From: Catajapyx aquilonaris
Lineage: Eukaryota
DNA length: 64,000 nucleotides
Reading direction: 5' to 3'
Assembly: GCA_000934665.2 (NCBI GenBank)
Contig: JYFJ02000131.1
Span: 62,001 to 126,000 of the forward strand
Shown here: in pieces, positions 1 to 64,000 of the stretch
Layout: every line of letters starts with the position of its first letter
Position numbering within the stretch: the stretch's first letter is position 1
Notes under the pieces: model-generated
Databases searched by the model: none
What the model saw: only the letters and a program-made list of their open reading frames with translations
What the model was told of the DNA's origin: nothing
Program-made: the position numbers and the translations under genes

Positions 1-23
1 CAAAAAAAAGGTAGCTCACAAGC

Positions 24-50
24 ATCAATCAAAATGTCAAGGTGATTGAT
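24..50. promoter_or_regulatory. Inverted pair of PBX-type sites (ATCAATCA / TGATTGAT) flanking a MEIS/TGIF core (TGTCA)
   Basis: atcaatca-aaa-tgtca-agg-tgattgat; motif match only. Confidence 0.4.
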
Positions 51-602
51 CAAAAAAGAGGTCTGCACCAGTGAAATAAGCGCAAATTTCGCCAATTGCA
101 GCACCATATTTGAACTGTAAAAATTAATCCCCTTCGGTATATGCGACGGCGGGCGGACAACAAAATGACTGGTACAATTTGCGATCGAACGCAGAGAGAG
201 AACGCACAAAAAAAGTGTCTATAAAGGATCCGTTTCATGAAAGGTGTACACCACAAAAAAATGAATGAAAGTTTTTGGCAGATGGAAACCTTTGTGATTT
301 GCTCTCATATTATGGAAACAGACTTCAAAAGGAATTAATAAAGTGGAAATGTCGCTTATGATTGTTCAAAAAAACCTGTGGTAACTAAGCAATTACTTGG
401 CGGAATAATTACTCTTACTCTATAATGACTGTGTGGCCATTGCGGCCCTTTGCGATTTTTTTTTCCTCTGGTTGTTCCTACAGACGTTATTGGCTTTGTT
501 GGCGCGCTGTGTTCAAGAGACACTGCATGAAAAAGGTGCGTACAGTGCAGGCATTATGTGTATAAGGCCACTGTTGAAACTAATTTTACGCAAAATTACG
601 TC

Positions 603-614
603 CACGTGACGTCA
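603..614. promoter_or_regulatory. Overlapping E-box (CACGTG) and full CRE (TGACGTCA)
   Basis: cacgtgacgtca. Confidence 0.45.
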
Positions 615-734
615 AAGAAACAACAAGTGAATTTACTAACTAATATAAAATGGTTGTGTTCATTTATTATGAACTAGCATATGACTTATTAATTATAAGA
701 TGGCTTTGGCAGTGAAGAACTTTGTTGGTGGTGG

Positions 735-829
735 AATGAGGGGGTGTCGAGATATGTGACGGTTCATGACGTAGGAGTTGGGTACCAAAGGAACCCAACT
801 CAGCGTGAAGTTCTTCGTGGATGCCTCTA
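735..829 (-). mobile_element. Degenerate dispersed repeat (MITE-like), related to 29722-29805
   Basis: The reverse complement (...acttcacgct...cccaactcctacgtcatgaaccgtcaca...accccctca) aligns by eye with ...acgtcacgtt...cccacccctcacgtcacagacggtcaca...accctctca at 29.7 kb. Confidence 0.4.
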
Positions 830-3092
830 TATAACCCAGAATTTCATATCGAGGGAGGTGTCTGAATGTGGTTGAAGATAAGCACTCACTAAGAAGCCCA
901 ACACACCAAACATTTATATCATGTTGATTTCTAGGAAGGGAGAGATGAGTAATTCGAATGAGATAATAAAAACTCAATAGTGTAGTTATAATAATTCATT
1001 AATTGTCCGTATGCAGCACGTGTACACGATAATTTTCTCCTGTTCAGCCTTGGTGTAGTTATTACCTTATCATCGTAAGGCCGTAATCCTGTCAGTATTT
1101 TATGGCATAATTATGCCTATATTTATAAGGATCACTTTTACTTGATTATGGGCTGCAGTTGGCTGCATCAGTTGCTGTAATAAACAATTGCACAAAAACT
1201 GATGCGCAATAATCAACCGTTTTACTAGTTTCTTATACATTAACGAGCTTTTCGCATAACTACACTACTTTTCCAGGCGATAAAAACCCGCAGTCCCAAT
1301 CATAATGAGTATAATGACAGGAAAAATGGCCACTCTTTCATTGCGGTTCCAAAAACTTGCCATTATCTTGACCACTATTCATTCCCAACGTGTCCGATCC
1401 ACTTCTCGCTCCAATACTCTGTCCCGCAGAACAGAATTCGAGCCTCTGTAAAATCATCAATCAATTGTAATGCCCGACTGGACACCCCATTGATTTCTGC
1501 CGCCCCCCTGCTCTGCCGAAAAAAAGGCAAATGAGGCCTAAAGCCAAATATAGATCGGACCTAATCCAACCACATGATGCATATTTAAATGTTTTTAAAT
1601 TGATCGATTAGCAGCTGGATTTAAGTAGGATGGGTGCATATATTTATTACAAAAAAAAGGACAAGCGACTTATTGATTATCTGTCATCGTTGTAGGAAAG
1701 GACTTATTTACCTCCTGGATGATGGAAATCTAGCCTGCCAGCCAGAGAGATTTGCCACGACTTAGCGCCACTCCCGCGCTCTCATGCTTTGCAACCAGCG
1801 CATTTTAATGCTCACCTCTTGAAATATGCATGAAGCACTGCTATGCGCCCAGGGTCAATGAATATTGAACACTCAGGAATGGTTGGGGGTACAGAATTTT
1901 TGGGAACCTTTTTTTTTGGGGGGGGGGGCGGCCCGGAGTAAACAACGAACTTTACGAACTTCTGCTTGTTTGGACATCCGGAGACCAAAGTCTTAAGTCT
2001 GATAGACTTGCTGTCTCCATTTAAAACACAGAAAATAATATTCTTGCAAGCCAAACAAATCATTATGGTTGAATATTTCCAACATCAAAATGAGCAAAAA
2101 TTAATGCTGAAATATTTCTGTGAACGAATACAAATAGGACAGCTTTTTGTCAAATCGATTGATGTCGACCTATATAATATAAAAGGTACTAATATTATCA
2201 TAGGTCTCCCCTTTTTCAGCCGAAGTTGCTAGAGGCGTCTTCAGAAGTGGTATAGGCCCTAATTAAAATTGATATTGACACCCTGTCTGGATATGTTTTC
2301 TCAAGTTTTCCCTCAGAACAACATAAAAAAGTGTTGACTCGCTCTTTTCTTGTGTGCTCTACAAATCCGGGAAGCTTTGGGATCAAACTGTGGGTTTTCC
2401 AACTTGGCAGGGCTCCCCAAAGTTGACACCGTCCAAAAAATGTAATTTATCGATTCCATGTGCATGACCCGTTCAACAAGTGAAAGCTCGTCTCATTTGC
2501 ACCCAACTGTTGTTGTTGTTGTTTTTTTGGTGTAAAAGTTCTTCCTGTTGTGGCCAGCATTTCTTTTTCGCACGCCTCCACTCAATCATGAAAACGCCTC
2601 CTTTTAAACAGCAAACGGCTTCAGTGTGAAATTACCACTTTCACCCCTGTGGATATACATGGTCACTTTTCACTATAGGGAAATGATACAAAACTTGTTA
2701 AAATGCCCGGCAGCTACTTTTTTTTGTTACAATCAATTTGTTGCAACGCTTGAAAATTAAATTACGTTTTGCCAATAGAGCCCGGTTATTAATTTCGTTT
2801 TTTTGTGTAAGGGATCGGTTGCACAGTACAACAGTGCCAAGTATTAGCGGAAATACCAATTGCACAATGAGGTTTTGAGCTAATTACTCCGCAGCACACA
2901 ATTACCATCTTAAACGCCCCTTCGCGAACTATGTTAACGAGACATAAACGAGGTCAGAGGATCACAACGAGCACTCTACACGGCATCAACAACACACGAA
3001 ACATCGCTTGGAAAAAAAAAGAAAAAAAAGTCGTAACCTGACCAAGGATGGAACAATCACCATTCTTGGAGGCGAAATCTCTGGCTGCATGC

Positions 3093-3100
3093 TGACGTCA
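3093..3100. promoter_or_regulatory. Full CRE palindrome
   Basis: TGACGTCA. Confidence 0.4.
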
Positions 3101-4441
3101 AGTATGCTTTATAACGCGAATAAATACGTACTTCCTTGTTACATGTCCTTGTTCCAGTTGATGCACAACCTATGCGCAGCTGCAAAACAGCGATACCAAT
3201 TCAGAAGGTGCACACATCCATTCAGACCATACCAAATTGCAGGGGTACACGAACGCCTCTGTTTGTTATTCTCATCATCTCAGACACGAACTACATATAG
3301 GGAAAAGCTGAATAAACTTTTCATAATATTTTCTATGGACATGGGATATTGTTTTAATATTTATTCAATATTTTCCATATTATGACCAACGTGTTTCGGA
3401 TTCCACAAATACATATTGAACACGTTTATTTGCTCAAGAGAATGCAGCACTTCCATTTCGTTTATATGTCATCTCCTTCCTAAGCTTTTGTGTGGGAGGA
3501 AGATTTTGCATCGTATATAAGTTTCCTTTCTGTTACGGACTATCGTTCCATCAGCACTTTGTCACGGTTCCTTGCTTCGGACTGGATTTCATCTTATTCG
3601 AGTTGACATTTTTCCACTCCATTAAAACTGCTGCCGGGGATGGAAATTTCTAGTTCAGGGGACAATGAACTACTTGAAAGGCCCACTTGCGTTTTTAAAT
3701 TGACGCGTTAATAATCCATGGCATGAACGGCTTCGCTTTAAAGGGGGGGGNGGGGGGGGGCTCGGTTATGTTGTCACTTGATACATTGTCCTGTCGTGTT
3801 AATTGCATGACCGAGCTTTTTGACAAGAAGTACGCCCGCAGGATTATTGGAACGTCCGATAAAAATGGTGCGTGTTGTCCGAAAGTGTAACACATGGACC
3901 ACTTTCCAACAATACTTTCATTCAACAAACGCATTACACATGCAAATATGCTCCATTTGCAGCCGATTCCTTCCATATTCGGAGTTAAGCTAACAGCGAA
4001 ATTCACTTTACTGCTAATAAGAACCGGGGAAAAAAAGCTGATCCAACAAGTGTCGCACTATCAACCATGCAAATTTGCACGCAATTTCAGCCTCAACTTG
4101 TTGGTCACAATCTAACCCTTGACAATTCCACAAAAAAATAGGATCCCGTTGTCTAAACCCCATTTCAATCATAATAATCAATGGAAGGCATTGAACGTGA
4201 CCGGATTTTGTGAACCCAGCAACGCACCTTGCATTCGGATCAGGAAAAAAAGAAGTTTCCTCAAAAACCAAGCCCAACAAATAGCCTATTAGAGGCAGGC
4301 TTATATTTCGGATTTGCGCCATCTTGCCCTAATTTCCGGCCTGAATTCCCACGAGGATTTTTCTCCCTTCATAAGTATACACTGTGTACGTAGCACTTCT
4401 AATCAATAGATCGGTTACTTCTAGACAAAGTGAGCTTTAAC

Positions 4442-4449
4442 TGACGTCA
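4442..4449. promoter_or_regulatory. Full CRE palindrome
   Basis: TGACGTCA. Confidence 0.4.
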
Positions 4450-6064
4450 CTTTTCCTCAAGACGCCCTTAGGCATAATATGATAATCCGGAGGAAGATAT
4501 TAATTAGAGCACCGAGCGTGTCTTTTTCAGATGACGAAGGGCAAAGGTTGGGACCAGTTTTATTACACTTTATCTGCAATGTTCTACCCCGGAAGCTGGT
4601 CCTAATATTATGCTGGTGGTAGCGTCCAGTAAATGACGTGGATGACCTAAAGCCTTTAGTACAAACCTGGTCTTAATTAATCTAATGAGCAGGACACGCT
4701 CACTTGACCTTTTCGTATACCTATGAGCATCTCATAAATTCTGAAGCGGAAAACCTCATTACCGGTTGCAATTCCAGTATTTATGACGCGTGCTTAAGAT
4801 GGAATAATTCGGTTCGGAGGACTGTCGGCACCTGGTCCTTTTGGCTTCATGAAATGTCCATTTACTTAATTCATTGTCCAAGTGACAGGAGCGAGTGCGC
4901 AGTTTGGCGGGATAAACTCGGATCGATCCGTTTGCGGTGCGGTGTACACTTGTCTACTCGAGAAGTGCTGTAATACCTCAGAGTACCTTATTACTACTGC
5001 AGTGCATCCAGTTCGGGTTGCAAATCTACACACCTGTAGGAAGAACATACTCGCCATTTTGCTAATTCATAATCCGTACAATACTCTGTACTATTTGATC
5101 ATGTAGGTGTCATGTGTAATATTTATATGTAAATTAACGCCAAATTTTCTGCAATTGGTGCCAATTTTTTCGTACTATTTCAGCCAGTAAATGATTAACT
5201 AAGATTTTACGCCCCCATCAAGCTAAAAGAGGTTAGTGCCTTTTTCTCTCAAAAAAAGACGCAACAAAAGGCACACGCACGAAACAAAGCCCTTTAATAA
5301 TAGCAGTGGCCTGGGATGTGCAGCTTTGCAGTATGGTGTATCTATATACGAAGGGTCTGGCATCGCTTTGTCGTTAAGTGCGATATTGTCCCGGTCGTAA
5401 TCGAGGCCTTTTGTGGTGGAAATTCCCGGCTATCGACCACACGAAAGGGAGAATGAAAGCTTCCGGGCCATTTCCATGATCGGCGCGTTTTCTTCTCTCT
5501 CTTTTTTTCCTTCTTCTTTCTTCCCTTCCAACCTTCCTTCTCAAGACCTTAGACTTGCCCTTGCACTACCCCAAACTCCACCAAATCATCCCCAATGGAT
5601 GCTTTTAGTCCAAAGAGCGAGTGAGGGTGCAGGGGGGAAAAAACTGGAATTTAGGTCTGAAGTGGATGAGGGCCATTTCTTGCCCCTACCCAACATGGGT
5701 CTCATGGAATACTCAACATGATGTGGCATGTAAGTGGTCAGGAACAGGTAACACACTCGTAAATCGTTGTGATACACCTTGTATGTGAGACACCACTATA
5801 ACCTTTGCATCTTACGTTATTTAGGTTGACTAATGAGGTAAAAATTGCATTACTGTAATTCTGGCTGCTCGTCTGTTATTAATATACCCTGAGGCCCGAT
5901 TTTACCAGGCTCGATTAAGTGCTAATTGGAGGTAAATTTTCGGTTATGGGTCTCCAATGTGTATATGCAAGTATTATTACTACGAACGCCAGGAAAATTG
6001 CGGTTAATGATCCAAATCGGTCTTATACACTTATGCAGCCTCTCCGAAGGCTCATTTTTCAACT

Positions 6065-6084
6065 TAATGAGTAATTACTCATTA
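6065..6084. repeat. Perfect 20-bp palindrome built from homeodomain TAAT cores
   Basis: taatgagtaattactcatta is its own reverse complement. Confidence 0.9.
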
Positions 6085-6457
6085 TAGTCGTTAGTCCAGG
6101 AAACACATTCTGCTGGTTATATACTTTAAAATTATAATTGCATCTTGAGGAGTACAAGGTGTTTTTGAGTGTACAGATCGTAACATTTTTATATTCAAAA
6201 GTGACTTTTGCATAAGAAAAATATGGCGCATTTACACTCCTCTAAGAACGTCAATAAGGATTGCTCTTTCGAGTGATAAATCACCGCATGTCACGATCAC
6301 TCTTTGAGTAATAGCCAGTTTCCGTCTGAACCATTGATTTAGAGCAGGTTTTGAAAATGAACTCATTCTAGAATTACACGACAAGAGTAACTTGACATAA
6401 CCGCCGTAAAAAATGAATTACAACAGCCAGTAAAGACTCAGTCGACACTGACCTTAC

Positions 6458-6567
6458 ACGCCTGCCCTTTTTACGTCATCCCCAGCAGCAATTACTTTGC
6501 AATATGACTCCTGTCCAAAATAGTTTCTCCAGCACCCTGTTACGTTGTCCTTTCCTATTATCGACAT
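6458..6567 (-). CDS. Candidate alternative PDE4 first exon (MSIIGKDNVTGCWRNYFGQESYCKVIAAGDDVKRAG + GT|)
   Basis: ggaATG start, 36 codons + 2 nt, donor GT|GTAAGG in phase 2, same strand as the PDE4 exon. A promoter-like cluster lies about 0.7 kb upstream. Confidence 0.25.
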
Positions 6568-7281
6568 TCCTCCCGAAGGAACCAGGACGAAAAGAAATAA
6601 AAAAAAGTTTGAAAAACGATCCCCGAATAAAATAATAGCACACTCAGCAAACACGGGGAAATCTCCTGCTTCAATGTGCAGAATCACCCAGCAATAAAAC
6701 TCAGGCCACATTCCACGCACGTTTCAACTATAGCCTTTGAATTATGCAACGTGTGTTGAGAATCGCGGAATTTCAGTTGAACATGCCCACGCATGATATA
6801 CTAATGGGTCGCGTTTCTAAGCCCGTCATATTTGATTATAGTTACCACAACACCTTTCACATAATTAAGCTCAGAACCTCCCAAAACGCGACAACCTCTC
6901 ATTCAATCCCTACTGGACCCCACGGTCCGGTTCTAAAACTTTATCATGGTAATGAGACACTTAAGAAGGGCTAAGTGTGATATATCTACATTCCCTTGAA
7001 CCGAGCTGGTTTACACGAGGCTGTAAATCTTTCCAGCCTCCCACCCTTTACCAAACTTCTCCGGAGATTTAATTAACGTCTTTCCTCAATCACATCGGGG
7101 TCTAATAATGCTAAAGGGCCAATGAGGCGTTTAGTGAGAGATGCTGACGCAAAATTTTCATAATCTGCTGATGTGCTCTTTTATTATACAAAATGATGGT
7201 CGATTTTGGCGAATTTTTGCAAAGTGGTTTGGGACTAAAAAGTGAATGCTATCGCCACCTAGAAAAAAAAATTTGTAACAT

Positions 7282-7360
7282 GGGGCGGGTGCAATGTCTG
7301 GCGGAAGTCCAGTGTGGATGCTGCTTCCGGTAGGTTCATCCACCACTTCCTTGGCGCCAA
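7282..7360. promoter_or_regulatory. Promoter-like cluster: GC box, three ETS cores, E2F-like palindrome
   Basis: ggggcggg 7282, gcggaagt 7301, cttccgg 7324, acttcc 7345, ttggcgccaa 7351. Confidence 0.4.
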
Positions 7361-7566
7361 ACCAAGAACCGCCCTATTTCAGATACCGTAGTTAATTTGC
7401 CAAAAAAAAGTTGTTATTTTGAGAACAATCCTACTGCTAAAAAGGTCATGCTTAACTTTTCTTCCTAAACCGAAACTATCGCAATGCCATAGACGCTGAA
7501 GGTATTGCACAAATTAAAATAAATTAATGGATGTCAAGTTTTCGTAATAATGTGTATGCCCACTGG

Positions 7567-7585
7567 ATGACTCAGGTTGAGTCAT
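7567..7585. promoter_or_regulatory. Inverted pair of AP-1 sites
   Basis: aTGACTCA-ggt-TGAGTCAt. Confidence 0.5.
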
Positions 7586-8167
7586 TTTTCTATCACTGTA
7601 TCTTTTAACTCAACATTTATTATATAATATTATGCGGTATAATATCCTGCACAGTTTTACACCCTCATCTCGCAATCTGGAGCCTTCTAAGAAGCACAGC
7701 AATAAAGCTAAAGGTAATCTCCCAGAGCCCTTAGTGCACTTATATTGGATAGTGCAATATTCCTCCTTGCTCCTTGAACTTACCTTTGGCATTTCGTGTC
7801 AAATCTCCACCTGATAACCCTAAGCGTCCACTGTGTATATAAGCATCTAGATTTTCGCTCCAGCTGGGACACATCTGCTTAATAATATTAAGCTTGTTTT
7901 CGCAATTTACAACTTAATCAAGATGATGACTAAAGCGCATTTTCCAGGTGCAACTTGCAATGAGAATATTGCGGATATCGTGAGACCTCAAGAAACGACA
8001 TTACCGTGCCCTTCAAACGTTGTCCGGCCATTATATGTAACATGCAGAGGGCTGTAATTTTTTCCGGACATCAAGGCTACATGGTGATCACATAATGCTT
8101 AAGCAGTCTACAGGACAACAAAAAACGATTCAGAAAACACAGTAATTGCTCGAGTGATTTAAAACTG

Positions 8168-8175
8168 TGACGTCA
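8168..8175. promoter_or_regulatory. Full CRE palindrome
   Basis: TGACGTCA. Confidence 0.4.
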
Positions 8176-9782
8176 AGTTTGGTGGGATTTTCTCTCCATT
8201 TCTTCATCTCACAACTCAGTTAAATCTTCCTTTAAAATCGTGCGATGACAGCAGGTAATAAAGCAGCAAAGTGTCGGATGCGATTATCAAAATTCCTGGG
8301 GCTAAAATCCCGGATGCCTTTAAACCACCTAAAAACGCACAATATCGTCGGGTATTCCGTAGGAATGTCGAGATTGCCCGGAAGCTTCCTGCACGCAGAT
8401 TTTGCAGAGTCTTGAGGGCACACAAAGGCTTGATTTATAGCCGCATTTATGCTAACGGAAATGGTCGTAATTGCCGCCTCTTCTGCCTCGTGTCACTGTC
8501 GCGACAAACTGGGTGACACACAAAAACATCGTCTCTAATTCGTGCTCCAACCGGTTTCACTAGTCTCTATATTACCCCCCGGTTCCTTGCAACATTTTAA
8601 TGAATCGTTTCGTCTTTTTACCCTTATCACATATTGGCTAACACCTGCAAACTACTAAGGATACGCCCTCTCATTGCTATGTAGTAGAGCTTTTTACATT
8701 TCTCAATTACATGCAAGGTGAAGTAATACTGCTGCATTTTATTCAATATCGGTCGAATAATTGTACTGGTTAATTTATTACCAACCTAATCGTTCCTGTC
8801 ATATTACGTAAATTTTTCTAATTATCCTGAAATTCAGCTCGTTACGCCAGATGTGTATATTCATGGGTGTAATAAAATGTATATTATCAATCGGTGGACA
8901 TAATAGTGTCCGCATCCAGGACGACATACAGCCTACCTCACTCCCCATACATAATGGTTCGATGTCCACACGGTCGCTTACATAAAATCAGTTTAGTAAA
9001 TCATCGCCGCAATATCACGCCCACAATGTCACTCACCAATGTCACACTTACATGTCTGTAAAAAGTGTGTCTGACCTATACCACTAATTACGTTTGGCAT
9101 GTACTCTGTAATCAGCAAGCCCGTTTGAACCCGAATTGCCGCCTCCAAAAAAAAATTTGCACGTCAATTGAAAATTCAAATCAAGTCACGCTGCAAGGAA
9201 CACGTGTTACGGTCGCGATTTACCGTCCGTGCAGCACTAGTTTTTTTTCGTTGCTTAAAAAAAACGTGCCATTTTGTTTGCACTCCCCACACTTTCCAAA
9301 GCACCGCAACTGGTGTCAAAAGCATAGAAGTTTTCATTCCATTTAATCCGTGTGATCGACAGAAAAAAAACCCCCAGACCACCAAGCCTTGACACAATCT
9401 GCCATTTAGTTAATCCATTACCGTTGCATTTCGACCCAAATTACTCGCTCATTACGTCTCATACCACGCCCACCTCATACTATTTTTTTCTGCATCTATT
9501 TTCACAGCAAGGTATGTGTAGTGCGGAGGTCGTAATGACGACAGAAGTTTGGGCCAAACCTCATTCGGTCGTCCAATTTATTGCGACACAATCTAGGAGA
9601 GCCGGTTCATGACTTTTGATGCAGGTTTGCGATAAGTTGCCAGGTGGCCGAATCGTCCGCCCAAGAATGAGTTAGAGACATTTTCGAAATAACTGACCTG
9701 ATCAAAAAAAATGGTGGACGTTGCACGTGAAGCAAATTAGTGTAGGTTTAATTAGACTTGAAACAATGTGTCCTTTTGTTAC

Positions 9783-9922
9783 CTGCATATCCAGGAGTGC
9801 CTGCGCCTTGGCACCCCTGCTGGCACCGTCAACAGCCCCGGGCCCACGGGCGGCCCCCGATGTGCGTTGGACGTGTCGGTGGACGCCGCCAGCCTGATCT
9901 CAGGCACCTGAAGCTGGCTCAT
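9783..9922 (-). CDS. PDE4: Isoform-specific first coding exon of a long-form cAMP-specific phosphodiesterase 4 (PDE4D3/PDE4B4-type N-terminus); 46 codons + 2 nt
   Basis: GC-rich island in AT-rich DNA. Kozak-like gacgccATG at 9922 with an in-frame upstream TAA (9967-9965). The open frame ends ...PRRRHSWIC, matching the recalled PDE4D3 N-terminus (FPFRRHSWIC|FDV). It is followed directly by the donor CAG|GTAACA in phase 2, the phase expected for PDE4 long-form first exons. Confidence 0.82.
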
Positions 9923-9994
9923 GGCGTCTTGTCCCCACTGTTCACACGTCTCCACTTTTGCCTCTTAAATCATCACCGCACACACAGAAGGAAA
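9923..9994 (-). other. 5' UTR portion of the PDE4 exon, with a possible acceptor (ttcttacag|) and a minimal uORF ATG-ATT-TAA at 9973-9965
   Basis: Minus strand reads ttcttacag|tttccttctg...ATGATTTAA...gacgccATG. The polypyrimidine tract is weak, so the 5' boundary is uncertain. Confidence 0.4.
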
Positions 9995-12900
9995 CTGTAA
10001 GAACCCCCGATCATTCAAACACACGTTGCACCGAAGAACCGGAGACCCCGGATGCACGCGATGCACGATTTCACCAAGATCACGTTAGGAATCAGGTTAG
10101 ATGAGGGGTTGCATTTTTCAGGCTGGCAAGATAAGTTTTTCTTAACAAAAATTGGTGATATCGTATACGAATAGGCCGTTTTTTTTGGAGGTGTGTAATT
10201 ATTATCTAATGCACGTGGGTGATTTAGTGATAAAATGGATCGATATTGTACACAACGTTTACCTGCTGGATACAAGCTGGACAAACTGTGTTATGTAAGC
10301 AGCATAGTTCGTTGATTTTTGAGAGAGTTTTTTTGTATGATATTTCTGGCATATGTATAATTCACAACATTGCGGAAAGTGCGGAATCAAGCTGTTCAGT
10401 CAAAATATGTCGCAACTGAACATGCAATAAAAAACCTAGTTGTGATATTATTTGACAACTTTATTTTCAACACCATGGGTAATATCTGGCTGGCACATGC
10501 TGCGTTTGAAAGGAAATGCTGTCAAAAGCTTCAAAAGAATTCTTAAGTGGTCTTTCGACAGCTTTCATTTTCAACAATTTAAAACTCTTGTATGTGTAAG
10601 GCAGGCATTACCCCCTAGTGCGTCACATAAAAATTCCTTTTTAAAAAGCCTCTAAATATTAAAATATTTTTGCATCCCAAGTTCAGTGAACATTTACCAG
10701 CTGTCAGCTCAGGTACCTTTCACTTAATGGGAGTGGGCGCTCAATATCGCATACAATATCAAATTTTCTCCACTAGAAAAACTTGTAGACCAGCCTCCCC
10801 AACTAGGCCAATCCACTGACCCCAGGTCAAGGCTTGGGCAAGTGGGTCGGTCAATACGCAAGGGGATGGTAAGGTCAAACGCCACTAGCAAAAAAGGGGA
10901 GGTATCCTTTATAATATTTCGTCACACTTGTCCCCGGAAAAATAATGGGGGGGAAAAAATCGTGTGGAGTATTAGGGAGGTGTTGACTAGGCCGCGATTA
11001 CGTGAGGTCAAGTGTGAAAATCATACATCACGAAGAGGGCAGTGGTCTCCTCTCACATGCGAAGGTCCGTGTGCTCCGTTATGCTAATGTTCGAAGCGTG
11101 ACACTCTCACGTCACACTCCTCCACATTATACGAACATATACGTGCAAAAATTTTGTGATTCGCACATATTTCATCCGGTGTGGCCGGCAGCACATGACT
11201 TTCAATCGCCCTCGTGAACTTTAAACGACACGTTATTTCCGTCGCAAATTGTGTACACACGTATCAACTCGCCAGATAAATACACGCGCACATATCCCAA
11301 CCGCACCTTATCCATAATGTACAAAATCGAAACTTGCAATTGCACATATGACCTTGCATCCGGAAAAAAAACCACTGCCCGATAATTATTTTTTTCCTGA
11401 GTTGGTCACACTATCACGCACCTATGGGCCAAGGCACCCCCCTCCACTCTTAAGAGTGATGGTGGGGGGTGCTTGATTTTGAATATATGTTTGGGGGAAA
11501 AGTGGGTTTGGGGGGTTCGCAGGCCCAAGTCCCAGCAGGCACTGCACACGTTTTGTCCTGGCAGCAGTCGAGACCCCCACTGAACTGGCTTCCATTGCGC
11601 CTGCCCTGAACTCTCTGCCTTCCCCCGACACAACTACTCTCATGCCCTGCCCCTTTTCCAGCTGCATGTGTCTGCCAATGAACTTGCTTTACAATCGTTT
11701 CTTACGACCTGCACGATTTTTTTAACAAAAAGTTGTTGCGGTTTTATGAGCCACAGCAAAAAAAAAATATGCATTTTTGAAGGAATGTGCCTGTTCGAAA
11801 TGTGAGTGTTTTCGTCAAATCCTGCACAGATTATGCAACACAGCATTATGTCACAAATTCCTATGTTGTTGAAGGTGTCCATCACCTAAAAATTAATAGA
11901 AATACTCGTAAAACGGTGTGAGATTGTGCCAGCGCATGTTTTGGGGACAACAGTCCGCCCTACCGCAAATTTTTCTCTTCATTGCCAACCTGTAGTGAAA
12001 CATGCCTAAATTCGCTACTTTACGCCTGCTACCACTGTCCAAAAAATACGATGGCACAATCTCACCCAGTTTGACGGGTATCAGATATTGTGAATTTACC
12101 AAGCACTGGATGTGACATCACAAATAGTAGTTGCATGTGTGAGAGACCTTGGCATCCTATAGTTGATGTGCCACATGCCAAGCTGCAATTTATAAATCCA
12201 AATGACATCTTTATTGAACGTAAAAAAAAAATACATTTGCGCGTTACATAATGTTATATAGGACATATTTATCTGGCTCAGGAAGCGATATTGGCAGGTC
12301 ATTTATGCAGCAGCATTTTCGTTCGACTTCGTTTCCGCCCATCATTTACCGTCCACTTTTCAGGTTCTGTCGCAGTCTGCGATGCAGACCCAGGGCCATT
12401 ATCACCAACTTTGGTAAATCGTTACAACTTGCGTCACACGCCAATAGTGAGATAGCCACGTCCGGACGACCTTTTTTTTATATCCGTCGCTAAATATTGT
12501 CAGCAACTTTTTTTTTTTGCTGCTCCACTGTTGGAAGAGAATCAAGCAAGTTTTTTTTTTCCTGTTTCTCTCTACCCCTTACTTATTTCCGCCAGACCTC
12601 GCAGCAAAACTGATACGAAATTGAGGACGAGAATAGACGTGTAAGTCATAAAAGCGGACACAATCCTAATGTGCGAAAGTAAGATTGTTAGCGAACTTTG
12701 TTTCGTACAGTACGACGAAGTTTGAAGAAACTCGACCATTAATATCGCAAAAAATGAGAAACTAAACCTGTAGGTTGCACATTGAGCAACTAATGACATT
12801 TCCGCAATAAATAAATAAATTTTATATGTAAATGTGTGTCACTTGCAGTAAACGTAGCGTTTCTACTAAACGTAAATACAGCCTCTCTCTCGAAAGCTAA

Positions 12901-13562
12901 TTTCGAGTCAGCAGATTCCACCTCACGTACCAAGCATTGCTTTCACTCTACGCTGCACAAAGGTCAGGAGCGGCTTTAAAAAATCCGTCCCATACATTTG
13001 ACGCCAGCAACAACTTGTTTGTACCTCGATAGTGCATGGGACACACACATAAAAAATACGTCCACTAAAATCCACCTTCTGCTAGTTGTAAAAGTTCCCC
13101 AGAGACTATTAACTGTAGGCGGAACGATAAATTGCTCAGGTTTTTTATTATTTTTACGGCGAACATGTACGGCCAAATTTCATCGTCTGTCTTTATTTGT
13201 CTCAGGTGTCAACTTGTATCATCCGGACTTGTTTATTGCCATGGGAATACGGGCTACTTCTAAAATATTGTTTGGTGTTTGGCTGATTCATAAGGATTAC
13301 CTTTCTCTAGATTACTCCCACGTGCAGACTTAGAGACGTCATAATAGCCTATACGGAGCCTTTTATGATCCCCTGTGCAGGCTTGTGCCCGCGTAAATAA
13401 AGCCTTCCAAGTGGCCCGCTTTCAACGCATGACCGCCTTTCCTCTGTTACCACGAATAATGAACTGAGAACTTTTGAAGATATTTTTTGGGGGATTGAAA
13501 CCACATTCCTGTGGCATTAAAAAAAAGCTAATTTCATTATGATGTGGATCTGACTTGTGTAA

Positions 13563-13866
13563 AAAATCGCTCGCTTTTGGAACCACATCGCTTGTGACGT
13601 CAATAGTCTATATGCATTCATCGCTTATTCGAACGAAAATTGCTCGCTCTTGGAACCACATCGCTTGTGACGTCAACAGTCGATATACATACATCGCTTA
13701 TTCGAACGAAAATCGCTCGCTCTTGGAACCACATCGCTTGTGACGTCAATAGTCTATATGGATTCATCGCTTATTCGAACAAAAATCGCTCGCTCTTGGA
13801 ACCACATCGCTTGTGACGTCAATAGTCGATATGCATTCATCGCTTATTTGAACAAAAATCGCTCTC
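13563..13866. repeat. 73-bp minisatellite, 4 near-identical copies plus a partial fifth; each unit contains a perfect CRE (TGACGTCA)
   Basis: Unit aaaatcgctcgctcttggaaccacatcgcttgtgacgtcaatagtctatatgcattcatcgcttattcgaacg. TGACGTCA starts at 13595, 13668, 13741 and 13814, an exact 73-bp period. Confidence 0.97.
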
Positions 13867-15991
13867 TTTTACAATGTTTGTAAAAGAGCGCTTACACTTT
13901 AAGATGAACTGTAGAAAATGCAGAATCTTCGCAAAAAAAAGAGCTTAATCTGCGAGAGGAAAATGCTGCTGTGTTTGATAACGAGATTGTGGAATAACTG
14001 TTGGCAAAGTCAATGGTTTTAATTTGAGGCAAGTTTTATTTGACTTGGCCGAGTTTGCTGGTGCGAAACGAAGCGGAAGTAAAGTTTCGCTGTCAAGAGA
14101 AGATTCTTGGGTCGTTCTCTTTTTTTTTCTTGTGATTGTTCCTCCAAACAAAATTACTTCTCTGAGCCAGACAAATTTTGTACAGCAGTGTAGCATTACA
14201 CCCTCCATTGACCACCCTAAATCTCATTTTGCGAATTAAGGTCCCAGATTTGTAATATTTTGCCAACATGCGGTACAGAAAAATCATGTTAAAACATTGC
14301 GAATTTATGCGGTAATAAATTGGCGGCTCTTCCAAAAGTGGCACATTCTGCATGGAAACCAGTGTTCTCCAACTTTGCCCATTTCAGACAACGTTTCTGC
14401 ATTATTAATGAGTCCTGTCTGGTGTCGCCCCCCAAAACTGGTGAAACTCTGCTGGTGACAACGAGGCAGTTTCCAGACGACCAGGTCCGGCAACTTCCAC
14501 TTCTGGAGACTGACGCTTCGATTGTATCCGACACCTGTAGGTGTTAGGGCCTCATTTGTTTTGCGCCAATTATTTTCTCTCCAGCAGCTGCCAAAAGTCA
14601 GATAGGAATCGAGAGTTTCGCCAAACCCAGCACAATAATTGACCCAGTTTTTTCCCCCCATAGATAACGCGTAGAGAAAAAAGCGCGTGTGTACGCATCC
14701 TTGAACTGACGCCCACGACCGTTGGACTCTAATCAAATATGTGGCTCTTCCATAAATAGACGCATCGTCCGAAAATAAAAATATGTATATTGCTGCTGTA
14801 CATGCAGGGTCGCCATTTTTTTCACTCCGCGAAAAAAAATTGTCGTCTTTCATCCTTGAAAATTCGGTCATTCTATTAGATGTCGTCTATAAAATTAACC
14901 GATTAATTGAAACTTGCGCACCTCATTGCTCTCTCCGGGATGAATTTATGAGTCGTTTGCTACTCCTTAGTGCTGATGAGAAATTGAGCGCGAATGAGGA
15001 GGAATTTATTCGCACCACGAACATGTGAAAGGTCTGCCAAAGTCTAAAATATCTCTCCTTCATCCACTTAGTAAGCTTAGTAGGATCCATGCCAATATAA
15101 GTGCGAAGAAGTAATCGAGCTCACACCTGTTGCTCATAAAATTTGCGAAAATAGCACAGAAATGTTTTTGAGGCCAAAACAACGTGCATATTGAGCTGAA
15201 ATGGCATAAAAAACAGGTGTAAGTAAGAGTTCATTAGCAACCAGCATTTTTTCGTATGCATCTAAGGGTGTTGAAGGGTTGCAAGAAGAAGAAAAAATGT
15301 AGATTTATTTCTAGAATGGAGACGTTGCCCGAAGGTCGATCGCCTATTCTGACTGTGTTGTGACACAGGAACTGGTGGGTGTGCACTGCGGAATGAGTCT
15401 TGATTTCTTTTTTTAGGGTTTTGCAAGGTACCCAAGTTTCTATCCGAACCTATTTGCAGCCTACAGAAAAGACATCTTGGCATCGGGAGTCCAATGCACG
15501 TGCATATACTTTTTTTCGAAAAAGGTGTAGGTGCTGTGTGATTTCTGATTCTAATCTTGGGATGAGGCAAGTGACAAATAATTCCTGGGTCTACCGGATG
15601 TTTATTCAGTTTTCACCTTAGTGTGCATTTTTATAATATAGGAGAAGGTAAAAATAATATGATGTTACGTTGTACCATCTAAACAAATTGGGAGAGATTT
15701 TTGACGCACTGCTAGCAGCAGAAATGTCCTCAAAATGTCACTGCGAATGTACGTTATGTAATGCAACATCAGCATTTTTACCACTTCACAAATCCGGTAA
15801 TTCCATGATGGCACATCATCAAAAAAACATTTCATATTCGCAAAAAAAGGATCGAACTGCTGCAAAATGGCGGCACTCACATCCAGCACATAAAGAGATA
15901 GAAGGAAAAGCCGTAATGAAATTGCGGCAAAGTTGCGACGAGATTGGCCATCCGAATTTTCTCTCTATATTCTACCAGTTTAATAGCTCAC

Positions 15992-16134
15992 CCTTTTCGA
16001 ACCAATGCATTCGGCCTGTACATCCGTAGAGGCCAAGGTCGTTTTAGCTTCTCCGGATTTTTTTTTCTTCTTCTTCGTCTCCTCCTCTTAGGTAATAAAC
16101 CAAGGAGGAAACTCGTAAAAGGCTCCCTAAACAT
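15992..16134 (-). CDS. Candidate alternative PDE4 first exon (MFREPFTSFLLGLLPKRRRRRRRKKNPEKLKRPWPLRMYRPNALVRK + GG|, or the short form MYRPNALVRK from 16023)
   Basis: Strong donor AGG|GTGAGC, in phase 2 for both in-frame ATGs. A DR4 element lies about 130 bp upstream of the first ATG. No recognised homology. Confidence 0.3.
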
Positions 16135-16260
16135 CTCCTCCCAAAGTTCCCATCTGGACGCAAACAACCATGGAATGGATACCACCCATGAGAGAATGAG
16201 TGCGGTACTAAATTAGATACGCTTGCAATTGGAGAGAGAGGCCACTTTTAGGGATGCCCC

Positions 16261-16276
16261 AGGTCAACCTAGGTCA
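16261..16276 (+). promoter_or_regulatory. Perfect DR4 nuclear-receptor element (TR/RXR- or LXR/RXR-type)
   Basis: AGGTCA-acct-AGGTCA. Confidence 0.55.
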
Positions 16277-19200
16277 CTGTCAATGGCAGCCATTTGAGGA
16301 AAAGGGAATTTGACTAACTGGCAAAGTCGCAGTGAGAAAAGCCGTTCAGAATCAATTTGGTCACCCCAGGAGATGAAGTATTGGGTTAACTTTCCAGACC
16401 GGAAAATTCAGATGGAGTTCAACCCCTGGGGATACAAGTTACAGTATTATTGGATTAGACTTCGGGAGAGTCTAACTTTGTCTTCTCTTGTACAGAACTC
16501 CACCCTGTTACGTACGCAGAATTAGATGTTTTAGCAAAACACGATCCAGCATGTTCTTTACGATTGAAAAAATAGTACAGTACGTGGGTGAAGTGCACTC
16601 CTGCAGAATAAATAGGTCTAAAGCACCTGAACCGCTCGATGTCCTCGGCAGGTGGGATTCATTACACTCGACATATTACACAACATGATGGGAAAAAATG
16701 TGCAGTGTGTGTCAAAATTCCCGTCCTCTCAAGGTAGGAATGTGTGAAGTGACTAATGGCAAGTTAACCAAGCCTTTGCAACCTTTGAAACTCCTCTGCG
16801 CCATATAATTCCACAAACTCAAAAGTAGTCTCAAAGTCAAGATAATAAGAACAGATGCAAAAAGAAGCCGCTTCGTCCTTGCACTTTGAAAAAGTCCACG
16901 CTAAAAATAGAAAACGCAAAATAAGCAGCCTTTGAACTTTTTTTTGTTGTTAAGAAAAGGAAGTGTGTCCGTCCGCAAAACTCTGGGAGAAATGAAGTCG
17001 CGGGCGTGAAGGTGCGTTATTATGAAAACCCAGAATTGAAAAAAGAAAAATGGGGTTTCTGGGGGGGGGGGGGGGGGGGNGAGTGGAAAATGGGGGGAGA
17101 CCAAATGAGTCTGAGGAAGGAACTAGAGGAACTCCGGCAAGAGATCTGGGGACATGGAAAATGACTCCGGAGGGAAACTGCCGCTTCTTCATTACTGGCG
17201 TTTCCCTCGCTAGTTTCCTCTTCTCGTATAAAATATTATCACGGGAGGGGAAGGAAAGTTTTCAGCAAGGGAGAAGACACAATGGGCTCCTTTACTCAGC
17301 TGATGTCTGGGACCCCTCGAAAAAACTTTTTCCCCAAAAATATGAACGAGTCTTGCTCTAACAGTCTAAGTGATTATTCTTGTACACATGTGTGGTCAAA
17401 CTTACAAAAAGACTCGAAGGTTAATATAATGGTCAGAGTATGAAGCATGCATTAACAATCAGGTTGAACCTATATAACGGATGCTTTGAATCTGTCAGGT
17501 TTAATTACTTTTTCATGCATCGATTATCTGATAGTAAAAATTCATTGCATCAGATGCTGCAGTTAATGTCAAGATAACTGAAGAATATTCTCGAAAACGG
17601 TGATTATTTTCCCCCATTTTCATGCTATACTCTTGAGTTTCGTTTATGCAGAAGAAATGGAGAATAAAATTATTACTGTAGCAAAAATGATCCAATACGC
17701 AGATGTGGAATTGTGAGTCGCACTGTAATCCAATATTCGTAAGAGTTGTAACGAGTATCGAATGACATTGCGATAGAAAATGCCAGCAATACTGTTCTTA
17801 CATAAGCAGAGATTTTTTTTTGTTACATTTCTTCTACTACATTGCAACTGTACACTTTAGTTTACTTTGCGTCTTCATTTCACATCCACATATTCATATA
17901 TTTTTTCAAAACCACTGCCGCACTTTCCAGGTGCAATTATTAGACACAACCTTCCATAAAAATGAAAAAAAAAACTTTCCGTAAACATCTACATCAATTA
18001 TTAGTCCTGTATGATGGATGCACCAACACATCTCCATCCCAAGCTTCCAATCTGCATCCTTTTTGCCTGGTAAAAAGTCCCCTCGCCTCTTCTCTCTTTA
18101 CGTTTCCGCGCCGTATCATATCGATTTCACCAAGCCCTGCACAAACTGGATGGTAAGAGAAGCACTTCTGAGTCAAGAAGAAGGCAAAGGAAAGCCATAT
18201 CCCGTCGTGCTTCGTCTTAATGAGAAAAAGGAAATGACGCCTCGAGACTCGGGCAAACATTTAGTACATTTAAACGGGCCCTAGTCAAATCAAACTGCGG
18301 CGGCCGTTACAGATGAACAAAATGGCCGCCATCCCTATCCGCCAGTTGAAATACTAATGAGAAAGGAGACGGTCCTTGGTGATAATAACGGCTCTCAGTA
18401 ACCAGGTCAGGTTCGAAGAGACTGCAGCTAATAATATAGCGTCAGACCGAGTTTGTTCCTGATCATAAAATTTGAAACTGAGAAACTTTGCAGGTGATTT
18501 TTTTTTTTGGAGGGGAAAAAGATCTCGAGAAAATAAAACCACCAGGAGAGACTCTTGATTCCAACTTCGCTCGTTTAGCAAATTGCCACTATCTTTTCGC
18601 AAGACTCTGCGGTATCTTTATTGCGCAATTTTTTTTCTCCAAGTAAAGAGCTGCAGTTGTACAGTATTTTTTTCTTCTTTATAGAGTCAGCATGTACTGC
18701 TGCCTCGATTCTGGTCCAGTGCCTGAATTTCAATAGCTAGTAAGGGAGCTTAAACCCGAGGGTTTATTGCTCGTTAAAAATACATGTGTGGGTCTATATT
18801 TAAGATGAAGTGCTGATTCGGAGACTTCAGATATGAGAGCACTTAGGCGTGAAATTATGGGTAATTTCAAGGGTACCGCAGGTATTTGTCCTGGCGCTTT
18901 TCCTAGTTCATGCTTCTGGCAAAATGACAGCCGCTTGATTAACGCGTTGCTTTCCATACACCTGCTTGACGTGAAGCAGGCAAAAAAAGGAGCATGACTT
19001 TGACTCGTTCTGATGCGTTCGAATATAGCACTGAATTCCCAATTGAATGCGTCACACGTGTACGTATAGTAGCGGAGGAAATTTTTAAAAATAATAATCG
19101 AAACATCAAATTATGCGAAGTTGATCAAGAATGTGCTTATTGCATTCAATTCCAATATTTTGCAATGTCTAATCAGAATGGTTCCTAATTTATTTTTACA

Positions 19201-20871
19201 ATATAACATCGGAATGTTAATTGAAGCCAGAATATATAGTTTGGACTTAAGTTATATGATGACATGATTAAAATCATCTGCTGAATCACCTCAAGGCCGG
19301 CACATTTCTTCAATCTGACTTTTTTTTATTCAATTCCAATTCTTTTCATGTAACATTACGCTCCATCCAATTACTGCCTTTTCACGTGAACGCCATTTCG
19401 AGCACGTGTGAAAATGCGATTTCTCCACACCGGTTACCAATATAGGCGGAGGAGGAGCCTTTGACGCACTTCTGAACAGACACACTGTAAGACGACATTT
19501 CACTTTCTGAAGGAAGCAGCTTGTCCTATCTAGTCAAATATAAATGGACGGCCGTCTGTCGCCTCCGGTGTATATATAAGGCATACGGTTGACACAACTC
19601 TGGTGACAGTAGTTGGAGATACGGAGAGAGAAAACTTTTGGACTCCCAACTGTGTCTGACCGGAAGATGCGGGCCAAATCCATCATCCTCAAGATGGCAG
19701 CCGCCCAATTCACATCTGATTCACTCAGGACCAGCAGTCATGCCAGACACTTTTTGTGCCTGACACGTCTCTCTTTTTTTGCGCACCGTTACCTTCAACA
19801 CACGTCCTGCACGTTTCGCAAATGTCGACATCAATCTGCGCCTGTTAAATGCGCGCTGTTTTGCCACAATGACCGTCTGGTTTCAAAAGGTGTGTTCTAA
19901 TCTGAACTTCCAATCGACAGGTCTGCAGCCAGGTCAGACATTTCTACATATGAATTGATTACTCTCCACACGTGTATGGCCAAAAGCATAGATTCAAATC
20001 TTGGGATATTGTCGCAACAGACTCCAGAATTTGCGATGCGGTTGCTCTCTCTTAGCGCCCCTGGAAATTTTATTCGAGTCGCCTCGAGGGTGAGGAATTT
20101 TATTCAATTAGCTTCAAAAATGGAAATAAAATTGCGGTTTGAATTGGAAATGGGACGCCTTCAATAATCGAGCACTATTTCATTTAACATTTCACTTAAA
20201 TGCACTCCAAGAACTTTAGTGTAGACAGAGTTTCTCATTTTCAATTATTGCGCCCCCTTTTAATCATCATGCACAACTGACCAGTACGTTAATAAATCAC
20301 ACATTTCATGACCTAATAAAGTATCTTTCCTGTACCACACCGTAAAATGTACTTCTCACGCTCACTTGTTGAAGCTTTTAGCTGATTGCTCCTGTAAATT
20401 ATATTGCACCCTCTCTAATGTGATTGATTTCCATATCACCCTTCCTTAAACCCATCGTTAATCAGAGGTATGAGCAATGTGTTTGAATTACATTCTCCTA
20501 ATGCGAATAACTGTGCAGAAAATAATGCATCCAAAATGCATCAAGATAAGCCCAGGAGGAGCTGCTAGATTGACATCAGTGACCAGAAAGGTTAAGCTTC
20601 CGATATCGGTTTTTGTCGGTAACAGAATTTCGCTATCTGCTGCCATCGGCATGTTTCAGACCACAGACCAAAGCCTTTACTCAATACAATCAGGAAAAAA
20701 AGTATCCTTTTTTTTGGGGACGGATCATACAACGAGGTCAGGCCCAAACCTTGCTCCAAAGATGAGCTCTCGATTGGTCTGGATGAAATTCACGTCCCGC
20801 AGAGCTCTTTCCATCCCAACGATCATTGTGTATTTACGCCGGAGCGAAATAGCTAGCCAAAGGCCGAAGCT

Positions 20872-20916
20872 GGGGTGAGGGGGGGGGGGAGGAGGAGGGG
20901 GAGGGGGGAGGGGGGG
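20872..20916 (+). repeat. G-rich purine tract (G-quadruplex/triplex-capable)
   Basis: Consecutive G-runs interrupted almost only by single A residues. Confidence 0.85.
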
Positions 20917-22976
20917 TGTAAAATTAATTTTGCCACCGATCCAGCTCATTGTTCGCCCTTGGCTGATTAGATAAAGCGCCGAAAGGAAGGAGAGCTATTC
21001 CAAGCCTCGCTTCCCATTGTTGCATTTATTGTTCGTCGACTCTTTGTCCCGTTGGATGTTGCCTCGGTATTTTTTTATTATTATTTCTTTCGCTGCTTTG
21101 ATGATGAAAAAAAGGAGATGATATTTCTGAAGTACCACCTTCTTGAACTTAGTTACTTGGGTAAGATTTGCAGAAAATCATTTTTGAGGTACACATGTTA
21201 TGGGACGGAACCAACTGACTATGATGTGATCCAGTCAGTTTCCTCTGTAGTATTTGCTTGAAATGTTTGCCGAGCATAAAGGAAGCCCGTCAAGAGAGGA
21301 ATTCCCTATAGTGTCCAATCCTAAAGTTGCGTGTTTTCCTAGACATTTGTCCATTAAGTGCCGAGCCTTCAAAAATGTCAAAAGAATGTGATTTTTTTTT
21401 GCATATTATGTGACCTTTTTCTCAGCAAGTGCTCCACATTTTACTGTAACCAGCAGAACCGGATCTACACATGTCATAAATAAATCAGAACACCACATTA
21501 ACGCCATTTGTCACGCTAAGTTGATTCGAGAAGACCATCGAAAAGACAAAAACCTTTGCTGACAATGATCCATCATCAATGATGCAAGCATCCTTTCTCT
21601 GAATGACGCCCCACAATTACAAATGCAGCCTCGACGCTGTAGTTGCTCAATGGTGCGTGCAACATGTCACGTGCTCTGTCAACTTAAATATTTCAGGCCC
21701 CAATAATTCTTTCACCGTCTACTAGGACAACAGGAACTTCGGGTCACGTATCGTATTTACCAAACCCCGACCAGCACTCAGTCACCTGATAAAAATTCCA
21801 TTATATTTCCTGGCAAAGCGTTTTCCCGGATCTTGGGGAAACACTTCGGCGGAATAATAAAAAAAATCGGAAGTCTCCTCATTGGAAAAATCCCCCATAT
21901 TCGCCTTCTGAGAAAGGAAAAGAGTGGCTATACCCGATCGATGTTACCTTCTCCTGTAGCAATACTGTAGGAAGTTATTTCCTGTCTCAAACGCACTGGG
22001 ATTTCCCTCTTCTACAGAAGCTCTTAGTAACAGGTCTGCCCCGCCGGATTATGTTACGGGTTGGCCAAGGAATTTGCAATGAACTTAACTGCACGCAATC
22101 CTGAAGGTGCTCCCTTCCAAGAACGACTTAAGGTGATTAAATTCAAGCAGCGTGCTAACTAACAACGATGTGACTACCACCAATCCAATTTGATGCACTC
22201 TATATACAGCATGATCGACACAAACAGCTCCATGTTGTATTCTTTACGAATATCACCATCATGAAGTGACCTTTTTTCAATCTACATGTATTTGTATGTC
22301 AGGAATTGAATCATTACTAAATCTGCAACAATATCTGATCCAGAATTTTAAGAGAAGAAAATCCGGCCATGCTAGTAGACCTTTCTGTGCAGAATGTAAT
22401 ATTCAGCGTTATTTCAGCCTGTCCCTGTTGACCCCCCATGGTGGTATGCCAGACAGTCGTCTGGCTCGTGGCTTGCCTCAAAGGCTGCTCCACGGACAAA
22501 GGAGTAGCCCATAAAGTACAGGTATTGCAAACATTGGTCTGGGATAATTCCGATCCCAAACATACGCTGTTTATTGCACCATGACGAAAAGAGGCCACAT
22601 GTTACGGGCTAAGCGTTCATCATTCATTTATTTATTATTATCGTACTCTCGCGATATATTATCGATTTATACAAGCAACTGCATATAGACATGCCCCTCT
22701 TCCAGGAAAAATCGACGCAAATTGAAGAATATTGTTCAGAGTACTTGAGGTTGGAGGTTAGAAGCCTTAATAGAAATTGGGGCCCATCCGAGCAGAAATT
22801 CTGGAGTGATATTACTCTATAAACAGAACGAAATCTTTCCTACCATGACTATAAATCTCTCGTTTCATTTAGCGTAAAAAATTAAACTTTGACCTTCTCA
22901 AAAAAGTATCTTATTGCACATCTTGCCCTAATAATGCTCCCTTCTGCTTAATATATGTAGGCCTACATACGCTTAC

Positions 22977-23080
22977 GGTATATTGCAATGCTCGCGTGCG
23001 CAGTGTAAGGTTTCTATCAAGAAGTTTTTTCTCTTATTTAAACTGGTCTCTGCTGTAAACAGTTGGTAACTTCTTCCCAT
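22977..23080 (-). CDS. Candidate alternative PDE4 coding start (MGRSYQLFTAETSLNKRKNFLIETLHCAREHCNI + CC|), possibly within an exon beginning at 23453
   Basis: Donor CC|GTAAGC in phase 2. Strong acceptor ttatttttgttttcag| with first exonic base 23453. No recognised homology. Confidence 0.25.
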
Positions 23081-23727
23081 GTGCCCCTGAGGAACTGAAT
23101 ACTTAGGCTTTGCAGCGGACCGTCTAAGCTTCAAACCAACTACAGAGACACAGCTCAAAACTTCCCTTAGTATTGACCATTCCTAAAGCGACGGAAGACT
23201 AAACCACTAAGCTACAAGAACGTTCCTTCGAACCGTAAACTCCTTCAAAATCAACCAAGTCCAGTGTCCCCTCCCCCACGTTATTTTCCTTCTTTCTCGT
23301 GCCGCCCAACATCCCTTTTCTCCTTCTGCAACCCGATCCTCAAAGGAAATTAGGTTTTCTTTGCTATTCTCTGAACAACGGACGTTCCCTTTTCTCCACG
23401 AAAGTCCCGAGTCTCTGACCGTATCAGTCCCATGTCCTCCAGGGGACTAGAGACTGAAAACAAAAATAATGGTGCAGCTGTCAAATGGAAACGAGGCCTA
23501 GAGGGGGCAGGAGTCAGCGCCATCTGGACACGGTGTGCACTGCGGAGGGAAGCGCGCTCCAGTGACTTCCTTTTGCCTCTCTCCTGGGAAAGGTCCCTGG
23601 GCACCGATTTATGTAAGGGTCCTGTGATTACTCTGTACTACTACTACCTTGCCAAGGGATCGATTTTTGGAGGTGGAGCTTAGGACACGTTTGTTGCAGC
23701 ATCACTTTTTGGGCTGGGGATAGTCGC

Positions 23728-23741
23728 GCACCACCTGGCGG
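23728..23741 (-). promoter_or_regulatory. CTCF-like motif
   Basis: Minus strand CCGCCAGGTGGTGC resembles the CTCF core CCASYAGRKGGCRS. Confidence 0.45.
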
Positions 23742-24944
23742 ACGCGTTTGGAACTCTGCCGCGGATGTTTCCGGTATTAAATCACTTCAAATGCAGTAAA
23801 AGTCTTCGGAAGACATTTTTTAAAAAAATTGGCTAGTGTCATTGCCCCGTTGTAATGTTAGGCGCAGTTATACTTGGAACACCTTGGGAAAGGTCAACAG
23901 TGCAGGTTGTGTGCACTCTTGTAGAATATGAGGCAACGCCTGCATATAAAAATTACAATGTCAAATTTTCAGAGCAGATGTGCATTTGTGACGCATTGTG
24001 CACTTGACTTTACACAATAAGGTGAGCAGTGCGTTGTACTCCTGGCTGCTCTTTTCTTGTCGGTTCTTATCCCCTCCATCTTTACTGCTAAACGACAGGG
24101 ACTTGAGGTTGTAAGGTTCATTCTGATGCGCAGATACCGGTTACTTATAAAATTTCGACACGTGGTACTATTGGCAAACTGGAGATACTGTATATAAGAT
24201 GCATTAGTGACGTACATGAATTATATATTGCCGGTAATGTATATTCTAGTTATGCAAACAAAATCGCTATTTCAACAGTCCTATTTCCAGCAGTAGCTGC
24301 CGGGACACGTCAGTAATATTATCTGAAAAGGTGAAGATATTTTTTTAAACTGTATGGACGTATAGAGCATAGAGGTTAGATATTATTATTGCTACACATA
24401 CAGGCCAGATATGATGGGTGACTGCAGTAGCATACAATCATATAACTGATCGAGAAAAGGCCAGGTAAAGGCAAAAGAGGAGAGGGTTTCAACAGTTGGA
24501 CCGTGATTGACATAATAATCGAAGATCGGCCCTTAACAAGGATTTTAACAAGTCCGCCTGTCCCATTCCCCGATCTGTATCGCACGTTACAGTGCGAAGA
24601 GTGTAGAGTATATATACAGTTTTAATAGGTTACTCCCGGTTACTCCCCTAAGAGGCAAATAGTTCACCAGTCAAGTTCATGAACAGCAGCCTATAAATAC
24701 ATACTATGCATTTTTTGAAATAACTGCAACACCTGGTTTTCTGTACTTTTATCAGCACCAAAACAATCACTATAGAATACTTTTCAGGACGCTACATTTA
24801 ATTATAGGATATGTTATTATCAGTAAAGGTGTAAACCCCACAATATTTCCATTATTTTGATAAGTTTCAAAAGTAACTGCAATAGCATCAGCAGCTCATT
24901 AATAGGGCTGCTCCATAGCATATTCACATTAAGCGTCGAGAACA

Positions 24945-24962
24945 AGTCCAAGGTCGAGGTCA
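24945..24962 (+). promoter_or_regulatory. Three abutting nuclear-receptor half sites (DR0-like)
   Basis: AGTCCA-AGGTCG-AGGTCA. Confidence 0.3.
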
Positions 24963-27900
24963 CGGCATATGAACATGGCACTTACTATATGAATATCATT
25001 TACAAAATGTCATTTACGTGATGTAATTCAGCACATTACACAACCTAAATTTCCTTTCTCCGCTGATCTCACGGGCCACATCAAGTTCATGGCAGAAGTT
25101 GTTCCCATGACCTCGCACACGTTGTAATTCCGAGAGCTATGTAGACGGGTTTTATTTCGAGATTAGGTTTCTCTCCGGCCCCATTAGATGGCTCCAACGG
25201 AGAGTTAAGACTCACGAGCTGCAGATCGATCCTTCTACCTAGTGGCCGACCGCCGAACTGCAGAAGTAAACACTGGGCCGCTTAAAGGTGATGCGACGCA
25301 ATGTTTACACTTCAAGGAAACGGAAAAATTAAATCACTCTTTCTCACGCTCCCCAAATTTTCGCTTTTACTTTAATAATAATAATAATTACAAAAATAAA
25401 GCACTACATGACAACATGCTTGGTTTATATGAGCTCGTATATATGTGCTTACACCAGCTTAACCTTGCCTGACATTTTGTTAAAATAGTACGCTATTGTT
25501 ATGTGAATCCGGGCTGTTAATGCACTTTACAATGTACAAATTATTCCGAGGAGGAATTAGTTAAATTAATTAGTTCGACACCTCTGCACATACATTGTTG
25601 TGCCCGCACGTAATTTAAAGTCACGCTTGTTGTGGCTAGGAATTAAAACCACGAGGCATCGATTGCGTGTGGAAACTCGATCCAATTATAACGAACCACA
25701 CATTGCAATTAATACAGATTTACCGGTTTATATTGTAAAATAGGTGTCAATTATTGTATAGATCGCAAGTGTCCAAATGTAAGAAACGATGGCATCAAAC
25801 TATATCAAAGAAAGCGATGAAATACTCGTTATAAAAAATCACTGCCTATTTGCCTAATTGCACTAGATCCTTCAAAAAATATATACATAGCTAATTAATT
25901 TTTCCTTCGCCTTTATTGAGCCCTTATTGAACTCCATTGCAGACATCACGCTTTCAGAACTTTTTCTTCTCCGCCCTCCCATACAATTTGCCGTCTTCCT
26001 TTTCTCCTCGCGAAATTACAGCTCTCAAACGAAACTTTTATCGTGACTGGCGCCAGGCGACAATTTGTGCAAGTAAGATCAATAATTTGACATTAATGAA
26101 ACCCCCTCATTTTTTTCCCTCTTCCTTCGTCATTACAAAAGAACCTAACCACGAAATCGAAGAAAACGCAACGAGTCCAAGCATATTATAAAAGTTTGAG
26201 GGAGATAGAGACGAGTTGCTATATGCAGAATGTTCAGCAGCAGCATTCCAGTCACAAAGGTCAGAGGCAGTGTTTGCCCAGCCAACATCAGGCCTGAATT
26301 TTGAAGGCGTGCTTGGAATATCTGTATGGAGAATCTGAGCCTCATTTCCCTGCCGCCTGACATAGTTTTCATCTCTCGTGTGTTGCATTATTTCGATATT
26401 TTGCGACCCCCGAATAGGACGGGCTAACAATGTTAGCGTCAACAATAGGCGGAAGGTAACCTTTAAAAAAACAATGCGGTGCAAGAGTTCAAGGAAAATT
26501 ATTAAAATGCAATCTGCAGTGTGCAAATGAAAGTCTGACCTAATGTGTATCATCTGCAAATTTACCTGCTAATTAATTGGATGGCACAACGTAACGGAAC
26601 ATTAATTCGTAATGAATTCTAGATTAATTGCATCGGAAGCTCTATTTACGGCTTCCAACGGTGCGTAACGAGATTTTCTGTCATTCCTTTTGAAAATTAA
26701 TGTAAATTGCACAACAACGCGGCATCTTTCCTCGTAATTTACAATGCTGTAAACAATGCCGCTTTTAGGTTATTCATAATATGTAAAATAATGTACGTAC
26801 GTACTACAGTACGAGTAACGCACTCTGTTTTAAATATACTTAAACATTGCATGCTGTTTCATAACCCGCTGCCTTCATGGCGTCATTTCTCATCGTAGCT
26901 GTTATTTCAAGGTAAAATCACATGCATGGTTAACTACACTTGGCCTTACGTGTAAATACGTGTACCTGTACTCTTCGTGAAATAATCAGTTACAATATTA
27001 TGAAACAACAAGTGGCGTCTGACACCTGTGTGAAACGTGATTCCTCTGCACGATTATTTTCAGGTACAAAAGATGATGGGTTCACCTTTATTCCCTCCCT
27101 ATATCCTTGATCTATTCCTAGAATAATATCGACTATACACTAATAGGAGCTGAAAATGTCGGAAGAATAGCAAAAGTATTAGAAATCCCAAGAAGTTAAC
27201 AGGCACTTGGTATACTGCGACGCATTGTTTCCGTCGCAACGAACCAAATCTGCAGCTATCCAATAAAAAATAAGGGGAAAAAAATATATTCCGGAATTTC
27301 TCATTTAACAAGGCTTTTGTCTGAACCCCCTTGCATATTGATTTTCACCAGTACAAGAATAACCGAGTAGCGTGATGCGATAAGACAATAAAACAGACAA
27401 AGCGAAGGAAGAGCTACCATCGGAACCATGCTAAAGTCTAAGCTTTATCTTAAAGTCATGTTTGTGCTCGCACAAAGTAGGCCTACAAAATCCTCGAGTC
27501 AACTAACTTCGCAGGGGGCTGTCAACATCAAATCTATATGCTCAATAATTTATTATACAGGACCCAAAGTGTGCTTTGTACAGTTCCCTCTCTGCATTGG
27601 CTCAAAGAAGATAATTAAAGTAAAGGGAAGGGCAGACACTAATTTCAAACCAAACGCATTATGCAGTATTCCTGAAATTAATGCTAATGAGTTTGTTATT
27701 ACTCAAAGGCTTGATTCACCAGAAACGCTCAAAGTTATAAGTGAAAATTTATTTTATTTTTGTTTTGTTTATTTGCTTGATTCCCTGTGGGCACGTGACC
27801 CTTTTAAGGGGAACCCCGCTCTTATAATCATTTCATACAAACTTATAAGGGACATCTTACCATGTAGACGGCAATATTCTCAACACAACAATTACATAAT

Positions 27901-28298
27901 CATTCAAAGTATATTATTGCAATAATCATATGCGGTAAATGAGCTCTGTTTTATTGTGTGAGTTTAATGAACAGTAAAAAAGTGTGGACGATTTTTTTTC
28001 TCAGAATTTCATGGCCTTCATCAAGACATGTGCATATGTGTAATTTCCCCCTCAAAAATTCTAGCACATGAGCAAAATTACACACTCAGAGGGACACCTA
28101 CACAGAATCCTTTATAGACCCCCCCCTCCAGCCCTTCCCTTTTCTGTAAAAATAGACAGTATAATCTGACAGGTGAAAACATGACTGTTCCCTGCGGTAT
28201 TCAGGAAATCCAGTTACAATGCAAAGGAACAAGAGAAGGGAGGCGAGAGATTAGCTAGCAGCACGTAGCAACTGTGTGTGTGATTTTCGTCTCACTGC

Positions 28299-28368
28299 TA
28301 GTTACTGCTAACTTCTCAGTACCAGTGTTGGCATTGGTACTACTAGTCTACTACGTTAGCAGTAACTA
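28299..28368. repeat. Inverted repeat/hairpin: 14-bp perfect outer arms plus a 10-bp inner stem
   Basis: Outer arms tagttactgctaac ... gttagcagtaacta; inner agtaccagtg-ttgg-cattggtact. Confidence 0.8.
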
Positions 28369-29721
28369 TAGAAGTGGGACGAAAATTCCACCCCATAATA
28401 ATATTTTGACTTGAGCAAGTTAAGCCAAACCATATACGGACTGCATTGCAAAAGGAATGAATAATTATATTGTTTACCCTATCAATTCGGTTTAAAATGA
28501 AGCAACAATCACTAGTGATTGTGGCTTGACTTGTGTTTCCGTGATCGCGGCTCGATTGCAGCAGCGTCTCCAGAAAACATTATTTTGCAGCTGGAAAAGG
28601 GCCAGAAAAGTTTCTTATTCAGTGCTATCAGTGGTGTTATCACAATGAATAACAAACTTTTCGGGCTCTTTTCCAACTGGACCACGTTTTCCGTAGAATG
28701 TGAATATATTTTATGATGAAGCAGAATATTCTGTCTAACTGGAGTTGCACATATATGCTTCGAGTGGTTACATGTTCACATAATAATGTACACAAAGTCA
28801 CGCCACTCTTGACTTTATGGCTTGGGCCCTCATGAATATAAAAGCCCACCAAAAAAACAGTGTTAATCACCTTATTATTTGCGAATCAAGTTTTTGCATT
28901 AAAATTTGCGACAAGCCCTCCCGAGACTGTCGTGGCTGCACCATGACGCTTATGAGAAGTAGTCTGCAGCCCCAAAATGACGGGGATTAAGCAGCCGTGC
29001 TATCCCTTCCTTAAAACGAGCATCTGGGAGGAAAACCAGAGGAACACCTGTAATCCCGCATCCGCCTCCATGAATCCCAATTTGCAGGCTGCTCTAGTCC
29101 AAATGAACCTCTCCAGTGCTTCATACTCCCGAAATGTTGAAGAGAGATGGGAGCCTCATTACTACAACTCCCGATCTCATTTTCCATACCAAGGGACATC
29201 TTATGCCTTGCAGACGTCGCGCTCTTTCCTCTCCACTTGAAGAAAACCCATAAGTCGGACCCCCAACCGATAGAAACTTTCATTGTCTCCTTTTGAATCG
29301 ATTTTCCAAGCACAAGTTGGAAAATAGAATATTGTCAGTCTTCGGTCGCTGCTGCCTCCTCACGTGGACCGAATATCTAAGTTAAAACGATGTACGATCC
29401 ATCACCTTTATCTAACTCATTTGAGCGCCTTTCATCATTCACCTTCGCAGGTGGTTCGATTTAGCTCAAGGTGTTATTGTTCACCCAACTTGGGCGCAAG
29501 GTTTTCGAAAATTTGTTTTAATTTATTTTCTTGCGCGTGTTAAGTAGAGCGCCATTAATCAACTCTGTGCATGTGAGAACGAAAATAAAATTCCTCAGAA
29601 AGGCCAAGGACCGCTCAGGTCCTAGAAGCATGAGCCTTAAACATTACAAGTTTGCATACAGCGCACTTTCTCAGTAAAACAATAGAGTCTCTGTTTATTT
29701 ATTTATTTCTAATACTGTTTG

Positions 29722-29805
29722 TGACGTCACGTTATGCCTAACTCCCCCACCCCTCACGTCACAGACGGTCACACTGACATCAACCCTCTCACAGTATGAC
29801 GTTCC
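29722..29805 (+). mobile_element. Degenerate dispersed repeat (MITE-like), related to 735-829; includes a full CRE at 29722
   Basis: Colinear similarity to the reverse complement of 735-829, with repeated GTCAC motifs separated by C-runs. Confidence 0.4.
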
Positions 29806-32800
29806 CATACATTATGCTATAAATATTACTTAGAATAAGACTAACATGCAAGGCCACCCCCATGAATCTAACTTAGGTTGACAGCCACTCTGGGAGCGTA
29901 GGAGTTGATAGAACGTGAAAATTATCAAGTCTATTTCAAGAAAATACTTTGTTAGAATAAAACGAAAGTTGGAAGCCTGAAATCCCCACAATTATGCAGG
30001 CTTACAAATGAGGGAAAAGCCGCAATTACGTTCGCATTAGAGTAGTGCGCATTTTGCCTTTTGCACTCAAAAAAAGGCTGAAGGTAAATAATTAATCGTA
30101 GGAACAGCAGTAACTACAATCCTTCTTGATATTATTAACTAATTATAATATAGAGCTACATGTTCATTTTTCATCATCTGTCACGAGTCTACATACATTT
30201 TACGCATCAAAAATTGCATACTGTATATATACCTGCTCATTTTTTACTTATACAAGAAGTGCCCACAAATTATATTCACTGCAGTGAATGTACTCGTATC
30301 AATGCTAAATCCGATCCTCATAATTATGCAATATGCATCTAAACACGTCACTGCGGGGGGTATAAATTAACGTCATTTGATTCATTCCGTGGTGCTAATT
30401 CGTCATAAAAAAATTATAACCACACATAAGATATTCTCCATGTCAGATCCGCAGTATTTATCCAACGCGGACGTGTAGGATGGAATGAAAATACAATGCA
30501 ATCGGGTCAAGTGGAAACAGTAATGCAATTAACCCAATGTTACGAACAGGAACCAGATTTTAAAATCTGAGCCCAGGTCATGAATTAAACACGAACGTAA
30601 TCCAAATCCAATTAACAGGCCCAATATTATGCACTTTTTAACCCCCTCCAGGTCACTTCGATTATTCTAGCTAGTAGTCCCCCTGCAAAAATCACACTAT
30701 TGCAGATCGAGCTACAGTTAAAAGACATCCATTAAAGCCTATACATTATTCAGCATAATGACGTCCTCACCCGAGAAAAATTTAGCATTTTATATACGTA
30801 TATAGAAAAACACACAGTCGGCCTGAAAAGGGGCGATAACTGTCTGGATGTTAGTTCCTTTTATAGTCGTCTGAATTTCTGCGATCGAACATTATCACGA
30901 CTCCTGGAGTTGTATACCTTCATGCCAAATTTCATCGCAATGGCACCAGTGGTTTGGGCTCTTGGAGTTTATCAATACCGCCCGTGCTGCCTGGGTAGAA
31001 AATCTGCTACTCCAAATAAACGGATCCATAAATACTGTAGGGGTGTATAAATTCTACGAGAGGACTGTAATCTTCACGTAAATTTTGATTGCCTCAATGC
31101 ATCTTATGGTACAGGTACTGCAACATTTATTACAGTTATAACGACGACAAAAGTGCAGTATTGTGCGAATCAATGTTCAGCAACATTCAAAAACTGTCTT
31201 TTTGTTAGTTTGGTAGTCTGGTAATTATAATAATGTAAAGACTTCTTTCATAAAAGCTGGCAAAAATACTATTAGTATAAAATCATAATTTTATTAACTA
31301 TATCAAAAATGACAGAGTTTCATAATAGCAGACGCAGTAATTTGGCCTTCACCATATCTGGCAAAACAAATCGGCTCAAACTGAACCTGGAAAAAGCTTT
31401 GATAATATATAGTCGACTGTAGGCGGGGAAGATATTAATTCAATTTTATCATTACTGATGATCAAAGCAGTGCAGAAACGGGTCCTCCCCCTCCCATACC
31501 GCCCACCCCACATCGGCGGCTGTCAGATATAAATGTCAAAAAAATAAAATAGTGAAGTCTATAGACCATATGGAGCTGGCTAGCAAGCAAATCCCGGATT
31601 TGGAAATTCCCGTTACTCATAATTAAATAATGACAAAAATGTGACTCAGATTGTTCTTCAAATATTCCGCCCTGGAATTATAATAACTTTCCCAATATCG
31701 TGTCGTCTCATTTCCAACATTACGCGGTTTCTGAAGGTATATACGAGCTTATATTAATTTTCGCAAGCCCGACCGAAAGTATCCACCTGTGGGAAAAGCG
31801 TCTGCTAAAATTGAATTTCCACGCTCTCAATTTCCCTAACCCACCACGACCGCAAGTGTATTGAAAAAAAAAACGTGTTCAATAATCATAGCGCTTGGTC
31901 CTCAGAAAATACTTTCAAAATTACACAAAGCCTCCTAACATCATGTTCCACTGAAAAAAAAAAACATTTTTCCATCATTGCGATTGGAGGAAAACGGTGA
32001 ATAGTCCCACAAATTATTTTTATTCGTCCATATTTTTCAACAGCTTACTACGTCTTCCCAACCTTTAATGGCAAAGTGTGCATAAAAGCATTTTTCGCCG
32101 CAATTGCGCGCCTTCTTGCGATTTAACAAGAAGCTTTTTTCCGGCCTTGAATCCGGCCTGAAAAAAGAAGTAAACATCAGGGCGAAAGAGCGACTTGTGT
32201 GTACCTTCCTGAGGGAATTGATCGTGATTCCTGGAAGCTGCCTGTTTGCACACACAAAAGAAGGGGGGAAAAAAAAACTTTTTTCACTGGTACGTAGTTC
32301 CAGCCAACAGTTACCGATTCTCATGATACGTCAAGTGTTGGTTGGCCGCGGTCAGGGCATCAGGAGAGCCGGTGGTCACTCTCAAATTGGTCTGACGCGG
32401 TCAAATGAAAAAAGTTTTCATGTCGCTTCGAGAGGCTTACTTTGGAGCTGTGTACACGTTCCGGCAGCCAACTCTTCTCCACAAAATTTACAGCATTTCC
32501 GCGGCCATGAATCTAACAAAATTATTTTATTTGAATATTTTACCCGGATACACATCGGACAGTAATTTCCTCTGTAGGTAACGGTTCAGACATCTTCTCA
32601 CGGTAAAGGCTGCAAGATGTACAGTACAGTTATGTAATGTTCTGGGCATATTTGTACGTCAGTGTGTTTACTCATCTCACCCAGGTTAATGAAATTACGC
32701 GGTTGCATCAGTAGGCATGTATGTATTACGCAATTTCATGCGGTATACCTTGCGTGTGTAGAAGGAAGTACGTGTGCCTGAACTTCCTGGATATATATAA

Positions 32801-33740
32801 GAGGCATTGTTGAGAAGCGATACAGCGAGAAAATTCGCTTATTAGACGGCCTCAGAATTTCTCTCCATACAGCAACTTGCGCAACATCTCTGAGCCGTCA
32901 ACTTCAGTTACTGCTCATGTAATTCGATGTGGACCGTAATTGTTACTGAAGGATTTCCTAATTACACGCCAAACCGATCATGTGAATCTCAACGCTCGTT
33001 TTAATCTCAGCTGTCAGCCCAGCAGTCAAGAGCCAAGCCTTCAGTGTTTGACTACCAGACAAGAATGTGAGCACACAAAAACAGATCAACCGTGGCCATT
33101 AATCAAGAACGATGAGCGTGGATCTACTTGTAATTGCTTCATTACCTGACCCTAATTGCACTCGTTATTCTCCTATAATTGGAGGCAGATACATCCGCGA
33201 CTGTCTGTGCCTGAAAATCACAACTGTATTAGACACACAGCAAACCACAAAAATAGTCGGATCATGGTTATTCAATGCTGCTCACTTCGTTAGTGAGAGA
33301 TTATTCACGCCAATTATTCTGCAAAAAAAACCTGAGACCGCACAGAACGGATCTTATCGATTTAGGACCAAGTTGGAAATTCAAAGTAGGGTATATCCTA
33401 CCAGATGTTGCGTGCGATGGGCTCTCTGGATGTAAAACTTACCTGAAAAGAGAAAAGATTAATTAGTCATCAAGTGGGTAGAACATAAATCGATTTCTTT
33501 TTTTGCATAATTCAGCATGGTGAAGGTTCAGTTACTTGATGAAAGGTACTCGAGCCCTCAGAGCTAACTGAGGCAACTATTCTGATTAACAAGGTGCAGA
33601 GTATCTAGACTCGATTCTCAAGGTTTGTCGCAGTGTAAGTAATTGGACCAGACCTCGTACAGAAGGTATGAGCAACCTTTGATGGAATTGTAACTGGAAT
33701 CATGCAGTAGCAGTGTTATTCGACTGTGCATTAGAATGCA

Positions 33741-33748
33741 TGACGTCA
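33741..33748. promoter_or_regulatory. Full CRE palindrome
   Basis: TGACGTCA. Confidence 0.4.
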
Positions 33749-35689
33749 AGGGTAATAAGAAATTTGCAAACATGCGTCAGTGTGCAGTGTGTACACGTCG
33801 ATTGTGCATTAATTAAAGATAACAACACATCATTTCCATAAAATATTCACCCGGAGATTCAGATAGAACATGCCATGATTACAGTGTAATGTGCATGTCT
33901 GTAATGTGGTAATGCACGGTTAAATTTTTCCCCCTTAGTATTTTATCTCACTCTCGTTTGATGGCTCCCCGTGGAGGTAAAAAATTCCGCAGTTCGCAAA
34001 AAAAAATCGTACGCGGCCGCTAATATCCGCCAATTATTAGGAGCGATTGCACAAAGCAGTACCCTGGTTTAATAATGTCGGGGGCCGCGGAAACGGGCGG
34101 AAATGCAGGTTCATGAATATGGCCAGCAAAGCCTCGTGATGCGAGATAAACTAATGGAATGTTTACCTTCAAACGGGGTGGGTGTAAATAAACATAAATG
34201 TGTATATCTCGTTTCCCTGCATTCTGGCCTGGAAAACCAATGTAAGTGATACTTTACGCTAATGCACTTTGGGTTGAGATTCTCTGATCGTATGACCTTT
34301 TCCCAGTGCAGAAACAGCCATAGGTATCAATCCTCCAACAGGCAGACATTAAAGATGAAAAATATAAATCCTATATCAGAGAAAAGTTCTGCTGGAAAAT
34401 TATTTCCCCGATGACCAAAACACTATCGGAGAGAATGCATCCAGATGAAATTCGCAACTTTTGATGGATTCTACTGGTGTTGTGCTATCCAACTCACGAC
34501 AAAAGACACAACAATGTCGCCAGAAAGATTTTTTTTTTTTTAAATGCAAGAAACCTTTGCAGACGACTTTTTCCCCTAAGGCGGAATCAGCTTGGAACAA
34601 GGAATACACATGCGAAGTTTTCAAGCCTTGCATAATTTGATTCAATTACATCTCCCTGCCCTCTTCTAATTTGCAAAGTTTGAGAAAGTCGCGGGACGAA
34701 GCAAGCTATCTGGAATGAAATTTGGTTTCTCAGTCGAGTTTTCCCCCTGGCAACCCCTGCCACCCCTAGTAATGCATTTATGAGTCCAGAGCCCTTTTTT
34801 TACATGCAACAGTAATAAATCAATTCAGAATCGGCACGGGTCCGCATATGGAAACAGTTTAGCTCTACCTCCAAAGACTACCAACCAAAAAAGGTCATTT
34901 GAAAAAAAAAATACTGGCCCTCATTTGTAACTATTGCGTTACACCGGGTTCGTGATTGGAATGAAGCATTTTGGATCAAAGCAAACCGGTAAATCATTTT
35001 TCATTGCTCTCATGTAAGAAAGAGCGCCAATATTTGCACAAGTTGGCCCCATTTCCGCAGTTAGTTCAGTGCGAATTGCACACTATTGTTATGAATGTCC
35101 ATATCGCTCATAGAATTTCTCAGTGCATTCTATACATTTTCCATTTATAAATTTCAAGGCTGTTGAGATGCATTTGACTTATCAGAATCTACGTTCTGGG
35201 ACATATAACTGCCGGAATAGATTGCAGTAGTCTTGTAATAGTCCCAAGTAAGAGTTTCTGCAGTATTCCATACACATTTCCATGGCTAGAGCCCCCCTCT
35301 TGTTGGACTCCCCATTGAAAGGGCGAAACCAATTTCCGTTGGTGCTAACTGCATTTCCTTTTCCTCTCTTCCGTTTTACCATCTATTTCAAATGCGCCTC
35401 AGAGCCCCCCCTTCACTTGTTTGATGGCTGCCAACTTTTAGGAGGGATAAAGTTCATCGCCACAAATGGACTTCTTAAGCATTGCTCTTGAATCGATCGT
35501 CTATTTCTGGACTTTTTTCCGTTAAGTAATTCGGTTAAATCGCTTGTTTTGAACTTGGTAATTTCAGCGACGCTTCACCGTAATGGCTGTAAAAGTTAGC
35601 TGGCAAGTAACTAGATTTCATCATGCTGGAGTGCACATTCACAATTTTGATCTAAATTTGGAAAATGCTCGCGTGCGCAAAATAACAAC

Positions 35690-35712
35690 AATAATAATAA
35701 TAATAATAATAA
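35690..35712. repeat. (AAT)n microsatellite
   Basis: About 7 AAT units. Confidence 0.9.
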
Positions 35713-38700
35713 GCCGAAAATTTGCGACTAACATTACTCTCAAATTCAGGCCTCAGAATTTCACCTTTTCAATTTAATAAACGTGGGTGTCTACATTCAA
35801 TGAAGTAAAATTGTATATGCATTGTGACGACTCATAATAGCAGCCATCAAAAGCTTCCTTTGATCTTTATGGAGACCTACTGTAAATTAATTTCTGAGAA
35901 TGAAAGCAGGAATTAGAAATGAGGCTCTCCCAAGTCCCTGTGATTTTCTTTAAATAATGCATCAGTCTTGATCCAAGACGGATATCATTTGAATATCATT
36001 ATTTCCTCTGGCTCCAGGCGAGAGATCCCTTGAAAATTCAAACGTCAAAAAAAACTATTGATTCGTTAATTTTATCCTAGTTTGATACTACCTCTGCTTT
36101 TTGCAGTTTGTTTCAAATGAATCATTACATGTACTGCTATAGTATTTCATAATGTACAGAAGGCTGACAAGCATATAACGTGTGAGCAGGATATTAACTT
36201 TATGTAAGGGTGTACCGCCAGCTGTTAAGGGTAAAAAAAAACTTCTCAATTAAAGTGAATGGTACTCCATATTCAGCAACACGCCTTGTAAAAAGATCGA
36301 TGAAGGAGGGAATGGTTCTCGTCTCCTCCCAGCAATTTTGTACCTTTGCACCACCTTGCCAAAGTTCATCTCCGACGCAGCTCATGCAGAAATATTGGCG
36401 TAAAGGTTACATCTTGCTTTTTCACCCCTCACACTTTCTACTTCCAAACCCCCTCCCCCCCTCCTTCTTTTTACTTCCATGATGAAAAGGAGTTGAGCGG
36501 AAAGATTACTGTCATGCTGACACCAATGGACGTCTTCTCTGGACCTGCACCTTTTTCAATGATTAAGAAGGTTCCGAGTCCTTCCCGCAATGCGGATACC
36601 CAGAGTAAGAGAGACACTTCCTTCTCTCCACAGGGTGGCCAATTGGATTCAAACATTCAACATTTATTTTTTTCTTACTCTGCGGTTTGGCACAGTATCA
36701 GGGACTCGGAACTCACCGATGTTTACAGTCTACGGCCTGAAGTGCTTCCACTCTTTATTGTAGCTCCGAAGTATAATAATTATATTGGTCCGGAAGAGTG
36801 GAGGCAATTTATCAAACCCTAGAAATAGCACTCCAGAGTAGCACAAACATATTTTATTATATCGGGAACCAAAGAGGGCACGTATACAATCACATTAAGG
36901 GTGGAGCACACCAATGCATGTGTAGTAAACATCCACAAAATGTGAAGAGTCAGTAAACAGTGCACGTAAATGTGAAGTCAAATCTCGGTGTAATTCAGGG
37001 TCTCCTTCGTTACGCATCATTTATCTCTAAAAGGACAATCTGCAGACTGAAAATTACACGCCGGAGAATTTGGCGGTTAATTAAGTCAAAAGGAGCAATT
37101 AATTTCGATTCGCAGAGTCAGCACAGCAACGTTAATCGTCCAACTCATTGCAAGGCACTTGTCTCCGCATGCCACAACCGCAAACTACTAATTGGCTTAA
37201 TATTGTTATTCGCCATTTCTCGCCTCATTTTATTTGCACGTCACAAATTCGCGAACTAACGCTTCTGCCAACTGCAACTGGTAAAGTAAAGTGTCACTTG
37301 CAGGATTTTTGGCACCAAGCCACTAATTACGACGGTGTGCAGTTACTTTTAGTACCATCAAAAACAATTTGACGGAAATAAATGCGCATTGTTCAACCTA
37401 TCAGCCTCAAGATATATTACTCCGCATTGTACGTATTATGATGGGTTGTAATTGTTTATTAGGTTAGCAATTTATATCCTGAATAAATATTTCTGTGTAG
37501 CCTAATATTAGACACTAATACATGGACAGTAGCCCCTATGAGTAGAGGAAGAAAAAGATATTGTAGGCTGCCTTCATCGCTACAGTTAGTAACAGCAGAT
37601 CAGCAACTGCTAATTGCTTCAACAGTATATCTCTCTAGAGTTTGCACACATTTGGTTTCAACTATATATGCTCCACTTGTTTACTACTTCCCTGCAGCAC
37701 GCAACCTCAGGACCGCAAAAGAGGAAATGAGTTCTCAGCTTTTATCATTCCTGCGCGGCTATATCCGTCTCCCAAAGTGACCCATCCAGCTGTGAATAAT
37801 GAAGCGTTGATAACCCGGGTAGGTCTTGGGAGGGATTTTGTGACCTCACAAAAGAGTTTGGCCCGAGGGCGAAAATTGGTCCCGATATATGCTCGAGTTA
37901 TGACCCGTGGGGCGTGTGAGGACACGCCATTTTGAATCATTTGTCATCCGCGTCCAACCTTGGCCCTCTGGAGGCCGGGCATGGAAACCAACAACATAAA
38001 AGGACGCCATCTCGGACGATGCGTTCTATTGACAAATGGGGACATCCTTTTGAAGGCCTCCAGACGTGACGAATAGGAAGCCAGGGTCCTCGCCAGGTCG
38101 TAAATCTCAAACGGAAGAAGTCAGCCCGAGATCTCTCTTTTTTGTGGCCGGAAAAGCGAAGCCGAGGACCCTCAGGCTAGCCCTATAATCAATGATATAA
38201 GTCTAGAGTCTGTAAAGGCGGCCATTTTTGAAGGCATCGGAGGCCATGACATTTTATGTGGAAAGGACTTCTGGTCGAATTTCGTGAAACTTTAGCTCTT
38301 AGAATTGGAGTTGGGACCCTTTTCATGTGTCCGCAATAGTTCCTCCCATTGTCACACCTAATTTGCCATATCAGACACTTCCAAGTTGTCAGAATCACAG
38401 TAGGCGTCAAGAAGTTAATGTAATGACTCCAACAGTGTAAACCGGCCGCCGTCTGAATAATCCGGTTAGCAATCCCCCTGTTGTTCCAGTTGAATGTACT
38501 TTTCCAGAGCTCTCTCAGGTCCTGCTGGAACAGCTCAGATGGGGGAAGAGGTGGAAACTTCTGGTTTTCCACCCACTTATTCTCTCTTCCTCACAAAACC
38601 TCCTTCTTGAATCGGGTCCCTCCCGGTAATCCGGTTATTCCAACAGAATCGGCTTGCGGGCCCATTTCCACCACAAGATGCACGCTCACAGATTTCTCGC

Positions 38701-41700
38701 AAAATCTCCTTGTGCAGAAGGTTTTGGGAGGGAAAGGAATAGCCCGGACCAATCTCCGTGTACCAATATAAATCTGCTGCTTTTCGATTTATGATGTCAA
38801 AAGAGAGTCCTTTGATCACAGGCAAGGACGAATTTATTCAAACTCCATACGTCGTCACAGAGGCCGTGTATGTGCAACGATAAGTGACATTCGGACAGGA
38901 TATATTCAGCATTTGCATTTTTATGGTCCTGCGAGAGTTCAAATGACAGAAAAGTACAAATTCCTGGCAGCACTAAAAGACAAGAGACTGCTTTCAAGAA
39001 GGTAGTGAAGGAGACGACGACTTTGCCATATTCCTTTGATTTACGTGGCGTGAGGAAATTTTCCTTCTTTTCTCGAGCCTTAAGCGCTGAGGAAGAAGAT
39101 TCTGCCAGTCCTTTTAAGAGTGAATCCGGCAGAAAGTCTGTGTCTGTTTCAAGATCCTGCGACATCCCTGATTACTTTTCGCAGTTGGACCAACGCAAAT
39201 GTAGAGCAAAAAAAAGGGCAAGAGAATAAAGACTAGAGTTCTGGTTCAGATTACTTGTGAACCAAATTTGTAAGAAGCCGAAGGGATTCTCTGAGTTCGG
39301 ATAATTTCCTGCAGAGACCTCGATGTGTAATCAATCAAGCTCTCCCAAGATTTCCCATTCGATCCGATAGTTTAATCTCCTCGGCTAAACCACTCTTGCT
39401 TCTGGGAACAAAAATAATGCCCCTTTTTTGTTTGCTAGTTCAACAGGAGAGAGAGAGAGCTGAAAAATGCAGGATTATGAACTGCTTTAAAATGAATTAG
39501 GGCGGAAGAGCCAAGGCTAACTCAGTTAGACCTCCAGAAAATATAGGAACCATTTTTTTATTGAGAACGTTCTGAACTTCCACTTTGTAGCAGAGCATAA
39601 AAGAGAAAGGTCACGAGTACAAATTAAATTGTGAGTTATGTGATGCAGCACTCAAGGAAGATAAAACTTATGTGGTGACTTTTTTGCTCAGATATGTAGC
39701 AATTTGGACAGTTGTTTCCATCGGATATCTTCAGCCAGAAGGATGCCCTTTTAAATTCAGCGAGTCAGGAAATTGCGTACACCTTCATGCTATTACACGC
39801 CAACTTTATTTAATGGTTGCGTGCCTGCGTCCAAAACAAGTTTCCTCAGCCATCCAATTAAACCGAGACCTCATTCCCATGTATCAGCCACGCAGCACCA
39901 GAGACTAATATACATGTATACAACCCACCCCCGTATTTTCCGGAGCCATACCGACACAGCAAAAAAAGTTTACTTAATTTCCCCAGATGGCACGGGACAT
40001 ACCAAAGGGCGTGAGGTATTTTTCAAAACTCAAGGGGGGGGGGGGAATGGAGGGGGGTAAAAACACTGGGAAAATGAGTCTTTTTGGCATGTGTTTCAGC
40101 ATTCCTGGTCCGTGCTCAGACTTCCCCGTCACACGATGGAATGCGAATCGAATAAGCCCTAATGAGAGAGACCCCCTTGGTGCCTTTTGGACGTGGAATG
40201 GCTGATGGGCAAGGGTCTGTCTATATGACTGTATACCACAGAGAATGGAGACCCATGGGACCTCTTTTCGGATTCACACTCCTGTCTCACAATATTCCCA
40301 GGTCCTAAAGCACAGCCATTTCCCGCCAAGAGTGTTGAGACCTGCCGGGGATCTAATAAATCATTTTGCGATTTCCAGACGTTGTTGAGCGATTACTTGA
40401 ACATACAAGGAACATATTCCAATATTTATATTAAACCAAAGGCATGAGCACAACAACTTGTTTATAACCTGCTGGAGCTTGAAACGATGTTAACATATTT
40501 ATCACAGACAGTGAAGTTTGTCTTCATATACTATACTAAACGAAATAAGGGCCAGAAGATAAATTAGTGATTCCTTCAATTTTTGTTAATTAACTCGGGT
40601 TTTATTCCTTATTGATGACTCTTCTTTGTTTAGGAAAATTCTATAGTGTTTTGTTAGAGAAAAATCAATCGGAAATTGCATTTATTGGCACCATGCGCCT
40701 TTGTGTTCAGACGTTACTTTGAAGGCAAATATGTTGGTTTTCTTGCCATGTAAACGCGTAGCATGTGCAATGTGCATACTTCAACTGCATACTTTCTGGA
40801 ATGAGATATTAAATGACTTAGGCCAATCAGATGCATATATTTACCTGGCAGAATTTGATATTTCCGCAGAAGGTTGAACATCATTATTTAGACCCCATTT
40901 TTGGAATCAAAAGTGGGCGTCCATCAGAGAAAATGCATAATTATGAAAGTGTATATTTCTAAATTATACATACTGACCTAATATTTTGCGCAAGTAAATT
41001 AACAGTGCACTGAACATGTACCGTACTGTACTACCGAAAAATGTGAGAGCTGACACCTGTAATTTTTGTGTGTGCATATCATGCAGGTTCCTCTACTTGC
41101 GAATTGCGATAACTTACATTCCTCAGGTGTAGCAAATGAGGCATGTTCCTTGGGTAGAAATATTCAAACGGATGCATTCAAGCCAATAATGAGCCTATAT
41201 TTTTACTACAATAGGTACGCCGACTCGGGCATACACATTTGAGGTAGTCTATAATGTCAAAGTTCGATAGGCTGCGTGCATTTTGTCCTTATCACATCGG
41301 CTTATCCGTATATACCGCCTGCTGCACTGCCTATATGCAAGACCTGTTGATAGCTGAATGTGCAGCCCATGAAAAGGACCGGGATTATAGCTATCAGGTC
41401 ACCGATGCGATCCCGCTCTGTCAAACTGAAACTCCTCCATTATAATAACACTGTACTAGCATTAGTCATACAACCTCGGCCTACTTTTATGCGCACCCAA
41501 TATCAATCAAGGTGTCTCTAAAGAGAGAAATATTTTGTAATGACGGAGAAATCACAATGTTCTGATTAAAATAGGCTTTTAACAATCCAATGCTGTGACA
41601 TCCATGCAGTACATTGCAAGGCAAGTACCACAACAATGAGCAATGTTATCATCATAAAAGAATAGCCATTAGCGACAGTAATGTTTGCCCTCGTTATTCA

Positions 41701-41860
41701 GTCATTTTAACAAGACCAGCCTGCAATCGGTATATACGACACAGTGTTAATGAGGGCCCGTGGCTATCCATTACATTACGTACCCCATTCATTACTACAT
41801 CTGGCTGGGTATCAAAAGAATGCCTTCACATTTCGCTACCACTTGGGATAGCAATGCTTT

Positions 41861-41868
41861 TGACGTCA
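41861..41868. promoter_or_regulatory. Full CRE palindrome
   Basis: TGACGTCA. Confidence 0.4.
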
Positions 41869-44800
41869 GGCCACAAAGCAATGACGATCACCACTTTTGG
41901 ATCAGACCTACAAACTAAACAAAAATTCGAGGGGAAAAAATGGGCAACAATTTGCACTGTACAAGGATATTTTTCGAATTATTCTTGACCTTTTCATGCG
42001 ACAAAATACGGAAAATGCAGCACAAACCCTGCTCCAAAGATTAGAAGTGAAAAAATTTCAGAATAACGACCAAAAGTCACTACGACTTACAGAATAAGGC
42101 AATAAATTGTAAGTCCCATTCCGTTTGGCCTTCCAACTCTCTCAGGCGGACTCCTATATACATCGGTCATTTCCAACATTTATAAACGATGGCACCCCAA
42201 CTATATTTCTCCAATAGCAATTTATTTCATCCTGAAAAAAGTTGGACGCCAGACTTCTTTTTTTTTTGCCGCATCCTATATATTGATCCCATCTAGAACA
42301 AAAGGATCGGTGGGGATTACTAATTTGGGAGATTCTGACTTCACAACACATTTTACGAGGCAAATACAGGGTAATAAGTCAGTATTGATTTGCACCAGTT
42401 TCAGTGCTGGTTTTACTGCCAGTTTCCAGTAGCAACAAGTAGCACATCCTCAAGATTTATGGCTCCTCTTTCGAATAGTTGGCCTAAACGATTCTGCAGT
42501 GTAAAAGCAAAAACCATTCAAACATGTATACTCAGTACACGAAAAAAGCGTGGCTGGATGCCGGGCACACACAAAAGCAGAAAACCCAATACAAGCTTGT
42601 AGCTTTGCACACAAATAGTCTTCTCTTGATGCAATTCACATGCTGTTTAACTATCCTGCATACGAAAAAATAGTAACTTAATTATGGAAGTTGTACCATG
42701 CATTCAACACACGTTCTTTGCGCCCCGGAGTGTTACAATATACAGTATGATACACTGCCTGGCGAGAACTAATAGTTACAGTTGCATTAGCAAAATATGG
42801 CTCCGGGCATGCATAAAATTCAGAGCAGAACGTTAAAAAGAATTGCTGGGCCTCAATAAAGTGCTTCTGTATCCTGTACTTATAACGGTTATGAATTTTA
42901 ATCTTTCTTTCGACCCGGTTATGCTGCAAAGTCGTCGTTCTATTAATAAGGAGCCTATGTATAGAAGTAGCTGTGTAAACAAAAGATTGTGAAGGAACTG
43001 GCTGGCAGATAGAAAACTTTCAGGCCCACCTTGTACAGAGTGTAAGCCACTCTCATCGCCTAACTCGCTGAAATCCAGGTGAAGGGTTTCCTGGGGACTC
43101 CAATCACGTTACCTTCCATCATCTCGAAATCCTTTTCACACAGAAACAGTATCACGAACCTCAGGAGGTCCGACATCGCAAAAACCAAAGAATGAACTGT
43201 GTTATAACCAACAAAACCTGCTGACCATTGGGCAGTGTTTTTGTGTCATAGTACTATAGAAAAATAGATGGCGGCTTGTAAGGAGTCCCGAGATGAGTCT
43301 TTGCCGTTTGAAAAGATGCCAACTGTTGTTGCGAACATCTGCCAGAAATTGGCAGTCTCTTGCAATTTTTTTTCCTTTTTTTCTGGCTGAGTAAAGTAAC
43401 AGGCCGAGTCGATAAACCCACTCAGCAAGAACTATCCTGTTCTTAAAACGTCAACAACCCGCGGGAATCCCACGGAAATAGCTCCAGATCTATAACACCA
43501 ATGTTAACCTATTGCTAGAAATCGATTCCCAAACCGAATCCGATTTCCCACGCCTTTTTACCTTTCTCTGAAACTGTTCCATATCGTCATCAATTTTTTA
43601 ACTAAGAAATATGAGCGTGTTTTTGCACCCGACTTATAAACCACTTAAACATGAGCAATAAAAGCAAGATGTACTACTTTCGCGCTATTAGTTACAGAGG
43701 CTAAAAACACACTTCCGCTACAAAGCTGTATAAGATAAAAGGCCAAGGTTGCTCCAGCTATCTTTGGGGTTCTGCTATATTCCACGGGTGTAACAACTGT
43801 CAACAGTGTTTTACTTTCCACTTCACATTCAGGCCCGTAAATTATTCGCTCACAAATTATTTTGTACTACTCCAAGATATAATGTAGCATATGCAGCACA
43901 TTGCCAAGAAAATTCAGTGTGAAGATGCGTATAAGATACATTGCACTGCTTGACACATTTATGGTGGTTGTGTTGGCGGAACATATGCACGTAAATTCTC
44001 CAAATTCTGACTATGAAATTTATAAAAAATGACGCAAAATTGCATAGACTGGTTGTACAGGATTTTTCGGACCACCCTGTATGTTTAAAGCTCTATAAAT
44101 AGTTATCAGGATATTTCATGCAGCAGTATCATCCAATTTGCTAGGTGCTTATGGTGGGAATGGGAACAGACAAAATATTGTTACAGGCTTGTAGGATGCT
44201 TCCAACCGCGTGTCTATAAATGGTTTATCGATGCCATGAGGCACAACAAAACACTAATAAAATTTTCACTACCCCATAATTACAATACCACTTTTGTTAT
44301 TTTTAACGTTATTGCATTAACCTCACCACCAGAGATTTTATTGCGTTGTAATTCGGCAACTCATGTCCAGCCCATTTCAGTTGCATAAACTCATTTTATT
44401 CAGCAAGTGCAATTTACTTTGCAGTTATGTGCAAATAAAAGTGCGACCAGCTTTTTTCTTATTAAGGTAAACATTATCGCTTTTACTCAAACTTTTTTGC
44501 AGTAGACCCGGGTTGGGGCTTCCGCCTTTCATGTCAACAACCTGCAATCCAATTTCGCGTTCTTTTTGGAAATCCTTGGCAGACACTTCCATTCTTTGTC
44601 TCCCCATATCAACTTAGGAGCAGGTGGTGCGGAAGAACAAAAAATTGCGCAAAAAAAACAAGCTAGAAGCGAGTGAAAATTACCTGTCGAGCTTCATTTT
44701 TATGGCCTATTTGGATGAGTACGAAAACTGAAATTGCCAATCAATGCCCTGAGTAAGAATATTTGAAAATCATGCTGCAAAATGGCACACTGCAGTATTT

Positions 44801-47800
44801 GAATTGTATAATAAGTGCTCTGTACAATCCCAATGCTGTTACTTGCAGGTAACTGCAAATCCAGGCCAAAAATACAACTCGTTTATTAAAATTCGCATGT
44901 ACAATCGGGCATATCCTTATGCATAATTAATTATTTATTTTTGCAGCAGGGGGCAATACTGTAAATTGCGCGAACCGGCCATGCAGGTCGTATAGGGCGG
45001 GATAAACGCAATGTTTAACTCGCTGCGAAGTGTAGCGTCTAAAATTGAATCTACGACTCCGCATAATGCAGGCATGGTGGGAATATACCAATTCCCAAAC
45101 ACATTCTCAGCCTGGCTTCCTTTACGACCCAGGCAGGTATATACGGAGGGCTTCTGGCAATTGAGGTCGATATAGCATAGTGCGCAGGTGCATAAATATT
45201 TTAACCTATGATTTGGACGGATATGTGCCCTGCATTATTCTCCATTGTGGCATTAATTAATAGCAAGTAATATCACTAATTCAATGGACATACAGACTAT
45301 CAAGGTCACATTAGGCGTTTGATGTCTTGTAAATTGCACTAATGTGCATCTAATAAAATAATTTTAACTGCCTCACATTAAACCTAATATGAAGCTTCCT
45401 CTTGCATTTTACAGTGCACATAAAATCGATATACGAGTGCTTATCTTATAGTCTCGACCTTCATCCACAGGAAAAAGCTAGAGGTAGGCAAACTTAGTTT
45501 GAAAATAAAGTGTGCGCAACAAAGTAACAACAGGATATGTGATTTTACTTTCATATCGAATAGGTTGTATGTCCCAAAGGTAATAAGCAGTGCGATGCAG
45601 TGTGTGACTATTAGCCTACACCCTACATATATATATACGTAACGTCTGCGGGGCGAACATGGCTACTCCCACAGGACGCTTTGTCAAAAATAATCGGGCG
45701 GACTTTATGTCCCAACGGACACCCGGTTTTGGAGAATGTCAGTACCGTAACTTAATTAGGCACCATCCATTTTTGTCAAATTTTAGCATCAACATTGAAG
45801 CTCGGTCTGTGTGATTTAGTGGCTGGGATAGTTAATGCTGTGAAGGCAGCCCTAATGGTCGTGTCAAATGAATGGTTCCAACAGTGCAAGAGATAGGGAA
45901 AATGTCACAAATAACAGAGTGAAACACTATACAAGTTTCATGTAACAAAAATATCTCTTTAGGCTATACGTGCAATGGCGATTCAGAGAAAAAAACACTT
46001 CTTTTATAGTAGTAATGGAGTGGTTCGCTCAATTTTCTCTGCAGGTTTGGAACAAATTCCATGGAGAGTTACCTCTAAAACATTAAGGTTTGTGCAGAAT
46101 CGTTGGTCTATCGTTGCTAAATGTTTCATTTCACTTCACGTCTTCCCCTGGAGAGACATACATCGGGAATTGAATAATTTGCTGCGAGAACTATCCTCTT
46201 AGTAATACACTATTGCAGCACTTGACATTGACCATATGACACGGAGGTCTTATTGACAATTTGTTGGCTAAACAACTAAGTGTGTATGAATTGGATGATA
46301 TAGTGATTTGCTCTTGTCAGACAACTCCTCATCAGCTCTAATATTAAAGCAAATGTCTCAAACCATACACACTCACAAGTGAATTGACTAATAGGACATC
46401 GACCGTATAAAACCTGATGAGAGCACAGTGGTTTCCTTTGTACGCAAAAAAAAGAGAGGATATTTTAGGATGGAACAAATTGCGGGCGAATCGGCATCCT
46501 GTCTATCGGAGTTCAAAGCTCGCAGAAAAGGTTAACGAGGTATAACAGCCCTCAATTCGCCGAATGCATGTGTAATTCGTCGAAAAACATGGCGTAATGG
46601 TGCATAATGGCTTAACCCAAGCAGCATCAGGACTCGCACAACCGACTTCTTGTGCTGCTCTGAATAACATAAGGGGACCTTTGCAGCTCACAAAAATACA
46701 TTCAAGAAAATAAACAAGGATTTCTGTCCTCTTCAGGACGTCTCGGATTTTAAAAATGATGATTTCAAAGGAAACTTTGTAACATGTCCAAAAGGTCCTC
46801 TAAATTACCTTCTCGCTGGTATAAATGCATCTTCTCCTCAAGGTCTCTCTATTTTTTCCTGCAGACCTTTCAAAATGTAGGTTTGATTTGCAAAATATAG
46901 AACCTGGCCTAGGTAATTAGTAACTCTCTACAATAGCGAGAGAGTTCATTTTCTCAGTGTTAGTTAGGAGGATTGTTCAAGTAGCTGAATCCCTGCCAAA
47001 ATAATTTGTAGTGCGATCTTTGTGCGAGCTAAAAGTCTACGCTAATTAATCCGCCAGATATATGAAGTGATCCTGAGGGCTTGTGGATTATATGTTGGGG
47101 GGAAGGGGGGGGGGTACTGGAGAGCAACTTGAGTGAATTCATTAGGGAGATTACATCGTCATCACTTCTTTCCTATATATATACCTTTCGTCAGCCTTGG
47201 ATTAGTTTCCGATACCAACATGGTCTTCACCCACTAATCTTTTGCTATTGAAAATACGGTGAATAGGTATTGATTCCCTGGTGTGACATAACAAGGCCAG
47301 AATTTGTTCTAAAGTAAAAGCATGGTCGGACTCACCCGAATTCCTGACACTATAATAAACTACCGACACTTGGCATTTCGCCAGTAATTATTTAATGGCC
47401 ATGCAAACGCAGCCAGTTCCACTGTTAAATTTTTTTGTCTGTGTGCATTGCCGGCAATGCATGGCACAGTCACGCATGATTTATTGCATTCCCCAACCAC
47501 ACAAAATTAGGCAGCTCACAATGACAGTTCCAGTCTACCGTACATCAGTCCTTCCGAAATTGACCACCATCTGCATTTTTCATACCCTCGCCCAGTAAAA
47601 CGACCTCTTTAGCTCCCAGAGAAAAAAAGTGTGCCACCTACCCTCCATATATAACACAGGCCACGTCTGTCTAGATCCACGGATGTCGCCAAGCTTTATC
47701 CTTAAAAAAAGAACCCCCGAATTCTATCAAACGGAGCAACGACCTCAAACTCCATTTTGTTCCTCCAGATGAATCCGAAGGCACTTCTCCAAAAAGGTTT

Positions 47801-47978
47801 GGAGAAACCCCACGGAAAAGAACCACCCTCATTATTATGCGCTTCCACTTTATATACACTCACTTGAAGGCGGTCTTCTTTGGGTGTAGCCGACAGGAAA
47901 CTGGCAAACGGAGCTCAAGGCACGCACTTTCTTCGCACGTCTCAACACCAGCATCCCACTTCAGGGGTTTAAAGGTCT

Positions 47979-48145
47979 CCGGAAGTAAACAGAGGATATG
48001 GCCAACCTTAATGACTTTCTTCTGTCACTTCCACAGCTAGCTCAAATTATTTCAAATATTAAAAAAAAAACAGCAAGATGGCGATAGCACAGTTGTCTCC
48101 AGCCAATCAAAAGCCGCCCTTGAAACTTTCGTGCGTTTTGATTGG
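47979..48145. promoter_or_regulatory. Promoter-like cluster: ETS/FOX overlap, YY1-like motif, two opposed CCAAT boxes
   Basis: ccggaagtaaaca 47979, caagatggcg 48074, agccaatca 48101, tgattgg 48139. A strong minus-strand donor AA|GTGAGT lies at 47863. Confidence 0.45.
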
Positions 48146-48645
48146 ACCCTGATTTCGACCACAATTTCAGCCAGAACAGTCTCTTGCAAAGCATGTAATG
48201 GGCATGAATTGCACCAATGATATCAGTTGGAGAAGAGGATTCTCTCGGAGTTTCTGTAATTCGTTTGTTTCCGTACAAAGTATGCCTCATAACTTTTACG
48301 TGCTCCGACCACACAACCAAACTTTCCTTTTCCAGCCCCCTTTTCCACTCACTGTACATCGAGGAGGCGGTTCTGAATCAATAGCCGTGTAGGTGCCCTA
48401 CAAACCTCTCTCTGCAGGAGTCGCATGCAACTCGTGCTATTTTCTTCATGGCCCCTCTTTTTTGCTTCTATATTGTTCCAACCTGCCTCTCCACACATTA
48501 AGTACTAATTAATGAACCCCAACTGCCTAGAAACAATTTTGTTATTCGCAACTGCGCACTTTTAAAGTGTAACACACACCAAGATGAAAATCAGGTTCAA
48601 TTGAACCGATCTATACATTGCACTATTAGTAGTAATCGTCGATAT

Positions 48646-48658
48646 AGACCTTTGAACT
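48646..48658 (-). promoter_or_regulatory. DR1-like nuclear-receptor element
   Basis: Minus strand AGTTCA-A-AGGTCT. Confidence 0.3.
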
Positions 48659-51600
48659 TGTCGCGATGGGACTGGGAATAAACATTTCCGACGTGGACCA
48701 TGCTGGCTCGATTATTACTAGGCCCTGGTGGTGTCCTTGCTGACACTGACTGACTTTGAAGTATTATTTGCCCGCTCGGCCATGCGAGGCCTCCGGATCC
48801 AACCGGTCGCGAAATCTGACCCTCGTCCCATTTTATGAAAGTCAGAGCCCTGACCGACCTGGTGGGGTGTAGAAAAAGTTATTAAGTCTTATGGCCGAGG
48901 CGAGATGGAACTTTCGCAATTTTAGGGTGGGATGGACGCAAAAACCACGCGACGATAATCGGCAAGGTTTTCGGAGAAACTACGAATATTAGAGAAGGAA
49001 ATAATATCAAACAGCTACGATTTTCAGTAAATATTTCAGGACAATGTCAATTGGAGAAAACTTGCAGAATTTTGCTTTAAGTAATTTAGAGGGTTATGTT
49101 AATGGCTTTAAGTCGTGTGCATATGCCCACTCGGGCAACAAGTGATACTTTAATATTGCAATATCCAAGCCAGCGTCGTAGACGACCTGCGCGGCGTAAA
49201 TATTGCATATTGAGTCCCGCAATATCATGCCTTGCTAACACTGCAAAATTACAGGCTAAGCTTTTCATCTCGAGTAAACCAACCGTTAAACCACAAGGAC
49301 CATCTGCAACCCTTCCGTTTCATATTTATATTATTCTCAAACTCATTTCTGGCCCAAATATGAATATTGATACCACTCTGAACTTCGATAGTAATGTCGA
49401 ATCTAAAATTTATGAACACTATTCAAATATGGACATTTTGATCGGCCGGATCGTTTCTCAATGCATACCAGTTTAGGGATATAATATCGATTAACGCTAA
49501 CTCAATTAGAATAATTACAGGGGTGCTCTAATGAACCAACTTTTCCATTACATTGCAGTTTGGTTGCTGCGGTTAAGGTTGACTGGATTGGAATAGGTCG
49601 AGGGCAGGATATATGTTGCACGAAACACGATAGCAAAAAATAACCATATTGAAGACCAGAAGACAGGTGTTTTACCTACTCGGACATGACATGAATGGAG
49701 CTCCTGCCTTTCTATTACTGTTCGCTCAACAGTCACAGGATCATTAAAATTTCACGTGCATTTTGCCGGATTCCTCTGCCCACATATCCGACCAGGTTAA
49801 TTGTATAAAAAAATGTGCTGCACCAGACCTCGCATGGTGTAACATCATACCTCTGAATTCGGTTAAACCTTTTTTTTGGAGGAAAAGCACGTTTCTCTGG
49901 CTCGACGTGATGAAATTGCCGGGTGTATAGACGTATATACATGAGAGCCAAATATAGCTGGGTGTATCGCTGTAGTATGAGTATTTTAGGACAACTCCTT
50001 GCGGCGATATAGACGTGTCAAAGGCAAAGGCGTTAAAAATAAGTCGAGCGAAATATTTTTAAAGGGCATTTCCCTTCCACGTGAAATCGGGGAAAAAATA
50101 CAGTTTTCTGGATAATTTTTTGTATGCAAGAGATATGTGCAGTGATTGCACTTAAATACTTGAATAATGTGACGAAGTAAGTGCTGGAGGTAACTCTATA
50201 ATATTGCCATTTTAAATTCATGCAGTGCAGGACATTATAATACTGTAAGATTTTTTAATCAATGATATTGATTTTATGTCAGAATGTCACCTTAAGTTTC
50301 ACTTACAGTTTCGTTACTGTAACTTTCAATTTTTTACACGACAGACTGACGGTTTACCATTATGAAAATATTGCAGAACAGCCTATCTTAGTCAGTAACA
50401 CTCAAATGATTAGACACATATTGAGCTCCCAAGAAACCTTACTTAATATTAAGGCTTGCCTGAATTGTCAATCAAAATGCGCGTGCTTGTGCTCAAAATT
50501 ATTATTCGGATTCAAGGTCATTTATGTGCTACTAGGCACATTCATTTTGACAAAAATGCAACTTAGATATTTGGGAGAAGCAAATTGTACCTGTATATAT
50601 AGAATGCCCACGACAGGTATATGTCATTGCTTAAAATATATATATTGCAAGGGGAATATGAGCAGCAAAATACATGCTGCCACACAATGAGTAATAATAA
50701 ATATTCCTCCTCACCGACATTGTCAACTGTTGTCAAGAGACACAACAATATAATCGTAATAATGCTGTACAATTGCAGGAAGTCGCATATTCTAAATTAA
50801 CCAATCATTTTTCCACCTTGCATATGTGGAGTAATAACTCACACTGACTTGCAGTTTGAGTTTGCCTTATTAGCGCAACAGCATAATAAGAATAACACAT
50901 TCAACCCATTGTTATGCCCGTCCTTCTGACACATTTGTTTAGCTGACACATTTTGCCAAGCTAATAAGGATGTCACCCCAGCAACATCAAGCATGGTGTG
51001 TTCCATCGCAACACAACCGACTTCCACTTAAACCCTACAGCAACAATACATTATTTTTAAATTCTCCGAAATATTGCTCAGCTTATTAATTGGGCTTTCG
51101 TGCATTCTAGCCATTCCCCGATACTATTAATCGGAGGACATTACATCACCACTTGTTACATAACTATATTTTTTGGGTGTGTAAAATATACAGCACAAAA
51201 GTTGACCTTACCCGACATTGGCCAGCGTGTGTCGTCTGGTCCTCAGGTATCTGTTGTGATACCTGTGCAGGTCACTGATACTTCCAGACTCCGCTTGCAT
51301 GGTTTCTTCACGCACTACTTTTAGGCGCTCCACGTTGATTTCGGGTATTGGGGACCACGAAAATTCCAACAAATTCCTCACATCACTCCATCCCCGTCAA
51401 CTCCGGGGACTATTCAGATTCTCTCCAAAGAAAAATTCTACAGATATGTTGCACGACTGTTGGCCCTCATTGATTTTGAATGGGGGGGGTAGGGTCAAGG
51501 GTATGGGGAAAAGGGTACTGAGGGTAAGTGTTTGTGACCAGTATTCCCCCACCTAGATGTGTCACTTATGCGGTCCAGCGGCCATCATTTCTGGGGTTGT

Positions 51601-54600
51601 TATACCCCATTTTTATAGCCCTCAGGGGGCCATGGACGAGCAGGATGTCCTCCCACGATGGTCACCATTTGTCGATAATTTTTTTTTTTATATCAGCTTG
51701 TTGTCGAGTCACTGACCGGGTGAGTTAACTATTCTAAAAAGGAGTCTGGGCACTATAGAAGCTCCCGCGTTGCTGTGCGGTAGTATACTGAAGGGTGGGC
51801 CTATGAGGGCGGGAGACCGAAAAGGAACTCCGCATGCGTCCCATAACCCTCCCCCAACCCCTCTACTTCCTACACCCCAGCAAGCCCATGGATCCGCACT
51901 ACGACAAAGCCCAATCTGGAATTCGGGGGTACCCCTCCCCCCCTACCCTATACCTAAAAACCCATAGTACTGCATCCCTTCTGCCAGAGTATATGCCTGA
52001 GATACGAGCCTATTTCATAGCTCGGTTGTCAAATTCCTCTGGAGTGACAATAGCTGGATCTGGGACATGCTATACTTATAGCAAGGATTTTGCAGGGACG
52101 CACAATAATTGGGCATGAGCCGGTTGCGACGATGAAATGTCATCAAATATTTACGGACAAGTACTGCAGCGTATGAATTATGTGGATGACCTGTTTTCAC
52201 CTACAATGCCAGTGTATGGAGTTAAATCGGTTTTTATTTCGGTGGGTAAGCATAAAAGAAACTTTTTCATTGCCTATTTAATCCAATTCGCTGCGGCGGC
52301 AAGTCGAAATCATATAATAGAGGCGGTTTGTAAATTATATTTGTCCCATAGTCATAAACATCACAGGAAGTGCTGGAACAAAAGCAAACAAACTAACAAC
52401 ATTGCCTATTTCATTCGATGCATTATGGCTCCCAATGAAAGTGGCAATCAGAGCACAGAGGCTGTTCAAATTCATATCTGCCATAAAATTATTGTAAATG
52501 TCACAGGAAGTTACATGCCCAGTTATTTCACTGTAAATGTCGATAATGTCACACTCTATTTAATGTCATTAAAATAAGGCAATTTTAAAATCTCCAAACG
52601 ACGTGACTTCTCTGAAATATTCTCAGCTGAGAATTTCTAACGACCAACTTATCCATTTAGCAGCCACGTTCTTATACGTATAAAACTTGGCTGCTGGAAG
52701 CATGAAGCTCTAGAAACGTGACACTACACTGAATTCGCGAATTATGAAGGCAGTTTCCTAATTGGTATCGCGTTCCTAAAAAGACGCTTCTAATTATACT
52801 CCAGGCGACTGTTGCCCGCTCAGACAATGGATCACGATTAAAGCCCATTGATTCGCATACCTTTGATACAACTTGTTTCAAAAATATGAAGCAATTTTTT
52901 AATTATTTCGCCACTTGAAGCCCAGTGATCTTTGGAGTTTGCTTACTTCATATTCATTATTATAGAATTATTTCAAAGGTTTGTCACCCGTGATCTTATG
53001 CTATAATAAAGGGACTACCATTGCTATGTACAGTTGTACACGCAAAAATTTGAGATCACCAGTTTTCATTCTCAGGGGTTGTAAATGAGTGAGTTGATTC
53101 TTGCAATCTGGACACTTTCATGGACATCATTTGGGTCTGCTCCAATGACCATGCGCCAGAGCAGCATCTCCTCCACTTTACTGCCATGCAAAATCCACTG
53201 ACACTGGTCCCCACGCCCCATCCATTCCCCCCAGCACCCAAAAACCCAAACCCTCACGTAATCCCCACCGGGTATCGATCTCGAATGAAGCCCCGCGATA
53301 GTCCCACCTGCTCCGCCATATATTACAGTCAAAAAAAGGCACCTTTTCATTCCTCCGCACTATAGGCCTATATTTTAAGCAACATCCGAACAGCTTTCCT
53401 AACTTTGCACGAAAAATCGACTAACTCAAAAACTTCGAAGCAAATTGCCCAAGTTTTTAATTAGGTTTTTTTGCCCCTCTCATCGTATATGTGCAATACA
53501 CGTGGGAGTATACCGAGCTATTTTAAGCGTAATTATATCGTCGTATGCAAATGAGAGACTGACTCATATTATTAATATATTCAGTACAGTTGCAGTCGAC
53601 CAGTGCAAATATAATCTGTATAACAAGCCCAGCCAACTGGTAGTGATTTTGATGAGAAAGTTAGTTCCGTCTGAGTTAATGTGTTGCAGGCAAGTAATAT
53701 GAACTAGTTTTTGTATAGTATGTTCTCTCAAAAGGGAGTTCCCAGTTGCCTTCTGTGTTCTGCTCGAAAAGCTGCTTTCATCTGGACGGGTCATTTGCGG
53801 CCCGGTTACATTGTTCAGACCCCTGGGAGGCATGTAAGGGACAAGAAGGGGGGCTCTGCTCAGCATCCTTTCAGGAGCAAACTTGGCAATTAATCTTATT
53901 AACCGAGTGCGCAACAATCACCCAGGCGGTCCTAACCATTAATTGAAAACGCATTGTCATCAGGCCTCTAATGGCGTGCGAAAAAAAGCCTGCGGGTGAG
54001 GGGGGGTTGTAATGCAAAAAAACGGATAATAGCATTCGCATGTATCAGCATAAAAGCCTGAAGCCAATGTAACAATTGACAGGGATGTACTTGATACACG
54101 CACATGTTGGAGCGGCCTTTCAAAATTTCCAAAATAAGTTCGGTGCTCGTTTTACCGTGGAATCGACACCTCCTGTGGTTTGTGAGCGTTGCCCGGGAAA
54201 ATCGCTTGTTTAATGTAGTCCCCACTGAATCCCACATTGCTCGTTACTGTTTAGATCATTTATTTGTACGGCTTGGTTTGAGGGTTGGTCTAAACTGGCT
54301 GTCGGTTGTCAACCCCCTTTTTTAAATGCAGCGGCTTATTGACGCTTTCGGACCTAGTTGGTGTGACAAAATCGTCGCATTAACACAACATGTATGATGT
54401 GCCAGTTTAGCAATCAACCAGACTTGACTTCTTTAAAAAAAATCCCATCACAAACGGTTGTGCGCAGAATACAAAGGTTGACAACCAGTAATTAAAAATA
54501 ACCAGTGTTCAGTGCCAAGGAGTTCCAATGGCACTGCGTATATGATGGCCTCGTGGTTTTTTTCGTAAACAGAGCAGGAAGTTTCGGAGTGTGTGATTAG

Positions 54601-57600
54601 TGGTTAACTCTGTTGCAAGCTGTTGTTGTGCCCACATTTCACCTTGACATAAGGGTCCAGAACTGTTGCCAATTTCAACAAAAAGCGTGCGGAAAATTTC
54701 CTGTTGCCAAAAATAAAGAAATGGTCACATTTTCAACAAGGAGAGTCGGGCTCTATTATTACTCCTTGAAGCTGTTTTGTGCCCCGAAATCATTGGCATC
54801 ATTAGGCTTCAATGGAGCAGAAATTGCAGAAATTACGTAAAAACCAACCTATAGGGAAACTTTCTTCTTCTTTCCATCCTACCATATCTGAAATTAGACG
54901 TGGGAGGAAAGTAGCATTGCAAAAGCTCCATTTCCCTTTCTACACAAAAGTCGATGCAAGGGTCTTGCCCTTTGAAGTTTGGCCAAGTCAAACCCCACCT
55001 TTGCCGCCCTATCACACCTCCCCAATATTTTCCAAAATTGGCAATTTGCAGAGTTTGCACTCCAGAAACAACCCGGCACAAAGTAATCACCCCGCCAGGC
55101 AAATAGAGGGTAGCTCTCAGATCGAATTAGTTCCTCACTTAACCATCAGCAGATTTACCTTTTTGCCCTCTGGATTATTATTCGTTCCGCCATTTTTCCA
55201 CCTCATTTATCCATTGCTTCCCTCAAATAAAGTCATTTCCAGTCGTTAAGCGCCACAATATTGTTAATTACGAAAAGTAGTTGCTGCGTAATTGGCCGAG
55301 CTATTAGGCCGCAAATCTGGATTATTATGCGGGCCCAGCATGAGCACACATACATCCAGCAGGGCACGCCCCGCTAACTAATGTTGGTAATTGAACCAAC
55401 AGCTATTCATCCTGTTAGGGGGAAATCTTTGTGCAGTCATGCGCACTAATCCTGACACAAATAGGGACATTCCTTTTGCCGTATTCTGTACTGTATACCC
55501 AGAACATACATACAATTTGCCATTCTAAATGGAAATATTACGACGGGCAATTTCGAGCCTTAATTGCGAATTAATCCCTCAGAAAGGATCCACAGAAACT
55601 TGCGTACAGCTGCGTTGGTATATGAATAATAACAGAAGCTTACCAATGCTGCGATGCACTCTCCTCTTCGGAGGATTCGCAAATGATGCGAAATTACAGT
55701 ACTTTAACATAGTGTAAAGTTACAACGCTGTTATTGTGCAGCAACGATGTTGAATTGAAACTTTTATGTCACATTTGCGGCACGTTAATTTCTTTATGTT
55801 TTTACAATAATTTTATGCCCCTATACAGTGATCTACAAGCTATTTTAATTACAGGGTCTTAGTCTTTCCAAATTTTAAAAAATTCTACACATTGTTATTA
55901 AAAGGTATAAGGCTACAGTATAAAGCAATACTTTCACGTACAAAATGTGTTTGAAGCATTTTTTTGTCGCTTCTTCCCGCAACATTGTAGCAACCTACAC
56001 TGCAGGTGGGATTTTTTTTTTTCCTCCTGAAAAAGTTTTCGAAGCCAGACAAAAGTCTTTCGTAGTGGACTCCTGGGCTAACCTTTACGTCCAAGGAGCT
56101 TGCTGGCCTTCTACTTTCTAGGACAACATAAGATGTTATAGGGTCACAACAGCAGCAAAGGCGTCAATCGACTTTTTTGAGAGAGGATAGCTAGAAAGAA
56201 TGGGTGTATATACACACTGCGGGCTTCTGGAAGCTTTTAGAGAGCCAAAGGAAGTTGGATTAACCGAGGTGCTGGGGAAGATCGAGGGCAGCAAAAGGGT
56301 CAAGTGCCACGCTGATAAAACAAAGACATGATAAGACACACATAACCATTTTAGTTAGTCTTCAAGGTTATATTGACAATGTCTTGGGCTTATGAATTTA
56401 GTGCATAATTGTTGGTCCCCAATTGAATGACTTTAATTGAGGAGGAGTTCGGGAAGCGTTCCTGTATTTAAATATTCCATGCCCTGTTGACAGCCGTTGT
56501 GATTGCAACGTACGCCGGAACACGCAAGCCAACACGCCATTGAAATTCAGCTAGGTCGGCGCAACTATCAGGCATTACACACCCTACAACCGAAACCGAG
56601 CTTTGTAGCATGCACAGCAGAATCCTCTAACCGAGGTTACATGTCATAGCAGGGGGTCGGTGTATACAGGAAATAACAAAGCGCCTAGTCAATTACTCTT
56701 GAAAGAATCAGGTTACTTGACCTACCATGTAAGTTAAAAAATAATAATATTGCCATCGCTACTTTCTCGACATTTTAGACTGCATGGCATACAGTTGTGA
56801 CTCACCATGTATATCAGACTGATTGAAACTGACAGCCAACAGTAGCAGACTCTAATTATTGCATAACACATGAACCACATGAACCATAAACCCTGACACC
56901 ATAAACTTATCCAGGATTTATTGGACGAAATTTCACACAACAGCCTGTGAATCTGACGAAAACAAAAAAAAATTATCCCCATCCGCAGCAGCTCTATTCA
57001 AATCCCACGACACCACATCATTAAACCGAAGTGGCGCATTTGCAGATTATCGGAGCAAAAAAGCACTGTAGTACAGTAGTAGTCAGAAGTCCCAGCCCAC
57101 GGTGCACACCACATTACATTCTTCCTTTCTAAATGGGTCGGAACTGCAGAAAAAAAAGTCGTCGTCTGGCCTCATGGCGCCGTCGGGCAGACAAATGTGC
57201 ACGTCAGTCGTGTTATTTAGCCAAAGAGTTGCGGGGGCGTTCACCCGTGATTTTGCCAACGTATACCCGAAAGTGTCGGGACGGATTTATAACAAGAGCC
57301 CTTGCACTCCAGTCCGGTTCTTTGGTGCCCGGAACACCCCGGGAAAATATCGGGCGTTTTTTTTTTCTCTCTCCCAAAAAGTGCTGCCATGGCACACGCA
57401 CCTTTCCAGGGGTTCCAATTTCGATTGGGTGGAGAAAATTGGGAAATTTCCTTGCCTCTCGAGACCCTCTTGCTGATTAGATTGCTTCTGAGGCTTCCAA
57501 AAATTAGATACAGTATTATAGTTCTGGTGCTATCTCCTACAGGATAGGGTTCAAAGTGGAGATATATAGGAGCAGGTGAATTCAAGCAATTTCGCTGCAC

Positions 57601-57721
57601 TACAACATGTGCTGGTTAACTTCAAAACATCATGTTTTTTTTTCCCCACACTAAAATTTCAAACAACCTCACATATCCACATACCCACATCACAAAAACA
57701 TCACGAACATGCCGATAATAA

Positions 57722-57796
57722 TGGCCGAGGTTTCGAACCCCGCCCTTCCGTTTCGCTCATTGTAACTGACGCCATGTCCGACCAATTAACCGTACC
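57722..57796 (-). pseudogene. Degenerate tRNA-like sequence / possible SINE head
   Basis: The minus strand has a B-box T-arm cgggg-TTCGAAA-cctcg, a loose A-box-like tacggttaattgg and a weak anticodon-arm-like stem. The acceptor stem does not pair. Confidence 0.3.
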
Positions 57797-57846
57797 TGAT
57801 AAACGCCAGAAAATTCGTCCAACACGCTACGTTAAAACAACTAATA

Positions 57847-57906
57847 TTCACTCCTGTTTTCCTTATATACCAGCCGAATGGTACTATTGAAACTAACAGG
57901 AGTGAA
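57847..57906. repeat. 60-nt imperfect hairpin with 12-bp perfect terminal arms
   Basis: Terminal arms ttcactcctgtt ... aacaggagtgaa; inner tacca-gccgaa-tggta. Confidence 0.75.
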
Positions 57907-60900
57907 AATGTAACATTCTGTTCGCTACGACTATAGAGCTACAGCAAAGCTGCAGGAGTAGAAAACCGTTTGGATACAGCTGAGGAAGCAGGCAATCTTC
58001 TATCTGAATTCCGGCGACCTGGCGTGAAATGGCAAGGGCCTAAAATAATACGTACTGGGAGGTCCCGTCATCACTTTTTCCAGATCCGTATACGTGGGCG
58101 TGGACTTAGTTGCGTGTAAACCCTCCAGGTGCATACAGATTGGTAATAAAACTACAGGTAATAAGTTATATCAAAATTCCAAAAATAATTTATGTGACAT
58201 ATCCTACACAGTATTTCAAAAATAATAATCTAAGCAGACTTCTTACTTAACTGTCTAGTCCTTGACACTAAATTTCCAGTGCACATAATCCCAGCTTTCA
58301 GAGCCGGAAATGGATCCAAACCGCGTCTAAGTCCTCAGTGTTCCAACCTCAAGCAGCTCTGGTTTAGCTTTGGAAATAATCTCCTCAACTTTTATTTTTT
58401 TGTTGCAAAAATTGTGGTCGCCCTGATGTGCTGAGTAGGGCCTACTACTCATATCAAAGCAAGCCTGCTGGACTCGGAAATCCAGTGACGTTGATGACGT
58501 CCATAGTGTGCGACCATGACCAGCCCCTGCACTTCCATATAATGGAGTTGCCATCAAAAGCATCGGAGAGGTTCTCTCTTTTTTTTTTAGCCATCGTCAT
58601 CAGCCTGTCGAACTTTAGTCGGGTTGCAGATCATAATACCTTTGTGCGACTTATTATGCAGATCGGCGACCGAAATTCAACGGGTGATGGATGCGCCCAA
58701 ATGAGCTTATCATCTCGTCATTCTGAGGTTTTTTTTTTTGCATGGGTTTGGAGAACATGACTGACATCTAGCTGACGGTATCTTGAGTGCAGAAAGTATA
58801 GTAAATTGTGACGGATAGCCAAGATTTGGAATCAGAAGCAGCGTCTGACAATCACTTTGGGTTCGGAATACTGAATGTGAACGTGAACTTTTTTTCGTCA
58901 AAAGCCGCGCTATGGTGGAATAAATGTTATAGAAAAGCTGAGGCAGAAGTGTCCCAGATTTTTAACCGCAATCGATCAGTGACGTGACTCGAAATTGCAC
59001 TGTATTCAAGTGATAATGAAACTCATCGATCACAAATGGCCGCTTTTTAAAAGGCACGTCATTATTACATCTGAGAATCTGGTGCGTAGGTGGCAACACG
59101 GGAGCAGGAACAGCAATTAGCTGCCCTTTTCATTTGTCTCGTTCGTTATGTCACGCTATTACTGATTACAAAAGGATTATTGACCACGCCACAGCACAGC
59201 TCTAATGATGACTGTCTACTTATATAGATGCCCTAATTACACCAAAATGTTAACCCACGGTACAAGGATATAAAAGAGGAAATGCAACTTGCACAATTGT
59301 ATGAACTGTTATAAAACAAACCGCAAAATAATTATCCCTCGACAATTAGTGTGTTGGTGCGTCAAGAATAAACTGACGTACTACATTACAGATGTGCGCA
59401 AGCAAATATTTATAACGGCCATTCGTGGTTGGGCATTATATTTGCATTAAGTTTTCTATTTTTCCAACGCAATCACTGCATAATTTTAACCGGAAAAAAC
59501 GCCGAATTCCTAAATGGCGCACAGTTTTATACCATGTTGCCTTAGGGCATCCGGGCATCAAATTTCAACTACCAGCATGCATACATGTCATTACTCGCAA
59601 ACTGCTGACTAAAATTGTGTTGATGCCATTAAACATCATCCTTATCGTTTATTCCGACACCACATTTTTCCATCGAAATAGCTCAAATGTCTCGCTTTTC
59701 TATCAAACTTTGTCCTGGACACAATCCAAAAATACCTGTGACATGACTCTGATGGTTCAACCCTGTCACTCTTCTTACTTGGCATCATGCTTATCCCGGA
59801 AATGCACGGAGGTGAGTTGCGGTCACCACCAAATTGTCAGCCGAAATAACGGCGGATGCGCTCATTTCCTGTTTACACGAGAGAGAGAATACAGGGTTGC
59901 AACAAAAGGGAACTTTCAATAATTACAAAGAGTGCAGTGGAGTTAATCACTCGGAGAAAAAATGTGGGCGCATTACTCTGTACTTTTAATTTACGTGGTT
60001 CAATGCTGGGTAATCTAACCAGTGAGTAACGGTTTTTTTTTGACAGTTGATGCTAAACACGATGGAAGAATTAGTTGAATTTATGGGTCCAGCAGTTTGT
60101 ATGTCATCAATAATCCAACTTTCATTGGCAGTAATTTGATTTATCGTCACTGGCAGCGAACTCGTTGAGATAACGAAGTTATTACCGAACTTATTTGCTG
60201 CTACGTGTTTATTTGCCAGCTTTAATCAGGCGGCAGTTGCCTTAATCACTGTTTTACCGCAGATTTTGATTGCCGGCAAATCGATGTCAGACATCAATCT
60301 TCGCGTGTCAAAACTCGTCCTCTGTCCAGTTAGGCATAATCACCTTTATTTTAAATGATTGCGGTATGTGTCACATGATGCCGGATTTAGCCATTATCTT
60401 ACAAATATTCGCAAGCTTTTTTTTTGCACATGACAATGCCGTATCCGCCAGTGTACAGTGCGGAAGTTGACAAATATTTGCGCTCTCAGGCGTGTAACCT
60501 GATTTCGGCAATTGGATGGGTAAATTTAATCAGGATCGACGCCTTTCTTTCCAATTTCGCAGATGAAAGATTATCGGATATTTGGCTGTGCTGCTATGGC
60601 AGGACCAATAGAGCGACACAAAGCTCTGGGCTCATAATTGCGCAACCACAACAAAGGGCTCTCCTTATTTGCACAGATCAAGGTGAAAATTTTGGTGCAA
60701 CTAAAACGAAGCGTTCTGGAAAATTGATCGTTTAAAGATCCCCTGTTGGATCAAACTGGCTGCTGTACAAGTTTTCTAGATATATCGGCATGGAGCTGCA
60801 AACAAGTGTTGCTGCAACATACAGTCAAGTGGCGGGTGATGATAGGCATGGTTCTATTTACGAGGGGACTAAGTGGACACAGGGATGTGTACAATGTGAG

Positions 60901-63900
60901 TGTAATTTGCTAGGCATAATCTGGCATGTCATCAATCTATTGGGTGATTTACACAATTTGGATCGTCCGATTTTCGACGGGAGTGAAAACAGTTAGGTGC
61001 CAGTGTGCACTTCATCACCAGTCATTGTGTGGAGGTTAATTAGAAAAAAATGTCGATAATTACCGGGAACACACATGGGGCGACAATATTATATTGATTA
61101 GCAATTTTTCGCTCTGTTATTTTTAAGCTGTAATTTTTGTATACTTTACTAGTTATCCGCAAAAGCATTTGGGCTATTTTTCATATTAAGTTACTTTGAC
61201 CCATGATTTTATATTCTCGCACACTAAAATACGAAACATAAAAATAATATCTATTTTGATATTTCAGTGTAATCGTTCAATTGTGATCTATATTTAGTAC
61301 GCATGGTACACGCTGATAAACGAATCACTAGTTTATATAGAAAGGCGATAAACTAATTAATATGCATTTATTAAATGAATCATTATGAAACACCAAATTA
61401 CAGTCAATGGGATTTTCGCAGTAACCGCTGTTCACCGATCAACTATTTTGGTCACCACACGATTATACAAACCTGCTGCCGCCTGCTGCATTACTATACA
61501 TACAAGGTGTACTGTACAACAGACTATAATTATATTGAAAAACATTCATTTAAACATCAGTTTAAATCCTTGTAGATTTCGGACACATTATAGACAAGAT
61601 ATTGAATATTCAATGGCGGATTTGTCACAAAAACCGACATGATACTCATCATTTGCATCGCACGTAATTATAATATATTATGGATGGAAAACTACTGTAT
61701 ATACAGTATGATTGCAATGTGTATAATTTCACATGAAAATAAACAAAATGACGGACGTTTGTCACTGCACATAACATAATGTTTACTGCATTATTAATAA
61801 AAAGTACAGTTAATTGAATGAGACTAACAGTAAATATAAACGATTGAATGGAATATGCAATTCCGTACGATAAGCACGTGCTCTTTTATAGGTCTGAATC
61901 TAAATCCGATAACAATGCATCCAAAACGTGCTTCACACAAGTAATGTTGTCCACTTTTTTACGAATCAAAAAAGACTGGTTTACTTGCTCGCGTCAAGCC
62001 CCCTCAACCCGATATTAGTTTGGAAGCCTGGTTTAAAAAAATGCCTGTTAAAACCTCCCTTTGTTACATTAATCCCCTTGGCCCACACACTGCACAGTAT
62101 GGAGAGGCATGATACATCTGGAATCAAATTTCATCCGACCCTGCCTCACAGGCTCTGCCAGGTTAATCCCACATCACAAACATCGTGTAAAGCTGTGTGC
62201 ACCCGAATAGTCCATTGGCTGTCCCCCAGACAACACGCAACAATACTCCTCTTGCACATACAATGTTACCTCGTATATAACAAGCAGGGAAGGCAGACTC
62301 CGACCCCGACTATTTTCCTTCTGAAAGGACGTAATTTAATGAGCGAATATATAGGACGGTCCACATCTCAGACACAGCAGAATGGAATTGCCGCTGTATG
62401 AAATCCACTTCAAAAGGTACGGCTGCGGATGTGCCTTGCCATGCAAACAAGAACCCCCCCACTTCTCTTCTGTATATATAATACAGTATCTGCGACATGG
62501 GGATGCCATTTCTTGTATCAGTTCAAGCGAAACTTCACTTTTTCGCAAAGTTTAGTCCGAAGTTTAAAGGGGAGGAAAAGTGCTGTTTACATTGTGCAAG
62601 TGACATGTTGATTCTGTAAATTTATAAAAGTAAGGCAGAGAGGAAGTACAAAATGTCTGCATAAATGTCAAACAGTTACAATAATATTTACTGCTAGCGA
62701 AAGAAATGCTTAATGCAGTTCAGTTCGTTTGAGTTTAACAACTGGTTCGATTTAAATCTGTTTTAAGGGGTATGCTGTGACATCCAATCACTGCATCATA
62801 AGTGTGATAGAAGCATGCCATTAACCTGCCAAAATATTGAAAAAGGTGCTGTCAAGCTGACAGCTTTCCGTATGCATCGTGTGTCAACTGTCAGCATCGC
62901 TACTAAAATTAATGCACAGGAATATGTAGTCATGTCAAGCTCTCTGGCCTATCCCATTTCGGCATTGAAACGTAAAAAAAAAACTGTAACCACAATTACG
63001 GCAAAACTGCAGTATCGACAGTAACTTTAAAGGAACTGCTTAATATCACAATGCTTCAACTTCGAGACGCATCTGTGGCCGCAGGCTGTTACATGTCCAT
63101 TCTGCGACAGAAGGGTGAATCGAGCTGGATTTTGACGTATAGTCGTGTCACTCGTGAGACTCACAGAGGGAAAGAAAATTCAATTTCTTCTTTTCAACTT
63201 CGTAGCAAGCAAAAGTTGCATGAAATATTAGCGTTGTAATGTCCCACTGCTAATATAATAATTCCGAAACACACTATAGTTGGTAGAATTCTTGTGAGCG
63301 TCTGCTGTGTTCCGGCAAAAACCTGGGACTTTATAAATAGCCAAAATACTGTACAGTGACTAATTCTAGATTTGCGCGCTTATTTTTACGACGAGGGCAA
63401 TGTAACTTACATGGAATGGTCTATTCAATTATTGGTTTAAACGGGGTATTGCACTTTAAACTACTTAAATTTCGACATAGCCCGAAACAAGTGCTCGTGA
63501 GCTTGCCACTGAGAACAGTTTATAATTAGCAAGGCTAAATAGGTTGTTAACGGATGTTTCCTGAGCAAATGTAATATTCTTGCACGCATTCATATCCAGC
63601 GCAATTGCGGTGTAACTATCACGTTGCCCTTCACAATATTTGGAATGGTTTTTGTCTTTCAGAGAGAGCTTCTCTCACACGCTTTCTCATGGATTTCTTC
63701 ATGCCAACATTAGTACAGTATAAAGAGATATAAAATTAGTATTGCAGTACCGTAATACCTCAATGCAAATGATGTACAGAAATTTCCTCAGTTACCTTCT
63801 TGCTGGGAAATACGCTGTATTATTTAACCGTCTGTCTTAGCAAATATGCAAGAAAAAGCGGTTGGCAATATTATTGGAGAGGAAGAAAACGAGCTGCGAA

Positions 63901-64000
63901 AGTGCAATCAATGCTCTTCCTTTGGAGCTGGCGTGTTCCAATGGTGGGTGTCCAATGATCGATCTGGCCACCATGCTGCAGGGACACTGTGGGAAAAGTG

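Follow-up and report, generated by a model that had tools for sequence, protein, structure and literature searches.

A probable alternative first exon of the PDE4/dunce gene in Catajapyx aquilonaris, with a PDE4D3-like N-terminus

Introduction

Does a short open frame ending in RRRHSWIC, lying on the minus strand of an apparently invertebrate contig, encode the isoform-specific N-terminus of a PDE4 (dunce) phosphodiesterase, and if so, how old is this type of N-terminus? We address this for a stretch of 64,000 nucleotides of the Catajapyx aquilonaris genome, analysed as a whole and referred to here as the window.

The N-termini of PDE4 isoforms decide at which cellular site cAMP is degraded. 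In the available text of Johnson et al. (2010, PMC2929239), they are described as governing localisation and partner binding with catalysis unchanged, and the available text of a recent preprint assigns the same role to the N-termini of Dunce isoforms (bioRxiv 10.64898/2025.11.29.691281). PDE4D3 is the textbook PKA-regulated, scaffold-bound isoform: residues 1-14 of the human protein end in RRHSW (PMC2173774, available part), and phosphorylation of Ser13 by PKA enhances binding to mAKAP (PMC7770493, available part). A full-text literature search, with many subscription papers outside its scope, retrieved PMC2929239 as the only evolutionary study of PDE4 N-termini. In its available text, Ciona is the sole invertebrate sampled, the PDE4D3 exon is conserved 'primarily in mammals', and PDE4 N-termini are held to have arisen by 'progressive independent incorporation'. 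The same search found no paper noting a conservation of the RRRHSWIC block between arthropods and chordates.

Structure of exon A

The coding part of the putative PDE4/dunce alternative first exon, called exon A in the following, was delimited from sequence and homology to 9783..9922 on the minus strand. It comprises 46 codons (9922-9785) followed by the AG of a split codon at 9784-9783, and translation of 9922-9785 on this strand yields the peptide MSQLQVPEIRLAASTDTSNAHRGPPVGPGLLTVPAGVPRRRHSWIC, which starts with MSQLQVPEIRL and ends with VPRRRHSWIC. The start codon at 9920..9922 (minus strand) lies in the context GACGCCATGA. A first, sequence-only reading of the window had called it a Kozak ATG, which agrees with the G at -3 and the CC at -2/-1 but not with position +4, where an A stands in place of G. 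An in-frame TAA is found 15 codons 5' of this ATG (9965..9967, minus strand; translation ...CAVMI-stop-EAKVETCEQWGQDAMSQ...), and the stop-to-stop ORF containing exon A spans 9782-9964. This TAA closes the frame, and the ATG is therefore the first possible start in the contiguous DNA.

At its other end, exon A runs after ...TGC AG into a GTAACA donor in phase 2 (9777..9782, minus strand), the same phase as that of a second first exon, exon B, described below. The donor, CAG/GTAACA, follows the consensus at +1 to +4 and departs from it at +5 and +6. The RRRHSWIC motif (9785..9808, minus strand) is invariant across both peptide alignments that we made, and this block is common to amphioxus PDE4D and mammalian PDE4D3. 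Within it, Ser43 (codon 9796-9794) occupies a basophilic-kinase, PKA-type R-R-x-S context. The base composition of exon A, with 68.6% G+C, stands apart from that of the window (41.3%), whose richest 250-base bin reaches 57.6%. Exon A hence combines an own ATG in a frame closed upstream, a peptide ending in R-R-(R)-H-S-W-I-C, and a GT donor in phase 2 one split codon past the Cys, which fits an x-FDVENG acceptor; these are among the features by which its exon class can be recognised.

The in-frame stop, the 46 open codons up to RRRHSWIC and the phase-2 donor reported by the sequence-only reading were thus all recovered on the minus strand. That reading had also remarked that the exon was absent from the ORF track, which is plausible, as the ORF list gives a 47-aa ORF (9779-9922), under the usual cut-off of 60 aa. 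The exon was accordingly "hidden" from this track, but NCBI pipelines have already annotated members of its class in many arthropods.

The position of the protein start bears on a different reading of the same frame, namely that the transcripts start further upstream and include exon A as an internal or 5'-extended exon, with the protein beginning elsewhere or with non-coding leaders placed upstream. Such transcripts would be compatible with an annotated Leptinotarsa isoform (P0027) that carries 22 extra residues before the aligned Met. Yet the in-frame TAA lies only 15 codons upstream of the ATG, homologues from wasps (MSSLQVPELRL), P0048 (MSQIRIPELRL), Clastoptera and Bemisia all begin at the aligned Met, and none of the compared PDE4 proteins joins the peptides of exon B and exon A. 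A non-coding leader, moreover, would leave the protein unchanged. We consider this arrangement very improbable, and treat exon A as a first coding exon with its own start in what follows.

Similarity to PDE4/dunce N-termini

When the 46 residues were searched with phmmer against 1.84 billion representative proteins, 10 matches were obtained at E<=0.001, the best with an E-value of 9.5e-10. Eight of them were fetched and inspected (P0003-P0009 and P0011; P0010 and P0012 were left out), and PRRRHSWIC is present in all eight, while six (P0005-P0009, P0011) additionally share the start M-[SA]-x-[LF]-[QK]-[VI]-P-E-L-R-L and the LL.VP block. Those with names come from wasps (Vespula and Mischocyttarus) and from the moth Tuta absoluta, are listed as 'hypothetical proteins', and correspond to short ORFs that read through into the would-be intron. 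An earlier word-indexed search with the 46-mer had returned a single match at E 2.0 (P0002), which proved to be a true homologue. One entry in the cluster of P0005 (P0015) is an unrelated 704-aa protein lacking any PDE4 domain and was set aside as a table artefact; a search of the ESM Atlas gave no usable match.

The link to PDE4 came from longer proteins. A profile built from six exon peptides gave 64 matches at E<=1 among 8000 scored candidates, 11 of which contain the PDE4 UCR domain (PF18100), and nine of these 11 the catalytic domain (PF00233) as well. The matches with PF18100 include proteins named 'phosphodiesterase dunce isoform X5' in Leptinotarsa, 'isoforms N/G-like' in Limulus, '4C-like isoform X3' in the tick Ornithodoros, and 'cAMP-specific 3',5'-cyclic phosphodiesterase isoform X6' in Tribolium madens and Sitophilus. 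In these full-length relatives, the peptide forms the extreme N-terminus, ...RRRHSWIC-[G/S]-FDVENG, followed by QRRESFLYRSDS (UCR1) and the catalytic domain. The PDE4 identity proposed from the sequence alone is borne out by this match, since the corresponding stretch in full-length PDE4/dunce proteins is an isoform-specific N-terminus placed immediately ahead of FDVENG and UCR1.

With residues 1-115 of the Clastoptera protein as query, 2068 matches were found at E<=0.001, the best 120 of which were listed. Among 208 proteins compared overall, 117 show an FDVENG-like junction together with RRESFLYRS, and represent long-form PDE4. The motif RRHSW[IM][CGA] is found 0-1 residue before the FDVENG junction in 21 of these 117, and the remaining 96 carry other N-termini on the same common exon. 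The residue linking the motif to FDVENG in the 21 carriers is G in nine, S in seven (G or S in 16 of 21) and missing in five. Isoforms X2 to X10 of Tribolium madens display nine different N-terminal endings on one common exon, which is the signature of alternative first exons.

The relation holds in the reverse direction. An HMM built only from the pre-FDVENG N-termini of eight PDE4 proteins, all containing RRESFLYRS, was run against the 2871 stop-to-stop ORFs of the window of at least 15 aa, and hit the exon A ORF with an E-value of 4.1e-16 (56.7 bits) versus 3.6 for the next best. With tblastn, 22 of 116 pre-FDVENG N-termini of PDE4 proteins match the window at 9785-9931 with E<0.01, and these 22 consist of all 21 motif carriers plus P0046. 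Twelve columns that are invariant across nine homologues are intact in exon A (P7, E8, P28, P38 and R39-C46), and residues 12-27 are poorly conserved and of low complexity. The residue after WIC is R or G in the unspliced read-through ORFs, and S, G or nothing, but never R, in the spliced proteins. This pattern follows from a conserved phase-2 donor (AG/GT or GG/GT) if the acceptor begins with a pyrimidine; the window has the AG/GT version of the split codon at the exon A donor.

A short ORF invites the suspicion that the frame is open by chance and its RRRHSWIC fortuitous, all the more as 64 kb hold many frames of 47 codons. The gap between the profile E-values of 4.1e-16 and 3.6 for exon A and the next of the 2871 ORFs speaks against this, as does the similarity extending beyond the 8-mer into the LQVPE[IL]RL block and LL.VP, and the presence on the same strand, 41 kb upstream, of a PDE4 first exon that is spliced (see below). 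The profile score, the tblastn matches and the splicing of exon B together effectively refute a chance origin.

A second first exon and its splice junction

A second alternative first exon of PDE4/dunce, exon B, was found 41 kb upstream of exon A on the same strand. Its coding part (51212..51300, minus strand) encodes MQAESGSISDLHRYHNRYLRTRRHTLANV plus the GG of a split codon, with the DNA reading ACC ATG ... GTC GG/GTAAGG and the last exon base at 51212. Five of the 116 dunce/PDE4 N-termini used as tblastn queries match it (51300-51214), with E-values from 4.9e-14 to 2.7e-7. It is 83% identical to MQAEQGSIGDLQKYHNRYLRNRRHTLANV-R-FDVENG of Clastoptera (P0106), and also resembles N-termini of Tribolium madens (isoform X10), Atheta (X7), Cacopsylla and Melanaphis. 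The peptide has the pattern MQAE...RRHTLANV, and we take the classical dunce protein to begin with an exon-B-like MQAE N-terminus of this kind.

The donor of exon B (GTAAGG, phase 2, 51206..51211, minus strand) is seen in use in one contig from X5, a small run (32 million letters) with the same species label, from another study and of a kind that is unrecorded, which we compared with the DNA run X1 over 44001-64000 of the window. One X5 contig (235 letters; record 9) matches 51212-51417 and then continues with 29 letters that are absent from the window. Read on the minus strand after the GG of exon B, these letters give G-FDVENGSSP in a hand translation of the consensus, the junction being carried by this single contig at a depth of 3.2; an X1 DNA contig passes 51212 unbroken into the intron. 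A second X5 contig covers 51464-51805, and the two contigs together (51212-51417 and 51464-51805, with a 46-base gap between them) delimit an exon B region with a probable 5' UTR at 51212..51805 on the minus strand. At position 51482, the X5 contig is one letter short within a C run, which may be a polymorphism or a homopolymer error. According to these data, transcripts of exon B carry a leader of no less than about 500 bases and are spliced exactly at the predicted GT to an FDVENG exon.

The junction letters also give the first base of the common acceptor, which is T. Joined to this T, the AG at the end of exon A makes AGT (Ser), leading to a predicted ...RRRHSWIC-S-FDVENG. The same WIC-S-FDVENG form is seen in Leptinotarsa, Clastoptera, Sitophilus, Dendroctonus, Hyalella, P0048 and P0099. 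Since exon B is spliced to an FDVENG sequence that is absent from the window, exon A sits inside the corresponding intron, on the coding strand.

The runs that cover 9400-10400 are four DNA runs of one sample, none of them on record as RNA, and next to none of the sequence words of exon A occur in run X5, the run in which exon B is seen spliced. This raises the possibility that exon A is a relic, a RRRHSWIC first exon no longer transcribed or spliced after loss of its promoter or weakening of its donor, which would fit both the want of RNA cover and a donor (GTAACA) weaker than that of exon B (GTAAGG). A relic, however, is expected to gain stops or to lose its ATG or donor, whereas in exon A the start codon, the open frame and the phase-2 donor are preserved, together with each of the 12 invariant columns, and the G+C content is coding-like. 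We therefore hold a relic to be unlikely, if somewhat less so than an internal exon, and are confident that exon A is a functional alternative first exon of PDE4/dunce. That it is transcribed and spliced in Catajapyx aquilonaris is predicted here from its sequence.

The remainder of the window

The initial reading had taken the whole window for 5' intron and promoter space of PDE4. This stands for 1-51805, by virtue of exon B being spliced, from the same strand, to FDVENG, and at least 51.8 kb of the window can thus be annotated as 5' gene space with two PDE4/dunce alternative first exons. A six-frame motif scan of the window revealed no FDVENG or RRESF context, hence no UCR1 exon. Rfam gave no matches within the window, and the repeats around exon A are only short pairs at chance level. 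Pfam, run on 32 of the 34 stop-to-stop ORFs of at least 110 aa (the two containing an N were left out), detected no family above the cut-off, with a single sub-threshold match (ABC_trans_CmpB). Besides exons A and B, no coding signal was found in the 64 kb by these Pfam and Rfam scans.

At E<=1, first-exon classes of other types (RRRTTGS, RRNSDF, RRRGWTVV, PRSDSD and others) matched nothing in the window but low-complexity proline runs. One weak look-alike at 44540-44602 on the minus strand, ...GFPKRTRNWIAG (PKRTRNWIAG), was rejected as probably due to chance: its E-values range from 0.06 to 0.8 among the 116 queries, no start codon was seen in frame by eye, and its GT is in phase 1. Two simple-sequence frames rich in proline or glycine, at 20861-20925 (minus strand) and 17051-17107, draw low-complexity tblastn matches and are not exons. 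At 55675-55799, there are two X1 contigs of 125 letters, one of which differs at four positions (55705, 55726, 55747, 55769) and has about one third of the depth; the assembly graph seems to have been broken here by a second allele or by a repeat copy.

The ratio of observed to expected CpG in the window is 0.83, and vertebrate DNA is CpG-depleted. Together with the arthropod affinities of both exons, this agrees with the impression of an invertebrate genome gained at the outset.

Distribution and age of the exon class

Among insects, spliced models with the RRRHSWIC exon were found in Coleoptera, in Hemiptera and in one hymenopteran (Microctonus, filed as 'hypothetical protein'), and other Hymenoptera (the wasps Vespula and Mischocyttarus) and Lepidoptera are represented by read-through ORFs only. 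Crustaceans contribute a spliced model in Hyalella and read-through ORFs in Daphnia and Armadillidium; chelicerates contribute spliced models in Limulus, Tachypleus and the tick Ornithodoros, and read-through ORFs in the tick Rhipicephalus and the mite Sarcoptes. In amphioxus, the class is present in 'PDE4D'. The protein search beyond the window that had been suggested for this peptide thus recovered the class in insects, crustaceans, chelicerates and amphioxus, and this distribution supports the proposal that it predates the vertebrate PDE4A-D duplications. The sequence comparisons even support an age greater than the one first put forward, with the class probably reaching back to a common heritage of protostomes and chordates.

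In Tuta absoluta, two read-through ORFs (P0003, P0004) contain head-to-tail repeats of the RRRHSWIC exon, as a unit of about 53 residues; one ORF holds three full copies and a fourth that has lost the motif, and the other two copies. This arrangement points to the first exon having been duplicated in tandem.

The signature block does not vary between insects, crustaceans, chelicerates and amphioxus, which suggests that the PKA-regulated, scaffold-bound mode of PDE4 arose hundreds of millions of years before the vertebrate gene family. In its strongest form, the proposal would be that the PDE4D3-type N-terminus (RRRHSWIC with a PKA-type serine before FDVENG) is an ancestral bilaterian regulatory module, which predates the split of protostomes and deuterostomes, was kept in arthropods, amphioxus and vertebrate PDE4D, and was not acquired in mammals. 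Our own judgement on this is evenly divided. If true, it would contradict the picture published in PMC2929239, as given in the available text of that paper, and the docking of a long PDE4 isoform under PKA control would represent a feedback device of great age. A further, undescribed docking block (M-S-x-LQVPELRL ... LL.VP) would then be an addition made in arthropods. The question of an ancient PDE4D3-type regulation is testable in genetically tractable arthropods.

Exon A itself is largely ordinary, as its class is already in public annotation and is visible by BLAST with PDE4D3, and its novelty is low. The pre-vertebrate age of the class, by comparison, seems to have gone unremarked in the searchable literature, and the novelty of this evolutionary point is moderate.

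Proposed function

We propose that a single PDE4 (dunce) gene would have a promoter at some point upstream of 9922, and that the transcripts initiated there would have exon A in first position. Exon A would be spliced from its donor at 9783/9782 to a common exon beginning T-TTC-GAC-GTG (x-FDVENG...), which is expected beyond the left end of the window and would be followed by the coding regions of UCR1, UCR2 and the catalytic domain. Translation would yield a long-form PDE4 whose isoform-specific N-terminus comprises 47 residues and reads ...VPRRRHSWIC-S-FDVENGSSP.

By analogy with PDE4 isoforms, this N-terminus would set localisation or partner binding rather than catalysis. Ser43 in RRRHSWIC is a candidate PKA-type phosphoserine, which may be equivalent to Ser13 of mammalian PDE4D3, and the LQVPE[IL]RL and LL.VP blocks might serve as further contact sites. 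From this analogy, we infer that the exon A N-terminus may have a docking function controlled by phosphorylation. Many first-exon peptides of PDE4/dunce end with a basic cluster and a Ser or Thr just before FDVENG, such as RRRTTGS, RRNSDF, RRHTLANV, RRRGWTVV and, in fish PDE4B, RRRFTVAHTC. It may be that long-form N-termini generally carry a basophilic-kinase site next to the junction, and that such a site is not peculiar to the PDE4D3 type.

Comparison with known PDE4 systems

According to the available text of the preprint cited above (bioRxiv 10.64898/2025.11.29.691281), Drosophila dunce has several promoters and at least eight transcripts, which fall into five N-terminus classes. The locus in Catajapyx aquilonaris resembles it in that several first exons are spread over tens of kilobases and spliced, or in the case of exon A predicted to be spliced, to common UCR1 exons, the window holding two of them, 41 kb apart.

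The closest counterparts of exon A are RRRHSWIC isoforms of arthropod PDE4/dunce, namely those of Leptinotarsa (X5, P0027), Tribolium madens (X6, P0044), Sitophilus (X6, P0056), Dendroctonus (X5, P0049), Clastoptera (P0028), Hyalella ('PDE 4D X4', P0103), Ornithodoros ('PDE 4C-like X3', P0057) and Limulus ('isoforms N/G-like', P0035). Exon A shares with them the start M-S-x-L-[QR]-[VI]-P-E-[LIV]-R-[LV] and the end LL.VP...PRRRHSWIC, the split codon after the Cys (AG + T = Ser), the predicted place before [G/S]-FDVENG, and the condition of being one among several alternative N-termini of one gene. The arthropod forms are annotated spliced models, whereas exon A is known from genomic DNA. Overall identity to the full-length forms of beetles and wasps amounts to 44-48%, with differences in the poorly conserved middle, and exon A reads LLTVP as in ticks where insects have LLLVP.

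In amphioxus, PDE4D of Branchiostoma lanceolatum (P0187, P0188, P0190) and of a B. floridae x hybrid (P0189) has the N-terminus MVPIQGSHGCVRRRHSWIC-FDVENG, which ends in ...VRRRHSWIC directly before FDVENG and is identical to exon A at 9 of 11 aligned residues. Unlike exon A, it lacks both the LQVPELRL and the LL.VP block, and its Cys is followed immediately by Phe. The longer N-terminal extension that had been noted for exon A is evident here, with 46 residues versus 19 in amphioxus.

Mammalian PDE4D3, compared over residues 1-14, has the same R-R-H-S-W core with a PKA-type serine near the end of an alternative first-exon peptide, but the peptide of exon A is three times longer and reads RRR rather than RR. 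The closest relatives of both exons, as judged from the sequence searches, are arthropod dunce/PDE4 proteins and not members of the vertebrate PDE4D paralogue. The likeness between exon A and PDE4D3 is thus probably one of resemblance and common descent of the exon class, rather than of membership in the PDE4D paralogue.
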